Of a DNA stretch of 64,000 nucleotides, positions 1-64,000 are shown one piece after another. Numbering within the stretch: the first letter of the stretch is position 1; every line of letters starts with the position of its first letter. The position numbers were made by a program, and so were the translations under genes. This stretch comes from Dehalococcoidia bacterium. Lineage in GTDB: Bacteria > Chloroflexota > Dehalococcoidia > UBA2979. The stretch covers positions 2,432,001 to 2,496,000 of the forward strand of contig OZ253555.1 in assembly GCA_965262725.1 (NCBI GenBank). Reading direction: 5' to 3'. Under the pieces are notes generated by a model, which worked only from the letters and a program-made list of their open reading frames with translations, made no database searches and was not told the origin of the DNA.

Positions 1-34
1 GCACCGGCGGATCGGAGCTCTCGACGTCACCACC

Positions 35-1777
35 TCAGGCGAGGCGGTACTCAAGGAGCGACGAGCGCCCGGTGATCGCGGCGATGCGCACGAGCAACTC
101 GCGGCCGTTCGCGTCCGTCAGGCGCAGCTCCTCCTCGCCCGGAACGAACCGGACCGGCTGCTGCTCGCCACCGTTGATGGCGATGTTCGAGGCGTAGAGA
201 TACGTCCTGAAGCTCGTATCGAGGATCGGGTTGAGACGCCCCGCGAGGCCGGGAATGTGGCCCGTACCCTCCGGGAACACGACCGAGCCACCACCCGGGA
301 GCGCGGTGAGTTCGACTGCGAGCGCCCGTTCCGACGGGATCCAGCCCCCTTCGACGTGCACGGCGCAGCCGTCCGCCGCGACATACACCGTCATCGGCAG
401 GTGAACCGAGTGCAGGTCGAGTAGCGCCTCGCCGTCCGCATTGGTGGACGCGCGCTTCCACGTGTTGTTCGGGAAGAGCGCCACCACGTCGGCACCGGCG
501 AGTAGTAGTCCGCCCCGGCGAACCGTGATCACCACGCTCGCCGGCCCGGAGTCCGGCTCCGCGGCAGGCAGCGTGAGGCAGAGCTCGGAGCCGTCGATGA
601 GCCGGAACTCCGGCTCCCTGCCGGTTAGCTCTCGCGTCTCGCGGCGGATGATCGGCACGCCGTCGCCGCGGCGCTCCATGAAGTAGCGCCTGCCCCCGGC
701 ACCTTCGACGGAGCCTGCGTCCACGCGGCCGAGCACCGAGGTCAGCACCTCGTTTCGCGTCGACTGCCGCTCGCCCATGCTCTCGATCGTGAGGTTGTTC
801 GGGAGCGCGCCCGGCGAGCAGAGCTCGAGCCGGTCGGAGAAGATCGAGAGCCTGATGCGGCTCCCGCGGATCGAGTAGTCACGGTGGACCACGGCGTTCA
901 CGATCGCCTCGAAGAGCGCCTGCGTGCTGTACTCGGGGAGGTTTTCTCGGGCGGGGGTCTTGCGCGCCCCGACCTGCATGTTGCGCACGGCGAAGGCGAG
1001 CGCCTGCGTGATCTGGCGATCGATCGGCCCAGTGATCTCCTGCGCGTCAACCTGCCCCGACGAGCGATCCGCGCCCCGGTAGCGGACGGCAGTGACGCCG
1101 GCATTCGGGAGGAACTGCTCCGGGTGAGCGGTGCAGACCAGCACGCCGGCCACGGTCGCGCGCGTCACGCCGCGCTCGTCCGTTGCGAGCAGGCCGAGCT
1201 TCTCGAGCGCGACCTCCGGGTCAGCGAGACCCTCGGCACTGAGGATCGGCTTCCACAACTCCTCGTCGAGAGTAGCGAACCCGGTTTCGTGCACGATCTG
1301 CTCGTCGAAGCTGGTGAATCGAACCTGGCCGCGGCGCTGTGCCAGTCGCATCCGCTCGTCGGGCGTCACCGGCTGCTTCGAGCTACCGACACGGACATAG
1401 CTGCCACCGGGACTGTCGTGCTGGGCATGTCCTTCGGGGACCCCGACGAGGATGAGCGAGCGTCCGTCGAGTTCCAGGCGGTAGGCCTCGAGCCGAATCG
1501 CTGGCTTGATGGAGTCCCTCGCGATCTCCCCGACCAGGCGCTCCACCTCGTCGAGGCGCTCGCGGGACATGACCGGCACCTCGCCGGTGTCCGTGACGCC
1601 GAGAAGCAGCACGCCGCCGCTTGCGTTGGCGAAGGCGGCGACCTCGTCGGCCCAGTCGTCGCGATGATCCCGGACGGGTCGGTCGCTCCGGAACTCGACC
1701 TCCTTGCACTCCCACCCGCTGTCCTCGCCGAGGCGCAACCGGCTGCGGATTTCGTCTTCGCTGTACGGCATCGTCAT
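35..1777 (-). CDS. Schlafen/AlbA_2-domain protein with RecG-C-like ATP-binding (HATPase_c_4) domain and an extra C-terminal domain
   Basis: N-terminal GEDSGWECKE...VAAFANASGGVLLLGV.D (AlbA_2). Central EAIVNAVVHRDYS...SPG.LP...RNEVL...ERRGDGVP (HATPase_c_4). Start placed at ATG 1777 (MTMPYS). Confidence 0.85.
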   Translation of the reverse strand: MTMPYSEDEIRSRLRLGEDSGWECKEVEFRSDRPVRDHRDDWADEVAAFANASGGVLLLGVTDTGEVPVMSRERLDEVERLVGEIARDSIKPAIRLEAYRLELDGRSLILVGVPEGHAQHDSPGGSYVRVGSSKQPVTPDERMRLAQRRGQVRFTSFDEQIVHETGFATLDEELWKPILSAEGLADPEVALEKLGLLATDERGVTRATVAGVLVCTAHPEQFLPNAGVTAVRYRGADRSSGQVDAQEITGPIDRQITQALAFAVRNMQVGARKTPARENLPEYSTQALFEAIVNAVVHRDYSIRGSRIRLSIFSDRLELCSPGALPNNLTIESMGERQSTRNEVLTSVLGRVDAGSVEGAGGRRYFMERRGDGVPIIRRETRELTGREPEFRLIDGSELCLTLPAAEPDSGPASVVITVRRGGLLLAGADVVALFPNNTWKRASTNADGEALLDLHSVHLPMTVYVAADGCAVHVEGGWIPSERALAVELTALPGGGSVVFPEGTGHIPGLAGRLNPILDTSFRTYLYASNIAINGGEQQPVRFVPGEEELRLTDANGRELLVRIAAITGRSSLLEYRLA

Positions 1778-1923
1778 CGCTGGCTCAGCCCGTTCCAACG
1801 TTCACCGCGGTTCGCAGGTTGCCACGCGGTGCTGGACAAGCCCGACATCCTCGCTGGGCTCGGTGACCGCCTGCCGTGTAAACAGGGTGAGAGCCGGCGG
1901 ATTCGGGCACCGCATTCGTCACT

Positions 1924-2268
1924 CTACTTTATGCCGAGCGGCCCCAATCGATCCTGCCGCTCGGTCGCGAGTCGGCGAATCCGCTCCACCACGCGCTCGA
2001 CCGGCACACTGCGCACCCGCAGGAAGTTCCCTGCGGAGTCCGCGTCCAGGCCGCTCCGCTCGTTCGCCTCGATCAGGAGTTCGGTGCCCTGGCCATCGAA
2101 GTCCGGCTGCCATGTGGCACGCGGCACGATGATGCGCACCGGCACCCGCATCAAGCGCCGGCGAGTTCACGACCACCGCCGGTCGGACCCGCTGGAGCTC
2201 AGTCCCCCATGGGCGCGCGGCAGGCGGACCAGCCAAACCGCGCCCCGTGTCGGCGGAGCGGTGGCCAC
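1924..2268 (-). pseudogene. PemK/MazF-family toxin, frameshifted
   Basis: Three frames carry consecutive MazF motifs: PTRGAVWLVRL / GTELQRVRPAVVVNS / VRIIVP...SGLDADSA...VRSVPVERV. Confidence 0.7.
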
Positions 2269-2279
2269 ATCCCGCCGAC

Positions 2280-3188
2280 TCACTCCTCGATGCCGTCGCC
2301 CGCGGTCTCGTCCCGAACCCCGGTCTCGTCGGCGTCAACGACAATGCCGGCTACCCGAATAGCACGGTGGCGTTCCTCAAGCGACTGCCTCGCGAGGTCA
2401 CGCGGTGACGAACGACCCGACCGCGCCTGCTCGGCGTCGCTTGCGGAGTCCGGGTAGAGGCGGCCTGGTGTCGCGCATTCGTCCTCGTCGCTGACGCTCT
2501 CGCTGACGAAGCTGAGGAACTTGTCGCCGAGTGGCGTGGTCAGCCTTTGGTCGACCGGGTCCCTGGACGCCGCGACTGCGGCAGATCCGCCCATGACGAG
2601 GCCTCGGCTCTCGAGGTCGGTTCTGAGCAGGGTGTACACGTCGAACGGAACATCAGGAAGGAGTCGCTCAACAACCCGGCGGAACGAGCGATCGATCGTG
2701 AGTGGCACGGTCGTCCCGTGCCCGGTTGCGAATGCCCGCGTGCTCTGGAGCATGTGCAGCACCCGCAGATGCGACGGAGCAAGTACGTCAATCAGGTTGA
2801 GGAACATGGAGTCCAGGTCGCGGTCTGGCTCCTCGCGCAGGGCGACGTGCGCCAGGGCGCTCTTCAACGTCCGCCACTGCTCCTCTCTGTGGGTGCAGAG
2901 AGCGATACGGGTCGCTGCCAGTACCGCATCGATCCATTCGTCGTTGGCTGATAGCGACGCCACGGTCAGGCTTGGGTTCCGGGCCTGGAGGTCATTCACA
3001 AGTTCTGCCAGTTCGTTGAACCACTGGATGCGTCGCTTCTCGATCACGGGCGTGAACATCACGTCGATCAGCGCGGCGGCTGGAGCGCCAAGAGCTGGTA
3101 TCAGGGCGAGCACCCTTCGGGCCATGTCCTCGGCGATCTCGCCCCTGGAGGGCTCTGGGTACGACTCCACTGAGCCCGATTCTGACAC
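2280..3188 (-). CDS. hypothetical protein
   Basis: 302-aa ORF with globular, protein-like composition; no family recognised. Confidence 0.55.
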   Translation of the reverse strand: MSESGSVESYPEPSRGEIAEDMARRVLALIPALGAPAAALIDVMFTPVIEKRRIQWFNELAELVNDLQARNPSLTVASLSANDEWIDAVLAATRIALCTHREEQWRTLKSALAHVALREEPDRDLDSMFLNLIDVLAPSHLRVLHMLQSTRAFATGHGTTVPLTIDRSFRRVVERLLPDVPFDVYTLLRTDLESRGLVMGGSAAVAASRDPVDQRLTTPLGDKFLSFVSESVSDEDECATPGRLYPDSASDAEQARSGRSSPRDLARQSLEERHRAIRVAGIVVDADETGVRDETAGDGIEE

Positions 3189-3266
3189 CTGCTACCTACC
3201 TACTCCGGCCGTTTCGGTCTGCGAGCGATCGTAGCGCGGCCGCAAGCCCGTAGCATCGAGGTCTAG

Positions 3267-3415
3267 CAGGGTGCTGAAAAAGGGTTGAGCTGGGGGCATG
3301 GGGGAAAGAACGGAGGTTCCCCATGCTTGAGCGAGGGCGGCAGACCACGATCATGCTGGCGGTGACCGCCGAGGCGTTCGTCCCGAACGACCATCCCCTG
3401 CGGCGCATCAAGCCG
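3267..3415 (+). mobile_element. IS5/IS1182-like left end with truncated transposase N-terminus
   Basis: CTAG followed by CAGGGTGCTGAAAAA, then a short ORF with AFVPNDHPLRRIK (DUF772-like motif). Confidence 0.6.
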
Positions 3416-3455
3416 CAGCCCGTGCCCTACAATCCGCCGCGAAAGGTTTTGCCCT

Positions 3456-5432
3456 ATGCCCTCGTCGACGCCACAGGTCGCCCCGTACGGCTCGTGGAAG
3501 TCCCCAATCACCTCTGACGTGATCACCTCCCAGGCCATCCGCCTTGGAGGGACAGCGCTCGATGGGCAGGTCGCCTACTGGCTCGAAGGACGACCAACGG
3601 AAGAAGGGCGCTACGTTCTTGTGCGCGGCGAGGCTGACGGCACATCAACCGATCTCACGCCACCTGGCTACAACGTGCGTACCCGCGTCCACGAGTACGG
3701 CGGCGCACCGGTCTTGATCCACGACGGGATCACCTACTTTGCGAACTTCGCCGACCAGCGTGTCTACCGACGTTCGGACGAAGCGCCTGATCCCGTTCCT
3801 ATCACCCCCAACCGACCGCTTCGCTTCGCTGACATGCGCTACGACTCGCAGCGGGACCGGCTTATCGCGATCTGCGAGGACCACACTCATGGTGGCCAGG
3901 AAGCGCGCAACTATCTCGTTGCTCTCGAGCCTTCGCCCGGCGGTGCAGAAAAGAGCCCTATCGTCGTGACGGAGGGGCATGATTTCTACGCCTACCCTCG
4001 TCTCTCCCCTGATGGGACCCGCCTCGCCTGGTTGGACTGGGACCATCCCAACATGCCGTGGGACGGCTCCGAGCTCCGCGTCGCTGACCTCGATGACAAC
4101 GGCAGGGTCATCTCCGACCACCTCATCGCTGGCAGAGCAGACGAGTCGGTCTTCCAGCCTGAGTGGGCTCCCGACGGCAGCCTCTACTTCATCTCAGACC
4201 GCAGCGGCTGGTGGAATCTCTACCGCTTTCGAGACGCCAAGGTCGAGCAGGTGGTTGCGATCGACGCCGAGATGGGCCGCCCGATGTGGGGACTCGGCTC
4301 CGGCACCTACACGATCCTGGACAGCCAGCGCGCCCTGGCCGCCATCGCCCGGGACGGTCGCTGGACCCTTCACCGCGTCGATCTTGAATCGGGCGACCTT
4401 GCGGTCGTCGACACGCCGTACTCGTACTTCGACGAACTCAAGTCCTCCGGCCACGTTGTGACCTTCCTCGCTGGTAGCTCCACTGGCTTCGAAGCTGTCG
4501 TTGCATTCGACCCAGCGACGGACACGTGCCGCGAGCTGCAAACCGCCAGTGACGTCGAGATTGACCTCGGCTACCTGGCGCCAGCCGAGGCGATCGAGTT
4601 CCCGACGCGCGGCGACCTCTTCACCGACGACGGGGGCGGCCAGGTGACGGCCCACGCCTTCTACTATCCACCCACGAACGCTGACTTCGTCGGCCCGGCT
4701 GACGAACGTCCGCCGCTCGTGGTGATGAGCCATGGAGGTCCAACGTCCGCGACCGTCGACATCCTGCGTCTGGGTCTTCAATACTGGACCAGCCGCGGCT
4801 TTGCTGTGCTCAACGTCAACTACGGCGGCAGCACCGGGTACGGCACCGCGTACCGACGCCGCCTGAACGGTAACTGGGGCATCGTGGACGTGGACGACTG
4901 CATCAACGGTGCCAGATTCCTCATCGATCGTGGCGACATCGATCCCCAGAGATGCGCCATCACCGGGGGGAGCGCTGGCGGCTGGACCACCCTCTGCGCC
5001 CTCACCTTCCGAGATTTCTTCGCAGCCGGTGCGTCGCACTTCGGCGTAAGCGATGCCACCGCCTTGGCGACCGACACGCACAAGTTCGAGTCCCGTTACC
5101 TGGACTCGCTCATCGGCCCCTACCCGGAGCGCACCGACCTCTACGACGAGCGCTCGCCCATCCACCACACGGATCTGCTCAACTGCCCGGTGGCCTTCTT
5201 CCAGGGGCTCGATGATGAGATCGTCCCGCCTGATCAGTCGGAGCGCATGGTGAACGCCCTGCGGGAGAGGGGCCTCCCGGTAGCCTATGCAACGTTCGAA
5301 GGAGAGCAGCACGGCTTCCGCCGCGCATCGAGCATCAAGGCCGCTCTCGAAGGGGAGCTCTACTTCTACAGCCGGATCTTTGGCTTCCAGGTCGCTGATG
5401 AGATCGAGCCTCTCTCGATCGAGAACCTCTAG
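3456..5432 (+). CDS. S9 family serine peptidase (prolyl oligopeptidase/acylaminoacyl peptidase)
   Basis: APYGSWKSPI N-terminus, beta-propeller region, HGGPT, nucleophile GGSAGG, QGLDDEIV (Asp) and GEQHGF (His). Confidence 0.95.
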   Translation: MPSSTPQVAPYGSWKSPITSDVITSQAIRLGGTALDGQVAYWLEGRPTEEGRYVLVRGEADGTSTDLTPPGYNVRTRVHEYGGAPVLIHDGITYFANFADQRVYRRSDEAPDPVPITPNRPLRFADMRYDSQRDRLIAICEDHTHGGQEARNYLVALEPSPGGAEKSPIVVTEGHDFYAYPRLSPDGTRLAWLDWDHPNMPWDGSELRVADLDDNGRVISDHLIAGRADESVFQPEWAPDGSLYFISDRSGWWNLYRFRDAKVEQVVAIDAEMGRPMWGLGSGTYTILDSQRALAAIARDGRWTLHRVDLESGDLAVVDTPYSYFDELKSSGHVVTFLAGSSTGFEAVVAFDPATDTCRELQTASDVEIDLGYLAPAEAIEFPTRGDLFTDDGGGQVTAHAFYYPPTNADFVGPADERPPLVVMSHGGPTSATVDILRLGLQYWTSRGFAVLNVNYGGSTGYGTAYRRRLNGNWGIVDVDDCINGARFLIDRGDIDPQRCAITGGSAGGWTTLCALTFRDFFAAGASHFGVSDATALATDTHKFESRYLDSLIGPYPERTDLYDERSPIHHTDLLNCPVAFFQGLDDEIVPPDQSERMVNALRERGLPVAYATFEGEQHGFRRASSIKAALEGELYFYSRIFGFQVADEIEPLSIENL

Positions 5433-5691
5433 CAGGGTGATGAAAAAATGGCGGTAGTCTGGCAGGATAGGAGTGGCGACTGTGTCGATGACATCACTGA
5501 ACTGGGCGATCCCGTGGGCATGAGCCCGGTGAACGCTGCCCCCCTGATGGAATGATGGCACCGCACAGGATCTTCCCCCGGGCCTGCTCATGTGGATCGA
5601 ATCCGTGGGTGCCACAGGGGCGCGCCTCCTGGGCCATCGTCAGGCCCGCTAGTGAGCGTCGAACATCTCTCCTACGCGCCGCCAGCACCGG

Positions 5692-6213
5692 CTAAGACGT
5701 GCGCGCCTCGACCGCCCGCGCGATTGTTGCGAGCGGCATGATCAGTCGGAACTCGCTGTCAAGCAGCGTGATTGCGCCGAGGCGTCTGTACCAACTCGCG
5801 GCGGCCTCGTCCTTCGCCTCAATGAAGAGCGCGAGTCCGCCCACTTCGTCGGCCGCCCGCAGGCAGCGAAGGCCTGCCGCTAGAAACAATTCAGAGCCGA
5901 TCCCCTGCCGCTGCAGATCCCGGTGGACTGCGAGCCGGGCGAGCAGAAAGACAGGAAGCGGGTAGCGGGGGAAGCGCCTCGTGAGATCCTCGGGGACCGT
6001 GTCAAAGTCCACGGACGCGGGCGTGATCGAGTAGTAGCCGAGTATGCGAGACGGCTCAGTGATGGGGACCGCCACGTACGTCTTTGTATGGCTGCGGTCG
6101 TGGTTCTGCCGAGCGTAGCGCCTCAGGTATTCGTTGAGGTCGTCGGACCCGCAGTCGAAGCCGGCGCGATCGTGCTGTGAGGAGATTGCTTCCTCACGCC
6201 AGGCCACAGCCAC
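5692..6213 (-). CDS. GNAT acetyltransferase toxin (TacT/AtaT-like)
   Basis: HDRAGFDCG.DDLNEYL, LLARLAV...QRQGIG acetyl-CoA motif, AKDEAAASWY; directly downstream of a DUF1778 gene. Confidence 0.9.
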   Translation of the reverse strand: MAVAWREEAISSQHDRAGFDCGSDDLNEYLRRYARQNHDRSHTKTYVAVPITEPSRILGYYSITPASVDFDTVPEDLTRRFPRYPLPVFLLARLAVHRDLQRQGIGSELFLAAGLRCLRAADEVGGLALFIEAKDEAAASWYRRLGAITLLDSEFRLIMPLATIARAVEARTS

Positions 6214-6486
6214 CTATGCGATTTGAGTGCGCCGGCGCGCCGCCGCGAGCAGGGCGTCGGATGGCTCGGGAGGGTCGTCCAGGAGTTCAAGCATCTGAGC
6301 CGCTGCTCGTGCCGACAGTGAGACTCGCTCAGTTCGTGCGACCACCTCGCGGGCCCGGGGCAGAACGGTGGCCCTGATGAATGAGGTCACATCGAGACCC
6401 TGGCAGGCGGCTGCCTCCATGAGGAGCTGCTTCTCGTCGCTCGTTGTGCGGAGTTCGATCCGGTCATTCCGCCGAGTCGTGGGCAT
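6214..6486 (-). CDS. DUF1778 RHH antitoxin (TacA-like)
   Basis: RNDRIELR...K.LL.EAA...G.DVTSFI...LLDDPPEPSDAL; abuts the GNAT gene. Confidence 0.9.
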   Translation of the reverse strand: MPTTRRNDRIELRTTSDEKQLLMEAAACQGLDVTSFIRATVLPRAREVVARTERVSLSARAAAQMLELLDDPPEPSDALLAAARRRTQIA

Positions 6487-6581
6487 GTGACCCTCCAGCG
6501 ACACATCTCTTGTAGGAGTGTACGTACACTAGCCGTACGCTTCCACGCTGTCCAGCGGGGCTGGACACTCTCCCCGGCTGA

Positions 6582-6676
6582 ATGTACCCAGGATGTACCC
6601 AGCACCGGCGGCCGTGCGGCGTCCCATGTCCGGGCTTGGCTTTGGTGGTTGGTGGGCCTGAAGGGACTCGAACCCC
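6582..6676 (-). mobile_element. att-site remnant: tRNA 3' fragment (T-arm, acceptor stem, CCA) plus tandem ATGTACCCAG repeats
   Basis: Minus strand 6676-6650 reads GGGGTTCGAGTCCCTTCAGGCCCACCA with no tRNA 5' half. ATGTACCCAG occurs at 6582 and 6593. Confidence 0.65.
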
Positions 6677-6677
6677 T

Positions 6678-6854
6678 CTACACTGCCAGGGCGCTTCTGT
6701 CGATAAGGAGAGCGGTGAAGTAGCAGACCCGGTGGATCGTGTCCTGGGGGAAGAGGGTCTCGGACAGCTTTCGCAGATCCAGCCACTTGAACGGTGTGCG
6801 CCGGAGAGCGCGGTAGTAGAGATTGAATCCATCTATGTAGACGTTCGTGATCAA
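6678..6854 (-). pseudogene. NYN (LabA/DUF88, PIN-like) domain protein, N-terminal fragment
   Basis: Manual translation MITNVYIDGFNLYYRALRRTPFKWLDLRKLSETLFP...VCYFTA; stops after 58 aa at the tRNA fragment. Confidence 0.75.
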
Positions 6855-6876
6855 TCGTTACACCCTGACAAAGACA

Positions 6877-6925
6877 GAGACCGCCTCGAAGGGCGGTCTC
6901 GACCCGACCGGCGAAGCGGCCGGGG
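6877..6925 (-). promoter_or_regulatory. two adjacent hairpins in the NYN leader, one terminator-like
   Basis: GAGACCGCC-loop-GGCGGTCTC (6877-6900) followed on the minus strand by TGTCTTT, and CCCGACCG-loop-CGGCCGGG (6903-6924). Confidence 0.5.
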
Positions 6926-7536
6926 TGGTGCAGCAGATCGTGACGGCGAGCGCTCGTGAAGTCAAGCGTCTGCGCCCAACCAAGCCGTGTTTCATGACGT
7001 GGTGAACGACGAGCATGCCTCCAGACGACTCAGGTCATCCCGTACCGTCCTTCGACTTCAGGGTCTTCGATCTGGAGCTGTCGGGCGAGGGCGTGTCGCA
7101 GGTCCACGGGTACATGCGCCGTCAGCGGATGGGCCGACCGGACGCACAACGGCTCCTGCAACGCATGCAGGAAGAACGCCATGCGTGGGTCACCTTCGAC
7201 AGCGCAATCAGCCAGGAGTACCCGCGTCTGCCGTTCCTGCACATCCGGCCCCGCTCGTACTCGCGGCGATCGATGAGCTCCAGACCGAGGCGCCGCCGGA
7301 GTGGGTCGCGCGGGTCGGTTCGTTCACGTTGCCTCCGCAGGCCGCCTACACGAGGCCAGCCGCGGGCGAGGCGGAGAACCGCGCCGACCTCCGCCACACG
7401 CTCTCGGTCACCTCGCTGACGAGGCGCACCGCAGTCGGTGCAGGCCTGCTATCCGATGTCGTGAGAAGCCGAGGGATGAGGTGGGCGAGGACCGGCATAA
7501 CGGCGAACGTAGAAGGTCGCCGTTCGGAGTTGAGCC

Positions 7537-7735
7537 ATGCCGAAGGTGAGAGAGATGATCCGGCTCGTGGAGCAGGACGGTTGGTCCCGTGTCAGAACAC
7601 GCGGCAGCCACCGTCAGTTCACACATGCGGCGAAGAGGGGAACCGTTACGATAGCGTGGAGGTTGAGGGCTTGGCCCCGACACGGTGTCGAGCATCCTCA
7701 CGCAAGCCGGCCTCGACAGGAGTGCGCTGGAATGA
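7537..7735 (+). pseudogene. hicA: HicA toxin, frameshifted into the hicB frame
   Basis: DGWSRVRTRGSHRQFTH...GTVTIA; the normal tail TVSSILTQAGL lies in another frame. Confidence 0.75.
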
Positions 7736-7938
7736 CCTACACCGTCGTCATCGAGAAGACGGGCAACGGCTATTCGGCCTACGTGCCCGACCTGCCCGGT
7801 TGCGTTGCCGCCGGCGACACCCACGAGGAGACGGAGGCTCTGATTCAGGACGCCGTCACCTACCACCTCGAGATGCTTCGCGAGTCGGGAGACCCGATTC
7901 CGGAACCGCACACGACCAGCAGCCTGGTCACGGTCTAG
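7732..7938 (+). CDS. hicB: HicB-family antitoxin (short form)
   Basis: YTVVIEKTGNGYSAYVPDLPGCVAAGDT.EE......AV..HLE.LRE.G.PIPEP. Confidence 0.9.
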   Translation: MTYTVVIEKTGNGYSAYVPDLPGCVAAGDTHEETEALIQDAVTYHLEMLRESGDPIPEPHTTSSLVTV

Positions 7939-8276
7939 CCCTACGTGCTCGCTAAGTTGGTCTCGTGGTAGGCGACAGGGGGGAAATGTCTCCATAGAGT
8001 CGCGAGGCCATGCGGGGCTAGTCGACCGGGACGTCCCCCCCCCCGGTTCACTGGACGCGGAGGTGGATAGAAACTTCAAGCGATACCGATTGCGACGACG
8101 AGCAGCTCTGGGGCCTGAGGAAGCACGGATATGAAGTCCGCCACCAGGACTCGTTCCCCAAGTCTGGTGTTCTGGGAGTCCTGCTCCTCGTCGCCGTTCC
8201 CCACCCCCCATCCTACCGAGGCGCCAACCTCGCGACCTGTTCAGAGAGTTCCTAGAATGGGCGAGGGAGGCACGCC

Positions 8277-8537
8277 ATGATTCGCCCGACCGCTGTCGAA
8301 CCCCGCGAAGGATTCCGGATCTGGCTTCGCTACTCGGATGGAGTCAGCGGTGAGTTGGACCTGTCCCACCTGGCTGGCCGCGGCGTGTTCGCGGCGTGGA
8401 ACGAGGCCGGGTGTTTCGAGCGGGTGCACATCGCGCCGCACCGGGCTGTCGCCTGGAGCGACGAGCTAGAGCTGTGCCCCGACGTGCTCTACATGGACCT
8501 GACCGGGAAGTCGCTGGACGAGCTACCGGGAGCTTGA
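8277..8537 (+). CDS. DUF2442 domain protein (putative antitoxin)
   Basis: V.P..GFRIWLRYSDG.SGELDL...GVF.......F..V......VAW...LELCPD.LY. Confidence 0.8.
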   Translation: MIRPTAVEPREGFRIWLRYSDGVSGELDLSHLAGRGVFAAWNEAGCFERVHIAPHRAVAWSDELELCPDVLYMDLTGKSLDELPGA

Positions 8538-8904
8538 TGTAGCGGTGGCTCACGTCGAGGCCGATCGTCGCAGCCCCCTCATCGAAACCGTATCACTTCG
8601 GGGAGTATCCCCGGTGAAGCGGGATGCCGACCCTGATGGGAGCCGCACCGTGACACGTCGGGAAGCGCTGCGCGGCTGATGCGACAAGGTCGGGTGCGAG
8701 ACGGGCTCGCCGTCGTGCTTCTGCTTGCGGCCCTGGCCCTGGGGTCCGCCTGCACGGGTGGCGGCGAGGTTCGCCCGTCCGCGACTCCGGCTGCGGCGCC
8801 GACGGCCGAGGCCCAGAATGCTGCTACCCCTCAGCCGTCGCCGGTAGGCACGGCACCGCTGGCACCCGCCGCTCTGTCTAGCCCCAACGCCGGTCCCACA
8901 ACGA

Positions 8905-9002
8905 CTGCCGAGCCCACGGCGACTGCCGGGCCCGCGGCGACTGCCGAGCCCACGGCGACTGCCGAGCCCGCGGCGACTGCCGAGCCCGCGGCGACTGCCG
9001 AG
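8905..9002 (+). repeat. 18-bp coding minisatellite (ATAEPT); continues at about 11587-11650
   Basis: Tandem GCGACTGCCGAGCCC(A/G)CG units. Confidence 0.9.
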
Positions 9003-9069
9003 TGGGAATGATGCTTACATCTGGCCCCACTTTGATCCTCTGATCTGGCCCCACCCCCGGGGACCGGGA

Positions 9070-9807
9070 TCAGGTCGTTGGGGCACCTCCTCTCGGGGAG
9101 GTCGAGGCCCGGAGCCGGTAGGACTCGGTGCCGGTCTCGATGATATGGGCACGGTAGGTGAGGCGGTCAACGACGGCCGCGGCGAGACGAGGGTCGGTGA
9201 AGATGCGGCCCCACTCGGAGAACGGGGAGTTGGAGGCGACGGCGACCGATGCCCGTTCCTCGCGCTCGGTCAGGATCTGGAACAGCATTTCGGCACCGCG
9301 CGGGTCGAGGTGGACGTACCCGAACTCATCCAGGCAGAGCAGGTCGAGGCGGCCGTAGCGGGCGACGAGGCGTGAGAGCGCGCGATCATCCGACGCTTCG
9401 GCCAGTTCATTCACCAGGGCGGCCGTGGTCATGTACCGCACGCGCAGCCCCAGGTGGCAGGCGGCCATGCCGAGGCCGATGAGCAGGTGTGACTTCCCGG
9501 TGCCGCTGTCACCGAGCAGGACGACGGGCTCGCCCCTTTCGACCCAGTCGCAGCGCTCCAGCGTGGCGAGCGCCGGCGCGTCGACTGTCGGCGCCGCCTC
9601 GAGGTCGAAGTCGGCGAGGTACTTGAAACGCGGGAACCGCGCCTCGACGATACGGCGCTGACGGCGCCGCTCCTCACGGTCATCGCGTTCGGCTCCCAGC
9701 ACTTCGGCGAGCGGGAGCGCCTGCTTCCTGACGGTGGGGAGACGGAGCTCGCGGCAGATCGCCTCGATTGTCAGCTCCGCGGCCTGGTCGGTGAGGGGTG
9801 CTGTCAT
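9070..9807 (-). CDS. istB: IS21 helper ATPase IstB (N-terminal helix appears shortened)
   Basis: GDSGTGKSH Walker A, LLCLDEFGY Walker B, AVVDRL. Confidence 0.9.
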   Translation of the reverse strand: MTAPLTDQAAELTIEAICRELRLPTVRKQALPLAEVLGAERDDREERRRQRRIVEARFPRFKYLADFDLEAAPTVDAPALATLERCDWVERGEPVVLLGDSGTGKSHLLIGLGMAACHLGLRVRYMTTAALVNELAEASDDRALSRLVARYGRLDLLCLDEFGYVHLDPRGAEMLFQILTEREERASVAVASNSPFSEWGRIFTDPRLAAAVVDRLTYRAHIIETGTESYRLRASTSPRGGAPTT

Positions 9808-9823
9808 CGGGTGCCTCCTGTGG

Positions 9824-11458
9824 TCAGCGTGCCGTCGACACCGCAGCGGTGACGGCGGTTGTGGTGGTGTGCGACGCGTTCTCGGCAGACCGCGGAGCGC
9901 GGGAGCGCCCGCCCGGCGACGTGCCGGGCCATCGGGAATCACCCGAGAGCAGCGCATCGTAGCCATCGAGGAGCGGGGCAGGTCGGTCGTAGCGCTCCAG
10001 GTGCGGTCTCTCGACGGCGGCGTCTGGTGGCCTGCGGTCGGCGAGACGGCGCGCCTCGATGGCGACCAGTTCGGGGTTCACCGACTGGATCCTGTTGACC
10101 GTCCCGAGCGCGGCGTGCACCGCCGTGAAGGGAAGATGGCGATGCAGGAGCAGGACCTCGATGTACGCCTGCGTGCCCGCGCGGTCGCCGAGCTTGCGGC
10201 GGGCGCGGTCCCAGAAGCGCTGATGCTCGGCTGTGACGTGTCCCTTCGCACGCGCCTGCTGGAGCGCCACCGAGCCCGGGACCGCCCCGGGCTTGCGCGC
10301 GAGCACCTCCAGATAGTGGTCGAGCAGCAGGACCTCTGCTCCGGTGCGGGCGCTGCGCTCGTGGTGGGCGACTTCACGCCCCTCGGCCCACACGGTCAGG
10401 CTGTTCCCGGACAGCCGCACGTCCAGCTTCCGGCCTGCATAGGCCGCCGGGACCGAGTAGCGGGAGCTACGCACGGCGATGCGCGCCTTGCGGTCGACCT
10501 TCGCGCGCAGCGGGATTGACGGGTCGAAGCGCTCCGCCGGAAGCGGACGCAGCGAGGCCTTCTCGTTCTCTCCCATCTCGCCGACGGTGGCGAGGCGGCT
10601 CTCGATGTGCCGGGCGTCGTCGGTGCGGTCCGCCTCCCGCACTCGTTCGTTCAGCTCGCCGAGGGTCGCCACCTTCGGGACCGGCACGAAGTGCCGCCGG
10701 CGGAAGCGGCCGACCTCGCCCTCCACACCGCCCTTCTCGTGCGCGCCCTCGATGCCGGGCTCACAGAAGAAGCTGTCGAAGCCGTAATGCGAGCGGAGCG
10801 CGATGAAGCGCTCGGTCTGCAGGCGCTCGCGTCCCTGCAGCACGGTGGTGACGGCCGCCGTCAGATTGTCGTAGCGGATGCGCCGCGGCACTCCGCCGAG
10901 CCGCTCGAAGGCGACCACGTGCCCCTCGAGCAGAGACTCCTGGCCCTCGCCGACGAAGCAGACGTGCGCCGCCCGCCCCGAATGCGAGAGCCGCATCACG
11001 AACATCGCCAGCCGGGTCTCGACGCCCTCCAGCCACACCGTCACCGTGCCGAAGTCGACCTCCGCCTCCTCGCCGGGAGGATGGACCTGCGGGATCGTCA
11101 CAACCGCGCGCCCGCCCTGGATCTCGCGACGCAGGCGCGCGACGCAGGCGCGGACCGTGGGCTCGGCCACCGTCGCCCCGTGTTCGTCGACGAGGCGCTC
11201 CCAGATGCGCCGGGCCGTGTGCCGCTGCTTGCGCGGCGCGCTGAGGTCGTCCACGAGCCAGCCCCGGATGACCGAGACGTACGGCCCGAGCTTCGGGGCC
11301 ACGCGGGTCGCCTGCTTGCGTTCCGGGGGTATCGCCGACCCAAGAGCCTGCCGCACCGTGCGCCGGTGCACGCCATGCCGGCGTCCCAGCTCATGGATCG
11401 ACAGCTCCTCCTCCCTCGCCATCCGTCGGATAGACTCGAACAGCTCCACTCTCGACAC
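9824..11458 (-). CDS. istA: IS21 transposase IstA
   Basis: N-terminal HTH, EAEVDFG, IRYDN, HEKGGVEGEVG. Confidence 0.95.
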   Translation of the reverse strand: MSRVELFESIRRMAREEELSIHELGRRHGVHRRTVRQALGSAIPPERKQATRVAPKLGPYVSVIRGWLVDDLSAPRKQRHTARRIWERLVDEHGATVAEPTVRACVARLRREIQGGRAVVTIPQVHPPGEEAEVDFGTVTVWLEGVETRLAMFVMRLSHSGRAAHVCFVGEGQESLLEGHVVAFERLGGVPRRIRYDNLTAAVTTVLQGRERLQTERFIALRSHYGFDSFFCEPGIEGAHEKGGVEGEVGRFRRRHFVPVPKVATLGELNERVREADRTDDARHIESRLATVGEMGENEKASLRPLPAERFDPSIPLRAKVDRKARIAVRSSRYSVPAAYAGRKLDVRLSGNSLTVWAEGREVAHHERSARTGAEVLLLDHYLEVLARKPGAVPGSVALQQARAKGHVTAEHQRFWDRARRKLGDRAGTQAYIEVLLLHRHLPFTAVHAALGTVNRIQSVNPELVAIEARRLADRRPPDAAVERPHLERYDRPAPLLDGYDALLSGDSRWPGTSPGGRSRAPRSAENASHTTTTAVTAAVSTAR

Positions 11459-12930
11459 ACTCCTCTTCCCTCGCTCCGGGAGTCATGCAGTCACCCGAGC
11501 GTAGATCCTGGATGGGTCGGGGGTGGGGCCAATTCAAAGGATCAAAACGGCTCCAGGTGGGGCCAATTCAGAGCATCATTCCCAAACGAGCCCATGGCGA
11601 CTGCCGAGCCCACGGCGACTGCCGAGCCCACAGCGACTGCCGAGCCCGCGGCGATAGCGACACCCTCGACGCCGCCTCCGCTGCTCACTGCCGAGGATCT
11701 AGGCATCCGCGAGGTCGACACGGCCGAGGCGCTGGCGGCGGCAGGCCTCACCCGCGCGCGCTATGGCGCGGGCGAGGAGGTGCCGTGGGACCCCGGGCTG
11801 TTCCTGCTCGACGTGGAGTCGGGCGAGGTCGAGGGATGGGTGCGCTCGCTCGCCGCGCTGCCCGAGGAAGAGCGCTTGGCGGCCAGTCGCGCGGGCGACG
11901 AGTTCGATGTCTCGCCGAGTGTCCGCTTCGTGAGCTGGGCAGACCACGGAGTCCTCTACGACCGGCATACCGGGCGCACCTACAGCTGGGATCGGCAGGG
12001 GACCCAGTTCGATCGGTGGTGGGGAACCGGGTCCGGCGAACGGCTTCTCTTCTACCACGTGAGATCCGGCAGCTTCGTGGCGATGGATGCCGAGATGCGG
12101 CCCGTGGCGCGGTTCACGCTTCCGCCCGGCGAGCGCACCACCAGCCCGAACGGCGGCTACATCCTCATCCGCGAGTGCATTGGGTGTGAGCCGGGCGACC
12201 GCTTCCAGCTCGTCAACCTCGCGGACGAGGCCAACCCCGAGGTCTACTCGTGGGTACTTCCCTGGAAGACCTTCTGGTACAAGCAGGCGGGCCCCTCCTA
12301 CGGGATCGAGCTACGTGAGGACCTCGTTGCATTCGTCGCCGATACGGGTTCCGGCACATGCCGCGTGGCTCGCTATGGCCTCAATGGCTCGCTCCTCTCC
12401 GACCGGACGATTCCGTGCTGGCTGAACGTGTGGGCCGGCGGCGACTTTCCTCGCATCTCCCCGAACGGGCGCCTGGTTGCCGGCGCGACTGCCGGATACC
12501 CATCTGAGACCCAATACGGTGACTATCCCGCCGCCGCGGCCGTCTCCGTCTTCGACGCCGCAACCGGCGATGAGATCATGCGCGTCAAGAGCGTGTCCGC
12601 GCCCTGGTTCTGGGAGATCGAGATCACGGATCCATGGCTCGCGGATGGCTCTGGGATCATCGTCGGCACACGCCTTGGGCCGCGCGTCGCGACGATCGAC
12701 GGAGCGTGGAAGGAGGCTCCTGGCCTGCCGGCTCCGGATGATCCCGATCTCTTCTTCGCCTCCAGCTACGCGACCACCTGGTCGAGGTGGGCCGTCGTGA
12801 ACGGACGAGGGGAGGTGCAGGCGTCCATCTCCTTTGGCGGTCCCAGCGCACCGATTCCTGGACCCGGCTACCAAGCTGCGCTCGTCCTCGACGAGCGTGC
12901 CGAATGGGGCGTCACCGGGAACGCCCTAAG

Positions 12931-14589
12931 CCCTGATCCACCGAAGAAGAGTGCGCGAGCGTCTGCGGTTGGGTGCTCCGCTGTAGCTGGGACAATGGTT
13001 TTTGAACGAATCACGTCACAGCCACAGGGAGCACCCATTCGATGCTAGCAACGAGCAGCCCCGACCGGATACACATCGCCTTCGACGACGACCGCCTCGT
13101 GGACCACGCGGGCCTGCTGCTCCCGGCCACGCTCGCTGGCCGGCTCGGCCTCCGTGAACTGGCAGACGCCCACCTCGACCTCGGTGACGCAGCGGGGCGG
13201 GCGAACGTCGGCGACAAGCTGATGACTCTCATCGCCTCGGCGCTCGCGGGCGGCGACTGCATCGATGACGCCGATGCCATGCGCTCAGGCGGCGCCGGGC
13301 GCGTGCTCGGCTGCACCGTGAAGGCGCCGTCCACCCTCGGGACCTTCCTGCGCAGCTTCCGTTGGGGCCACGTCCGTCAGCTCGACCGCGTCAGCCGCGA
13401 GTTGCTGGCCCGCAGCTGGGCGGCCGGGGCGGGACCCGGCGCGGCGCCGTTCACCATCGACCTCGACTCGACGCTCTGCGAGACCTACGGCCTCGCCAAG
13501 GAGGGCGCCCGGCACCACGGCTACACGGGCGTGCGCGGCTATCACCCGCTGCTCGCGGTGGCGGCCGGGACGGGTGAGGTGCTGATGGCGCGGCTGCGCG
13601 GGGGCCGTGCCAACACCGCTCGGGGGGCCGCACACTTCCTGCGTGAGACGGTGGCGCGGGTGCGCGACGCCGGGGCCTCGGGGCAGCTCACGCTGCGCGC
13701 CGACAGCGGCTTCTACAGCCACGCTGTCGTCGCCGCCTGCCGCAAGCAGGATGTCCGCTTCTCCATCACCATTCGCCAGCAGCCGAACGTACGCACGCTG
13801 ATCGAGGCGATACCGGAAGAGGACTGGACGCCGATCCCGTACTGGCTGCCGGGCGGCGCCGCTGTCGCCGAGACGACCTACACGCCGTTCCAGCACACGG
13901 GGGACGCCACTGCGGTGCGGCTCATCGTGCGGCGCGTCACGCCGACGCCCGGGTCACAGCTCGCGCTCTTCGTGGACTACAGTTACCACGCCTTCATCAC
14001 CAACCGCGCGGGGGAGATGATGGAGCTGGAGGCCGACCATCGCCGTCACGCCGAGATCGAGAACGCGATCCGCGACCTCAAGTACGGCGTCGGGTTGAAC
14101 CATCTCCCCTCGGGCCGCTTCGCCGCGAACGCGGCGTGGCTCGCGGTGCAGGTGATCGCGCACAACCTCGCCCGCTGGACGGCGCGCCTCGGGCTCGGCG
14201 AGGGAATCATGACGACCAGGACGCTCAGGCGGCGCTACTTCTCTCTCGCCGGACGGCTCACCCGCTCTGCCCGGCGGTGGACTCTGCACCTCCCGAAGCG
14301 CTGGCCCTGGGCAGAGCAGCTGGCAGCCGCGCTCGCGCGACTACGGGCGATACCGCTCCCGGCCTGACGCCCGCTCACAGCGCCGACCCGGGTCCGAGGC
14401 TCGCGCCAGCATGCCCGCCCACGCCTCGCGCACCCTCGCGCCCGCACCCTCAGCGCCCCCGAGCGGTGCTGAGCGACGGCTCCTGGCTCCGGCCCGCCCC
14501 CGGCGCCGCCCGGCGAACGCCGGCACGCCCGCCGAACTCTCCGGCAGCCCGGCACCCCGCCTCGTCAAGCTTCGATCGGTGGATTCGAG
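12931..14589 (+). mobile_element. IS1380-family element, copy 1; 5-bp TSD CTAAG
   Basis: Ends CCCTGATCCACCGAA...TCGGTGGATTCGAG; CTAAG at 12926-12930 and 14590-14594. Confidence 0.95.
13042..14367 (+). CDS. IS1380 transposase (DDE_Tnp_1_4)
   Basis: IDLDST, GYHPL, RADSGF, HRRHAEIENAIRDLK, FAANAAW. Confidence 0.95.
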   Translation: MLATSSPDRIHIAFDDDRLVDHAGLLLPATLAGRLGLRELADAHLDLGDAAGRANVGDKLMTLIASALAGGDCIDDADAMRSGGAGRVLGCTVKAPSTLGTFLRSFRWGHVRQLDRVSRELLARSWAAGAGPGAAPFTIDLDSTLCETYGLAKEGARHHGYTGVRGYHPLLAVAAGTGEVLMARLRGGRANTARGAAHFLRETVARVRDAGASGQLTLRADSGFYSHAVVAACRKQDVRFSITIRQQPNVRTLIEAIPEEDWTPIPYWLPGGAAVAETTYTPFQHTGDATAVRLIVRRVTPTPGSQLALFVDYSYHAFITNRAGEMMELEADHRRHAEIENAIRDLKYGVGLNHLPSGRFAANAAWLAVQVIAHNLARWTARLGLGEGIMTTRTLRRRYFSLAGRLTRSARRWTLHLPKRWPWAEQLAAALARLRAIPLPA

Positions 14590-14995
14590 CTAAGTCTCCG
14601 CACCAGGTTCTTCCACACGCAGGAATTCGGCGACGGTGGAGCTGCGCCGCCGCTCGAGCCACTGATCGAGCTTCCGCCCTTCGAGAACCGGTTGCTCGTC
14701 GAGGTCATCGTCGATACCTGCCTGAACCTTCGCGAGGAGCCCGTCGACAGCTCGACAATCGTCGGCTGCCTGCCACACGGTGCTGTCGCCGAGGTCGTCC
14801 CGACGGACGCGTACGTCTACTACAGCCGTTGGATCCACCTCGTCACCGATGATGGCCTCGAGGGCTGGGTGCCAGCGCTGCACGTGAGCTGGCATTCGGA
14901 CGGCGTGCGTCTCGAGGAGTAGCGCCCGTACAGCTTCCAGCTGGAGGCGCACGGCGACGGTACTACCTACGCTGCGGAGTGGGGGACGGGCCTCG

Positions 14996-16819
14996 ATGAC
15001 AGGCCAAAACTTCCCGGCGCTCGGCCTCGGCGCGCTCGCGTTGGTGCTGGTGATCGCCTGCTCCCGTACGGAAGACCCGGTGCCACACCCAGCAGCGACC
15101 ACGACGCTGGACCGGTCGTCCTCGACGACCCCGGTCGCCACGCCCGCGACTCCCGAGCCGCGGGCCGTGCCCATGGCGGACGCGTCTCCGTCCGCGTCTG
15201 AGACGGCGACGCCGCCCGCCGCGGCGGGCACCTCCACCGCGCCACCCGCCGCACCGGCGACGCCAGTGCCGACCCCGACCGCCCCACCCTCGCCGACTCT
15301 CACCACGTGCCACGGCATCGCGTGCATCATCGGGCCCGCACCCGATGTCTTCGAGCACGCGACGTGGGCGCCCGGCGAACGCGCCGACTGGCCCTCCGGC
15401 ATGTTCTTCCTGAGCGCCGAAACCGGACGGACAGAGGGCTACCGCGTTCGGACCGACGGTTCCTACATCGGTGATGTGTACCAGTCGGGCCCCTCCGGGA
15501 GCTGGGTCTTCATCGGAACGAGACACGGTGAGGAAGATGTCACGCTGCTCCACGACCGCCAGGCCGGCCAGTCGTGGCAATGGCCCACCGATCGGCTCAC
15601 GATCGTTGCCCTCTCGCGTGAGCATGTCCTCTTTGAGGATCGCAGCGAGAACTACACGCTCACAAACCGCTCCCTGGAAGCAACAGCCCGGTTCTCGCTG
15701 CACATTGGTGATGCGTCAGATCCGGCTATCCGCCAGGGCCTGATTTCGCCCGATGGGCGGGTCGTCGCCCTTCGCTTGCGCGGCAAGGAGTTCGGCGACA
15801 GCGTGCACGTTATCGATGTTGAGAGCGTCGAGCACAAGCTGATCGTCCCGATCGTCCCGCGTGAGAACCATCGGATCTACGTCCGGATCAAGCCGCTGGG
15901 GAGCGGCATCGGGCTGGCCGTGACGACGACGCACCTCCCCGACGATCGGCAGTCTGCGCCCATCGAGGAGTCTCGACACTTTAGCTGGACAGGTGCCGAT
16001 CTCTCCCCGGGGTCATGCCCGGGGCGGCTCTCTCCGGACGGCCGCTACGTCGCCCGGCAGGAAGGCTCACCGATCTGGGTGCGGTACGCCACACCACTCC
16101 TCGAGCCCGAGCAACCCTGGGCATCGGTCGTTATCGCCGACGCGGCGAGTTGCGAGCCGGTCGTCCGCGTGCGCTCCGCCCATGCCAGCCAGATCTTCTG
16201 GGAGGGGAGGTGGCTAGCGAACAGCGAGGGCTTCGTCGTGGGTGTGCGCGCGCGGCCGGGGACCGACGGGAAGGACTACATGGTTGTCCGGGTCAGCCCC
16301 CGCCCGGAGCTCGTGTACCTGCCGCGCCCACCGCTCCCCGGGGGCGGATCTGCTCCCATACCCGCACCCGCCGGTGACGGTCGCTACTTCTCGTACGACT
16401 TCGCCGGGATCTACGATGCAAGGTCCGACCGCTGGATACTCGCGCCCTTCGCGCCCTCCGGACCTGGGAACGGGCCGTTCTCGTGGGACACGGATGGCGA
16501 CGAGCTACAGCTCACGTTCACGTACTGGGGTGAGGGCAGGGCAATCTGGCTTCTTCTCCAACCGAAGCTCGAGTTGCCGCCCCTCGGCGAGGAAGCAGTC
16601 TTCCGCGTGGCGGGCCCCGCCGCCTGCCACGAACTGCACACGACCTCCCAGTCCGGTGATGTCATCGCCTGCCTTCCTAGCGGCGCCCGGCTTGTCTTCG
16701 TCGGGTCCGTCGTTGCTATCGACCTCTACGGCACCCCGCTCGATTCGCCATGGGTCCGCGTCCGGACCGATGATGGAGTCGTCGGCTGGATGTTGATCGA
16801 CCACATTGCCTGGTACTAG
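14996..16819 (+). CDS. exported lipoprotein with Pro/Thr-rich linker, probable beta-propeller and C-terminal SH3-like domain
   Basis: Signal peptide ending LVIAC, PT-rich stretch, repeated SPDGR motifs, terminal WVRVRTDDGVVGWM. Confidence 0.75.
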   Translation: MTGQNFPALGLGALALVLVIACSRTEDPVPHPAATTTLDRSSSTTPVATPATPEPRAVPMADASPSASETATPPAAAGTSTAPPAAPATPVPTPTAPPSPTLTTCHGIACIIGPAPDVFEHATWAPGERADWPSGMFFLSAETGRTEGYRVRTDGSYIGDVYQSGPSGSWVFIGTRHGEEDVTLLHDRQAGQSWQWPTDRLTIVALSREHVLFEDRSENYTLTNRSLEATARFSLHIGDASDPAIRQGLISPDGRVVALRLRGKEFGDSVHVIDVESVEHKLIVPIVPRENHRIYVRIKPLGSGIGLAVTTTHLPDDRQSAPIEESRHFSWTGADLSPGSCPGRLSPDGRYVARQEGSPIWVRYATPLLEPEQPWASVVIADAASCEPVVRVRSAHASQIFWEGRWLANSEGFVVGVRARPGTDGKDYMVVRVSPRPELVYLPRPPLPGGGSAPIPAPAGDGRYFSYDFAGIYDARSDRWILAPFAPSGPGNGPFSWDTDGDELQLTFTYWGEGRAIWLLLQPKLELPPLGEEAVFRVAGPAACHELHTTSQSGDVIACLPSGARLVFVGSVVAIDLYGTPLDSPWVRVRTDDGVVGWMLIDHIAWY

Positions 16820-17209
16820 GCTGCTGCCGCGAGCGCCGGGTCGAGCCGACCCGCGGCACGCCAGACACTCCGCGTCGAGGCGGTCGGTTTTCCGCTGGCT
16901 GCGCGTGGTCAGCGCCACCCCCTTACCTTCTTTCTGCGGCCTGGGTAGCTTCCCGGGCCGGGAGTCCGGCAGTGCCGGCATGGCTCAGTGCCCCCTGTCG
17001 CTTGACGGCCTGGGGGGTGTTGCCACCGGCACTGCTCGGTGCGTGAACCTCTGATAGGGACATGCGAGTTAATCGCTGATTCGTAAGGTGGATGACGGCG
17101 CGCGCACCTGCGGCCTTCCGGACGAGTGGACGAAGCACCCGAGAGGAGCCGCAGTGGGAACGCCCGCCCTTCGACAGACGCCCGGACGGGCGTCCTGAGA
17201 CAGGCTCAT

Positions 17210-19258
17210 CTAGTAGCTGTGCCAGTAGAGGTCGAGGTGTCCCTGCGGGTCATATCCAGTGTCTCCCCAGCACACCGCTTCACCAGCTTCAGTCAGCGCG
17301 CAAGTCCGGAAGATGCCGGCGCTGAGTGCCACGTAGCGTCCCGGACGAGCGTCCAACTGGCCGTAGCTGTTGTCTCCCCAGCAGACCGCCTCGCCAGCGT
17401 CGGTGAGCGCGCAGGTGTGATTCCAACCCGCGCTGACCGCCTCATATCGCCCCGGCGGCACACCCGACTGTCCATACTCGTGCCTTCCCGATCCATCACC
17501 TCGGTCGCGCCAGCACACCACTTCACCCATCTCGGCCAGAGCGCACACGTGCTCCCGTCCCACGCTGATCGCGCTATGACGGCCCGCTGGTGTGTCCGTC
17601 GTCCCGCTGCCGGTGGAGCCCCAGCAGACCGCCTCGCCAGCATCGGTGAGCGCGCAGGTCCGGATCCGACCGGCGCTGATCGCGCCGTACCGTCCCGGAG
17701 GCGCGTCCAGCTGGCCATAGCTGTTGTCTCCCCAGCAGACCGCCTCGCCAGCATCGGTGAGCGCGCAGGTCCGGATCCGACCGGCGCTGATCGCGCCGTA
17801 CCGTCCCGGAGGCGCGTCCAGCTGGCCATAGCTGTTGTCTCCCCAGCAGACCGCCTCGCCCGCGTCGGTCAGCGCGCAGGCGTGATACCAGCCCGCCCCG
17901 ATTGCCACGTAGTGACCCGGCGGTGCGTCCGACTGCCCGCTCTGGTTGTCTCCCCAGCAGACCGCCTGGCCGTCGACGGTCAGCGCGCACGTGTGCGTGT
18001 CACTCGCGCTGACCGTCGTATAGCGGCCCGGTGGGGCCGCGAGTTGCCCACGCCAGTTCCAACCCCAGCACACCGCTTCGCCAGCACCGGTCAGGGCACA
18101 TGTGTGGAATCCGCCGTCACTCACCGCCACGTGGTGACCCGGAACGGGATCGGACGGCCGCGCCTCGATGTCCTCCCAGCAGACCGCTTCGCCCGCCTCG
18201 GTCAGCGCGCAGGCGTACCGCCAGCCCGTGCTGATCGCCGCGTAAGGGCCCGGGGCAGGATCCGGCGGCGTCATCACGGTCCACCAGCCCCAACAGACGG
18301 CCTCCCCCGTCGCAGTCAGGGCGCATGTGTCGGACGGACCCATGCTGATGGCCGTGAAGCGGCCCGGAGGCGCGTACCCTTCCCACAGGCCCGCGTCCCA
18401 CGGGCCGCCGTCCCGCGTGCTCCGGCAGACCGCCTCGCCGACATCGGTCAGCGCGCAGAATTCGTTGCCGTTCGTGGTCACCGCCAGATAGTGGCCGCGA
18501 TACCTGCTCACACCGGTTGAGTTCTTCGATTCTGGTTCCCAGCACACGATCTCGCCTGCGCTGGTGAGGGCGCAGCTGTTGCTCGCTTCGCCTTCGCCCC
18601 TGACGTAACCCGTGCTGATCGCCGTGTATCGGCCCGGCGGCGCGGCGGCGGCCAGGCGACCCCAGCAGGTAGCCTCGCCAACCTCGGTGAGTGCGCACGT
18701 GTGGACGCCGCTGGTGCTGACCGCCGTGTAGTGCTCCAACGACGTGCCGCTGCCGCCGTACCCGCCACCCCAGCAGACTTTCTTGCCCGCATCGGTCAGC
18801 GCGCAAGTCTCGTCCATACCAGCACTGATCGCCGAATAGCGGCCTGCCGGCGACTCGAGCTGCCCGGCGGCGTTGTCGCCCCAGCAGACTACTTCGCCCG
18901 CGTCGGTGAGCGCGCAGGCATGCCCCCGCCCGACGCTGATCGCGGCATAGCGGCCCGGCGGCACGGCCAGCGGTGTCGCGGTCGACGCGGCAGCCGGCGT
19001 CACGGTGGGCGTGAGCGAGGCGGTCGGTTCCGCGGGCGCGGCAGGCATCGGCGTGGCGACGGGCGTGGGCGTCGCCGTCGCCGCCAGGGCTGGCGTCAGC
19101 GTCGGGGCTGGCGAGGCCGCGAGGGGCACGGTTGCGGTCGGCGCGACCGTAGCGGCGTCTTCATCGCCGCCGGTGCAGGCGAGCGCTAGAAGGAGTGCGA
19201 GCAGCAGGGCGACGCCGATGCTCCCGCGCCCTGCCGTTCGGTGCCGGATCCGGATCAT
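17210..19258 (-). CDS. RCC1/BLIP-II repeat lipoprotein
   Basis: Lipobox-like LALAC, PT linker, then many repeats of ISAG..HTCALT.AGEAVCWG. Confidence 0.9.
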   Translation of the reverse strand: MIRIRHRTAGRGSIGVALLLALLLALACTGGDEDAATVAPTATVPLAASPAPTLTPALAATATPTPVATPMPAAPAEPTASLTPTVTPAAASTATPLAVPPGRYAAISVGRGHACALTDAGEVVCWGDNAAGQLESPAGRYSAISAGMDETCALTDAGKKVCWGGGYGGSGTSLEHYTAVSTSGVHTCALTEVGEATCWGRLAAAAPPGRYTAISTGYVRGEGEASNSCALTSAGEIVCWEPESKNSTGVSRYRGHYLAVTTNGNEFCALTDVGEAVCRSTRDGGPWDAGLWEGYAPPGRFTAISMGPSDTCALTATGEAVCWGWWTVMTPPDPAPGPYAAISTGWRYACALTEAGEAVCWEDIEARPSDPVPGHHVAVSDGGFHTCALTGAGEAVCWGWNWRGQLAAPPGRYTTVSASDTHTCALTVDGQAVCWGDNQSGQSDAPPGHYVAIGAGWYHACALTDAGEAVCWGDNSYGQLDAPPGRYGAISAGRIRTCALTDAGEAVCWGDNSYGQLDAPPGRYGAISAGRIRTCALTDAGEAVCWGSTGSGTTDTPAGRHSAISVGREHVCALAEMGEVVCWRDRGDGSGRHEYGQSGVPPGRYEAVSAGWNHTCALTDAGEAVCWGDNSYGQLDARPGRYVALSAGIFRTCALTEAGEAVCWGDTGYDPQGHLDLYWHSY
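17621..17860. repeat. exact 111-bp tandem duplication (one RCC1 blade)
   Basis: Identical units start at 17621 and 17732; a third begins at 17843. Confidence 0.85.
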
Positions 19259-19608
19259 CGCCGCTCCGTGTGTCCGCCCACCGAGCGCAGCGCGTGGGTC
19301 CGCGCCGATGCCGTCGCGGACACGCGCGTAGGCAGTGCCGCCCCATTCCGAGGGTGTCGCGGCGGCAAGCGTGACGCTAGCGGAGCCATCGCCGACGGGC
19401 GCACGCGCCCGCAGCATAAGCCGCCGCCGACCCATCGTCGCCGCGCGAGCGAAACGCGTGCCGCGTGCCACCGAAGGAGCGCACCGCTGGGCCCGAATTC
19501 GTCGCCGACACCGACCACCCGAAGACGGCCTCCTGCGCCGTCGCCGTGGGCGGCCACGATAGTCAGCCCATACTTGGGGCGGCGTTGCTGCGTCGCGGGA
19601 GAAGTGCG

Positions 19609-20468
19609 ATGAGACTACGGCATCGAGGCCTCGGGGTTGCGGCTCTGGTGCTGACGCTGGTTGTGGGGGCTGCCTGTAGGTCGGCTACCCCTCAGCCGTC
19701 GCCGGTAGTCACGGCTCCACTGGCACCTGCCGCTCTGTCTAGCCCCAGCGTCGAGCCCACGGCGACTGCCGAGCCCACGGCGACTGCCGAGCCCACGGCG
19801 ATTGCCGAGCCCACGCCGACTGCCGAGCCCACGCCGACTGCCGAGCCCACGCCGACTGCCGAGCCCACGCCGACTGCCGAGCCCACGCCGACCCCGACCG
19901 CGACGCCCACGCCCGTTGCCGTCGAAACGCCCCTGCCTGTCCCCGACCCGCCACGTAGTCCCTTCGAGTCGATTAGCGTCGGTGGGCGAGCAGCCTGTGG
20001 ACTGACCCTGGCGGGCGACATCGTCTGCTGGGGCGAGGGCGCGGACGGCCAGTCCGGTCCCCCGCCCGGTCGCTATACGGCCATCAGCAGGAGTGTGGAC
20101 TATGCGTGCGCGCTGACCGAAGTCGGCGAGGCCATCTGCTGGGGGAGCAGCGCCTCCCCCGACCAGAGCGAGACACCCCCTGGTCGCTACATGGACATCA
20201 GCGTGACCGCGTCCCACGCGTGTGCGCTCACCGAAGGCGGCGAGGCGGTCTGCTGGAGTGCGCATTCGGGTGACCGGTGGAACGCTCCGTCGGGGTCCTT
20301 CGTGGCGGTAAGCACTGGCTTCTTTAGCGTACACGGGGCAACGGCCAGCAGCTGCGCCCTCACCCCAGCGGGTGATGCCGTCTGCTGGTTCGACGAGAGT
20401 GCCCACCCGCGGGATCACTGGAACGTCCCACCGGGCCGCTACGCCGCCGTGAGTTCAGGCGGCAGTCG
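19609..20468 (+). pseudogene. RCC1-repeat lipoprotein, 3' truncated
   Basis: Signal VGAAC, TAEPTP minisatellite (about 19752-19890), four RCC1 repeats, then a join to a DUF2442 fragment. Confidence 0.8.
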
Positions 20469-20598
20469 GAGGCCGGGTGTTTCGAGCGGGTGCACATCGC
20501 GCCGCACCGGGCTGTCGCCTGGAGCGACGAGCTAGAGCTGTGCCCCGACGCGCTCTACATGGACCTGACCGGGAAGTCGCTGGACGAGCTACCGACTG
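20469..20598 (+). pseudogene. 3' fragment of a DUF2442 gene
   Basis: Near-identical to 8403-8528. Confidence 0.8.
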
Positions 20599-20619
20599 AC
20601 GCCGAGGCGACAGTCCCTG

Positions 20620-20881
20620 ATGCCTGAGATCAGCCGTTTCTACGGGATCGTGATCCGCATGTACGGACTCGACCACGCGCCGCCGCACATGCACGCGGTG
20701 TACGGGGAGCATGAGGCCCTGATCGGGGATCGAAGAGGTCGAGGTGATCCGCGGCAGCCTCCCGCCCCGCGCCAGCCGGCTCGTCTTTGAGTGGGCGCGG
20801 CTGCACCAGGCCGAGTTGCTGGAGGCGTGGCAGCGGGCGCGGAGCCTTGAGCCTCCAGGCAAGATCGCCCCGCTCGAGTGA
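20620..20881 (+). pseudogene. DUF4160 domain protein, frameshifted
   Basis: MPEISRFYGIVIRMY..DH.PPH.HA.YG; the C-terminus GSLPPRASRLVFEWARLHQAELLEAW is in a shifted frame. Confidence 0.75.
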
Positions 20882-20984
20882 TGCCGCGGCAAGGGTGCAT
20901 CGGAGGGCGCCGGCGAGCCGTTCGCGAAGCGAAGACGCCGCCGCTCGCACGGCACGGGCGCGAGCAGTGGGCCGAGCCGGAGCG

Positions 20985-21135
20985 GTCTGAGCTACGGCGT
21001 GCGCCTGGTCTGCGTCGTGCGTTCTGAGGCGCGCACGGTGGACGTGCAGCGGACCGATCACGCTGTCTCGACGCTCACCGAGGATCATGCCCTCGACGGG
21101 CTGGATGTGCTGCCCGGCTTCTCCTGCGCGGAGAC
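20985..21135 (+). pseudogene. Uma2-family endonuclease C-terminal fragment
   Basis: YGVRLVCVV.SEARTV.V...LDGLDVLPGFS. Confidence 0.5.
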
Positions 21136-21244
21136 ACCGAACTCGCCGCCTGACGAGGCCTGTGACGCGAGTGACGACGGCTCGCCTCTTGACCGCTACG
21201 AACATGGGATGTCTACCGCTACGCCTGGCTCGATGCGCTGACTC

Positions 21245-21480
21245 AGAAGGTGCGTGAGGACGGACGCATCGCCCAGGTGAGCGTCGTGGTCGCGACCGCG
21301 GTCAACGCCGATGGGAGACGCGAGGTGCTGGGCATCGACGTCGGCACCAGCGAGGGCGGGGCCTTCTGGCTGGCGTTTCTGCGCGGCCTGGTGGCGCGGG
21401 GGCTCTCCGGCGTCTAGCTGGTGACCTCCGACGCCCACCAGGGCCCGCGGGAGGCGGTCGCCACCGTCTTCGGCGGCACC
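21245..21480 (+). mobile_element. IS256-family transposase internal fragment
   Basis: KVREDGR...VVATAVNADGRREVLG...FW.AFLR.L..RGL.GV*LVTSDAH. Confidence 0.8.
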
Positions 21481-21684
21481 TCCGGCGGGCGCGCGGCGGC
21501 AGCTAACGCGGCTGCACCGAGTACGGGTCGGACCGGCCCTGCGCGTACACGGCGGCTCCCGTACGGACCGGACGGCAGTCGCCTCGCAGGAGGGCGTGAG
21601 TCAGTGCGAGAACTGGCGCCGCCGGTTGATGCGCCCTACCGATGCTCGCGTACGAGAATGCCCGTGCCGGGTGCTCGCGGGGCT

Positions 21685-22336
21685 CCGGCTGAGCGTCGCC
21701 ACGGTCCACGCCGCGAAGGGGATCCAGGCCGACCACGTCGTGGTGCTCGACCTGGCGGACCGCCAGCTCGGCTTCCCGGGCCAAATCGAGGACGACCCGC
21801 TGCTCGAACTCGTGATGCCGCACCAGGGCGCCGGCTACCCGCACGCCGAGGAGCGGCGGCTCCTCTACGTCGCGATGACCCGGGCCCGGCTCGGGCTCTG
21901 GCTCGTCGCCGATCGCAGCAGGCCCTCGGTCTTCGTCCGGGAGCTGATGGAGCACCACGGCGGGCGGCGTCTCCTCGGGTCGTTCGAGGAGGAGCAGGCC
22001 CCGCCGTGCCGCCGGTGCCGCGGCGGGCACCTGGTCGAGGGGACGGGCGGAGGGATGCTCTGCTCGAACCGCCCGCTGTGCCGCTACGGGGCGCCGCGCT
22101 GCCCGCGGTGCCGCCGGGGGTCCGCGGTCGAACGGGACGGGCGCCTCGGGTGCTCGAGCGGGAGCTGCGGCGCGGCGCTGGACGGCTGCCCCGGCTGCGG
22201 CGCGGGCATGCTGGTTTCGCGCCGGGCGCGCGGCGGCAGCTTCCGCAGCTGCACCGAGTACGGGTCGGACCAGCCCTGCACGGACACCGCAGGTCCCGTA
22301 CGGATCGGGCGGCAGACGCCTCGCAGGAGGGCGTGA
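21685..22336 (+). pseudogene. UvrD/HelD-like helicase C-terminal fragment with Cys-rich zinc-ribbon repeats
   Basis: TVHAAKG.QAD.V, GFP, EERRLLYVAMTRAR, followed by CxxC...C repeats. Confidence 0.75.
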
Positions 22337-22550
22337 ATCAGCGCGAGGAACTGATCACTCGCTGCCGGTTGATGCGCCTACCGGTGCTGGCCCCTCGCGG
22401 ACTGCGCTCTCGTGAAGCGGATCGCTGTCCCATGCCTCCTGGGCGACGGTCCGCACCGCGGCGATGGCTCGACGGCCCACCATCGGCACAGTGTTCATGC
22501 AGCCTGCGGGCCTCGTGAACGACCACCTCGGGAGCCGCTTCCGCCGCCGC

Positions 22551-25500
22551 CTACGGTGCCCCCGCGGTCGCGCCCGCCGCGCTCACGCCGTCGCTCTTCA
22601 CGATCAGGGGCGAGGTGGCGGGGAGGCCGTCTGTGAACAACGCGCGGAAGGACCGATTCACGAAGTCCGGGGCACCGAGGATGTAGGGGACGTAGCCACC
22701 TTCGTCGAGGGCGTAGATGGCCGTGATGTTGCGGCTCTCCGCGCAGGTCGTTAGTTCCTCGATCGCACCGCCCTGGTAGAGGACGAGGCTGAAGCCCGTG
22801 GCGACCGTGCCGCGCAGGCACTCCGGCCAGGGCGGCGCCGGCCCATCGCCCGTGATGCTCCCGGCGGGATCGGCTGTGGGCGGCCCGTCGCTCTTGATGA
22901 TGAGGGGCGTGGTGGCGGGGACGCCGTCTGCGAACAGCTCGCCGAAGGAGCTGTTCACGAACTCGGGTGCACCGAGGATGTACGGCACGTAGCTTCCGTC
23001 GTGCAGGGTGTAGAGGGCCGTGCCGTGGCGGCTCTGAGCGCAGTCCACCAGCTCCTCGACGCTGCCGCCCGCGTAGACCACCAGGCTGAACCCGAGCGCG
23101 ACGGCGCCCCGGAAGCACGGGGGCGCGGGAGCGCTCGGGGCCTCCTGCGCCGGATCGCCGACCAGCACGCGGTAGACGCGCTCGCGGCTCTCGTCGCGGG
23201 AGGTGACGGTGACGGTGATCTCGGAGACCTCTTCCAGCGCGACCTGGTGGCCGTTCTCCGGATCCCCGTCGTCGTCGGCGTCGTCGGGCTCGATGAGGAC
23301 CGTCGCTCCCGACTGCGCCGCCTCCGCCCCGACCGTGGTCTCGGTGACGTCGTCCCCGGCCGTCCCGGCGTACTCTGCCTGGGCACTGTCGAACTCGCCG
23401 AAGTCGACACCGCTGAGGGTGAGCGAGGCGAGGCGGGCGTCGATGGCGTCCGGCATGTTGTAGGTGTAGACCTTGCCGTCGCTCTGGTCGGCGACGTACA
23501 TGACGTCGCCGTCGGACCAGAGACCGCGGGGGCTGTTGTTGCTGGCGCCGGAGAGTTTCTTGAACTCCTCGTCCGTGACACGTTCGAGCTCGAGGTTCTC
23601 TTCCTCGTCCGCGACGTCCTCGTCCGCGCTCGTGTCCTCCTCCTCGAGGGCGGGCAGGCGGTAGGCGAAGAGACGCTTGTCGTTGTGGTCGGAGACCCAG
23701 ACGCCGACGCCGTCGGACCAGATGCCGTGCGGGTCGTCGTTGTCGGAGTCGAGGGCGTACTCGGCGAGCAGCGTGCCACCGGCGAGGTCGTAGCTCGAAT
23801 CCACCGAACGAAGCTTGACGAGGCGGGGTGCCGGGCTGCCGGAGAGTTCGACGGGTGTGTCGGCGTTCGCCGGGCGGCGCCGGGGGCGGGCCGGAGCCAG
23901 GAGTCGTCGCTCAGCGCCGCTCGGGGGCGCTGAGGGTGCGGGCGCGAGGGTGCGCGAGGCGTGCGCGGGCATGCTGGCGCGAGCTTCGGCTCCGGTTCGG
24001 CGCTGTGAGCGGGCGTCAGGTCGGGAGCGGTATCGCCCGTAGTCGCGCGAGCGCGGCTGCCAGCTGCCCGGCCCAGGGCCAGCGCTTCGGGAGGTGCAGG
24101 GTCCACCGCCGGGCAGAGTGGGTGAGCCGTCCGGCGAGAGAGAAGTAGCGCCGCCTGAGCGTCCTGGTCGTCACGATCCCCTCGCCGAGCCCGAGGCGTG
24201 CCGTCCAGCGGGCGAGGTTGTGCGCGATCACCTGCACCGCGAGCCACGCCGCGTTCGCGGCGAAGCGGCCCGAGGGGAGATGGTTCAACCCGACGCCGTA
24301 CTTGAGGTCGCGGATCGCGTTCTCGATCTCGGCGTGACGGCGATGGTCGGCCTCCAGCTCCATCATCTCCCCCGCGCGATCGGTGATGAAGGCGTGGTAA
24401 CTGTAGTTCACGAAGAGCGCGAGCTGTGAGCCGGGCGTCGGCTTGACGCGCCGCACGATGAGCCGCACCGCGGTGGCGTCCCTCGTGTGCTGGAACGGCG
24501 TGTAGGTCGTCTCGGCGACAGCGGCGCCGTCGTCCTGCCAGTACGGGATCGGCGTCCAGTCCTCTTCCGGTATCGCCTCGATCAGCCGGCGTACGTTCGG
24601 CTGCTGGCGAATGGTGATGGAGAAGCGGACATCCTGCTTGCGACAGACGGCGACGACAGCGTGGTTGTAGAAGCCGCTGTCGGCGCGCACCGTGAGCTGC
24701 CCGCTCGCCCCGGCGTCGCGCACCCGGCCCACCGTCTCACGCAGGAAGTGGGCGGCCCCCCGAGCGGTGTTGGCACGGCCCCCGCGCAGCCGGGCCATCA
24801 GCACCTCACCCGTCCCGGCCGCCACCGCGAGCAGCGGGTGATAGCCGCGCACGCCCGTGTAGCCGTGGTGCCGGGCGCCCTCTTTCGCCAGTCCGTAGGT
24901 CTCGCAGAGCGTCGAGTCGAGGTCGATCGTGAACGGTGCCGCGCCGGGTCCCGCCCCGGCCGCCCAACTGCGGGCCAGCAACTCGCGGCTGACGCGGTCG
25001 AGCTGGCGGACGTGGCCCCAGCGGAAGCTGCGCAGGAACGTCCCGAGGGTGGACGGCGCCTTCACCGTGCAGCCGAGCACGCGCCCGGCGCCGCCTGAGC
25101 GCATGGCATCGGCGTCATCGATGCAGTCGCCGCCCGCGAGCGCCGAGGCGATGAGAGTCATCAGCTTGTCGCCGACGTTCGCCCGCCCCGCTGCGTCACC
25201 GAGGTCGAGGTGGGCGTCTGCCAGTTCACGGAGGCCGAGCCGGCCAGCGAGCGTGGCCGGGAGCAGCAGGCCCGCGTGGTCCACGAGGCGGTCGTCGTCG
25301 AAGGCGATGTGTATCCGGTCGGGGCTGCTCGTTGCTAACATCGAATGGGTGCTCCCTGTGGCTGTGACGTGATTCGGTCAAAAACCATTGTCCCAGCTAC
25401 AGCGGAGCACCCAACCCCAGCCGCTCGCGCACTCTTCTTCGGTGGATCAGGGCGTAGGCGAAGAGGGCGTCGCGGCGGCCATCGAGTACCCACATCGTCG

Positions 25501-27319
25501 AGCCGTCGGCCCAGATGCCGCGCGGGTCGGCGTTGTCGGGGTGCAGCGCGAGGTCGGAGTCGGGCAGGCGCTCGCCGCTCTCGAGGTCGTGGGCGAAGAG
25601 CTTTTCCTTGCCGCTGTCGGAGATCCAGATGGTTGAGCGGTCCGACCAGACGCCACGAGGCGCGAGGTCGGCGTCATCGAGCTCGAACTCGAGCTCCTGG
25701 ACGCGCTCGCCGCTCTCGAGATCGTAGGCGTAGAGGGCGTCGTCGGCGCCGTCGCCGTTCTCGATGAGCCAGAGCGTGGCGCCGTCGGACCAGGCGCCGG
25801 TAGGTGAGCCGTGGTCGCGGTCGAGTTCCTCGATGTCGCGTGTGATGTTCCACTCGAAGTCCTCGTCGCTCGGCGTTGGGCCGGACGGTCCGCCGCCGCC
25901 ACCACCGCCCCCGGTGATGATCGGCCTGGGGGGTGCGTTGCCAAGCACCGTGACGACGACCGTCGCCGTGGCGGAGGCACCGGCGGTGTCGGTCACCGTG
26001 AGGGTGAGCGTGACCTCTCGATCGCCGACACCGGCCGCGGGCGCGGTCCAGACAGTGTGGAGGGCCCGGTCGTTCGTGAAGGTTCCCCCGCCGTCGCTGG
26101 TCCAGGCGTACGTCAGGGCGTTGTTCTGTGGGTCGCTGGCCGTGCCGTCCAGGACGACCGCCCCGCCTCCGGGCATGGTACTCGTCGAGGCCATGGCGGA
26201 GACCGTCGGCGTCGTGGTCGTCGTGTCGATGACCGTTACGACGACAGTCGGGATGTGCACGGCGTCGTACCCCCCGCCGGAGGCGGTGTGACGGACAAGT
26301 GATACGTCGTCCTGGTGGTCGTCGTCTGCAGCGGCGGAGACCAGGAACGTCCTCTCCCTCGAGTAGTCCTGGGGCGTGAAGGTCAGCGTGATCGGCGCCA
26401 CGGTCACGTCCGGATCTTCTGGCAGTGGTGTGACGGTCACGGGGCCGCTCGGCTGCACAAGCAGCCGCAATGTATAGGCGGCGGGCGGCCCTCCCTCATC
26501 GACACGGCGAAGCCCCGGTGTCAGCGTGACAGCGGGCTCTGGCCTGGTGCCTGGAGACCGCCGGCAGAACTCATCCGACCAGGGACCGACCTCACCGTTG
26601 TTCAAGTCCAGCCTCGCCACCACACAGTAGAGCGTGCCGGGCTGAAAACCACCCGCTAATGTGTACAGCGAACTGGGGACCACCTTCCCGAGAGCGGACA
26701 GGTAGAACCAGGTACCCCTGGTTCCCCATTGCTCACGGTCGACCTCGTCGCTGTAGGCCTTCACGTTATATCGGCTCAGAGGCTTGCTACCCGGGGCATC
26801 GTGCGGCGGGATGTGTTGCCAGAGGCCCGGCGGGGCGTGGGGCTCCCACTGGACCGTCAAACTATTGCGCCAGAATATCCGGGTCTTCGTGATCTTCAGC
26901 GTGTTCTCCTCGGAGGCGGGAATCACGGGTAGCCCGTGGGATCGGGAGTACGTGCCATCGCTCGCGGTGAGCGTGCAGGAGCCGGGCTGCGCGTCTGCTG
27001 ACACTGACGCGGTGATGTCCCAGGCTGCCCAACCCTGGGTGGCCAGGTCAGCCGCGAGTACCGCCGTGACGGCTTCTTCGTAGTCAATCTCGACTCCGTC
27101 AGGGCAGTCGGAGTGGCTGAGCGTGACGGTGTCCCCGACCACAAACCCCTTGACGATCGCGGTCGTGGACTGATTGTCCCGGCCGATGACGATCGGCTTC
27201 AGCGTGTAGAAGTAGTGGCTGTGCGCCGATGCCGTGCGAGGCTGCTCTAGGTCCGACGCGAGTGCGAGGGCCGCGATCGTTGCCAGCAGGAATAGGGTGC
27301 CGTGGGCCCTCCATGACAT
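22551..27319 (-). pseudogene. secreted surface protein (FN3/Calx/PKD-like N-terminus, poly-Gly hinge, shared C-terminal module) interrupted by IS1380
   Basis: Signal peptide from ATG 27319, hinge IITGGGGGGGGPSGPTPS, GIWSDG repeats. Removing the IS and one CGTAG restores LFAYDLAGG. Confidence 0.85.
23794..25452 (-). mobile_element. IS1380-family element, copy 2; TSD CGTAG; transposase 24016-25341
   Basis: Ends CTCGAATCCACCG...GGTGGATCAGGG; CGTAG at 23789-23793 and 25453-25457. Confidence 0.95.
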
Positions 27320-27534
27320 CGGGCACCCCTCCCTCCACTTCGTGCGCGGAGGCACTTGGCCTCGTGTCCCGGTGGAGCGGTTCCTGGCGGGCGACGACGC
27401 CCCGCCTAACCATTAGTGCCCAAGCTACACTTCGTGACAGCGTACTCTTATGCGAGACATATAATGTGCGTTGTCCGGCAGATCTCACTCGTGGGAGGGG
27501 GCTACAACCTGTTTGAGCTGCACCGCGGAAGCAG

Positions 27535-27945
27535 CGGGACGTCCTCGACCCGCGTGCTGACGATCGACCGGGGGACGAGAGCGTGGCGGCGGAGTTCCGG
27601 TGGCGTCCGGCGGAGCGGTGAGTCTGCGCACGGGAGCGACGGTGATGCGCGTGAACGTGGATGACGCTCACGGCGCGTCGTGGGGGGCCTCCTACGCCGC
27701 CGTCGCGGTCGGCGACGGCGGCGAGTGGCGTCAGGCCGATGACTGCTGGGTGCGCTACCGGGTCACATCGCCACCCGCGAGCACGTTGGCTGCGAGGAGG
27801 GCCTTTGGTGTGAGATGGGTGACGTCCGCGGCCACAGGCTGCACGGGGGACATCGCAAGACGCGCGGAGCCCAGCGCCGCATGGGATCCCGAGCTTCTCG
27901 ACCAGGATGACGTGACGTCGCCGATCCGCCACGGCCCGTGTGCAT
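27535..27945 (+). pseudogene. degraded paralog fragment of the 59013-60836 lipoprotein
   Basis: TVMRVNVDDAHGASW...EWRQADDCWVRY.VTS matches about 59950-60300. Confidence 0.7.
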
Positions 27946-28077
27946 TCCGGTCACGGCTCGCGATGTGATCCTGGCGCTTCACGTTGGCCCACCGCCGAAG
28001 TGTTCCAACCGCACTGGATTGGCCCTACGCGTGCAGCTGCATGTCACCCGGCCGCTCGTGCCCGCAAGGACTGGCTG

Positions 28078-28612
28078 ATGCCCGAGGACCTGGTGTTCAC
28101 CGTGCAGCCCGGCGTTGCCCGGCGGGCGCACTCGATCAGTCTGGCGGAGGCGGGGCTCCGTGAACGGGCCGATCTCCAGGAGTGGGTGCGCAAGAACCCC
28201 GAGATCCTGGGCAGCGGCGTTCGCATCGTGACCTTCGAGTTCGGTGCCTGGCAGGCGCGTGATGGACACGCCTCCGATCGGCTCGACCTACTGGGGTTGG
28301 ACGATGACGGGCGCCTCGTGGTCGCCGAGCTCAAGCGCGGCCCGTCTCCGGACACGGTGGAGATGCAGGCGATCAAGTACGCGGCCTTCGCGAGTCGCTT
28401 CACCGCGCAGACCCTGGCCGAGCGCCACGCCGAATACCTGTCCCGAGTCGCCGGCGTCACCGTGTCGGAGGATGAAGCCCGCGAACAGCTCGAGGAACAC
28501 GCCGGTGGTGAGCTCGACCCCGACCTGCTCCGTCAGCCGCGGATCATCCTGCTGGCGGCGAGCTTTCCCCCGCAGGTGACGGCGAGCGCGGTCTGGCTGA
28601 CCGAGATGGGCA
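28078..28612 (+). pseudogene. PD-(D/E)XK endonuclease (NucS/DUF4268-like), truncated
   Basis: ERADLQEW...PEIL, DRLDLLGLD..G.LVVAELKR, QAIKYAA; breaks off into unrelated DNA. Confidence 0.75.
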
Positions 28613-28850
28613 GCCGTGATGGTCAGCGGAACCGTGCCGCCTTCGGCCACCTCTCCAGCGCCTGCCGAGAACGTGACGGCCGCCACGTCGTTGTCGTTCA
28701 CGGTCACAGTGGCCGAGTTGATGGCGCTTGTCAGGTAGACGGGAGGACTGGTCGTGCTGCCCAGGATGAGGGCCGTCACCGTGCCGGGGGCTCGACGACG
28801 CTGTCGTCGAGTGTGAGCACGGCGAGGTCGGCCGTGGCGTCGTCGCTCCA
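28612..28850 (-). pseudogene. Calx-beta/Ig-like domain fragment
   Basis: SATVTVNDND...VAEGGTVPLTIT. Confidence 0.45.
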
Positions 28851-28959
28851 GGGATCGCGCGGGGCGACACATCGTTTTGCGACCTTGAGGGGCGGCGGTC
28901 CAAGCCGGGCTTCGCTGGGGTCAGAGTGCTCAGCCATGTATCAGCGGGGCGGGCGCGGT

Positions 28960-29301
28960 CTAGACGGCCTCGGGCTGAAGGGCCGGAACCTCGACCTCGA
29001 CCAACTCGAATCGCGTCGAGAGCGTCTGGGGGGCGTCGCCATCTTCGGCCAGCAACTCCTCGTCGGCATCGGAGAGGGCCTGGCTGTGGTACGCGATGGC
29101 GTCGTCGATGGACATCGTGGGCTCCGGTACAGGGTCGCCGTCCTCTACCAGGGCCTCGATGTGGAATGTGAGCGCCTCGCGAATCATCGCGAGCATCTCA
29201 TCGGGGGTGCCGGCGGTGCTGATGCAGCCCGGCACGTCCGGCGCGTAGGCGCCGTAGTTGTTCGGGGTCTGCTCAATGACGACTGCGTACGTCAGCTTCA
29301 T
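28960..29301 (-). CDS. hicB: HicB-family antitoxin
   Basis: YAVVIEQTPNNYGAYAPDVPGCISTAGT.DE.....REAL.FHIE. Confidence 0.88.
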   Translation of the reverse strand: MKLTYAVVIEQTPNNYGAYAPDVPGCISTAGTPDEMLAMIREALTFHIEALVEDGDPVPEPTMSIDDAIAYHSQALSDADEELLAEDGDAPQTLSTRFELVEVEVPALQPEAV

Positions 29302-29452
29302 CGCGAATCCCCGCGGAGGCCTGCCTGTCTCCGGATGTTGAGCCACGTACCCCTTGGCACTTCATCCCCCAAGTTGCCCGGAATCGTGACCGTGCCCGGC
29401 TTCTCGGGGTGGCGAAAGTGGCGGTGGCTGCCCCGCGTCCTCACATGGTACG
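29298..29452 (-). pseudogene. hicA: HicA toxin, 5' truncated
   Basis: HVRTRGSHRHFRHPEKPGTVTIPG...GTWLNIRRQAGL. Confidence 0.8.
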
Positions 29453-30727
29453 GTCGAGTGTCGGGTCGACAATAGTGGTCCGCCCCACCTCCAAACCCGG
29501 GCGATAGTCCTCCTCCCGGCAGGCACCCAGTAGCAGTACTCCGGGTCTGTCGATGAACTCTCGGGCGAAGTCGGACCAGCCATCGGTGGCGGGACGGCCG
29601 AGGTTGTCGGCGCACAGCAGCAGCGGATAGTGCTCGGACGGCTCTTGCAGCCAGAGCCACCGCGCGAGCGTCGGAACGTCTTCGGGCAGGAGCCGCAGCA
29701 GTCGATACGGGCGCGTCCTCCCCGAGAGTGTCCGGGCCGTCCGCCACATGAGCGCCGACTTTCCTGCTCCCGAGGGTGCCGAGAGCAGCGCCGAATGCCG
29801 TTCGCTCAAAGCCTCCGTAATCGCTTGCACCTCGGCGTTGCGGGGCAGATCGAGGTCGGCTGCTATGTGGGCGGGCAGCACGTCGACGCCCGTCAGGAAT
29901 TCTTCGATGGGCAGATCGGCCCGCACACCGAAGTCCACCGGCTCGACGAGTCCGGTACGAACTGCCTCGTCGAGACTCTCGACATCCACCGTCTGGATTA
30001 CCCGCGTCGCGAGTGTCTCCAGGTCGGACGGCGTGATCGACTGGGCGGTGTCGGGTGTGGCCGAGCGCTGCCGAGCCGCGATCTCGGTGATCTCTTCCAC
30101 TAGCCGCGCGTAGACCAGGACGGCTGCAGACGGCTGACTCCCGATTGCGCGCAGCCCAGCGAGCTCGCGTCGAGTGTCTTCGACGACACTTCGCTCCACC
30201 TGCACGATGTGGGTTCGGGCCAGGACCGCCTTGGGATCGTCGAAGTCGGACTCGAGGCGCGAGGCGAGTTCGTCGACACTGGTTCGGTCAACGCACTCCG
30301 TAACAGGCCGATCCCAGCCAGTCGGGGCCAGGCCGCCGCCAAGCGTCGCGTCTGTCACCAGGGCGAACCGGCGAGACGCTTCTCGTTCGAGGAGAGTGTT
30401 CTTCTTCCGCAGGGCGTCCGCGAGGTTCGAACGTCCGAAGCGTGCCGACGGAGCACGTTCCTTCACCTGGACGAGCACCCGAGTGCCATCCCTGAGTTCG
30501 ACATCTATGTCTTCGGAGCCCTCGGGGGTCGCGCGGGCCAACGGAAACCTGCCTGCAAGTGCGTCGACAAGCAGCTTCGCGGTCACCGCGACCTGAAAGC
30601 TCACACCCGCAATGTTGTGAGCGCCAGCACGGCTTCAGTCCTGCTCGGGGGCGCGAGGAGGTGCCCCGCTCGCCACTGGCGGGCTTCGTCTCTTAACTCG
30701 ACCCCGACGCTGCTTCCGTTGGCTCAT
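29441..30727 (-). pseudogene. restriction-like nuclease fused to P-loop NTPase (Cap4/Mrr-like plus STAND-like); nonsense codon and 3' truncation
   Basis: AG.HNIAG.SFQ, EDIDV...VQVK (PD-(D/E)XK-like), APSGAGKS Walker A, LLLCADN. In-frame TGA at 30637-30635. Confidence 0.7.
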
Positions 30728-30970
30728 AGCAGTACGTGCGTGCTCCCACCTCAGCAGCCTACCCCTTGGTATCGCTTACTACCCGGGACTGACCCGAGGG
30801 GTTGCGCTCACAGGCTCAAGCGCGGCCGGCGCGAGTCTGCCACGTTGAGACTCACCATTGCCGACGGACAGGAGAAGCTGACATCAGCGCGGCTCGATGT
30901 GAACATGTCGTTGACATTGTCAGATAAATCGGGGTACCGTCGTCGTGCTCGGAGTTGCAGGAGAGCGAAC

Positions 30971-31624
30971 GTGGCGGAACTGGACCGTTTCGACAAGACC
31001 TTCACCGCTGGCTGGAGAGCCGCGTTCAACTACGCCCGCGGTGGTACTGCCTCAGATAGGGAGGTCGGCGACAAGCTGATGAAGTCGCTGGCGAAGACCC
31101 TGCGAGAACAGGGAGGCGTTCCTGGCCTGCGTGAGATGAGCGAGGTAGTCGTGAGTGGCCTCGGCTCTCCGCTCGACGAGCACTTCGCCGCGTTGGACCG
31201 CATCGTCCGCAATCATCACGGTCACCGCCAGACGAAGGTGGCGGCGGGGGCCGCAAAGTTCCTCCTCGTATCCCAGGAGGCGGTCACTGCGCCAGGCCCC
31301 GGCACTGGCGTCGTCGACCAGTTCGTCACCCGAGCGTGCGAGGCCATCATCGAGCACAAGTTCTTCGCCAACGCTCGGCAGCACCTGGTCACCGAAGGAA
31401 AGCTGCCAGACCACGCGGCAGCCTACGACTGGCAGCGCCGGATCGAGCACCTCAATCGGCCTGCGGTGGAGAGGATTGCCGGCCAACTGCTAGAGAATCC
31501 AAGTGCAGAAGGTCTGCGGGCGCCAAGGCGGACCGTGCCAACGGAATCCATCAGCACGCTCCTCTACGAAGACCTGCTCCCGTCGGGAGCGCTAGACCCC
31601 GCGCCGGCAAGGCTGCCGCAGTGA
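30971..31624 (+). CDS. hypothetical protein coupled to the QueC-like gene (QatB-like position)
   Basis: AGGAG RBS before GTG 30971; its stop overlaps the next start (GTGA). Confidence 0.7.
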   Translation: MAELDRFDKTFTAGWRAAFNYARGGTASDREVGDKLMKSLAKTLREQGGVPGLREMSEVVVSGLGSPLDEHFAALDRIVRNHHGHRQTKVAAGAAKFLLVSQEAVTAPGPGTGVVDQFVTRACEAIIEHKFFANARQHLVTEGKLPDHAAAYDWQRRIEHLNRPAVERIAGQLLENPSAEGLRAPRRTVPTESISTLLYEDLLPSGALDPAPARLPQ

Positions 31625-32985
31625 ATCTTGAGCCCTTTTCCTATGACTTCACCGTCCATCCCCGGGACGTAGGCCTTCACAGCACTTGTTGGATGGATGG
31701 TGAGGACCTGTCGCGCCCCTTCAGCGAAGCGCTGCCTCCGGATGCAGCCGACTTGCTGGACCTCGCGCTGGCGATATACGCCGCCGACCGCTCTTCGCGG
31801 CGTGACTTCAAGCGCTCGAACACCGGCCAGCGCCGCATTGATGTTCGGCTTGCGCTGAGGAACCCTGACTATTGGACCGCGCCCGGGACGGCTGATCGCC
31901 TCCAGGAGTTCCTCTATTGGCTCAGCGAAGACGAGTGGTCGTTTCGTCTTGAGCAACGAAGAGCCGCTCGGACCCCCGCCGAGTCCGGGGCGTTCCTTTT
32001 CAAGGTTCCCCTAGAGCCTCCGGTCGCCGTCTCGCTGTTTAGCGGCGGCTTGGACTCCCTTGCCGGGCTCGCGTGCCGAACAACGGAAGACCTTGGTGGG
32101 TCGCGCGTACTCGTCTCCGGATACACCCACAACCGTCTGCTCAGCCAGCAGCGATCGCAGGTGCAGCACATCAGGTCGGTGCTCAATGAGCGCTCTCCCG
32201 GCGCGGGCTCAAGAGTCACGCACGTGGCGGTCGGCTTCGGCATGCGCCGGCCTGAAGGAGGCTGCGGGGAGAAGGGGCAGCGTACACGCGCGCTGGTCTT
32301 CCTCGCCCTCGGAGCGACTGCAGCCGCGCAGGCGGGCACCGACACGCTGTGGGTCTACGAGAACGGCGTCGGAGCTCTGAACCTCCCCATCAATGAGACG
32401 CAACTCGGCGTCGACAACTACAGAGGCGTCCATCCTCGCTCCCTCAGGCTGTTCGAGGCCCTGGTTGAGCCTGTACTCGGCCGTGAGGTCCGCGTGAGGA
32501 ATCCTTTCCTGTTTCACACGAAGGCCGAGATGTGCCGGTCATTGCTCCCAGCCGGACTCGCCGGTGCGGTGGAGCACACGATCACTTGTGACAGCTTCCC
32601 GATGCGCATCCCCGACCAGGCGCCGCAATGCGGCCACTGCACCTCGTGTGTTCTTCGGCGGCAGGCCCTCCACGCCGCTGGATTGGGCAGGTACGACCCT
32701 GCCGCCGCATACCGGCACGACGTGCGCACGGAGCGGGCGGTGCTGAGCAACGACAACGCCTACGACGTCGAAGCAATGCGCGGCCAGATCCAGCGGCTGG
32801 AACAGGCCCTTGTTTCAGGCGATCCGTGGCGATCCCTCATGGCTTCGTTTCCAGAACTCGGGCGGATCAGCACCGAACTCGGACGGTACGATGGCCTGAA
32901 CGCGGCGCAGGTCGGCGCCAAGTTCGTCCGCCTTTTCCAGACCTACGTGCGCGAGTGGCGGCGGTTCATGCCACAGTCCGACTAA
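31621..32985 (+). CDS. QueC-like PP-loop ATPase of the long defence-associated (QatC/Cap9-like) type
   Basis: VSLFSGGLDS PP-loop, QRTR..VFL, YENG...LNLP, HP, NPF...TKAEM, TCDS...CGHCTSCVLRR Zn site, N-terminal DLLDLALAIYAADR extension. Confidence 0.88.
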   Translation: MNLEPFSYDFTVHPRDVGLHSTCWMDGEDLSRPFSEALPPDAADLLDLALAIYAADRSSRRDFKRSNTGQRRIDVRLALRNPDYWTAPGTADRLQEFLYWLSEDEWSFRLEQRRAARTPAESGAFLFKVPLEPPVAVSLFSGGLDSLAGLACRTTEDLGGSRVLVSGYTHNRLLSQQRSQVQHIRSVLNERSPGAGSRVTHVAVGFGMRRPEGGCGEKGQRTRALVFLALGATAAAQAGTDTLWVYENGVGALNLPINETQLGVDNYRGVHPRSLRLFEALVEPVLGREVRVRNPFLFHTKAEMCRSLLPAGLAGAVEHTITCDSFPMRIPDQAPQCGHCTSCVLRRQALHAAGLGRYDPAAAYRHDVRTERAVLSNDNAYDVEAMRGQIQRLEQALVSGDPWRSLMASFPELGRISTELGRYDGLNAAQVGAKFVRLFQTYVREWRRFMPQSD

Positions 32986-33002
32986 CAACCCGGGAGGTTT
33001 CC

Positions 33003-34232
33003 ATGCCACAGCACGAGACGCTGGCTCTCGACCCTCGCGCACTGGGCCGACGCCTCCAGGAGGCGAGAAAGGCTCGCGGGCTCACGCAGCAAGACGCCGC
33101 TGAGTCGCTCGCAGTAGCTCGGACGACGATCACCGCGATCGAGAAGGGTGACCGACAGGCCCGCCCGGACGAGCTCATCCGGCTAGCGAATGTCTACGGC
33201 AGGCGGGTCAGCGATCTCGTCGGCCCGAAAGAACCCATCGCGGACTTCGCCGCCCAATTCCGCACGGCGGCCGTCCGCGGTGCCCCTGACGATCTGCAAG
33301 AGGAAATGAGTCAGGCGCTCCGGGACTTTCAGGATCTGTGCCAAGACTACTTGTACCTCGAGCAGTTGAGTGGAGTGTCGCCCGGACCCACCTACCCGCC
33401 CCAGTATCCGACGACCGGGACGGCTCCCGAGGAGGCCGCCCAGGATGTCGCCTCATTCGAACGCAACCGACTGGGTCTCGGCGATGGACCGATACTGCGC
33501 CTGAGGGAGACGCTTGAGCAGGACGTAGGCCTCCGCGTGTTCTCCATCGCGATGCCCTCGCGGGTGGCGGGCATCTTCGCCTACACGGACGAGTTGGGCG
33601 GTTGCATCGCCGTCAATGCTCGCCATCCGGCAGAACGCCGGCGATGGTCGCTGGCCCACGAGTACGCCCATTTCCTGACGAGCCGCTATCGGTCGGAAAT
33701 CTCCTTTCTGGGCTCGCGCCGTCGCGTCCCCGCGACCGAGCGGTTCGCTGACACCTTTGCCCGCTGTTTGCTCATGTCGGAGTCCGGGCTACGCCGCAGG
33801 TTCAACGAACTGGTGAGAGCCAGTGCTGGTAACGTCACCGCTGCAGATGTTTGCCGGCTTGCGCATTACTACTTCGTCTCCGTCGAGGCAATGATGCTGC
33901 GCCTCGAGGAACTCGGTGTCGTCCCGGGAGGTACCTGGGAGCGCCTGCGTGACCGGGGGTTCAAGGCCCGGGAAGCTCAGGAGCACCTCGGCCTGCCACC
34001 GCATCCGAGCGATGATCGGCTCCTGCCGTATCGCTACGAGTTCTTGGCCGCGCGTGCATATGAAGTCGGAAGTCTGACTGAAGGGGAGCTGGCGCGGCTC
34101 CTGCGGACCGACCGTGTGTCGGCTAGGCGGACCCTCCAGAGGCTGGGCAGTGCGCTGCATGTGCTCGACGGAGGGGAAGTGGCGTCTCTCCCGATAGAGC
34201 TCGCTGGCAGCGTCACGAAGCCGGACTCCTAG
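33003..34232 (+). CDS. XRE-family HTH fused to ImmA/IrrE (M78) Zn-metallopeptidase
   Basis: LGRRLQEARKARGLTQ..AA...RTTI.AIEKG; RRRWSLAHEYAH; E.FAD.FA..LLM. Confidence 0.92.
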   Translation: MPQHETLALDPRALGRRLQEARKARGLTQQDAAESLAVARTTITAIEKGDRQARPDELIRLANVYGRRVSDLVGPKEPIADFAAQFRTAAVRGAPDDLQEEMSQALRDFQDLCQDYLYLEQLSGVSPGPTYPPQYPTTGTAPEEAAQDVASFERNRLGLGDGPILRLRETLEQDVGLRVFSIAMPSRVAGIFAYTDELGGCIAVNARHPAERRRWSLAHEYAHFLTSRYRSEISFLGSRRRVPATERFADTFARCLLMSESGLRRRFNELVRASAGNVTAADVCRLAHYYFVSVEAMMLRLEELGVVPGGTWERLRDRGFKAREAQEHLGLPPHPSDDRLLPYRYEFLAARAYEVGSLTEGELARLLRTDRVSARRTLQRLGSALHVLDGGEVASLPIELAGSVTKPDS

Positions 34233-34244
34233 GGTCGAGCCACT

Positions 34245-34805
34245 GTGGACCGACGACCTGCGAGCCTCATTCTCGACGCCAGCTGCCTGCTCAACCTCTA
34301 TGCCACCAAACGCTTCGGGGAGATCCTGGCGTCGTTGCCCGAGCAAGTCGGTGTCGCGGACTACGTTCTTGAGGAGGAAGCTCTCTTCATCCGCCGTGAG
34401 CCTTCCGCCGATGGCGAGGACGACCAACTCCTCGTGGACCTGTCTCCGTTTGTGTCCGAGGGCTTGGTGGAAGTGATGCGCCTGGCGAGTCCAGCCGAAG
34501 AGACCACGTTCGTGACCCTTGCCGCCCTGATCGACGACGGTGAGGCGGTGACATCAGCTCTAGCCTTCCACCGTGGGTGCTCCGTCGCGACGGACGACCG
34601 CAAGGCTAGGCGTGTCCTCGCTGAACAGGCCCGGACAGTCCCGCTTGTCTCCACACTTGACCTCGTGAGCCAGTGGCAGGAGACGATGTCCGTGCCTCTA
34701 GGCGAGCTTCGGACCGCGCTGGAGCGCATGCGCTCCGGCGCTAGCTACGTGCCTGGTCCCCGCGATCCCCGCTACGGGTGGTGGCTGGACGTCATGCAAA
34801 GCTAG
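34245..34805 (+). CDS. PIN-domain protein (putative RNase toxin)
   Basis: LILDASCLLNL, V.EE, DDGEA...A, VATDDRKAR. Confidence 0.8.
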   Translation: MDRRPASLILDASCLLNLYATKRFGEILASLPEQVGVADYVLEEEALFIRREPSADGEDDQLLVDLSPFVSEGLVEVMRLASPAEETTFVTLAALIDDGEAVTSALAFHRGCSVATDDRKARRVLAEQARTVPLVSTLDLVSQWQETMSVPLGELRTALERMRSGASYVPGPRDPRYGWWLDVMQS

Positions 34806-35149
34806 GCCGCGTCCGTCGCGGATGAGGCGCGCGGGCAATTGTTCTACCACTGGAGCATGGGCATGAAGCTGCGGTCATGCGAAAAAGGGTGCGCCAGGTT
34901 GTATCTGGAGCTCTCGTTCTGAGCGCAGCGGCAGCGTCGCTCCCGCGGTGCCGGGCCACGACTCCGGAGCCCAGCCAAGTAGCGTCCACGGCACGGGCAC
35001 GTGATCGCAGAACCGATTGGGCTGGCAATGCAGGGTCAGCCGTCAATCGCTAGCCGGTGAATTCCCGTCTCCCTGACCGCGCTGCGCAGTCCCATGTACC
35101 GCTCGGGTCCTTGTGACGCCGTAGTCGCGTCCCCGGTTGCGCTCATCGC

Positions 35150-35370
35150 TCGCAAGGTGATCCAGTCATCGGCTGGAAGGTGATCCACTCCGGGGCAGCG
35201 CCCAGCATGTTCGGCGGCGGGGGCCGCGAACGCTGGGGGAGAGGATGCTTCGAGTGGAGGAAGTCCATGTACTCCGGCACAAGGTGCTGGTCGAGGGCCA
35301 GAGCCGACGCCGGGTGGCGCGCGAGATGGGTATCAGCCGCAACACGGTGCGGCGCTACCTGACGCTCAGC
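35150..35370 (+). mobile_element. IS21-like left end and istA 5' fragment
   Basis: Repeated AAGGTGATCCA motifs; [26 protein letters not shown]. Confidence 0.7.
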
Positions 35371-35756
35371 ACGCCCGGGGTGGAGCAGCTGGAGGCGCGC
35401 TGTTCCGAGGCCGTGGCGATGCTCGCCGACGCCGCGGAGGAGATCCTGGCGTTCACGGCCTTCCCGGTCACGCACTGGCGGCAGATCTGGTCGAACAACC
35501 CCCAGGAGCGGCTCAACAAGGAGATCCGCCGGCGCACCAACGTGGTCGGCATCTTCCCCAACCGCTCAGCGGTCATCCGGCTCATCGGTGCAGTGCTCTC
35601 TGTGAATCGCCAGGATCTATAGACCAGCAAACGGCGAGATCGCCAGGGTCTATGTGCCACTTCGCCAAGGTCATTGAGCCACCCCTCCGGGGGGTCTGAC
35701 CACTCGGGCCGCCGGTACGGCCACCATCGCCTGCATCCCCAGCGGAGGGAGCAGCG

Positions 35757-37337
35757 ATGGCCTACCGGGAGGTACACGGGGTGGAGATCCAGGAGATCAT
35801 TCGACGCTGGCAGGCGGGGCTCAGCCAGCGCCGCATCGCCAGCGGGATGGGGTTGTCGCGTCAGACGGTCCGCCGCTACATCGACGCGGCCGAAGCGGCC
35901 GGCCTCACACCTGACGGTCCCGAGCCGAGTGAGGAGCAGCTCGCCGCGCTGGCGACGCTGAGCCTCTCCGGCCCGCGGCAGGTCGAGGCGCCGAGCGAAG
36001 AGCTGCTCTCGCCCTGGGCGGAGCAGATCGAGCGCTGGCTTGAGACCGACCGCCTGCAACTGACGCGCATCCAGGAGCTCCTCGCCGGACGAGGCTGCGA
36101 GGTCTCCTACACCACGCTGCGGCGTTTCATCCGGCGCCGCGGCTGGCGCCACCGGCTGCCGTCGACCGTGCGCATGGACGACGGGCCGCCGGGCGAGGTG
36201 GCGGAGATGGACTTCGGCCGCCTCGGCTTCATCCGGGACCCCGAGAGCGGCCGCCGGCGCGCGGTGTGGGCGCTGGTCGTCGTCTGGCGCTACTCCCGCC
36301 ACTGCTTTGTGTGGCCCACCACCAGCCAGAAGCTGGACGCTGTGATCGAGGGCCTGGAGGAGGCCTGGGCCTTCTTCGGGGGAGTGCCCCGCTACCTCGT
36401 CATCGATAACTTCCCGGCCGCCGTCGCCGGGGCCGACGCGCTGCACCCGCGCTTCACGCGGGGCTTCCTCGAGTACGCCCGCCACCGCGGCTTCATCACC
36501 GACCCCGCGCGCGTGCGTCATCCCCGCGACAAGCCGCGCGTCGAGCGCAGCATCCCCTACGTGCGCGAGCGCCTCTTCAAGGGCGGCGACTTCCGGGACG
36601 TCGTCGACCTGCGCTCCGCCGCCCGCAGCTGGTGCCTGGAGGTGGCGGGACAGCGCATCCACGGCACGACCCGCCGCCGGCCGCTCGAGGTCTTCCGGGA
36701 GGAGGAGCTCCCTCTCCTCGCTCCCTGGGACGGCGAGCCCTACGAGGTCCCCGACTGGCGGACCGCCACGGTCCATCCCGACCACCACATCGCCTGCCAG
36801 TACGCGCTGTACTCGGTGCCGTCCACGGCCTGCCCGCCCCGCCAGAAGGTCGAGGTGCAGCTCGGCTCGAAGCTGGTGCGCATCTACCACCGCGGTCAGC
36901 TCATCAAGGTCCACCCGCGCCAGCGCCGGGGCGGCCGCGCCACCGACCCGAACGACTACCCGGCCGAGCTCACCCCCTACACCAGGCGGGCGCCCGACTG
37001 GATACAGCGCCGCGCCGCCGAGCTGGGGGAGGCCGTGGGCGCCTACGCCGAGCGTCTCTTCGAGGGCTCCCTGCCCTGGGCGAAGCTCCGGCAGGGCCAC
37101 AAGCTGCTGCGCCTCGCCGAGCGCTACTCCCCGGACCGCCTCGACGCCGCCTGCCGCCGCGCGCTCGAGGTCGACCTCATCGACGTGCGCCGCCTCGAGC
37201 GCATCCTCGTCGAGGCCCTCGACCAGGAGAGCACCCCAGACCAGCCCGAGCTGCCGCCGCCTCCGGGGCGCTTCGCCCACTCGGGCTCCGTCTTCGCCCA
37301 GTCCCGCGCGCAGACCCCGACAGGAGCACCACGATGA
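35757..37337 (+). CDS. istA: IS21 transposase IstA
   Basis: HTH, PGEVAEMDFG, LVIDN, P.DKPRVER. Confidence 0.95.
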   Translation: MAYREVHGVEIQEIIRRWQAGLSQRRIASGMGLSRQTVRRYIDAAEAAGLTPDGPEPSEEQLAALATLSLSGPRQVEAPSEELLSPWAEQIERWLETDRLQLTRIQELLAGRGCEVSYTTLRRFIRRRGWRHRLPSTVRMDDGPPGEVAEMDFGRLGFIRDPESGRRRAVWALVVVWRYSRHCFVWPTTSQKLDAVIEGLEEAWAFFGGVPRYLVIDNFPAAVAGADALHPRFTRGFLEYARHRGFITDPARVRHPRDKPRVERSIPYVRERLFKGGDFRDVVDLRSAARSWCLEVAGQRIHGTTRRRPLEVFREEELPLLAPWDGEPYEVPDWRTATVHPDHHIACQYALYSVPSTACPPRQKVEVQLGSKLVRIYHRGQLIKVHPRQRRGGRATDPNDYPAELTPYTRRAPDWIQRRAAELGEAVGAYAERLFEGSLPWAKLRQGHKLLRLAERYSPDRLDAACRRALEVDLIDVRRLERILVEALDQESTPDQPELPPPPGRFAHSGSVFAQSRAQTPTGAPR

Positions 37338-38107
37338 CCGCCACCACCTCAGACCTCCGCCCGCTGCTCAAGCGCCTCAAGCTCGGCCGTATGCTCGACA
37401 CCCTGCCCGAGCGCATCGCCCTCGCGCGGCGCGACCACCTCGACTACGCGGACTTCCTGCAGATCCTGCTCGTCGACGAGGTGAGCCGCCGCGACCACGG
37501 GCGGTTGGAGCTGCGCCTGCGCCAGGCCGGCTTCGAGCAGCTCTGCCGCCTCGAGGACTTCGACTGGGCGGCCGCCATCCGGCTCGACCGCCGCCTGCTC
37601 GACGCCGCCTTCTCGCTGCACTTCCTCGACCGCCGCGAGCACGTCCTGCTCGTCGGCCCCGTCGGCGTCGGCAAGAGCTTCTTAGCCCAGGCGCTCGGCT
37701 ACTCAGCCGTCCGCTCCGGACGCAGCGTCCGCTTCGCCCCGGCCGACCACTACTTCCGCGAGATGGCGCAGGCCCGCGTCGACCACTCGGCCGAGAAGGT
37801 CTTCCGAAGCTTCCTCGCGCCCGACCTGCTCATCCTCGACGACCTCGGGCTCCATCGCCTCAGCGCGCAGCAGTCCATCGACCTCTACGAGCTGGTCATC
37901 GGGCGCCACCGCAGCTCGAGCTTCGTCATCACCTCGAACCGCGCCGTGGAGGAATGGCTGGGTCTCTTCGACGACCCGATCCTCGGCAACAGCGCCCTCG
38001 ACCGCCTCGCGAACGCCAGCTACCAGATCGTGATCGAGGGCGATAGCTACCGCCAGCGGCTCTCGCCGCACCGCGCCCTGCTCGAGGCGCAGACGGGAGG
38101 TGATTGA
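37334..38107 (+). CDS. istB: IS21 helper ATPase IstB
   Basis: GPVGVGKS, LLILDDLG, SALDRL; overlaps the istA stop. Confidence 0.95.
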   Translation: MTATTSDLRPLLKRLKLGRMLDTLPERIALARRDHLDYADFLQILLVDEVSRRDHGRLELRLRQAGFEQLCRLEDFDWAAAIRLDRRLLDAAFSLHFLDRREHVLLVGPVGVGKSFLAQALGYSAVRSGRSVRFAPADHYFREMAQARVDHSAEKVFRSFLAPDLLILDDLGLHRLSAQQSIDLYELVIGRHRSSSFVITSNRAVEEWLGLFDDPILGNSALDRLANASYQIVIEGDSYRQRLSPHRALLEAQTGGD

Positions 38108-39811
38108 CGCGCTAGACGCTCACTGATATCAAGCCGCCTACCGGCGTCCCGGGTGGTCTAATCTCGAATCCACCGAACGAAGCTTGACGAGGCGGGGTGC
38201 CGGGCTGCCGGAGAGTTCGACGGGTGTGTCGGCGTTCGCCGGGCGGCGCCGGGGGCGGGCCGGAGCCAGGAGCCGTCGCTCAGCACCGCTCGGGGGCGCT
38301 GAGGGTGCGGGCGCGAGGGTGCGCGAGGCGTGGGCGGGCATGCTGGCGCGAGCTTCGGCTCCGGTTCGGCGCTGTGAGCGGGCGTCAGGTCGGGAGCGGT
38401 ATCGCCCGTAGTCGCGCGAGCGCGGCTGCCAGCTGCCCGGCCCAGGGCCAGCGCTTCGGGAGGTGCAGGGTCCACCGCCGGGCAGAGTGGGTGAGCCGTC
38501 CGGCGAGAGAGAAGTAGCGCCGCCTGAGCGTCCTGGTCGTCACGATCCCCTCGCCGAGCCCGAGGCGTGCCGTCCAGCGGGCGAGGTTGTGCGCGATCAC
38601 CTGCACCGCGAGCCACGCCGCGTTCGCGGCGAAGCGGCCCGAGGGGAGATGGTTCAACCCGACGCCGTACTTGAGGTCGCGGATCGCGTTCTCGATCTCG
38701 GCGTGACGGCGATGGTCGGCCTCCAGCTCCATCATCTCCCCCGCGCGATCGGTGATGAAGGCGTGGTAACTGTAGTTCACGAAGAGCGCGAGCTGTGAGC
38801 CGGGCGTCGGCTTGACGCGCCGCACGATGAGCCGCACCGCGGTGGCGTCCCTCGTGTGCTGGAACGGCGTGTAGGTCGTCTCGGCGACAGCGGCGCCGTC
38901 GTCCTGCCAGTACGGGATCGGCGTCCAGTCCTCTTCCGGTATCGCCTCGATCAGCCGGCGTACGTTCGGCTGCTGGCGAATGGTGATGGAGAAGCGGACA
39001 TCCTGCTTGCGACAGACGGCGACGACAGCGTGGTTGTAGAAGCCGCTGTCGGCGCGCACCGTGAGCTGCCCGCTCGCCCCGGCGTCGCGCACCCGGCCCA
39101 CCGTCTCACGCAGGAAGTGGGCGGCCCCCCGAGCGGTGTTGGCACGGCCCCCGCGCAGCCGGGCCATCAGCACCTCACCCGTCCCGGCCGCCACCGCGAG
39201 CAGCGGGTGATAGCCGCGCACGCCCGTGTAGCCGTGGTGCCGGGCGCCCTCTTTCGCCAGTCCGTAGGTCTCGCAGAGCGTCGAGTCGAGGTCGATCGTG
39301 AACGGTGCCGCGCCGGGTCCCGCCCCGGCCGCCCAACTGCGGGCCAGCAACTCGCGGCTGACGCGGTCGAGCTGGCGGACGTGGCCCCAGCGGAAGCTGC
39401 GCAGGAACGTCCCGAGGGTGGACGGCGCCTTCACCGTGCAGCCGAGCACGCGCCCGGCGCCGCCTGAGCGCATGGCATCGGCGTCATCGATGCAGTCGCC
39501 GCCCGCGAGCGCCGAGGCGATGAGAGTCATCAGCTTGTCGCCGACGTTCGCCCGCCCCGCTGCGTCACCGAGGTCGAGGTGGGCGTCTGCCAGTTCACGG
39601 AGGCCGAGCCGGCCAGCGAGCGTGGCCGGGAGCAGCAGGCCCGCGTGGTCCACGAGGCGGTCGTCGTCGAAGGCGATGTGTATCCGGTCGGGGCTGCTCG
39701 TTGCTAACATCGAATGGGTGCTCCCTGTGGCTGTGACGTGATTCGGTCAAAAACCATTGTCCCAGCTACAGCGGAGCACCCAACCCCAGCCGCTCGCGCA
39801 CTCTTCTTCGG

Positions 39812-41728
39812 TTCGCGGTAGGGATGCCGGTTGCCCGGCACCCCCCGCACAGATCCGGACGTGCCCTCTCGGGCATCCGGCTCCTACCTCAAGTGCGTGA
39901 CGGCAAATCGCTCCGCAGGCCACGGGTGAAGGATGGAGATTCGGGGCCAGTGTTTCTGGCACAGGGCAAGGATGCGCTCCCACGTGAAACGGTCGCGCTG
40001 CGACCGCCGTCGGAGAACGCGCAGCCAGAGCCGCTTCACGAAACGAACAAACTGCGTGAGCGCCGGCGAGCTGGTCGGCACCGCGTAGTAGCCAAGCCAC
40101 CCACGCAGTACCCGCCCCAGCCACTGCCCCGTCGTCACGGGGTTGTCGTGCATGCGCCGCCACAACTCGGCCTTGATGGCCTTCAGCGTCCGGCGCATCC
40201 GCTTCGCAACGGGCTTGCGCCCCAGCCCGAATCTCCCGTCGCGTCGGGTCCGGCAGTAGTGCGTCATGCCGAGAAAGTCGAACGTCTCCGGTCGGCCCTC
40301 CCCGCGCTTCCGCCTGTTCGCCAGCGCGAACCTGCCGAACTCAAGTAGACGGGTCTTCTCCGGGTGCAGCTCCAGCCCGTAGGCCGCGAACCGCTCCCGG
40401 AGTGCCTCCATGAACCGCACCGCATCGCTGCGGTGCTGGAACCCCAGGACGAAGTCATCGGCATACCGCACGATGTACGCCTCGCCCCGGACCTCCCGCG
40501 GTCGCCACTCGCGCGCAAACCAGTCGTCGAGCACGTTGTGCAGGTACACGTTCGCAAGCAGCGGCGATATCGGCGCCCCCTGCGGCATCCCCCGCACGAA
40601 ATCGACTTCCGGCTCCGCGTCCATGACGCCGACGCTCAGCCACTTTCGTATCAGGCGCAACACCCGCTGGTCCCCGATGCGCATCTCCAGAAACGACATC
40701 AGCCGCCCCCGGTCGATGCTGCCGAAGAACTCCCGGATGTCCACCTCGACAATCCAGCTGACCTTGCGCCGTTCGACCGCGTAGGCCAGTGCGTCCAGCG
40801 CGTCATGCGCCGAACGCCCCGGCCTGAAGCCATGCGAGAAGCCGTAGTAGCCCGACTCGTAAATCGGGTTCAAAAGATTGTCCACCACCGCCCGCTGAAC
40901 GATCTTGTCCTCCAGCGAGACGATACCGAGCGGCCGTATTCCCCCGTCCGGCTTGGGTATCTCTACCCGCCTGACGGGCTTCGCCCGGTACGCTCCACGG
41001 TGTACGCGGCCATGCAGGTCGAGCAATCGCTCGTCCAGCCCGTCCCCGTATTCTCGCCACCTCACCCCGTCCACGCCCGGAGCCGCATCCCGCTTCAACG
41101 CGAGATACGCCTCCCGCAGCGCCTCCGGCGTGATGTGGTGCAAGAGCGCGGTGAGTTTCTCTCCCGGCTTCCGTTCCACGAACTGCCGTATCCTCTCCGC
41201 TCCGGGTGACACCGCACCCCGACTCTGCGTCCGGACCGTGCCGGTGCTTTGAGGATTCCTCTCGGTTGGGGCCCTTTGCTCCAGCGACTCCGCCGGGGCT
41301 CGCGCCCCCTTGTTCGCCGCCTTCATCGCTCGTACGGCCCCATCAGACTGCTGCGCATCGTGCATCATCGGCTACGGTTTACGTCCCTTCCCGACGCGGT
41401 CCCGGCGTACGACTCGTCGGGACAACGCGCAGCTCTCCCAAGTCCCGGCGATAGACGTGTGTGCGTGCATGGGGTCTTCGACACCGTGGGGCCCGACCAC
41501 GACTCGCCAGTAGCGCCGTCGCCGGTATTGCCTTCGACCAATCCAAGAGCCTCGGCACCCCAAATGGCCCTTTCGATGCTCATTAGCCCCGCCCGCACAC
41601 CCCGCTGCCGACGCTTCACAAGCCGCCTCGCGACGACCCGCGCACGGCTCGCGGAATGACATGAGTGGCTAGCTCTTTGCCATAGAGGACTTCCACCTCC
41701 TGCCTACTCGCCAGTTAGCCTGGCGCTC
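39812..41728 (-). mobile_element. group II intron, copy 1 (1917 nt)
   Basis: 5' GAGCG, domain V/VI GAGCCGGATGCCCGAGAGGGCACGTCCGGATCTGTGCGGGGG...CCCTACCGCGAA. Boundaries defined by the empty IS1380 ends. Confidence 0.95.
39884..41368 (-). CDS. ltrA: group II intron reverse transcriptase/maturase (no HNH domain)
   Basis: APGVDG, IPK.DG..RPLGI...DKIVQ, SHGFRPGRS.HDA, PQG.PISPLLAN, RYADDF, FDFLG. Confidence 0.95.
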   Translation of the reverse strand: MMHDAQQSDGAVRAMKAANKGARAPAESLEQRAPTERNPQSTGTVRTQSRGAVSPGAERIRQFVERKPGEKLTALLHHITPEALREAYLALKRDAAPGVDGVRWREYGDGLDERLLDLHGRVHRGAYRAKPVRRVEIPKPDGGIRPLGIVSLEDKIVQRAVVDNLLNPIYESGYYGFSHGFRPGRSAHDALDALAYAVERRKVSWIVEVDIREFFGSIDRGRLMSFLEMRIGDQRVLRLIRKWLSVGVMDAEPEVDFVRGMPQGAPISPLLANVYLHNVLDDWFAREWRPREVRGEAYIVRYADDFVLGFQHRSDAVRFMEALRERFAAYGLELHPEKTRLLEFGRFALANRRKRGEGRPETFDFLGMTHYCRTRRDGRFGLGRKPVAKRMRRTLKAIKAELWRRMHDNPVTTGQWLGRVLRGWLGYYAVPTSSPALTQFVRFVKRLWLRVLRRRSQRDRFTWERILALCQKHWPRISILHPWPAERFAVTHLR

Positions 41729-42148
41729 TGGATCAGGGCTAATGACCGTGGCGACGCGTGGCTCAATGACCCTGGCGATCGACACTCTCCGAGCAGCACG
41801 ACGAATGGGCCGTCGGGCGGCGCTACATGACGATGATGACGCTGCTCTCCCCGCCGGGGAGTGAGCTCACGTCAGGCAAGGAGGTGCTGCTGCAGGCTGC
41901 CGGCTAACAAATGATAAGGATGGTGCACTGTGACACCACTTGCCGGGACGTGACCGCCGCCTGAGCCTCGGGCGCATCGCCACCTGCCAGCTCACCTCTG
42001 ACCCCGCGTGCTCCGGGCGCTTCTCCGCTCCCCGGTAGGCGGCATCGCCCCACACCGGGGCCCGCGGACTTGCGACCTGGGCAGCGGCATTGCTATGCTG
42101 CCTAATACAAGGCACATAGCTAGATGGTAATGCGACAGGGTACTGCTC

Positions 42149-42382
42149 ATGATCGAGTCTGGAATCACCTCGAAGGGACAGACCACATTGCCACGAGCAG
42201 TGCGCGATGCGCTCTGCCTGCACGCTGGTGATCGGGTGCGCTACCTCATCCAGGATGGGGAAGTCAGGATCCTGCCGGTACGCCCCATCGCACGGCTCTT
42301 TGGCGTACTACGGCATGACGGCCCGGCCGCGACCCTGGACGACATGGAACGCGCCGTCGTCGATGGGGCCACCGACGCGTGA
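42149..42382 (+). CDS. AbrB/MazE-family antitoxin
   Basis: ITSKGQTTLPRAVRDAL.L.AGD. Confidence 0.9.
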   Translation: MIESGITSKGQTTLPRAVRDALCLHAGDRVRYLIQDGEVRILPVRPIARLFGVLRHDGPAATLDDMERAVVDGATDA

Positions 42383-42780
42383 TTGCCGTCGACACGAACG
42401 TCGTCGTGCGATATCTCGTGGCCGACCATGCTGAGCAGGCAGATGCAGCTCGGGCATTACTGGAGCGGTTGACGCCTGAGCGCCCAGGCTTCATCTGCCG
42501 CGAGGTCGCACTTGAGGTTGTCTGGGTACTGGAGCGGGCCTACGGGTTCACGCGCGTCCAGATCGCAGACGTTCTCATGGAGTTGATCGCCACCGACAGC
42601 ATTGTTGTGGAGGCCGCGGACGACATGGCCCGTGCGGTCTATGCCTATCGCCAGGGTGGTGTCGGCTTCGCGGACCTCATGATCCTCTCAGCGGCTGAGC
42701 GGGAGGGAGCTGCACCCCTCCACACCTTCGACCGCCAGCTTGCGCGGATGAACACGGCGGTCCTTGTGGAGAAGCGGTAG
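42379..42780 (+). CDS. vapC: VapC-family PIN toxin
   Basis: IAVDTNVVVRYL, E..WVL, FAD.MI, TFD; overlaps the antitoxin stop. Confidence 0.9.
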   Translation: MIAVDTNVVVRYLVADHAEQADAARALLERLTPERPGFICREVALEVVWVLERAYGFTRVQIADVLMELIATDSIVVEAADDMARAVYAYRQGGVGFADLMILSAAEREGAAPLHTFDRQLARMNTAVLVEKR

Positions 42781-43192
42781 GAGCGCACCCAGACCGACCG
42801 ATGCCCAGAGGCCGTGGCCGGTCGTAGGTGCCGCCTGCAGAGACCGTCTCCCTGCTTGTGACACCACTTCTCGGGACGCTACTCGACGCGCTCACGACCC
42901 TGAGATCATCAGCGACCAGCTCTACCGGAGGCTGAACATGCTATTCCGTCGCAAGGGCTGGCATCGCGACGAACCGGTCGAGTACAAGCGGGATGAGTCA
43001 CCAACACTGCTGAGGCGGCTCGTGCTGCGGGCACGGACATGATGGGGTGGGATGGGGAACGACGGCCGAGGCCCCGGCTAGGTGTCTGGGGGCTGTACGC
43101 GTGACCGCCTTGACAAAAATCGTGGGGACAGGAGGGTAGCGCCACGTTCCGGCGCCGGGATGGCGTGGTCGTGCGAGTCTCGGGAGGAACCG

Positions 43193-43780
43193 ATGGCTGT
43201 GGAACTCACTCTGACCCAGCTGGTGCGCAACGGCACGATGTCTCCAGAGATGGCGGACACGCTCATCGTGGCCGCCCGGTCGCGGTCCTCGCTTCTGTTC
43301 TTCGCCGGGCCGCGGCTCGCGGGCAAGACGACGACGCTGCGCGCGACCCTCGCGTACGTGCCCGAGGGCACGCCGGTCCACGAGGTCTCGGCCGACGAGC
43401 CGGACCTCGGCATCCCGGCGCAGCCGGACGGCGGCTACCTGCTCGTGCACGAGTTCGCGGAGACACCGGTCTTCCCGACCTACATCTGGGGCGAGCCGGT
43501 GCGGCGCGTGTTCGATGCGCTGGCGACCGGGGGCCTCTCGCTGGCGGCGGCCACGCACGCCGACTCCCTGGAGGAGGCCTTCGACAAGATCGCGGCGAAC
43601 AGCGTGCCGGACGAGCAGGCCGGGCTGATCGACTACGCCGTCCACATCCGCAGCCTCGGCGACTGGCGTGAGCCGACCCGGCGCGTGGTCGCGGCGCTGT
43701 ACCAGCTGCGCCCCGACCGCGAGGCGAGGCTGCTGCATCTCTGGGACGAGGCGACCAACCGCTTCGAAGTGATGACGTAG
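43193..43780 (+). CDS. small VirB11/CpaF-like P-loop ATPase
   Basis: LV.NGTM, GPRLAGKTTTL, LLVHE, ATHADS; GGAGG RBS. Confidence 0.65.
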   Translation: MAVELTLTQLVRNGTMSPEMADTLIVAARSRSSLLFFAGPRLAGKTTTLRATLAYVPEGTPVHEVSADEPDLGIPAQPDGGYLLVHEFAETPVFPTYIWGEPVRRVFDALATGGLSLAAATHADSLEEAFDKIAANSVPDEQAGLIDYAVHIRSLGDWREPTRRVVAALYQLRPDREARLLHLWDEATNRFEVMT

Positions 43781-43992
43781 ATGATGACGCGAGCACTCCA
43801 CCACTTTATGTGGAGTTCCGAGCCTGGCTACTACAGCCCAGGACCTCCAGGCTCGCGGGACGGACCTACGGTAGTTCCGGCGACCGCGGGTCGCGCCCCG
43901 CTCTACGCAGCCCGTGCCCGTGGCAGCGACACGACGAGCGCGACGCCCGCCCCGGTGCCGCCTGCTGCACCTGGCCGTTAAGCCCGAATCCA

Positions 43993-45909
43993 GAGCGCCA
44001 GGCTAACTGGCGAGTAGGCAGGAGGTGGAAGTCCTCTATGGCAAAGAGCTAGCCACTCATGTCATTCCGCGAGCCGTGCGCGGGTCGTCGCGAGGCGGCT
44101 TGTGAAGCGTCGGCAGCGGGGTGTGCGGGCGGGGCTAATGAGCATCGAAAGGGCCATTTGGGGTGCCGAGGCTCTTGGATTGGTCGAAGGCAATACCGGC
44201 GACGGCGCTACTGGCGAGTCGTGGTCGGGCCCCACGGTGTCGAAGACCCCATGCACGCACACACGTCTATCGCCGGGACTTGGGAGAGCTGCGCGTTGTC
44301 CCGACGAGTCGTACGCCGGGACCGCGTCGGGAAGGGACGTAAACCGTAGCCGATGATGCACGATGCGCAGCAGTCTGATGGGGCCGTACGAGCGATGAAG
44401 GCGGCGAACAAGGGGGCGCGAGCCCCGGCGGAGTCGCTGGAGCAAAGGGCCCCAACCGAGAGGAATCCTCAAAGCACCGGCACGGTCCGGACGCAGAGTC
44501 GGGGTGCGGTGTCACCCGGAGCGGAGAGGATACGGCAGTTCGTGGAACGGAAGCCGGGAGAGAAACTCACCGCGCTCTTGCACCACATCACGCCGGAGGC
44601 GCTGCGGGAGGCGTATCTCGCGTTGAAGCGGGATGCGGCTCCGGGCGTGGACGGGGTGAGGTGGCGAGAATACGGGGACGGGCTGGACGAGCGATTGCTC
44701 GACCTGCATGGCCGCGTACACCGTGGAGCGTACCGGGCGAAGCCCGTCAGGCGGGTAGAGATACCCAAGCCGGACGGGGGAATACGGCCGCTCGGTATCG
44801 TCTCGCTGGAGGACAAGATCGTTCAGCGGGCGGTGGTGGACAATCTTTTGAACCCGATTTACGAGTCGGGCTACTACGGCTTCTCGCATGGCTTCAGGCC
44901 GGGGCGTTCGGCGCATGACGCGCTGGACGCACTGGCCTACGCGGTCGAACGGCGCAAGGTCAGCTGGATTGTCGAGGTGGACATCCGGGAGTTCTTCGGC
45001 AGCATCGACCGGGGGCGGCTGATGTCGTTTCTGGAGATGCGCATCGGGGACCAGCGGGTGTTGCGCCTGATACGAAAGTGGCTGAGCGTCGGCGTCATGG
45101 ACGCGGAGCCGGAAGTCGATTTCGTGCGGGGGATGCCGCAGGGGGCGCCGATATCGCCGCTGCTTGCGAACGTGTACCTGCACAACGTGCTCGACGACTG
45201 GTTTGCGCGCGAGTGGCGACCGCGGGAGGTCCGGGGCGAGGCGTACATCGTGCGGTATGCCGATGACTTCGTCCTGGGGTTCCAGCACCGCAGCGATGCG
45301 GTGCGGTTCATGGAGGCACTCCGGGAGCGGTTCGCGGCCTACGGGCTGGAGCTGCACCCGGAGAAGACCCGTCTACTTGAGTTCGGCAGGTTCGCGCTGG
45401 CGAACAGGCGGAAGCGCGGGGAGGGCCGACCGGAAACGTTCGACTTTCTCGGCATGACGCACTACTGCCGGACCCGACGCGACGGGAGATTCGGGCTGGG
45501 GCGCAAGCCCGTTGCGAAGCGGATGCGCCGGACGCTGAAGGCCATCAAGGCCGAGTTGTGGCGGCGCATGCACGACAACCCCGTGACGACGGGGCAGTGG
45601 CTGGGGCGGGTACTGCGTGGGTGGCTTGGCTACTACGCGGTGCCGACCAGCTCGCCGGCGCTCACGCAGTTTGTTCGTGTCGTGAAGCGGCTCTGGCTGC
45701 GCGTTCTCCGACGGCGGTCGCAGCGCGACCGTTTCACGTGGGAGCGCATCCTTGCCCTGTGCCAGAAACACTGGCCCCGAATCTCCATCCTTCACCCGTG
45801 GCCTGCGGAGCGATTTGCCGTCACGCACTTGAGGTAGGAGCCGGATGCCCGAGAGGGCACGTCCGGATCTGTGCGGGGGGTGCCGGGCAACCGGCATCCC
45901 TACCGCGAA
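43993..45909 (+). mobile_element. group II intron, copy 2 (1917 nt)
   Basis: Near-identical inverted copy of 39812-41728; flanks TTAAGCCCGAATCCA | CCGATCGA. Confidence 0.95.
44353..45837 (+). CDS. ltrA: group II intron reverse transcriptase/maturase
   Basis: 494 aa with YADD; one visible difference from copy 1 (FVRFVK versus FVRVVK). Confidence 0.95.
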   Translation: MMHDAQQSDGAVRAMKAANKGARAPAESLEQRAPTERNPQSTGTVRTQSRGAVSPGAERIRQFVERKPGEKLTALLHHITPEALREAYLALKRDAAPGVDGVRWREYGDGLDERLLDLHGRVHRGAYRAKPVRRVEIPKPDGGIRPLGIVSLEDKIVQRAVVDNLLNPIYESGYYGFSHGFRPGRSAHDALDALAYAVERRKVSWIVEVDIREFFGSIDRGRLMSFLEMRIGDQRVLRLIRKWLSVGVMDAEPEVDFVRGMPQGAPISPLLANVYLHNVLDDWFAREWRPREVRGEAYIVRYADDFVLGFQHRSDAVRFMEALRERFAAYGLELHPEKTRLLEFGRFALANRRKRGEGRPETFDFLGMTHYCRTRRDGRFGLGRKPVAKRMRRTLKAIKAELWRRMHDNPVTTGQWLGRVLRGWLGYYAVPTSSPALTQFVRVVKRLWLRVLRRRSQRDRFTWERILALCQKHWPRISILHPWPAERFAVTHLR

Positions 45910-46265
45910 CCGATCGACGCCTGTAGCGGCTGCACCTCCGGGGAAACAGGTTCAGCGGCTGCATCCCATGGGGATTGCGGTGTGTCCTTCTCAGGCGCGC
46001 TCGCGATAGCGACTGTGAGCAGTTCCGCCTGCCCATCTGCGACGGAGCCAGGGCGGCCGCGTGGACGCAGGCAACGACGGTTTCGGGACGTACCTTGACC
46101 CGCTCACACTCCGCACAGTTGCCGACCTTCTGGCCACGACCGCCGAATCACGCGCCAGGGGCAAGAGGCGCTGCGCGGCTTGCGGCTTCTTCCTTCGAGG
46201 GCCCCACCATCTGCTCAGTGCTCATGCAGTCCGCGGGCCTCGTGAATGACCACCCCCGCCGCCGC

Positions 46266-49200
46266 CTACGGCGCTCCCGCGGTCGCGGCCGCCGGGCTCA
46301 CGCCGTCGCTCTTCACGATCAGAGGCGTGATGGCGGGGAGGCCGTCCGTGAACAACGCGCGGAAGGACCGGTTCACGAACTCCGGGGCACCGAGGATGTA
46401 GGGGAAGTAGCCGCCGTCGTGCAGGGTGTAGATGGCCGTTATGTCGCGGCTCTCCGCGCAGGTCACGAGTTCCTCGATCGCACCGCCCTGGTAGAGGACG
46501 AGGCTGAAGCCCGTGGCGACCGTGCCGCGCAGGCACTCCGGCCAGGGCGGTGTCGGGTCATCGCCCGTGATGCTGCCGGCGGGATCGGCTGTGGGCGGCC
46601 CCTCGCTCTTGACGATCAGGGGTGTCGTGGCGGGGACGCCGTCTGCGAACAGCTCGCCGAAGGAGCTGTTCACGAACTCGGGTGCACCGAGGATGTAGGG
46701 CACGTAGCCGCCGTCGTGCAGGGTGTAGAGGGCCGTGCCGTGGCGGCTCTGCGCGCAGTCCACCAGCTCCTCGACACTGCCGCCCGCGTAGACGACCAGG
46801 CTGAAGCCGAGCGCAACGGCACCCCGGAAGCACGGGGGCGCAGGGCCGTCCGGGACCTCCTGCCCCGGATCGCCGACCAGCACGCGGTAGACGCGCTCGC
46901 GGCTCTCGTCGCGGGAGGTGACGGTGACGGTGATCTCGGGGACATCTTCCAGCGCGACCTGGTGGGCGTTCTCCGGGTCGTCGTCGTCGTCGTCGTCGGG
47001 TTCGATGAGGATCGCCGCTCCCGACTGCGAGGCCTCCGCCCCGACCGTGGTCTCGGTGACGTCGTCCCCGGCCGTCCCGGCGTACTCCGTCTGGGCGCTG
47101 TCGAACTCCCCGATGTCGACGCCGCTGAGCTCGAGCGTGGCCAAGCGCGCGTCGATCGCGTCGGGCATGTTGTAGGTGTAGACCTTGTCGTCGCTCTGGT
47201 CGGCGACGTACATGACGCCCCCGTCCGACCAGAGACCGCGGGGGCTGTTGTTACTGGCGCCGCTCAGCTTCTTGAAGTCCTCATCGCTGACGCGCTCGAG
47301 TGCACTGTGCTCGTCGGGTTCCTCTCCGTCGGGCAGCGCAGGCAGCCGGTAAGCGAGGAGCCGCTTGGCCACGTGGTCGGAGACCCATACGCCGACGCCG
47401 TCGGACCAGATGCCGTGCGGGTCGCCGCTGGAGGAGTCGAGGGCGTACTCGCCGAGCAGGTCGCCGCTCTCGAGGTCGTAGGCGAAGATGCTGTCCTTCC
47501 CACCGTCGAGCGCCCACATCGTCCCATCGGCGGACCAGATGCCGCGCACGTCGCGGTTGCGCTCGGCGAGTGCGAGGTCGCGTTCGGGGAGGCGCTCGCC
47601 GCTCTCGAGGTCGTGGGCGAACAGCTTCTCCTGGCCACTGTCGCTGATCCAGATGACCGTCCGGTCGGACCAGACGCCGCGGGGGGCGCGGTTGCGCTCA
47701 TCCAGCTCGAACTCGCGCTCCTCGATGCGTTCGCCGGTCTTGGGGTCGTAGGCGTAAACCGCGTCGCCCGCACCGTCCGAGTTGTCGGCGATCCAGAGCG
47801 TCGTGCCATCGGACCACAGGCCGGTCGCCTTGTCATTGCCGCCGTCGAGCTCCTCGATGTCGTGCTCGACCGTCCACTCGAAGTCGGCCTCGCTCGAAGT
47901 CGGCCTCGCTCGGGGTCGGGCCACGCGAGCCGCCCCCGCCGCCTCCTCCTCCGAAGATGATCGGTGGCCTGATCACCTGGTTCGGATCTGTGACAGTGAC
48001 TCCCGCGTCCAACGTTCCGGTCCGCGTTCCCCGATCGCCGTCGGAGGAAGCGCTGACGGTGACCTCATACGTGTTGTCGCCGTTGGTGTCGGCCGGATTA
48101 TCGAAGTCGGGCACGGCGGTGAAGCTCAGGTCTCCGGCATCGGAGAACTCGAAGTGTTGTGCGTCCACGCCCGAAAGCGGCTCCCAGCTTGTCACGAATC
48201 CTTCCGGGTCGGTTGCGCCGTAGCGGCCCACGTAGGCCGTGGTGCCGCCCCGGACCTTCACACTGGTGGGCCCAGCGATGACGGGAGGCTCGTCAACGTC
48301 ATTGATGACAACGGTGACGCGGAATACCGCGCTGTTCGACCCATCGGACGCATGTATGGTCACCTCATACACGTTGTTCCGACCGGCGTCCCTCGGGTCC
48401 TCATAGTCCCCGGCGGAATCGAAATTGAGCACGCCGTCGGCGATGCTGAAGAAGCTTGCATCAGGACCCGAGAGCGACCAGGTAATGGTGTCGCTCTCGG
48501 GATCGGTCGCGATATACGTTTCTACGTCCCTTGGGTTGGTCTCAAAGAAGCTTGGCGCCGCCTTTCCTGAGACGACCGGCCCCACGTTGAGGTTGGTGCC
48601 GCTGACTGTCACCTCAGTCGAAGGAGTGCCCGCGCCGACTGCATTTCGTGCGAGCACGCGCACGGTGTACGTACTGCTCGCGCTCAGTCCGGCGACGGTA
48701 TGGGAAGTTGTGGTCACCTCCGCCTCGGAGACATGGGATGCGACGCCCCAACTTCCAGACGCCAACTTCCATTGCACCGTGTAGCCGGTGATCTCTGAAC
48801 CGCCGTCTCCAACGCTGAACGTTCGGTCGAGGTCGAGCCAGCAGTCGAAGACAACGGTGAAGTCACAAACCGCAGGGGTCGACCAGCTCAGGTCAAGCTC
48901 GCCGGGGTCACCCAGTGAGCCGCTCAGGTCCGGTGGCGCGTCCGGCGCCACAGCCGCGACGGTGCTTGTCGCCTGTACATCAAGGGATTCGCTGTTGCCT
49001 TGGTCGTCGTCGAAGTGCGCCTGCACTTTGATTGTCAGCCCGGCGTCGTACGGCGCGAGCGCGTACTCGTTGATAGACGTCGCGGCCCGGAAAAAGGCGC
49101 CCTCCTCGAGGAGGTCATCATCCGCGAACCAGGTGTAACTGAACTCGGTGTCCGTGAGCCCGTCGGCGTCGGCGATCGAGGAAGTGTCCACACGTGCGAC

Positions 49201-49368
49201 TTCACCCACCCGCAGCGCGCCGATGATGGTGGGCGTGCCCGTAGCCGGATTGTTGGGGGGCGGCTGCTGAGCGCTGAGTTGGCCGCTCTGAAGCGAGATG
49301 ACGCCGACGGCCATCACGGCCATGAGCGCCGCCCGGCGCCAGAATCGGGCAAGAAGATGGTTCTGCAT
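46266..49368 (-). pseudogene. secreted FN3/cadherin protein with shared C-terminal module, frameshifted by a 16-bp tandem duplication
   Basis: ORFs 47833-49368 and 46266-47924. AAGTCGGCCTCGCTCG is duplicated at 47881-47912; deleting one copy joins the frames. Confidence 0.85.
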
Positions 49369-49838
49369 TCAACTCGTTCCCCTCGAGCGTTCGCGGAGTC
49401 GGCCCCAAATCTGGTCGATGCAGGGGAACGACCCCGCTGCGCGAGGTGCTCCCCTCGTGTCCAGTGATGGGACCGTTCCTGCGAAGACCAGTCGCACGCG
49501 TGAGAGCCACGAAGGGAGCATGATGCGCCCCATCACCGTTGCCGCTTACGCGGGAGCACGGTTCTTCGGAGGAACAAGGGGGACTTAGCGCATCCGAGCA
49601 CGAGTGCGCATCCGCCGCGTCGGAGCCCACGCCCCACCTGGGCAGCCACCGGCGCGCCGGTGTGCCTCGCGAGCGCCGGGCCAGCGCTTGCATCGAGAGG
49701 TGCAGTCTCACGTAGATGAGCGTTTGGACCGTATGGGACTGAGGCGAGTCCCTCCAGCCATCCCCGGCGTCGCCAGTCGCCCCGAGGTCCGCCGCGTCCT
49801 AGCGGTTCCGTACTTGGCCGCCTCAGCCGGCATGTGCT

Positions 49839-52800
49839 CTAGTTCTCCGCCGCGTTGCCGCTGTCGGCGCTGGCTGTGAGCGGCGAGTCGCTCTTGGCCA
49901 CCAGTGGCGTCAGGGCGGGCAGACCGTCGGTAAACAGCTCGAAGAACGAGCGATTCACAAAGTCCGGAGCACCGAGGATGTAGGGGAAGTAGCTGCCTTC
50001 GTCGAGCGCGTAGAGGGCCGTGATGTTGTGGCCCTGCGCGCAGGTCGCGAGTTCCTCGAGCGAACCGCCCTGGTAGAGGACGAGGCTGAAGCCCGTCGCA
50101 ATCTCGCCGTGCAGGCAGCTCGACCCCCGCAGCGTTGCGAGCTCATCCTCTGGGGGTCGGTCGACGGCGGTATCCGCGCTCGGCGGCCCGTCGCTCCCGG
50201 CGACGAACGGCGTCAAGGGCAAGACGCCATCCGCATACAACTCCTGGAAGGAACGATTCACGAATTCAGGCGCGCCGACGATGTAGGGCACGTAGACGCC
50301 GTCATCCAACACGTAGAGGGCCACGATGTGCCTGCTCAGGGCGCAGACCAGCAGGTCCTCGATACTGCCTCCTTCGTAGATGACGAGGCTGAAGCCGGCG
50401 GCCACATCCCCGCGGAAGCAATGGGATGTGGGCCCGCTCGCGGCTGTCGGCTCTGGGTCGCGGAGCCGGACGCGGTAGACGAGCTCGCGGCTGCCATCCG
50501 CCGACATCACCGTCACCGTGATCTCGCTCGTTCCCTCGAGGGCGACCTGATGGCCCTCCGCCTCCTCGTCGGCATCCGGCGGGTCGATGTCGACACTCGT
50601 ACGGCGCTGTAGCGCCTCCGCGGTGACCGTCGTTTCCGTGACACCGTCGCCGCCAGTGCCCCGGTAGTCCGTCCGGACTGGCAGGAACTCCCCGAGCTCG
50701 ACGCCGCTCAGAGTGAGGGACGCGAGGCGGGCGTCGATGGCATCGGGCATGTTGTAGGTGTAGACCTTGTCGTCGCTCTCATCGGCGACGTACATCACGT
50801 CGCCGTCGGACCAGATGCCGCGCGGGCTGTTGTTGCTGGCCTTCGACAGCTCCTTGAACTCCTCGTCAATGACGCGCTCGAGGTCCTGCGGTTCCGCGTC
50901 TTCGGCCGCGGGTTCCTCGGGTGCGGGCAAGCGGTAGGCGAGGAGCCGCTTCGCTCCATCGTCGGAGACCCAGAACGTAGTGCCGTCCGACCAGATGCCG
51001 TGGGGGTCGCCGTTGGTGCTGTCGAGGGCGTACTCGGCGAGCAGCTCGCCGCTCTCCAGGTTGTAGGCGAAGAGCGCATTCTTGCCGCCATCCAGCACCC
51101 ACATCGTCGCGCCGTCGGACCAGATGCCGCGCGCATCGCGGTTGCGGTCCGCGAGTTCGATGTCGCGCTCGGGGAGGCGCTCGCCAGTCGCGAGGTCGTG
51201 AGCGAAGAGGTGATTCTGGCCGCTGTCGGAGACCCACGCCGTCTCGCCGTCGGACCAGATGCCGCGCGGCGCTCGGTTGCGTTCGTCGAGCTCGAACTCG
51301 CGGCCCTCGACGCGTTCGCCGCTCTCGAGGGCGTAGGCGTAGATCGCGTCGTCGGCGCCGTCGCCGTTCTCCAGCAGCGACAGGGTCACGCCGTCGGACC
51401 ACAGGCCCGAGGGCTTGTCGTGACCGCCGTCGAGTTCGTCGATGTCGTGCGTCACGTTCCACTCGAAGTCGAGGAGACTCGGGCTGGGGCCGGAGGGACC
51501 ACCGCCGCCGCCGCCGCCGGTGATGATCGGAGGTCCTACCGGGCCGGCTGTGACGGTGATGGTCACCTCGACGGTCGCGCTGCCGCCATTGCCGTCTGAA
51601 GCGTCGACCGTGAGGGTGTACGTGTTCTTCGTCGCGATGTCGAAGGTAACCCCGCCGCCGACCGTGATCTGACCATCCTGCCGGTCGATCTCGAACGAAG
51701 ACGCGTCGGCGCCGTAGCGGCTGTACGTGAGCGTGTCGCCCCCGTCGACGTCCGTCGCCGTCACGGGCGCGCCGACCCTGGCGCCAGCCTCCGCGCTTTC
51801 GGACACGGAGCGCGCGGGCATGGACTCGCCGAACGCAGGGGCGTCGTTCACCGCGTCGATCTGGACGGAGACGGAGGCGGTGCTCGAGAGGGACGGGCTG
51901 CCCGTGTCCCGGACGCGGTAGGTGAACGTGTCCGCTCCGTTGTAATCGGCGTTGGGCTCGTACGTGATCGTGCGGTTCTCGCCCGCGTTTGCGGGTTCAT
52001 TGACCGTCACCGCCCCGTTTCGCGGCGCGTTGGGGCCCGAGTTGAACACCGTCAGCAGCAACTCGCTCCGGTCGTCCTCGGGGTCGCTGTCGTTGGCGAG
52101 GACATCGATCCTGATCTCGGTGTCCTCGTCGAAGCTGTTGGGGGCGTCGGCGAGGGCGTCCGGCGGCTCGTTCACATCCGTGACTTCGATGGTGACCTGG
52201 ACGGTGTCAAACGCATTCGAGCTGTCGAGGGCTTTGACGGTGACCGTGTGCGAGGGCGCTGTCTCGTGATCGAGGGCCCCCCGGTTCTTGACCCGGATCT
52301 GGCCGTTGCTGCCGTCAATCGTGAACAGGTCCGGCACGGGCTCGACTTCGTACCTCACCGTGTCGCCGCTGTCGGGATCGGTGGCCGTAACGCGGCCGCC
52401 GACCGGGGCGTTCGCCCCTGCGTTCTCGGCGATGCTGCGGGTCGGGCTCGTCTCCGTGAATGTCGGCGGGTTGTTGGTGACGGGTTTCGCGCGCACCGGG
52501 TTGTTGGAGACGGCGCTACCGCTCTTGTTCGGCCCGTGGCCGTCGGTGTAGGTGGCGGTCGCGCGCAGGTAATCGCCGACGTCACCGGTAACGGGAGTGT
52601 AGACGCTGCTCGTCGCGATGCTGTTCACGGCCCCGCTGACGGCCGTCCAGGGGCCGCTGCGGCTCGTCGAGCGCTCCCACGTCCACGTCGTCGACTGCAC
52701 GCCGTCGGGATCGCTGAGGGTGGCGGTGTAGTCTGCTTCTTCCCGCGGCCGCGTTGCGGGCAGGGCGAGCATCCCCGGCTCTTCCTTGTTCGTGACGGTG

Positions 52801-55800
52801 ACCGCGACATCGAACGTGGGGGCGTGGCCCCCGGCGGAGACGCTCAGTGTCACGTCATACTCGTTGTCGCCGCGGCGCTCGGGATCCTCGAAGTCCGGAG
52901 CTGTCTTGAAGGCCAGCCTGCCGCTCGAGGAGCTGAAGTCGAACTTGTCAGCGTCGCCCCCCGCGAGCGGCAGCCAGGCAATGGTGGCGTTCTCCGGGTC
53001 CGTCGCCCGGTACGTTGCGATGAGGAGCGTGCCCTCCTCCTCGACGCTCGGCGCGGCGTCGCCGGTGATGGTGGGCCGCTCATTCACGGGCAAGACGGTG
53101 ACGGTCACCCGCAGCTCGCCGATATGGCCGCCGTCGTCCTGCGCCCGCACCGTCACCTCGTACGTGTTGTCCGGCCGAGCCTCGAAGTCGGGTTCGCTCA
53201 CGAAGCTGAGGGCGCCGTTGTCGAACGCGAAGTGGCGGGCATCCGCTCCCGTGAGCGTCGTCCAGCTCACGGCCTCGTTCTCCGGGTCCCTGGCGGTGTA
53301 GGTGCCGACAGATGTGCCGCTGTTCTCCGCCTTCGCCACGGCTTCGGGGCCCATCACCTCCGGCGCCTCGTCCTCGTCCCCGACGGCAATCTCTACGGAG
53401 ATCGTGTTGTCGACGACAGGGGGGTCCTCGGCCACGTTGTTGGCGTCCTTCCCGTCACTGACGCCAACCCTGATGGTGTGGCTGACGGCTGCCTCACGGT
53501 CGAGCGAGGCTTTCGTCACCAACTGGCCCGTCGCGGTGTTGATGTCGAAGAGGTTGGCGCCGCTGGTGATGGAATAGGTCAGCGTGTCGTTGTCGCCGGC
53601 GACGGCCGCGACGGGGGCGCCGATGTTCCGTCCGGCGAGGGTGTTTTCCGGCACGCTGCGCATGCCGTTCTCGGTCGACGGGAACTCCGGCACCTCGTTC
53701 ACGTCGCGGATGGTGACCGTCACGGGCAGCTCGCCGGTCTCACCCTCGCTGTCGAGGGCGTTCACCGTGATGTCGTAGACGTTGTTTCCGCCGGAGTCGG
53801 CGGGGTGCTCATAGTCCGGAATGGCCGCGAACGAGAGGACGCCGGCCGCGGTGATGGCGAAGTCGAGGCGGTCGGTCCCGACCACCGACCACTGGTACGT
53901 GAGGCCGGGCATCCTCTCCGGGTCGCTCGCGGTGAAGGTGGCGAGCGTGCGGTCGTGGCTCTCGTCGACCGTGAGCGCGTTGTTGTTCACGGTGACGCCG
54001 CCGGTCGCCGCTAACGAGATGTCCGCCGGCTCGTCCACGTCGGCTACGGTGACCGTCACCGTGATCGTGTCGTCGACTGTCATGTCCACGTGACCGTTGG
54101 TGTCCTTGCCGTCGTGGACGGACATCGTGAAGGAATAACTGGACCTGCTCTCGTGGTTGAGCGCCCCCTTGGTCTGCAGCTGCCCACTCGACTCAACGAC
54201 CCCGAAGGGAGCAGCGTCCGCGCCGGAGATTGCGAAGGTCAGAGCGTCGCTGTCGGCATCATCGGCCGCGATCGCGGTGCCGATGTTCTGACCGGCTGGC
54301 GTGTTCTCGTCCACGCTGCGGGCACCATCCTCGGTCGCCGGGAACTCCGGATCGTGATTCTGGATAGCCGGCGTGCCCACCACGGTCGCAGACCATTCAC
54401 CGGATCCGGCGCCGTTGGCCGCGCGGACCTGCAGATCGTACGCAGTGCCGTTTACCAGGCTGATCAGGTCACGCAGATCGCCGCCGACGGTGGACGTCCA
54501 GATGCTGGCCTGCTCGGTCCAGTTGGCGTCGGCCTTGTCGGTGGCGTTGCTCTCGATGTAGCGCAGGTCGTACCGCTCGATGGCGATCCCACCGTCGTCG
54601 GCTGGTGCGCTCCACGTCACGACCAACTCGCCGTCGCGGGGCGAGACGCCGGTGATGGCGGCAGCCCCGGGAACGGTCGGCGTCGTGGCCTCGATGGTTT
54701 CGGACCACCCGCCCGCGCCCTGGTCGTTGACGGCGCGCACCTGGAGGTCGTAGCCGACCGCTCCGACGAGTCCGCCGACCTCGTACTCGAGATCGCCGGA
54801 TGACCAGGCGTCCTCCACCTCGGTCCAGTTGTCGTCTGCCTTGTCCGCCTCGGCGCTGCGGATGTAGCGCACGTCGTAGGCGGAAACTGCCGAGGCGCCG
54901 GTGTCGTCGGGGGCGGTCCATGCGAGGGTGATGGCGCCGGGCCCGGCGTTCGCAGACGTGATGCTGGGGGAGTCGGGGATGTAGCCGTGGCCGTAGGCCG
55001 TCAGCTTCCAGGAGTGGAGTCTCCCCGTGTCACCAGTGCGCTCGTCCGTGATGCGCAGTGTCCACTCGCCGGCGGCTTGCTCTCCCAGATGCCTCGCAGA
55101 GCCCAGGCGGTATGTGACGTCGTCTGCACGCTTGTCGCTGCTGCGCGACGCCTCGACGTCGGGGGGGAGCAGCGTGGAGGTGGCACCGGTCGGGGACACG
55201 AGCTCGATGCGCAGATCCCGGTAGTTCCGGTGGGTCAGTCCCAGCTCGATCGCGAGGAACTCGACGAAGCCGACGTGGGGGCCGAGCGTGACGCTGCTGG
55301 ACACGGCGTCCGCGGTGCCTGAGCTGGGCGGGTCGGGAATCGCCAATGCCGGACTGGCAGTGGCGCTGACTTCCCGGAACGCTGGGAGAGGGGTCCAGTT
55401 GTTCGCCAGCGCGACGGCGGCGCCGGCGTCGACCACACCGAATCCGTACTCGTGGCTGAACGAGTAGTGCTCGTCGGCCGAGCCGTACTTCAGCGAGCCG
55501 TCCTGCCAGCCGGTGTTGGCGGGGTCGTTCTTGCGTGCGGATGTGGCGAGGATGAGCTTCACATCCCGCCAGAAGAGATCGCGATTCGCGGCACGGACCA
55601 GCGCGGCCACGCCGGACACGATGGGGGCGGCGGCAGAGGTGCCCGTGAAGTTCAAGTCGTAGGTATTGCCCACGCTGGTTGTCGCGATGCCCGGCAGGGC
55701 CGCATCCTTGTCCTGGGATGGGGCGCAGATCCAGAGGTTCGCACCGAGTTCCGAGTACCCGGCCCTCACGTCGTTGTAGTCGACGGCGCAGACGGTGGTA

Positions 55801-57884
55801 ACGGCGTAGTGGTTCTGTCGCTCGTCGAGATTGGCGTTGTTTTGGGGGTGTCCATTGCCGGCGATCCAGACGTAAAACACTCCCTTTCCGTCGTACCCTG
55901 ATCTCACGCCCTCTTCCACCGCCATCTCCCAGTCACTGTTCGCGGTGCGCATTGTGCCGAACGAGGGGAGCCGCCAACTGTTGTTGGACACGGCGGTCAC
56001 GTCCGCCAGGTGGGCCGCGGCGTTCGCTTCATTGGCGAGGCCGGGCCTCTGGCTTATTCCGCCCCACAGGTTGTAGCCGTAGATGGTCGCGCGGGGAGCC
56101 ACGCCGCGCACGCCGATGTCGTTGTCGCGTCCCGCGATGATCCCGGCCACCTGGGTGCCGTGGACTGCTCCGGGATACCGCACACCCAGCCCGGTGATGT
56201 CGTGGTGGCCCATCGTGTCGTCGTCGGGATCGGCGCTTTCGTACTCGTACCCACGGAGATCGCTGTGCAGGTAGTCCAACCCCTCGTCGACGATCACGAC
56301 GTTCACGCCCTCCCCCAGCGTGGTCTCCCAGGCTGCCTCGACGTTGATGTCGTACCCCGCTCCAGAGCCGAACTGCCCGGTGTTCTCGAGGTGCCACTCG
56401 CACCCGTACAGGGGATCGTCTTGCGACGTGCCCAGGGCCAGGCAGGCCTCCTCCTCTGCGACCGCGTCAGCCGCGACCGAGGCGTGGAGCAGGTAGGTCC
56501 CTGTGTCGCTCGTGGCGCCCTCGATGCGGATCGTGTACGTGCCCGCCGGGAGCCGCTCGAGCGCCCAGAGGCTCAGATCCTTCCCGTCGATCGCCGGCCA
56601 GCCGCCTTCGTTGAGGTAGTAGAGGTCTATCTCCATGTCCTGGCTGTCGAACAGGGTCGGCGTGAGACCCAGGGTGCCCCCGTGGTCGTGTGCCTCCAGC
56701 AGCACGTAGGTCGTGCTCTCCAGTGTGAGGCTGAAGTAGTCCTCATCCTCGGTAGCGTCGATCCGCCCCGGCGCCGGCACGGTCAGCATGAGCGGGGACG
56801 CGGTTGCCGAAGAGTCACCGGGCCCGGCGACCGATCGCACATACAGGATGTAGCTCCCAGCTGCATCGGAGTCGCCGCCCTGGACCTTGATGTAGTACGT
56901 CTCGTCCGCCTCGACGCTGGCGCGGAGCGAGAACGAGCTTTCGTTGTCCGTGAGCTCGCTGTCGTCGTTCTGGGCGATGACGCTCTGGCTGGAGTCCAGG
57001 AGCTTACCCTTCGTGTCGGTGTCCCCGATGGCCAGCACCCAGAGGTCGGTGGCGCTGGTTGGCTCGATCCTGAAGAAGTGGACGCCGCCCGCGCTCAACG
57101 TGCCGGGGACCAGCGCGTCGAGGCCAACTTCCGTCGCCGTCGCGATGGTGCTCGCGGCAGCCGCAGCGCGAACGTGTAGCGTGTACGAGCCCGTCTGTTG
57201 CGCGCCGTTACCGCCAACGCTGATGTACCAGGTGCCCGCCGCCAGTTCTTCGCGGATAGCGAGGTGCGCGGGGTCTGGTGGAAGCCCCCCATCGTCGTTC
57301 GAGACAGTGGTGGCACCGACGCTGTTCCTCACCGCACCCGCGGTGTCGAAGTCGCCCGTCGTATAGACCAAGAGATCCGTGGCGCTTCCCAAGACGAGTT
57401 CGAAGTAGTCCTCGTCGCCGGTGACGTGGACGCGCCCGTGTACGGAGGAGTCGAGTGTGATGGCGGTGGCGCTGGAGATCGTGGCGCCGTGGTCGTTGGT
57501 GGTGCCGGTGGAGGTGGAGGACCAGTCGCCGGCGAGAGCGGAGTTTTCGGCGCGTACCTGCACGTCGTACCCGGTGCTGTCCCGCAGTCCCGCGATCTCG
57601 TATGAGAGGGCGCCCGTGGTCCAGGCATCCTCCTCGAGGGTCCAGTTGGCGTCGTCGGCCTTGCTCGCGTCTGTCGCGTCGCTCTCGATGTAGCGCAAGT
57701 CGTAGAAGTTGATCGCCGAGCCGCCGTCGTCGGAGGGCGCGCTCCAGACGACCGTGAGCGAGGTCGCCGTGGCGGTAACCGAGTCGATGGTCGGGGCCCC
57801 GGGAGCGGTCTGCGCATGGACGCGGTCGGCCGCCACGAGCAGGCAGATCACGGCGCAGGCGGCGAGCAGCGATCGCGACGTCAA
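49839..57884 (-). CDS. giant secreted kexin/furin-like S8 protease with FN3, PPC, P-domain, cadherin repeats and shared C-terminal module
   Basis: Signal peptide; catalytic IVDEGLD, HGTQVAG, AGNG, GTSAAAP; YGFGVVDAGAAV; P-domain GEWTLRITD; cadherin DxN.P / LD.E motifs. Confidence 0.92.
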   Translation of the reverse strand: MTSRSLLAACAVICLLVAADRVHAQTAPGAPTIDSVTATATSLTVVWSAPSDDGGSAINFYDLRYIESDATDASKADDANWTLEEDAWTTGALSYEIAGLRDSTGYDVQVRAENSALAGDWSSTSTGTTNDHGATISSATAITLDSSVHGRVHVTGDEDYFELVLGSATDLLVYTTGDFDTAGAVRNSVGATTVSNDDGGLPPDPAHLAIREELAAGTWYISVGGNGAQQTGSYTLHVRAAAAASTIATATEVGLDALVPGTLSAGGVHFFRIEPTSATDLWVLAIGDTDTKGKLLDSSQSVIAQNDDSELTDNESSFSLRASVEADETYYIKVQGGDSDAAGSYILYVRSVAGPGDSSATASPLMLTVPAPGRIDATEDEDYFSLTLESTTYVLLEAHDHGGTLGLTPTLFDSQDMEIDLYYLNEGGWPAIDGKDLSLWALERLPAGTYTIRIEGATSDTGTYLLHASVAADAVAEEEACLALGTSQDDPLYGCEWHLENTGQFGSGAGYDINVEAAWETTLGEGVNVVIVDEGLDYLHSDLRGYEYESADPDDDTMGHHDITGLGVRYPGAVHGTQVAGIIAGRDNDIGVRGVAPRATIYGYNLWGGISQRPGLANEANAAAHLADVTAVSNNSWRLPSFGTMRTANSDWEMAVEEGVRSGYDGKGVFYVWIAGNGHPQNNANLDERQNHYAVTTVCAVDYNDVRAGYSELGANLWICAPSQDKDAALPGIATTSVGNTYDLNFTGTSAAAPIVSGVAALVRAANRDLFWRDVKLILATSARKNDPANTGWQDGSLKYGSADEHYSFSHEYGFGVVDAGAAVALANNWTPLPAFREVSATASPALAIPDPPSSGTADAVSSSVTLGPHVGFVEFLAIELGLTHRNYRDLRIELVSPTGATSTLLPPDVEASRSSDKRADDVTYRLGSARHLGEQAAGEWTLRITDERTGDTGRLHSWKLTAYGHGYIPDSPSITSANAGPGAITLAWTAPDDTGASAVSAYDVRYIRSAEADKADDNWTEVEDAWSSGDLEYEVGGLVGAVGYDLQVRAVNDQGAGGWSETIEATTPTVPGAAAITGVSPRDGELVVTWSAPADDGGIAIERYDLRYIESNATDKADANWTEQASIWTSTVGGDLRDLISLVNGTAYDLQVRAANGAGSGEWSATVVGTPAIQNHDPEFPATEDGARSVDENTPAGQNIGTAIAADDADSDALTFAISGADAAPFGVVESSGQLQTKGALNHESRSSYSFTMSVHDGKDTNGHVDMTVDDTITVTVTVADVDEPADISLAATGGVTVNNNALTVDESHDRTLATFTASDPERMPGLTYQWSVVGTDRLDFAITAAGVLSFAAIPDYEHPADSGGNNVYDITVNALDSEGETGELPVTVTIRDVNEVPEFPSTENGMRSVPENTLAGRNIGAPVAAVAGDNDTLTYSITSGANLFDINTATGQLVTKASLDREAAVSHTIRVGVSDGKDANNVAEDPPVVDNTISVEIAVGDEDEAPEVMGPEAVAKAENSGTSVGTYTARDPENEAVSWTTLTGADARHFAFDNGALSFVSEPDFEARPDNTYEVTVRAQDDGGHIGELRVTVTVLPVNERPTITGDAAPSVEEEGTLLIATYRATDPENATIAWLPLAGGDADKFDFSSSSGRLAFKTAPDFEDPERRGDNEYDVTLSVSAGGHAPTFDVAVTVTNKEEPGMLALPATRPREEADYTATLSDPDGVQSTTWTWERSTSRSGPWTAVSGAVNSIATSSVYTPVTGDVGDYLRATATYTDGHGPNKSGSAVSNNPVRAKPVTNNPPTFTETSPTRSIAENAGANAPVGGRVTATDPDSGDTVRYEVEPVPDLFTIDGSNGQIRVKNRGALDHETAPSHTVTVKALDSSNAFDTVQVTIEVTDVNEPPDALADAPNSFDEDTEIRIDVLANDSDPEDDRSELLLTVFNSGPNAPRNGAVTVNEPANAGENRTITYEPNADYNGADTFTYRVRDTGSPSLSSTASVSVQIDAVNDAPAFGESMPARSVSESAEAGARVGAPVTATDVDGGDTLTYSRYGADASSFEIDRQDGQITVGGGVTFDIATKNTYTLTVDASDGNGGSATVEVTITVTAGPVGPPIITGGGGGGGPSGPSPSLLDFEWNVTHDIDELDGGHDKPSGLWSDGVTLSLLENGDGADDAIYAYALESGERVEGREFELDERNRAPRGIWSDGETAWVSDSGQNHLFAHDLATGERLPERDIELADRNRDARGIWSDGATMWVLDGGKNALFAYNLESGELLAEYALDSTNGDPHGIWSDGTTFWVSDDGAKRLLAYRLPAPEEPAAEDAEPQDLERVIDEEFKELSKASNNSPRGIWSDGDVMYVADESDDKVYTYNMPDAIDARLASLTLSGVELGEFLPVRTDYRGTGGDGVTETTVTAEALQRRTSVDIDPPDADEEAEGHQVALEGTSEITVTVMSADGSRELVYRVRLRDPEPTAASGPTSHCFRGDVAAGFSLVIYEGGSIEDLLVCALSRHIVALYVLDDGVYVPYIVGAPEFVNRSFQELYADGVLPLTPFVAGSDGPPSADTAVDRPPEDELATLRGSSCLHGEIATGFSLVLYQGGSLEELATCAQGHNITALYALDEGSYFPYILGAPDFVNRSFFELFTDGLPALTPLVAKSDSPLTASADSGNAAEN

Positions 57885-58152
57885 TTTGCGATCACCCCCG
57901 ACATCCGGTTGCCGCTGCGCGGACTGGTGTCCAGGGAATAATAACCGTTATAATTATATGATGTCGAGACCATGAAGTATCGGCGAAGGCAGGTAGTTCG
58001 GGCCCGAAGCGGCTAGCTGAATTGACTCACGCCTGCGGAGCCCGGTTCCAGGACGCGCTCGATGCGCGCATCGAGGGGGGTGAAACGCCGCGCGGTTGGA
58101 TCGCGGGTGGCTCTGATCTTCTAGACTGGTTCCGTAGACGGAGGAGGCCACC

Positions 58153-58422
58153 ATGGTGACTCGCCGCCCCGCTGAGGAGATCGCCCGTCTCGGCAACAGG
58201 ATCTACGAGCGTGACGTCCGGCGGGAGGTCGAGGACGCCCACGATGGAGAATTCGTCGCCATCGATGTGGAAAGCGGCGGCTGGGCCCTCGCCGGGAGCG
58301 AGCTTGCCGCAGCGGAGCGCCTGCGGGAACGTCAACCGGACGCGATCAATGTCTGGCTGCTGCGGGTCGGCTACCGAGCGATCGCGAGTATCGGAGGCGG
58401 CTCCCTGCGGAGCAGCAGTTGA
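58153..58422 (+). CDS. small hypothetical protein paired with the aspartic protease
   Basis: GGAGG RBS; G..IYE...GEFVAIDVESG; overlaps the next gene. Confidence 0.75.
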   Translation: MVTRRPAEEIARLGNRIYERDVRREVEDAHDGEFVAIDVESGGWALAGSELAAAERLRERQPDAINVWLLRVGYRAIASIGGGSLRSSS

Positions 58423-58787
58423 TCGAAGGCGCTGTCAACGCGGCCCTCGAGTCCATCGTCGCTCTCGAACTCCGCGGCCCGGCAGGCCAGGTTCGGCACG
58501 TCGACGCTGTCGTGGACACTGGTTTCAGCCGCTTTCTGACGCTGCCCCCATCAGTGGTGGCAGAGTTGGGACTGGCGTTCGCTGGCGCACGCCTAGTGAT
58601 TCTCGCCGACGGCAGTGAAGTGGCGCTTGATGCACATGCGGTCACGGTGCTGTGGGATGGCCGGCCGAGGGACATCGTGGCCTACGCGGCGGATACGACT
58701 CCTCTCATCGGGATGTCGATGCTCGACAGCCACAGCCTGTACCTGGAAGTCGAGGATGGCGGGCGCCTCGTTATCGAGGCCCGCTGA
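58419..58787 (+). CDS. clan AA (retropepsin-like) aspartic protease
   Basis: AVVDTGF..FLTLP, LADGS, PLIGM..L. Confidence 0.85.
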   Translation: MIEGAVNAALESIVALELRGPAGQVRHVDAVVDTGFSRFLTLPPSVVAELGLAFAGARLVILADGSEVALDAHAVTVLWDGRPRDIVAYAADTTPLIGMSMLDSHSLYLEVEDGGRLVIEAR

Positions 58788-59012
58788 AGCAGGCGGCGCT
58801 CGACTCTCGGTGCTCTGGGACGGCGAGGCGAGATACATCGAAGCCGCGCAGCACGCTCGGCTCGGTGTTGCTGCTGGCGGCGGTCGGGGCGGCGCTCGCG
58901 TGCACGGGCGGCGGCGTTGCGCCCACGCCCCCGGCCTCCCCGCGGGACGCCACCGCACCACTGCGATCTCCAAGCCTCGGACGGCGCGGCCCGCATCGTC
59001 GGTCGTGGCAGC

Positions 59013-60836
59013 ATGAGGACGATGGGCGGTCGCCTGCTCGCGGCGTCTCTGGCGCTCGCGCTCATGCTGGCCGGGGCGTGCTCCGGCGCAGGGGCTCCGG
59101 CCTCGCCGCAGGCCGCGACGGGATCCCCGTCCCCGGCGGCGTCACGCGGGCCGGCGGAGCCACGGTCCACCGCCGCCCCGCCTACAGCGCCGACGGAGGC
59201 GGCGAGCACCGCGCTCGAGCGCATCACGCGCACGCTGACGGTGTCGGCGACGGGTGAGGGCACGGTGACGCCCGACGGGACGACGACGCACGAGGACGGC
59301 GTCGAGGTCACGCTTCGGGCGAGCTGGTCGGACGCGACGCACGAGTTCAGCTGGGGCGGGGACTGCAGCGGGACGGCCTCGAGGTGCGTTCTGACGATGG
59401 ACGCGGCGAAGAGCGTGACGGCGACGTTCACGGCGCTGCCGGCGGGTCGCTGTGCGCAGCCGAGTGACGCGGACTGCATCCGTGCCGTGTACCGGGGAGC
59501 GCCCGGCGACTACGCGCAGGTGGTGGACATCCCCGCAGACGTGCTGCTCGAGCCCGACGCGAACGGGCGCTACCGCGTGGCGCGCGGGCAGCAGCTGACG
59601 GTGGTGACGGCGGCGGCGCTGCCCGCGGGCTGGACGCGCTTCTACCTGGAGCGGAGTCCCCTGGAGTTCGGGACTCCCAGCCCGGTGAGTGCCTCGCAGC
59701 TGATCGCGCCCGTGGGGACGACGTACACGTTCACGCCGGCGGCGGACGAGGCCGGCTCCACGCTGATCACGTTCGACCTGACGGCGGCACGGCCGTTCGT
59801 GCGGCCGCGGCCCGACGGCAAGCCGGAGCTCGGCGACGTCATCGTGACGACGGTCTTCCAGGTGGAGACGGACATCTTCAGCTACGACAGCTTCGACACC
59901 ACGGGCGCGGCGACCGCGGCGGGGAGCTACGCGTTCCTGATGCCGGACGGCACCTCGACGAGCGTCGTCACCACGTATGAGCAATTGCGCACCGAGTCCA
60001 CGGTGATGCGCGTGAACGTCGACGACGCCCACGGTGCGTCGTGGGCAAGCTTCTACAACGCGGTCGAGGTCGGTGACGTCGTCGAGTGGCGCGAGGCCGA
60101 CGACTGCTGGGCGCGCTACCTGGTCACATCCACGCCGACTGCCACCACAGGCGCGACGCGGGACTTCGGCGTCCGGTGGGTCACCTACTCCTACACCGGG
60201 TGCTCGGGCGAGGTGGACGCGGGGGCGGTCGTCCAGGCGGGATGGGCGCCGGAGGACATCAAGTCGCCCGACATCAGGTCGCCGGTCTATCACGGGCACT
60301 TCCTCGTGATGCCCGTGTCCTGGGCGGACAGGATCGACACGCGCGTGCATACCCGCTTCCCGCCGCCGGCCGGGTTCGGTGCCACCTCCGAGTCGGCGAG
60401 TACCACGAGCATCGCCGAGGCGCGCGGGTACCCCCTGTGGCGCGAGCCGGCCCTGCCCGAGGACTGGGTGTTCCGGAGCGCGGAAACATCAACCCCCGAT
60501 GCGCCCGTCTACGGATTCTCCGCGATCTACGGCTATAGGGCGGTCGAGGTCGCCGTGGGGCATCTGGTGTGGACGCCGGAGTACCTGACGGCGCTCAGCG
60601 GGACGGAGTGGATCAGGGAACTGCGCATCATCGACGGCCGGCCGGCGACGTTGACGTACACGCCCGTGGAGAACAGGCGACCGGGTACCGGCCTCCCGAC
60701 CGAAGTGCTCATCTACGACCAGGACACGCGCATCTACTACCTGGTGATCGGTTTCGACGAATCCCTGACCGGCAGCAACATCGACGCCACGATCGCGATA
60801 GCGCGCAGTCTCCTTCCCCAGGCAGACCCGCCGTGA
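59013..60836 (+). CDS. exported lipoprotein with an InlB-B-like repeat and unknown domains
   Basis: Lipobox LAGAC, PT linker, LTVS..G.GTVT...F.WGGDCSG...C.LTMD.AKSVTATF. Confidence 0.75.
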   Translation: MRTMGGRLLAASLALALMLAGACSGAGAPASPQAATGSPSPAASRGPAEPRSTAAPPTAPTEAASTALERITRTLTVSATGEGTVTPDGTTTHEDGVEVTLRASWSDATHEFSWGGDCSGTASRCVLTMDAAKSVTATFTALPAGRCAQPSDADCIRAVYRGAPGDYAQVVDIPADVLLEPDANGRYRVARGQQLTVVTAAALPAGWTRFYLERSPLEFGTPSPVSASQLIAPVGTTYTFTPAADEAGSTLITFDLTAARPFVRPRPDGKPELGDVIVTTVFQVETDIFSYDSFDTTGAATAAGSYAFLMPDGTSTSVVTTYEQLRTESTVMRVNVDDAHGASWASFYNAVEVGDVVEWREADDCWARYLVTSTPTATTGATRDFGVRWVTYSYTGCSGEVDAGAVVQAGWAPEDIKSPDIRSPVYHGHFLVMPVSWADRIDTRVHTRFPPPAGFGATSESASTTSIAEARGYPLWREPALPEDWVFRSAETSTPDAPVYGFSAIYGYRAVEVAVGHLVWTPEYLTALSGTEWIRELRIIDGRPATLTYTPVENRRPGTGLPTEVLIYDQDTRIYYLVIGFDESLTGSNIDATIAIARSLLPQADPP

Positions 60837-61379
60837 GGCGAGCGCTGGGCGTCGTCGCAGCGTTCCTGTCGGTGCTGGGTATCGCCAGTGGCGGTTGCGC
60901 GCCTCCGCACTGCTCGACGGCCAGCTGATCATCACCACGAAGGCCGAGGCCGAAGCCGTGCTCGACAGCGAACAGCGATGCCGCACTCACACGGCCGGAG
61001 CACGCCGGCCTGCGCTCGATCGCAGCCCGAGCCGACTCCGAAATCATCGGCGAGGCGCACTAGCCACCAGCGAGGGCCACGGCGTGCCGGCGAACGTCAG
61101 GTGAGCACGCGCAGGAGAGGCGTTCGCGCGGCGAATGCCCTTCGCGTAGCCCGGGCCGCCGGCGGCAGCACGTCCCTGGCCCGCCTCCACCGAAGGCCCG
61201 ACCGATTCGCGTGCCGGGAGACGCACGGAGGTGCCTCCGTGACTATGGGATAATGGTGCCTGACGGCCTTCCGCCCCTGACGGCGCTGACCGCCAGGAGC
61301 GACGGGTCGCCGGCCACGCACGGGGCGGGAGCGCAACAGCGGTGCCGCATATCGGGGATATATGGAGAGGGAGGATGTG

Positions 61380-61637
61380 ATGCCCACATTCACGAAGATG
61401 AACCCTGCTGATGTCGCCGTCGGGCGCGGGCGCGCCGGTGCGGAGAGGCGGAAGCCCTACATCGAGGCGCTGAACGCGGGCGACGCGGGGAGTGTGGAGC
61501 TTGAGCGCGGCGAGAAGCCGGCGATCGTGAAGCGGCTGCTTCAGGAGGCGGCACGTGAGGCGAACGTCCGCATCCGCTCCTCGTGGGCGGACAGCCAGCA
61601 GCGCATGCTGGTGTGGAAGAAGGTTGGCACGCGCTAG
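61380..61637 (+). CDS. small basic hypothetical protein
   Basis: GGAGG RBS; compact protein-like ORF. Confidence 0.65.
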   Translation: MPTFTKMNPADVAVGRGRAGAERRKPYIEALNAGDAGSVELERGEKPAIVKRLLQEAAREANVRIRSSWADSQQRMLVWKKVGTR

Positions 61638-61666
61638 GCGGCGCACGGAGCGCGCGGCACGCCTAG

Positions 61667-61996
61667 TCAGTCCTCAAGCGGCTCCTGCAGCCATGCCGGG
61701 ATGTCCCGCGCCGCATGCAGGACCCTCCAGACATCCACGTTCGCCTCTCGCTCACGGTAGAAGACCAGATACGGAAACCCCCGCACGACCCGCGAGCGCA
61801 GACCGGGGAGATCGAGCTCACGCGCGTAACGGGGCGAACCGCTTGCAGGGTGCGCGCCCGTACGGTGGAAGGCTTCTTCCAGCGCGTCTATGAAGGCGAG
61901 CGCAACTGCCGCTGGCGCCTCGGCCAGATAGTGTTCGACGGCCTCGTCGATATCGAGACGCGCCCGCTCGCGAAGGACGACAGGCTTCCCGGTCAC
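61667..61996 (-). CDS. parE: ParE/RelE-family toxin
   Basis: A..DI.EA..HY...A..F...LE, GS.RY, FPYLVFY, VWRVLH..RDI. Confidence 0.9.
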   Translation of the reverse strand: MTGKPVVLRERARLDIDEAVEHYLAEAPAAVALAFIDALEEAFHRTGAHPASGSPRYARELDLPGLRSRVVRGFPYLVFYREREANVDVWRVLHAARDIPAWLQEPLED

Positions 61997-62232
61997 CCGT
62001 CGCCAGTCTCGCGGACCCGATCGCGAAGCCCGCCGAAGTAGTCCGCACCGGCGGCGACTGCCGGCGGCGACGCCGCGCCTTCGAGGAGCAGGCCGCGCAG
62101 GCGCTGGCGATCCTGGTCCTTGCGGATCAACTCGCGGACGTACTCGCTTGACGAGCTGTAGCCGCGGACGCCGACCTGCTGGTCCACGAAGGACTTGAGG
62201 GCATCGGGAAGCGAGATGTTCATCGTGCTCAT
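61993..62232 (-). CDS. parD: ParD-family antitoxin
   Basis: MNISLP..LK.FVD.QV...GY.S.SEYVRELIR. Confidence 0.9.
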   Translation of the reverse strand: MSTMNISLPDALKSFVDQQVGVRGYSSSSEYVRELIRKDQDRQRLRGLLLEGAASPPAVAAGADYFGGLRDRVRETGDG

Positions 62233-62827
62233 GGTGCAACGCTAGCTGGCTTGGCAAAGTTTGGCAATGCGGATCGCCCCGGACGTGCGGCCCGTCCCGC
62301 TCGCGCGGTCGGCCCGGCTGCGTGTCTCGGCTGCAGATCGCTCCGCGACAACCTGGCCCACGACATCCTCGGTGCGCAGCAGGCAGGCATCTACGCGTCT
62401 GGCTGGACCCGAGCGGGCACGGAGTGCCGGACGGTTCTGTCACCCGACCCGACAGGATCATCGGGTCGCTCCCGGAGCTGCTGGCATGAGCGCGTGGCTC
62501 GACTGGGTCGTTCCTACTCCACGACCGCGCTCGGCTCGCCCGGCCCCCGGGGGCTGCTCTCGGCCCGCGATCGCTACGCCGGGCGGGCGCACGTCCGCGT
62601 CCGCGCCGCGGTCGATCGCTGGCGCCGCGAGACGCGGGACGTCGGAATCACCGAACGCGCGCCATCTCCTCGAGGAAACTGTGGGAAACCTGTGCCGAGC
62701 TTCTGTCGGCACTCGTCAACGGGTCGCGCTGAGGGCTCCTGTGCCTGAGCGGTGAACGATGGAAGCGGTTGGCCTCGAGCAGCCCCCCGCCGAGTACCTG
62801 CCGTCGATTCGAGCGGTGGTTCGTTAG

Positions 62828-63241
62828 TTAGGGGTCTGGCATCAAGCCGCCGCGCGCGAGTTCCGTCGAGATGTGGTCGAAGACGGCGGCCGCGGCGCGC
62901 TCGGCCATCGCGATGTCGTCGGACGTCGCATCGGTGGTGTCCCCGGGGTAGCGTGACGCGGCGCCCCAGCGGTTGAGGCGGTCCAGGTCATCCTGCGAGG
63001 GTCCGGGCGGGAGGTGGTCTCCAACCAGGCGGCGCAGGTAAGCGAGGTCGTGCGTGAACGGCACCGGTAAGTCGTGGAGGACGAGTACGGCCTTCAGCGA
63101 CTTCTCCGCGGCCTGCTGTGCATGCACGCATGCCGCGGTGAAGAGCGCCGGATCGGCGTGCAGCGCAGCGACGATTCGGAGGTCTCGACGCGCGAACTCC
63201 AGCCAGCGGAGAGCTTCCGCCGAGCGGTCCTCACCGCTCAT
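62828..63241 (-). CDS. HEPN domain protein
   Basis: W...A..DL, HAQQAAEKSLKA.L, THDL, RYP. Confidence 0.88.
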   Translation of the reverse strand: MSGEDRSAEALRWLEFARRDLRIVAALHADPALFTAACVHAQQAAEKSLKAVLVLHDLPVPFTHDLAYLRRLVGDHLPPGPSQDDLDRLNRWGAASRYPGDTTDATSDDIAMAERAAAAVFDHISTELARGGLMPDP

Positions 63242-63557
63242 GAAGCACAACGCCTTCGCGCAACCCTTCGTACAGGACGTTGCCCCTGATGTGCCCGCGG
63301 TGCGCGATCGCGGACGGAGTGGAGACGACGATGTCCTTCGGGAGCGGCATGGTGTGGAGCAGGGCGTGCATCGCAATGGTCGCGCGCGTCTGATCGGTTC
63401 CATCGGGCATGACGACCAGCAGGTCGACGTCGCTGTCGGGCCGCGCGTCCCCGCGTGCGCGGGATCCGAACAACACAATCCGCTCGGGTTCGAACTCGTC
63501 GGCAATGAGCGCGACCATCCTGGTCACGATCGGTCCATAGGCTGTCGCGGTCGTCAT
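63231..63557 (-). CDS. minimal nucleotidyltransferase (MNT) antitoxin
   Basis: LFGSRARG....DSDVDLLVV; overlaps the HEPN start. Confidence 0.9.
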   Translation of the reverse strand: MTTATAYGPIVTRMVALIADEFEPERIVLFGSRARGDARPDSDVDLLVVMPDGTDQTRATIAMHALLHTMPLPKDIVVSTPSAIAHRGHIRGNVLYEGLREGVVLHER

Positions 63558-64000
63558 CGTCCGTTCCGTCCTTCCGCTGAACTATACGACGACTGTGGCG
63601 CGCTTTCGCGGCCTCAGGCACGGCGTGTTTCCCGCGCCTGCGGCCCGAAACACGGTGCCGTGCTCTCGGCCGTCATCGACTCGCGTGTCCTCGGTGACGG
63701 GGCCAGCGCAATCGGGCGTTCGAGGCGCCGTGACTCATCGAGGCCTCCCCGGCATTCGAACTGGCCTCGCGAGCCCGGAGGGCGATACGGCCATCGCCGA
63801 TCCCTTGCGTCTCGTGCCGTCGCGGCGGAACTCAGCCCGACCGACCCGCCCCACCCGGGCGCGCCCAACGGCGTCGGCGCTCACTCACGTCGCCCTGATA
63901 GCAGTCGGGTTGCTGGACGACTTGCTGCACGTACCGGCTGTGAGGGCGGCTGAGCGCCGATGGTGAGACTGGAGCAGGTTGCAACCGAACAACATACCCA

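Follow-up and report, generated by a model that had tools for sequence, protein, structure and literature searches.

Four intact genes on the plus strand, at positions 30971–34805 of the window (the whole 64-kb stretch of DNA that was analysed), are in our estimate somewhat more probably than otherwise a self-repressed operon, most likely anti-phage or abortive-infection in function, that makes up its own branch within the QueC-family (Qat) defence systems. Sequence comparisons and structural models together suggest that it is most likely a defence variant of the Qat family where QatA and QatD would be replaced by an XRE-M78 repressor and a PIN nuclease. The preliminary description of the locus, as a distinct architecture made of a QueC pair and an ImmA-PIN pair, is supported, and each computational check named there as able to refute it gave a favourable result.

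Organization of the locus

The four-gene unit was confirmed from the sequence, including the GTGA overlap between ORF1 and the QatC-like gene and the gaps of 17 and 12 nt reported earlier, with all coordinates correct. Its features are the following:

30911–30940, plus strand: candidate promoter with operator (TTGACA, palindrome, possible −10 box)
30959–30963, plus strand: Shine-Dalgarno AGGAG, 7 nt 5′ of the gene 1 GTG, read from the sequence
30971–31624, plus strand: gene 1 (ORF1), putative QatB-like partner, 217 aa, GTG start, N-terminus M-A-E-L-D-R-F, all-helical
31621–32985, plus strand: gene 2, QatC-like PP-loop ATPase, 454 aa, extended at both termini
33003–34232, plus strand: gene 3, XRE-type HTH plus M78 (ImmA/IrrE) metallopeptidase, 409 aa, after a 17-nt gap
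34245–34805, plus strand: gene 4, PIN-like nuclease, 186 aa, after a 12-nt gap, proposed effector or toxin

GGAG-type motifs occur at the position equivalent to the Shine-Dalgarno in most related loci, and the translation of ORF1 begins with M-A-E-L, as previously noted. The surroundings had been called decayed, in accordance with a divergent upstream NTPase shortened to 387 aa (its counterpart in L001, the closest relative, has 1318 aa) and with a Mutator transposase fragment 3′ of the cassette, followed by IS21, an IS1380-like element and group II intron genes. As part of its defence context, the window also contains genes for HicAB, PIN, ParE and HEPN proteins, together with numerous IS copies. 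Profile searches (Pfam, PADLOC, NCBIfam) of the cassette retrieved no match to QatA, QatD or a CD-NTase, three components already described as lacking.

Gene 2 is a QatC-like enzyme

On the evidence of profiles and motifs, gene 2 is a QatC homolog in which the ATP loop and the zinc cysteines are kept. It matched the PADLOC QatC model (4.6e-47) and the QatC structure 9zee_B in the PDB (E 1e-27), and scored 178.8 bits with NCBIfam QatC, under the cut-off of 280. The FSGGLDS loop lies at residues 140–146 and the cysteines are C323, C337, C340 and C343; SGGLDS, D44 (corresponding to QatC D63), RxRxxxF, HP, P(x)4TK and the four Cys are invariant in the family. Indeed, the SGGLDS loop and Cys cluster of this protein and the HEYAH motif of gene 3, all noted as intact in the preliminary description, proved to be present and invariant, or for E220 of gene 3 nearly so, in family alignments, and the long N-terminal extension noted there is accompanied by a C-terminal one, both of QatC type. 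QatC T278/T280 are replaced by Y267/G269, inside an invariant GVDNYRGVHP, so that neither the YxD of Cap9 nor the TxT of QatC, the nucleobase-contact residues, is present as such.

Plasmid homologs carry the PGAP label "7-cyano-7-deazaguanine synthase" and Pfam QueC matches the C-terminal half of gene 2 (3.1e-9), as would be expected if gene 2 were a metabolic QueC paralog making a 7-deazaguanine compound with gene 3 as its regulator. This is highly improbable, given the score of 20.3 with the TIGR00364 QueC model (cut-off 150.3), the QatC-type extensions and signature motifs, and the failure of E. coli QatC to complement a queC deletion, as stated in PMC13329287. An obligatory partner, a PIN protein and a peptidase would also be out of place in such a pathway, and the window ORFs scanned yielded no gene for deazaguanine synthesis. 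In particular, no match to QueD, QueE, FolE or TGT, none of which had been noticed before, was obtained with Pfam (E ≤ 1e-7) among 124 of the 172 window ORFs of at least 110 aa and a further 16 scanned separately, the approximately 33 ORFs outside the scan being those that overlap confidently assigned genes in another frame or strand.

The cassette recurs in distant genomes and on plasmids

With the QatC-like protein alone as query, 80 related loci were found. The order small helical protein, QatC-like, XRE-HTH/M78 and PIN-like was observed in 67 of them, spanning at least seven phyla; in one locus the contig ends after XRE-M78, and 12 are without both XRE-M78 and PIN. Among cultured Alphaproteobacteria, the cassette was also annotated on plasmids from Labrenzia, Methylocystis, Sinorhizobium and Agrobacterium radiobacter. 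Of 11 plasmid PIN relatives (E ≤ 1e-5), the 10 that are in annotated records or adjoin a QatC-like match all lay in the cassette; the 11th is in an unannotated record. Co-occurrence of the QueC pair with the ImmA-PIN pair, on which the preliminary description depended, is therefore borne out, and the four genes are a recurrent unit, beyond a chance neighbourhood. No fifth conserved gene was found in the flanks of related loci. Between the window and L001 a DNA identity of 91.9% extends from 30911, the base immediately before the palindrome, to 34806, the base that follows the PIN stop; at the protein level identity was 96% for XRE-M78, the most conserved of the four, 91% for PIN, 87% for the QatC-like protein and 76% for gene 1. 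In a quick tree, the QatC-like proteins of the cassette all fall on one side of a single branch, with modest support (SH-aLRT 83). Searches with PADLOC, NCBIfam, Pfam and PHROGs gave no complete named system and no description of the four-gene cassette was found in the literature searched, in line with the earlier view of the operon as a candidate undescribed one.

The cassette is carried by conjugative or mobilizable plasmids and is found next to IS elements, systems of the ImmA/IrrE type are DNA-damage-responsive and govern mobile elements, and the gene 3 HTH is nearest to ImmR of ICEBs1 (PDB 7t8i_A, E 7e-7). These features would suit a function other than phage defence, namely a growth-arrest or addiction module of mobile elements induced by DNA damage or stress, with the modification of gene 1 serving to regulate the element. 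We regard this as quite unlikely: the characterised proteins closest to gene 2 act in defence, and the chromosomal copies have varied flanks with no integrase or conjugation gene conserved alongside. Moreover, AbiE and an N6-methylase adjoin the cassette on plasmids, and in 10 of 20 diverse loci, surveyed without a background control, PADLOC gave one or more matches in the flanks at E ≤ 1e-10. Overall, AbiE, type I R-M, PD-T4-5/6 and PD-Lambda-3 matches are among the neighbours.

Gene 1 is predicted to dock on the QatC-like enzyme

Gene 1 belongs to no Pfam, NCBIfam or PHROGs family and showed a weak match to PADLOC CARF_m11 (E 9.6e-4). Its AlphaFold2 model has ten helices (pLDDT 91.6), and the first-ranking Foldseek match in the PDB was QatB (9y02_A), weakly (E 0.33, TM 0.34). 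The NCBIfam and PADLOC QatB models missed gene 1, yet detected two canonical QatB controls, and hhalign against QatB gave a probability below 1%; as far as these profiles can tell, gene 1 is unrelated to QatB in sequence. Its family comprises 1046 representative proteins at E ≤ 1e-3 and has the N-terminus M-[P/A/S/T/V]-[D/E]-x-D. Among the best 150 of the 1046, residue 2 is P in 120, A in 10, S in 5, T in 3, V in 2 and G in 1, residue 3 is D in 107 and E in 27, and a Trp is found at position 15 in 106.

The predicted complex of gene 1 with the QatC-like protein had an ipSAE of 0.89 (0.86–0.90 in three runs), the best of three controls reaching 0.00; at least 60% of contacts were common to all runs and the partner pLDDT was at least 77. 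The mark used for this score is reached by 116 of 157 solved complexes and 2 of 215 mismatched pairs, counts that apply only roughly here because our own alignments were used. The predicted interface involves residues 3–9 of gene 1 and residues 254–267 and 377–422 of gene 2, the latter aligning with the QatC loop N265–H282 and C-terminal extension, both QatB-binding according to PMC13279940. Gene 1 is thus predicted to dock on gene 2 via the elements that hold QatB in crystal structures, although likeness to the solved QatBC structures may partly account for the score. Together with the family-wide conserved N-terminus, the modelled complex backs the earlier proposal that the upstream protein is the substrate of the QueC-like enzyme. 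As regards canonical systems, PMC13279940 describes the N-terminal Gly of QatB as essential, and a QatD-QatB interaction is reported in PMC13434339.

Putative regulator, PIN-like nuclease and candidate operator

In gene 3, Pfam searches identified HTH_3 (residues 18–71, 4.3e-13) and Peptidase_M78 (residues 173–301, 3.2e-17), followed by about 100 C-terminal residues that matched no family; PADLOC matches were RmrA (3.3e-24), capP (1.4e-14) and capH (8.2e-10). The predicted HExxH...E peptidase site is intact, with HEYAH at residues 219–223 and H219, H223 and E246 invariant across 38 homologs, E220 being nearly so. Gene 4 matched Pfam PIN under the cut-off (E 0.0047, 18 bits against 23.6). Its AlphaFold2 model (pLDDT 94.6) had PIN/VapC proteins as top Foldseek matches (probability 1.00, E 2e-3, TM by target 0.6–0.69), and in 45 homologs E45, D98 and D117 are invariant and D11, D97 and D118 nearly so. 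Fold prediction and alignment hence support a PIN fold with conserved acidic residues, as the preliminary description had it.

Upstream of gene 1, the −35 box TTGACA (30911–30916) is embedded in the palindrome TGACATTGTCA (30912–30922), and a possible −10 box, TACCGT (30935–30940), follows after a spacer of 18 nt; we infer the latter from the aligned TACTGT of L001. A consensus promoter scan called no promoter at the candidate site, and no long inverted repeat was reported at the locus. The 11-bp palindrome is the sole match in the 64-kb window with one mismatch allowed. Among 68 cassette loci, 55 have an exact TGACAWTGTCA 5′ of gene 1, as do 2 plasmid loci, but none of 12 non-cassette loci has it. 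The motif occurs once per locus of about 15 kb except for L072, which has two. It lies 41–59 nt 5′ of the start codon in most loci, and a relaxed form was found within 130 nt of the start in 51 of the 58 upstream regions examined. In the only promoter region that can be recognised, the −35 box is thus overlapped by the conserved palindrome. This candidate operator, which the preliminary description did not mention, agrees with the regulatory role assigned there to XRE-ImmA; the XRE-M78 protein may be a sensor, an antitoxin or simply a repressor.

XRE-M78 and PIN-like pairs are also found without the QueC pair, on plasmids of Rhizobium sp. N621 and Salinibacter ruber, with PIN-like proteins related to the cassette PIN family (hhalign 96.7% and 95.1%), and the halves of the cassette may therefore be separable modules. 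Since both halves can stand alone and, according to PMC13279940, canonical QatBC without QatA/QatD defends against some phages, shared transcription need not mean shared mechanism. The locus could thus hold two independent modules under one promoter, a minimal QatBC-like defence pair and a Rosmer-like toxin-antitoxin pair. In the latter, XRE-M78 would be both antitoxin and repressor and PIN the toxin, and the pair would do no more than stabilise or regulate the locus. The RmrA match of gene 3 would fit, as would the pairing of ImmA-type antitoxin nodes with PIN-like toxins described in PMC10440598. We consider this arrangement possible but rather doubtful, because the linkage across phyla is kept in fixed order and tight spacing, the palindrome is confined to the 5′ side of gene 1 and never occurs between genes 2 and 3, the QatC-like proteins of the cassette lie on one side of a single branch in the tree, modest as its support is, and the plasmid PIN relatives were in the cassette in every checked case.

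Proposed mechanism

In the preferred reading, a single self-repressed defence operon, a dimer of the gene 3 XRE-HTH would sit on the palindrome and keep expression low, as family knowledge suggests. A phage or DNA-damage cue would activate the M78 domain, with cleavage of the repressor and derepression of the operon, comparable to ImmA/ImmR, IrrE/DdrO and CapP/CapH. The QatC-like enzyme would then couple an ATP-activated carboxylate to the free amine at the N-terminus of gene 1; the acceptor exposed by loss of methionine would be Pro in most homologs and Ala in the window, not Gly. N-terminal proline is a secondary amine, and we know of no QueC-family enzyme shown to acylate it. More speculatively, modified gene 1 might act on the XRE-M78/PIN pair, directly or via its conserved C-terminal tail, and the PIN nuclease might cut RNA or DNA and so stop the infected cell.

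Comparison with known systems

In CapH/CapP, ImmR/ImmA and DdrO/IrrE, cutting of an HTH repressor by a peptidase is thought to switch the operon on. The cassette has the same HTH and M78 components, as the capP, capH and ImmR matches indicate, but a single 409-aa protein, which has a further C-terminal region, combines repressor and peptidase, and the regulator gene lies inside the regulated operon instead of being divergent. As in Rosmer (RmrT/RmrA), an RmrA-type gene 3 (N-terminal HTH plus ImmA/M78) precedes a small toxin-like gene 4, and PMC10440598 counts PIN-like toxins among the classes that partner this antitoxin node; unlike Rosmer, gene 4 gave no match to the RmrT model, and the pair is coupled to a QueC-family enzyme plus partner, with one operator 5′ of the whole operon.

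With Cap9 of type IV CBASS, which deazaguanylates the N-terminus of the CD-NTase, the cassette shares a QueC-family enzyme, the proposed use of the N-terminal amine of an adjacently encoded partner as acceptor, and a Tyr (Y267) at the position of the base-stacking Tyr of Cap9 and QueC. However, there is no CD-NTase or Cap10 in the cassette, the Asp of YxD is Gly, and the acceptor would be Pro or Ala instead of Gly. Cap9 had been listed beforehand as a long QueC homolog, which has to be corrected, PMC13329287 describing it as short (about 185 aa); it keeps the canonical QueC motifs.

QatABCD differs in having the KAP NTPase QatA and the TatD nuclease QatD where the cassette has XRE-M78 and PIN-like proteins. 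The cassette partner is unmatched by QatB models, is without the disordered tail of 30–90 aa and begins M-P/A-[D/E]-x-D instead of MGTS, while the enzyme scores under the NCBIfam QatC cut-off, has Y and G for the invariant T278 and T280, and G for the W of D(x)4R(x)7WxR. Nevertheless, by the motif list in PMC13329287, gene 2 has both extensions, the SGGxDS loop, the D63 equivalent, RxRxxxF, HP, P(x)4TK and the four-Cys zinc site. Likewise, a small all-helical partner is encoded directly 5′ of the enzyme gene and overlapping it, is predicted to sit on the same loop and C-terminal extension, and has a conserved N-terminus with a residue 2 that permits methionine removal and a Trp about 15 residues in.

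A four-gene cassette conserved across phyla

Re-reading of the sequence confirmed the coordinates, order and spacing of the four plus-strand genes at 30971–34805 (here the cassette), which a preliminary description had proposed as a candidate undescribed defence/stress operon with QueC-like, XRE-ImmA and PIN proteins.

Genes of the cassette
30971–31624, +, gene 1 (ORF1), 217 aa, GTG start, AGGAG 7 nt 5' of the start
31621–32985, +, gene 2, QatC-like enzyme, 454 aa, GTGA overlap with gene 1
33003–34232, +, gene 3, XRE-HTH/M78 protein, 409 aa, after a 17-nt gap
34245–34805, +, gene 4, PIN-like protein, 186 aa, after a 12-nt gap

Conservation of the four-gene neighbourhood, a check proposed in the same description, was assessed in 80 loci retrieved with an alignment of 22 gene 2 homologs, the genes being located by tblastn with the four proteins of the window. 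The QatC-like, XRE-M78 and PIN-like genes were found with order and spacing kept in 67 of the 80 loci, one further locus (L063) has its contig end right after the XRE-M78 gene, and both downstream genes are missing from the other 12. No fifth conserved gene emerged from an all-against-all comparison of the flanking ORFs of the 80 loci. The cassette is common: its carriers among these loci belong to Chloroflexota, Gemmatimonadota, Acidobacteriota, Verrucomicrobiota, Actinomycetota and Deferribacterota, and to them are added Alphaproteobacteria. A protein search of a plasmid collection found all four genes on plasmids of cultured members of this class (Labrenzia, Methylocystis, Sinorhizobium, A. 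radiobacter), cultured Rhizobiales being among the carriers, and adjacent match coordinates place the cassette also on plasmids of Bosea, Pannonibacter, Rhizobium leguminosarum, A. tumefaciens, Shinella, S. fredii and Roseomonas. In cultured carriers it is located, for instance, at 25250–28953 of plasmid NZ_CP045347 (Labrenzia sp. THAF187b), at 18453–22195 of pAoF64/95, NC_019555 (Agrobacterium radiobacter), and in locus L062 (Propionicicella superfundia DSM 22317). On plasmids it is annotated as 'hypothetical / 7-cyano-7-deazaguanine synthase / XRE family regulator / hypothetical or PIN'; the enzyme is currently mis-annotated as a '7-cyano-7-deazaguanine synthase' beside hypothetical proteins.

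A quick maximum-likelihood tree was built from 82 QatC-like proteins (without loci L032, L034 and L046, where the open stretch from the match start is shorter than 330 aa). In it the cassette type forms one side of a single branch whose SH-aLRT of 83 is not strong, and neither the two canonical QatABCD enzymes nor the 12 non-cassette loci fall on that side. Departures from the compact layout were observed in related loci: the cassette is interrupted in L017 (8356–11303) by ~2 kb inserted inside the XRE-M78 gene and in L025 (5408–7001) by ~1.6 kb between gene 1 and the enzyme gene, and in L029 (9595–10631) the PIN match is shifted by ~1 kb.

A candidate operator upstream of gene 1

Comparison of the upstream regions across loci revealed a palindrome, TGACAWTGTCA, 5' of gene 1, which in the window lies at 30912–30922, with no second match in the 64 kb even when one mismatch is admitted. 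The exact 11-mer was found in 55 of the 68 cassette loci and also on plasmids, in two loci. It invariably lies 5' of gene 1, with one copy per ~15-kb locus (two in L072), and the 12 non-cassette loci all lack it; further plasmids carry close variants. Of 58 upstream regions, 51 have a relaxed form no more than 130 nt before the start, most often between −41 and −59. Consensus promoter and inverted-repeat scans of 30600–31000 found nothing, a 5+1+5 palindrome being shorter than the length limits of such scans. The window and its closest relative, L001, share 91.9% DNA identity over a stretch that starts a single base 5' of the palindrome, at 30911, and ends a single base 3' of the PIN stop, at 34806.

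Five bases are common to the palindrome and a TTGACA −35 hexamer, an arrangement that would suit one promoter serving all four genes, with a dimeric HTH repressor bound over its −35 box. We infer that gene 3 supplies this repressor through its XRE domain; that gene 3 is better conserved than the other three proteins agrees with this.

Gene 2 encodes a QatC homolog

The gene 2 product is clearly a homolog of QatC, the QueC-family enzyme extended at both the N- and the C-terminus, scoring 178.8 bits with the NCBIfam equivalog (under the cut-off of 280), 4.6e-47 with the PADLOC model and E 1e-27 with the solved QatC 9zee_B. Kept in its family are SGGLDS, D44 (D63 of QatC), R221xR223xxxF227, E247xG249, H271-P272, P295(x)4T-K and C323(x)13C-G-x-C-x-x-C-x-x-R-R. 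We rejected its identity as a canonical QueC, the preQ0 synthase, as TIGR00364 matches its C-terminal part only, with 20.3 bits where 150.3 are required; the canonical QueC motifs are YxQxHxxE, VPxRN and YPDC (PMC13329287). The sequence differs also from that of QatC, whose invariant T278 and T280 are replaced by Tyr267 and Gly269, inside an invariant GVDNYRGVHP, and whose Trp in D(x)4R(x)7WxR is replaced by Gly69; where QatC has its two threonines, QueC and Cap9 have the nucleobase-binding Tyr/Asp. The first substrate of gene 2 need not be the same as that of QatC or Cap9.

Gene 1 encodes a predicted partner with a conserved N-terminus

Gene 1 belongs to no Pfam, NCBIfam or PHROGs family and gave a weak PADLOC CARF_m11 match (E 9.6e-4). 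In nearly all cassette loci an upstream ORF of ~200–230 aa terminates where the QatC-like gene begins. Sixty such ORFs were compared, omitting eight cassette loci (one near-duplicate, the others with the upstream ORF truncated, displaced or at a contig end), and in 57 of them residue 2, directly after a start codon, is P (44), A (6), V (6) or T (1) and residue 3 is acidic. A profile search of 1.84 billion representatives (50% identity) enlarged the family to 1046 members at E ≤ 1e-3, 600 of them at E ≤ 1e-10. Among the best 150 of the 1046, which are independent gene calls, residue 2 is P in 120, A in 10, S in 5, T in 3, V in 2 and G in 1, residue 3 is D in 107 and E in 27, and residue 15 is Trp in 106. 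It is established that methionine can be removed before any of the common residues at position 2 (cited in PMC13376578).

The remark in the preliminary description that the partner begins MAEL, and not with an N-terminal Gly, extends to the family: the window protein starts MAELDRF, the plasmid versions MSDGPH...W15 and the family M-P-[D/E]-x-D. An alternative start further upstream was rejected: none with an MG motif exists, although the frame is open from 30209, and the homologs of all phyla begin at the same M-P/A-[D/E], in stop-to-stop frames that are barely longer.

The AlphaFold2 model of gene 1 (pLDDT 91.6) has ten helices, the first of which begins at residue 3, so that no long disordered tail is present. 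Foldseek placed QatB (9y02_A) at rank 1 of 350,542 chains, weakly (E 0.33, probability 0.66, TM 0.34). Searches of the PDB by sequence and by profile retrieved chance-level matches only, such as a glutathione transferase and designed helical proteins, and the look-alikes in the ESM Atlas (all <0.9, unnamed viral clusters, low recognition) gave no lead. The start MPE[L/G]D resembles the N-terminus of Fpg/Nei glycosylases, in which Pro1 is the nucleophile; homology with them is not supported, the gene 1 model being all-helical and no Fpg/Nei chain appearing among the Foldseek matches listed. At the other end of the protein a conserved motif, LRAPxR...T..LL.E.L, was observed at residues ~176–217 (window 31496–31624), in a tail of low model confidence that lies outside the predicted gene 2 interface and to which the peptidase or the PIN protein might dock.

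Predicted complex of gene 1 and gene 2

When the ORF1-QueC complex was modelled, as the preliminary description had proposed, genes 1 and 2 reached an ipSAE of 0.89 (runs 0.86–0.90) vs 0.00 for all three controls, with at least 60% of the contacts common to the runs and a partner pLDDT of at least 77. Solved complexes reach the score mark in 116 of 157 cases and mismatched pairs in 2 of 215, counts that hold only roughly because our own alignments were used. The confident interface includes residues 3–9 and 46–152 of gene 1 and, on the enzyme side, residues 254–267 and 377–422, plus 218–220, 324 and 341–342, which are near the active site and the zinc site. Enzyme residues 254–267 and 377–422 align with the loop N265–H282 and the C-terminal extension of QatC, by which QatB is bound in the crystal structure (PMC13279940). 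The score of the modelled complex shows likeness to QatBC and is no proof of binding; part of it may be due to likeness to the solved QatBC complex.

Gene 3 and gene 4 as a possibly separable module

Gene 3 combines an XRE-type HTH (residues 18–71), an M78 ImmA/IrrE peptidase with a conserved HExxH...E site (173–301) and ~100 residues without family. It is matched by 15 PADLOC RmrA models (best 3.3e-24, residues 16–309, in a database without curated cut-off) and also by PADLOC capP and capH, and the closest solved structure to its HTH is ImmR of ICEBs1. Gene 4 stays under the gathering score of Pfam PIN (E 0.0047, score 18 against 23.6); its AlphaFold2 model (pLDDT 94.6) has a Foldseek probability of 1.00 to PIN/VapC structures, and in 45 homologs E45, D98 and D117 are invariant and D11 nearly so. 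By its modelled fold the protein is PIN-like, and the PIN acidic positions are conserved.

More distant gene 3 relatives (27–29% identity) occur in Rhizobium sp. N621 and in Salinibacter ruber, on plasmids, as the first member of two-gene units that come without a QueC pair. The downstream protein of these units matches the cassette PIN family (hhalign 96.7% and 95.1%).

Stand-alone XRE-M78 + PIN-like pairs on plasmids
L088, 2986–4769
L089, 2995–4864

In L088 a different palindrome, GACAT-AGA-ATGTC, lies beside TTGACA upstream of the XRE gene itself. As for the other half, canonical QatBC alone protects against some phages (PMC13279940), and QatBC and QatD have been called autonomous units, with a QatD-QatB interaction reported (PMC13434339). 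Since stand-alone XRE-M78 + PIN pairs exist and QatBC can defend alone, the cassette looks like the union of two separable modules; its persistence in several phyla as a single operon with a single operator speaks for a joint function, without proving it.

Genomic surroundings

The window (64–72% G+C), whose nearest relatives are Chloroflexota (Dehalococcoidia) assemblies, holds the cassette in a mobile, defence-like region.

Features around the cassette
7537–7938, 42379–42780, 61667–62461, 62828–63505 and 35–1798, scattered toxin-antitoxin/defence-type domains: HicA/HicB run-on ORF, PIN (57.6 bits), ParE, HEPN, Schlafen AlbA_2/HATPase_c_4
9070–11458, −, IS21-type element (IstA/IstB)
13042–14367, +, IS1380-like (DDE_Tnp_1_4) transposase gene, 441 aa
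24016–25341, −, IS1380-like transposase gene, 441 aa
28960–29346, −, HicB, and within 29298–29747, −, HicA; the pair adjoins the STAND NTPase fragment
29441–30604, −, STAND NTPase N-terminal fragment, 387 aa (1318 aa in L001)
35245–35622, +, Mutator-family transposase fragment, 125 aa, last 70 positions matched, directly downstream of the cassette
35757–38107, +, IS21-type element (IstA/IstB)
38385–39710, −, IS1380-like transposase gene, 441 aa
39884–41368, −, reverse-transcriptase gene (RVT_1), 494 aa
44353–45837, +, reverse-transcriptase gene (RVT_1, identical score), 494 aa
49839–57884, −, 2681-aa ORF with subtilase, P-domain, fibronectin III, cadherin and Big_9 domains

Homology to L001 in the STAND NTPase region ends at 29451. 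Two of the three IS1380-like copies are near-identical, judging from their identical Pfam scores, the two RVT_1 genes in opposite orientation are probably group II intron copies, and the 2681-aa ORF probably encodes a giant surface protein. The plasmid copies of the cassette have AbiE systems and an N6-methylase next to them. A PADLOC scan of 99 flanking ORFs from 20 diverse loci (of 116 selected from 24 loci) gave at least one match at E ≤ 1e-10 in 10 of the 20 loci, a raw count without background set and with some generic matches; examples are type I R-M, AbiEii, PD-T4-5/6, PD-Lambda-3 and DrmD.

Interpretation and comparison with known systems

The cassette would be best described as a new, putative defence variant of the Qat/QueC family joined to a Rosmer-like XRE-M78/PIN module. 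The interpretation put forward in the preliminary description is supported as far as computation goes, and to it are added the phylum-spanning operator, the family-wide Pro/Ala-acidic N-terminus of the partner and the occurrence on plasmids of cultured bacteria. A bolder reading, which we consider rather improbable, is that the QueC-family ligase was retargeted from N-terminal Gly to an N-terminal Pro (or Ala, Ser, Val) that precedes an acidic residue, which would make a new N-terminal conjugate that links phage sensing to a protease-gated PIN nuclease; the modified gene 1 protein, perhaps via its LRAPxR...T..LL.E.L tail, would then trigger M78 self-cleavage and release of the nuclease.

In the QueC/Qat papers searched by keyword, neither a QueC-family enzyme with an M78 or PIN partner nor a proline acceptor is mentioned. 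PMC13329287 reports qatA or qatD near only ~34% of QatC-cluster genes, which leaves room for a variant such as the cassette. The QatC reaction and the effect of QatB modification are stated as open questions in PMC13279940 and PMC13376578. By keeping the enzyme-partner core and replacing the obscure QatA/QatD by easily assayed parts (a repressor with an 11-bp operator, a metallopeptidase and a PIN nuclease), the cassette makes it testable what is attached and what the modification does, and such recognisable output parts could make it a useful test system for QatC-type enzymes. If it defends, a widespread subtype is added that no single-protein model scan here named as a system; if the acceptor is truly proline, the chemistry of protein N-terminal modification is widened.

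A second, unnamed QatBC-like lineage was found in the 12 non-cassette loci, L061, L064, L065, L067, L068 and L073–L079 (e.g. L067, 6072–8818). Its QatC-like protein has 606–709 aa with a long extra C-terminal part (NCBIfam QatC 208.6 bits, under the cut-off) and is preceded by a partner of ~260–270 aa starting MGH[T/V]RLG..P..R.W, which matched no PDB entry or QatB model; no XRE-M78, PIN gene or TGACAWTGTCA was found in these loci. By hhalign this partner matches the gene 1 family with a probability of 65% (E 6e-5, columns 13–61 only), which is suggestive of kinship and no proof of it.

With QatABCD the cassette shares, in the prediction, the mode of the 1:1 QatB-QatC complex via enzyme loop and C-terminal extension. 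QatB differs from gene 1 in starting with MGTS, which leaves Gly first once Met is removed, and in having a disordered tail of 30–90 aa, and the QatB models of NCBIfam and PADLOC, which match two control canonical QatBs starting MGTST...PLVPSW, do not match gene 1 (hhalign probability <1%). The QatA KAP-family NTPase and the QatD TatD nuclease, already noted as absent in the preliminary description, matched none of the four genes, whereas the canonical control loci carry both. Type IV CBASS has a CD-NTase and the TGT-like protein Cap10 beside a short Cap9, whereas gene 2 is 454 aa long and QatC-like, and neither a CD-NTase nor a TGT family was found among the window ORFs scanned. With Rosmer, gene 4 matches no RmrT toxin model (weak PDC-S70 matches, best 1.3e-4), and gene 3 fits RmrA, the antitoxin with HTH and ImmA-type zinc peptidase, by domains and matches. 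Of switches of the ImmR/ImmA and CapH/CapP type, in which a signal makes the peptidase cleave the HTH repressor, the cassette shows the domains and a conserved candidate operator.

Follow-up and report, generated by a model that had tools for sequence, protein, structure and literature searches.

An endonuclease-less group II intron that probably homes into IS1380-family terminal inverted repeats in a Dehalococcoidia-type genome

Introduction

In Sinorhizobium meliloti GR4, the two inverted repeats of ISRm17 both serve as homing sites of the group II intron RmInt2, and its authors reasoned that this provides more targets, one of which is always on the lagging-strand template; RmInt2 is a class D intron with a protein of 419 aa, and its homing was shown by assay (PMC4615759, PMC5894124). 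The homing site of RmInt1 lies in ISRm2011-2, and RmInt1 was reported to keep its IS from spreading (PMC5894124). Similarly, the homing sites of E.c.I4 are found in transposase genes of the IS3 family (PMC3522654).

The window analysed here is a stretch of 64,000 nucleotides of contig OZ253555.1 from a Dehalococcoidia bacterium, and the genome is a metagenome-type assembly. The initial annotation of this window had proposed a group II intron homing to IS1380 terminal inverted repeats, and the novelty which it implied was overrated, because RmInt2 and ISRm17 are a published precedent (PMC4615759). A literature search for a link between IS1380 and introns returned nothing relevant (PMC13055272 was unrelated), and a search for a link between IS110 and introns returned nothing relevant among the listed titles.

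Results

The intron and its IS1380-family hosts

The window contains two copies of a 1917-nt element and three IS1380-family elements, which together with their parts are located as follows.

12931 to 14589, + strand: IS1380-family copy 1, 1659 nt, target duplication CTAAG, both ends empty
23794 to 25452, - strand: IS1380-family copy 2, 1659 nt, target duplication CGTAG, both ends empty
38163 to 39811, - strand: body of IS1380-family copy 3, transposase at 38385 to 39710, endB at 38163 empty
39812 to 41728, - strand: group II intron copy 1, 1917 nt, unlike copy 2 at 2 positions
39884 to 41368, - strand: ORF of the intron-encoded protein, copy 1
41729 to 41738, - strand (read 41738 to 41729): CCCTGATCCA, severed outer 10 nt of the IS copy 3 inverted repeat on the transposase-proximal side
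43978 to 43992, + strand: 5' half (TTAAG and CCCGAATCCA) of the solo IS-end-like target of intron copy 2
43993 to 45909, + strand: group II intron copy 2, 1917 nt, first bases GAGCG, last bases CCGCGAA
44353 to 45837, + strand: intron-encoded protein of copy 2, 494 aa, reverse transcriptase and maturase, with YADD and without endonuclease domain
45836 to 45910, + strand: probable domains V and VI of copy 2, AGC triad, bulged A at 7 nt from the 3' end
45910 to 45917, + strand: 3' half (CCGATCGA) of the solo target of intron copy 2

Both copies of the 1917-nt element matched the Rfam family RF02005 with 170 bits each against a gathering score of 49 and covered the model from 1 to 225 fully, showing the domain I-IV ribozyme fold in both. 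The domain V model RF00029 scored 39.9 bits, which is 0.1 bit under its gathering score of 40, and the AGC triad and the bulged A were visible by sequence. Furthermore, the RNAalifold consensus of 11 lineages showed compensatory change in 25 of 86 pairs. The intron-encoded protein, whose ORF is in domain IV, matched TIGR04416 with 326.9 bits (cutoff 300) over residues 82–455 of 494, and the nearest solved structures were endonuclease-less IIC reverse transcriptases of 427–428 aa, matching residues 80–451. RVT_1 was the only domain found in the Pfam search of this protein, with no endonuclease domain. Judged by its sequence, the 1917-nt element is an endonuclease-less mobile group II intron.

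The transposase of IS copy 3 was identified as an IS1380-type DDE transposase by NF033539 (338 bits, cutoff 180) and PF13701 (E=1.5e-58). The ends of these elements are short imperfect terminal repeats with the sequence C(C/T)C(T/G)(G/A)ATCCACCGA, and the 5-bp target duplications, among them CTAAT for copy 3 of the window, have the consensus CTWAG. The emptiness of five IS ends in the window, as given in the initial annotation, was verified.

Position of the intron in the terminal repeats

Intron copy 1 was found to split the terminal repeat of IS copy 3, as had been proposed, cutting off the outer 10 nt from the body, and the duplication CTAAT around the IS and intron is intact at 38158–38162 and 41739–41743. 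Contig joints that leave out 38158–41738 (3581 nt) share 5 letters, in keeping with a unit of target duplication, IS and intron; these high-depth joints from 38157 to 41739 possibly represent paralogous copies of the repeated flank and not alleles, and serve only for the boundaries. The assignment of copy 2 to a right-end-like site, TTAAG-CCCGAATCCA/CCGATCGA with the slash at the intron, was also upheld, as its 18-mer is 1 nt off endB of IS copy 1 and is the same as endB of an IS1380 relative in another genome, G077, with no mismatch. Neither a partner inverted repeat nor a transposase remnant was found around copy 2, and the site is called solo.

The near-identical intron family was defined by at least 99.5% identity and counted genome-wide by 5' junctions, of which there were 14. 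In 13 of the 14, the junction falls within an IS1380-family terminal repeat at a depth of exactly 10 nt, which is far beyond chance and bears out, across the genome, the earlier claim of homing to these repeats; the 14th is copy 2 of the window in its solo end-like site. The 13 were distributed as nine at type-1 endA, three at type-1 endB and one at type-2 endB, and one more endA junction, on a type-2 IS, is counted within them. Thus the intron uses both IS ends and two IS subtypes, always 10 nt in and reading inward. The suggestion that IS transposition makes new intron sites was supported as well, and the 14 occupied and 27 empty sites, which are near-identical, make the genome a natural table of occupancy.

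A different origin of this pattern would be transposition instead of retrohoming, in which a single IS variant took up the intron within its repeat, after which the composite was disseminated. The intron-bearing ISs do have intact duplications and transposase frames, with which either order of events fits. However, the intron is found at endA, at endB, in a second IS type (82% identical) and at a solo site, near-identical introns reside in hosts of different subtypes, and an allele lacking the intron alone exists, leaving this origin with a very slight probability. That allele is a contig of the public run X1, which joins 43991 to 45909 and represents the copy 2 site minus exactly 1917 nt, that is, the solo site free of the intron. 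Occupancy is polymorphic between samples.

It was also considered that the intron family has lost its mobility and that its relics were spread by recombination and duplication of IS-rich segments. Nested IS elements interrupt 5 of the 12 two-junction copies, two fragments with the 5' part and one with the 3' part are present in the genome, chimeric copies occur in other genomes, and many good sites are unoccupied, all of which agree with such a history. Against this, the seven uninterrupted introns are 0–6 nt apart over 1917 nt and all seven retain the 494-aa ORF with YADD, the flanks and target duplication are unique to each copy, and site occupancy varies between samples; we regard the loss of mobility as highly improbable. 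Divergence among the host ISs reaches 4% within type 1 and is 18% from one type to the other, and since the introns are so similar and keep the intact ORF, the intron would have spread after the diversification of the IS. These results together suggested that retrohoming of a mobile intron into the conserved core of the IS1380-family terminal inverted repeats is highly probable.

Candidate exon-binding sites

The following segments of domain I in intron copy 2 were compared as candidates for pairing with the target.

44131 to 44139, + strand: GGGGCUAAU, EBS2 of the initial annotation, in a conserved domain I junction, G-run helix-paired with about 44247 to 44250
44150 to 44154, + strand: AGGGC, best EBS2 candidate, in the variable internal loop 44148 to 44158, partner GCCCU at -11 to -7
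44176 to 44181, + strand: UGGAUU, EBS1, terminal loop of a hairpin in domain I, partner IBS1 (A/G)AUCCA at -6 to -1

The single-sequence fold of 44100–44252 was uninformative (z=0.5), and the Rfam structure and RNAalifold were used in its place. The TGGATT motif had been correctly positioned and named as EBS1, as its hairpin loop is seen in both the Rfam structure line and RNAalifold, and the loop and the 5' flank have changed together in six other lineages (CCCAUU/AAUGGG, UGGUAU/AUGCCA, CUCGCA/UGCGGG, CACCAC/GUGGUG, GUGGAU/AUCCAC and CAGCGA/UCGCUG). The repeat variant CCCGGATGCA, which breaks the IBS1 pairing, remains empty. For EBS3, the +1 bases were compared by eye with variable positions of the junction segment and no consistent pattern was noticed.

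The EBS2 is most likely the AGGGC loop, which is unpaired in the Rfam structure and RNAalifold and covaries with target positions -7 to -13 across 7 lineages. In a permutation of these loops, the cognate score was 33.5 against a derangement mean of 24.8, and 0 of 1854 derangements reached the cognate score; the sample is small, the lineages were picked after inspection and a GCCC target is common to 3 of the 7. The initial annotation had instead proposed GGGGCUAAU as EBS2, which would give up to 9 nt of pairing (AUUAGCCCU) and a reading of 4–5 bases of the target duplication. The motif GGGGCTAAT was located correctly at 44131–44139. Of this segment, 9 contiguous bases are complementary to the flank of copy 1, part of it is unpaired in the Rfam consensus, and a U-to-A change in this lineage (GCUAAU, GCUAUU in relatives) would allow one more pair, with T at -13. 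Its role as EBS2 is nevertheless unsupported, because the G-run pairs inside a covarying long-range domain I helix, in which the alignment pair 144–272 is A-U in 7 lineages, G-C in 4 and broken in none. In addition, the GCUA core is kept across lineages with unrelated targets and occurs in the Rfam consensus, its permutation was not significant (134 of 1854 derangements), and T at -13 was not enriched when flanks were read, being present in 7/14 occupied and 6/14 empty sites with G at -11. This assignment is thus judged unlikely, and the segment may possibly act as an auxiliary contact in its own lineage.

Preference for G at position -11

Position -11 is outside the IS and is the last base of the 5-bp duplication. 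G at -11 was present in 13/14 occupied and 14/27 empty sites (Fisher p=0.014), and when only type-1 ends were taken, in 12/12 occupied and 12/23 empty ones (p=0.005). Where singly occupied ISs have G at -11 at one end only, the intron is at that end in 4/4 cases; one occupied site has C at -11. The 12 empty type-1 ends with G at -11 are suitable and still empty, and in G077 all 10 ends of the 5 IS copies examined are empty, with one chimeric intron copy in that genome. Thus the intron seems to prefer the ends to which the duplication has given a G. The idea that the intron reads the IS/target junction therefore stood for G at -11 and not for any further base, because AGGGC, pairing with -11 to -7, fits better than GGGGCUAAU.

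Proposed mode of retrohoming

In the proposed mechanism, the intron RNA would read the top strand in two stretches, with the EBS1 UGGAUU pairing with (A/G)AUCCA at -6 to -1 and the EBS2, most likely AGGGC of the variable internal loop, pairing with GC(C/U)C(U/G) at -11 to -7. Pairing would include the last base of the duplication (consensus CTWAG), by which ends with G are preferred, and reverse splicing would take place at the A-1/C+1 junction, exactly 10 nt inward of the IS tip. Since the repeats are inverted relative to each other, an IS carries the site on each of its strands. Because the intron protein has no endonuclease, cDNA synthesis would probably be primed at replication forks on the lagging strand, and the split repeat would be expected to disable transposition of the affected IS copy. 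When intron orientation was compared with inferred fork movement, 10/14 copies were co-directional (p=0.09) and 5/14 empty sites with G at -11 were in the favourable replication orientation; the GC skew at the terminus is flat, and the bias is suggestive only.

Nested elements and related intron lineages

An IS110 element was also observed nested inside the intron. All four full copies of this IS110-family RNA-guided transposase element are inside introns at a single intron position, and one IS1380 copy has inserted into an intron. The search of the IS110 non-coding region against Rfam matched no family and found no bridge RNA model. A 72%-related intron lineage, which occurs in other genomes, is located 11 nt inside the same IS1380 end. 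A third lineage lies antisense, with 8 nt between it and the downstream start of the IS1380 transposase, and a fourth adjoins an IS110-family element at its last bases. The L033-lineage introns have a 3' flank that showed no homology when tested as an antisense intron fragment. Tentatively, a Dehalococcoidia intron clade might have radiated onto IS termini in a three-way contest of IS1380, intron and RNA-guided IS110, a reading which we hold as rather doubtful. The nested IS110, intron and IS1380 form a compact natural system for mobile-element competition, in which it may be asked whether an RNA-guided IS110 transposase can target a retroelement.

Discussion

The intron described here resembles RmInt1 and E.c.I4 in having its homing sites in IS elements, with the intron copy number following that of the IS. 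In contrast to the terminal repeats used here, the site of those introns is within the IS body or transposase gene and there is one per IS. IS4321 and IS5075 of the IS110/IS1111 group target Tn21-family transposons at their terminal repeats and are likewise mobile elements that have specialised in the terminal inverted repeats of a different one, although they are DNA transposase elements and not retroelements that recognise targets by RNA pairing. Class C (IIC) introns use terminator hairpins or attC as targets, recognise a DNA hairpin and are not known to have an EBS2. They share small endonuclease-less proteins with the present intron, whose nearest solved relatives are IIC reverse transcriptases, whereas here the target is a linear sequence and there is an EBS2 candidate.

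Both RmInt2 and this intron are endonuclease-less, exist in several near-identical copies and tolerate imperfect EBS2/IBS2 pairing, -11 included. They differ in the host IS, which is the ISNCY element ISRm17 for RmInt2 and of the IS1380 family here, and in the host organism, an alpha-proteobacterium for RmInt2 and a Dehalococcoidia-type genome here. RmInt2 is of class D with a 419-aa protein and was assayed, whereas the present intron matches Rfam D1D4-6, has an ORF of 494 aa and is described from its sequence. The site here is 10 nt from the IS tip and recognition would cross into the duplication, and the occupancy table already resolves one recognition position (-11) outside the IS. Homing into IS inverted repeats would thus occur also in a distant phylum, with another IS family and another intron lineage, so that RmInt2 would not be a one-off, and IS-repeat homing seems to be a solution which endonuclease-less introns have reached repeatedly.

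An intron specialised on the ends of IS1380

The intron studied here is well supported as a real En-less group II intron specialised on the terminal repeats of IS1380. Its two copies in the window differ at 2 positions when the 1917 nt are compared.

39812-41728, minus strand: group II intron copy 1, 1917 nt
43993-45909, plus strand: group II intron copy 2, 1917 nt, inverted relative to copy 1

Either copy scored 170 bits against Rfam RF02005 (group-II-D1D4-6; gathering score 49) and 39.9 bits in domain V/VI (gathering score 40). The 494-aa ORF of either copy matched NCBIfam TIGR04416 (group II intron RT/maturase) with 326.9 bits (cutoff 300) and contains a YADD motif. RVT_1 was the sole Pfam match and no endonuclease domain was found in the protein, whose closest solved proteins are En-less IIC RTs of 427-428 aa, aligned to residues 80-451; relatives of it are in seven Dehalococcoidia MAG records. 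The intron starts with GAGCG (43993-43997) instead of the usual GUGYG and ends with GAA; sister lineages begin with GUGCG or GAACGG. The two copies form a 1.9-kb inverted repeat flanking a spacer of 2264 nt (41729-43992), and the segment 39812-45909 could invert by homologous recombination. Chimeric copies in other genomes (loci L049 and L052) indicate that these introns recombine.

The host element is 1659 nt long, encodes a transposase matching NF033539 (IS1380 family; 338 bits, cutoff 180) and makes target duplications of 5 bp (CTAAG, CGTAG, CTAAT). The intron insertion point divides its ends as follows.

endA (transposase-proximal): CCCTGATCCA before and CCGAAGAAGAG after the insertion point
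endB: CTCGAATCCA before and CCGA(A/T)CGAAGC after the insertion point

A search of the whole source genome (G000; 3.67 Mb, 70.6% GC; window at C1:2432001-2496000) for the intron family of at least 99.5% identity gave 14 5' junctions. Both junctions are present in 12 copies, seven uninterrupted and five broken by nested ISs; the remaining copies are partial, two with only the 5' part and one with only the 3' part. The 5' flank is the duplication followed by C(C/T)C(T/G)(G/A)ATCCA in 14/14 junctions, and the 12 3' flanks run on into inner sequence of the corresponding IS end: endA in seven cases (including one in a second IS type, 82% identical), endB in three, type-2 endB in one and the solo site of copy 2 in one. 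The intron always points inward from the IS tip. The initial annotation had placed it 10 nt inside IS1380 ends, and the collected and aligned flanks confirm this genome-wide. Within type 1 the host ISs diverge by at most 4%, and the two types are 18% apart, whereas the seven uninterrupted introns carry 0-6 nt differences, with the ORF open in 7/7; thus, the intron entered pre-existing, already diversified IS copies and was not carried along by a single composite element. A split repeat may plausibly immobilise the IS. The transposase frames stay intact in the intron-bearing ISs.

A contig of the public sequencing run X1 joins 43991 to 45909, with exactly 1917 nt absent and 1 letter shared, and thus represents the site of copy 2 in an allele that lacks the intron. 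The shared letter is an A assignable to either side of the intron. The joints skipping 38158-41738 (3581 nt, 5 letters shared) comprise the duplication, the IS and the intron and thereby fix their boundaries; their high depth suggests that these joints may stem from paralogues of a repeated flank. Contigs of X1 and a second run, X9, also connect 44259 directly with 45864, so that 1604 nt are missing; the shorter side measures only 24 nt. They may represent a derivative of ~313 nt that has lost the ORF, or else an artefact caused by a different organism. The genome-wide intron search of G000 found no copy of such a derivative.

The 18-mer target of copy 2 (CCCGAATCCA before and CCGATCGA after the insertion point) is 1 nt off endB of IS copy 1 and identical to endB of an IS1380 relative in another genome, G077. 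Neither a transposase remnant nor a partner repeat was found in the searched neighbourhood, and two similar solo sites elsewhere in G000 are empty. The simplest reading is that the site would be the relic of an IS end.

Recognition of the target by EBS1 and a candidate EBS2

44176-44181, plus strand: EBS1, UGGAUU, placed by the Rfam alignment in a hairpin's terminal loop of 8 nt

RNAalifold of 11 lineages placed UGGAUU in the same terminal loop. Related introns of this and other genomes have different loop sequences, each matching its own 5' flank, so the proposal of TGGATT as EBS1 is borne out. The 3'-terminal U of EBS1 accepts either purine (A or G) at -6, by which both IS ends are covered.

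EBS1 loops of related introns and the IBS1 in their 5' flanks
CCCAUU: AAUGGG
UGGUAU: AUGCCA
CUCGCA: UGCGGG
CACCAC: GUGGUG
GUGGAU: AUCCAC
CAGCGA: UCGCUG

The same folding of domain I did not favour the EBS2 of the initial annotation, GGGGCUAAU, whose G-run lies in a helix with ~44247-44250. Lineages differ there by G/A, for which the opposite strand compensates (pair 144-272 is A-U in 7, G-C in 4 and broken in 0). The segment is a conserved one, present in the Rfam consensus (GGCcguGcuAUugAGC) and in lineages with unrelated targets, and was probably mis-assigned on these comparisons. It has nine contiguous complements to the flank of copy 1 and might be an auxiliary contact in this lineage. Downstream of it lies a loop that is unpaired in both structures and differs among lineages in length and sequence.

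44148-44158, plus strand: variable internal loop, AAAGGGCCAUU
44150-44154, plus strand: EBS2 candidate AGGGC, complementary to the GCCCU of endA (-11 to -7)

Pairing of AGGGC with endB (GCUCG) is Watson-Crick at three positions and wobble at one. In five other lineages, this loop yields GAUGC/GCAUC, GUGGC/GCCGU, UUUGG/CCAGA, GGGUUU/AAGCCC and CUGUC/GACGG. The best helix of each segment with the positions upstream of IBS1 was scored in seven lineages against 1854 derangements. The cognate sum for the variable loop was 33.5 (derangement mean 24.8), reached by 0/1854, and for GGGGCUAAU 30.5 (mean 28.0), reached by 134/1854, in lineages that were picked after being seen and of which three share GCCC in their targets.

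Occupied and empty ends

Occupancy of IS1380 ends in G000, leaving out two type-2 endA copies with the CCCGGATGCA tip
Type-1 endA: empty 8; occupied 6, plus two 5' fragments
Type-1 endB: empty 15; occupied 3
Type-2 endB: empty 2; occupied 1
Type-2 endA: occupied 1
Solo sites: empty 2; occupied 1

Reading of the IS/target junction, first proposed in a model that would require T at -13, was supported for one base. G at -11, directly outside the IS, was present in 13/14 occupied and 14/27 empty sites (Fisher p=0.014), and in 12/12 against 12/23 when only type-1 ends were counted (p=0.005). In ISs with G at -11 at one end only and one end occupied, the intron was at the G end in 4/4. T at -13, read from the flanks, was similar in occupied sites (7/14) and in empty sites with G at -11 (6/14). 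Where -11 was G, the intron occupied endA (8/12) more often than endB (3/11; p=0.10), in keeping with the closer match of endA to EBS2. The two type-2 copies left out (G000:C1:316721 and 1853326) have the endA tip CCCGGATGCA, in which the IBS1 pairing is broken, and both are empty; the third (G000:C1:3359601) has CCCTGATCCA and is occupied. CCCGGATGCA may be an intron-resistant repeat variant, or the pattern may be due to chance.

Nested and related mobile elements

A 1551-nt IS110-family element was found within group II introns in 4/4 full-length G000 copies (G000:C1:337678-339228, 3305833-3307383, 3505961-3507511 and 1954818-1956368; loci L009, L010, L008), at the same position, ~415-417 of the intron, where the ORF encodes the N-terminal portion of the protein. 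Three are in the main family at different IS1380 ends and one in a diverged lineage. The IS110-family protein matched NF033542 ('RNA-guided transposase'; 217 bits, cutoff 140), and either the element is guided to the intron sequence or composite introns are mobilised in trans. In other genomes, the lineage with EBS1 UGGUAU (L033-L036, L039, L053, L055) starts 3 nt past the last aligned base of an IS110-type element, 74-91% related to that of G000 and flanked differently. Seven copies share the same flank at either side; L037 is an ectopic copy at another site. The homing site of this lineage seems to be an IS110 terminus/target junction.

A second G000 lineage, which begins with GUGCG, is 81% identical in its first 284 nt and has EBS1 CCCAUU and candidate EBS2 GAUGC, occupies three IS1380 copies (G000:C1:1921202, 1951740 and 2020545). 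It is inserted in antisense orientation 8 nt before the transposase ATG, where it separates ribosome-binding site and start codon; the equivalent window site is between 39718 and 39719. The usual nesting is reversed at G000:C1:1949797-1950190, where a main-family intron is truncated by an IS1380 copy at about intron position 387, beside CTGAT. Another IS (361-aa ORF, at least 6 copies genome-wide) interrupts two introns near positions 855-884 (G000:C1:1876117-1877442 and 1522774-1524987). Repeat families of 300 nt with 62-92% identity (window 22541-23566, 25549-25848, 46256-47872 and 49838-51457) connect three regions with very long ORFs, such as 49839-57884 on the minus strand (2681 aa); this gene family for large proteins is repeated and has no relation to the intron.

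Other genomes, replication and known systems

Domain I was matched in 10/99 genomes of the order, G000 counted. G077 and another genome, G004, have one copy each of the main lineage (93% identity over domain I), with 5' flanks TAAG-CCCTGATCCA and TTAG-CCCGAATCCA; on the 3' side they have flanks characteristic of different lineages of the intron, which indicates that these copies are recombinant chimeras. G077 has nine full-length IS copies (88-91% identity), and in the five examined, 10/10 ends are perfect targets yet empty. The lineage of G078 and G079 (72-73% identity over domain I; EBS1 GUGGAU) has the site T(A/T)AG-CCCTGATCCAC, 11 nt inside the same end, with a 3' flank that is not IS sequence.

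An intron protein without endonuclease would be expected to prime cDNA synthesis at replication forks. Co-direction with the fork, as inferred from GC skew, which is flat at the terminus region, was observed for 10/14 copies (p=0.09), and 5/14 good empty sites are favourably oriented; an orientation bias relative to replication is suggestive only.

Our literature search, in which relevance was judged partly by title, found no report linking a group II intron with IS1380 ends (PMC13055272 is unrelated). The published precedent is RmInt2 of Sinorhizobium meliloti, with ISRm17. RmInt2 tolerates an unpaired -11 and its retrohoming is biased to the lagging strand (PMC4615759, PMC5894124). Its authors state that inverted repeats double the number of targets and guarantee one on the lagging-strand template, so the core idea is already published.
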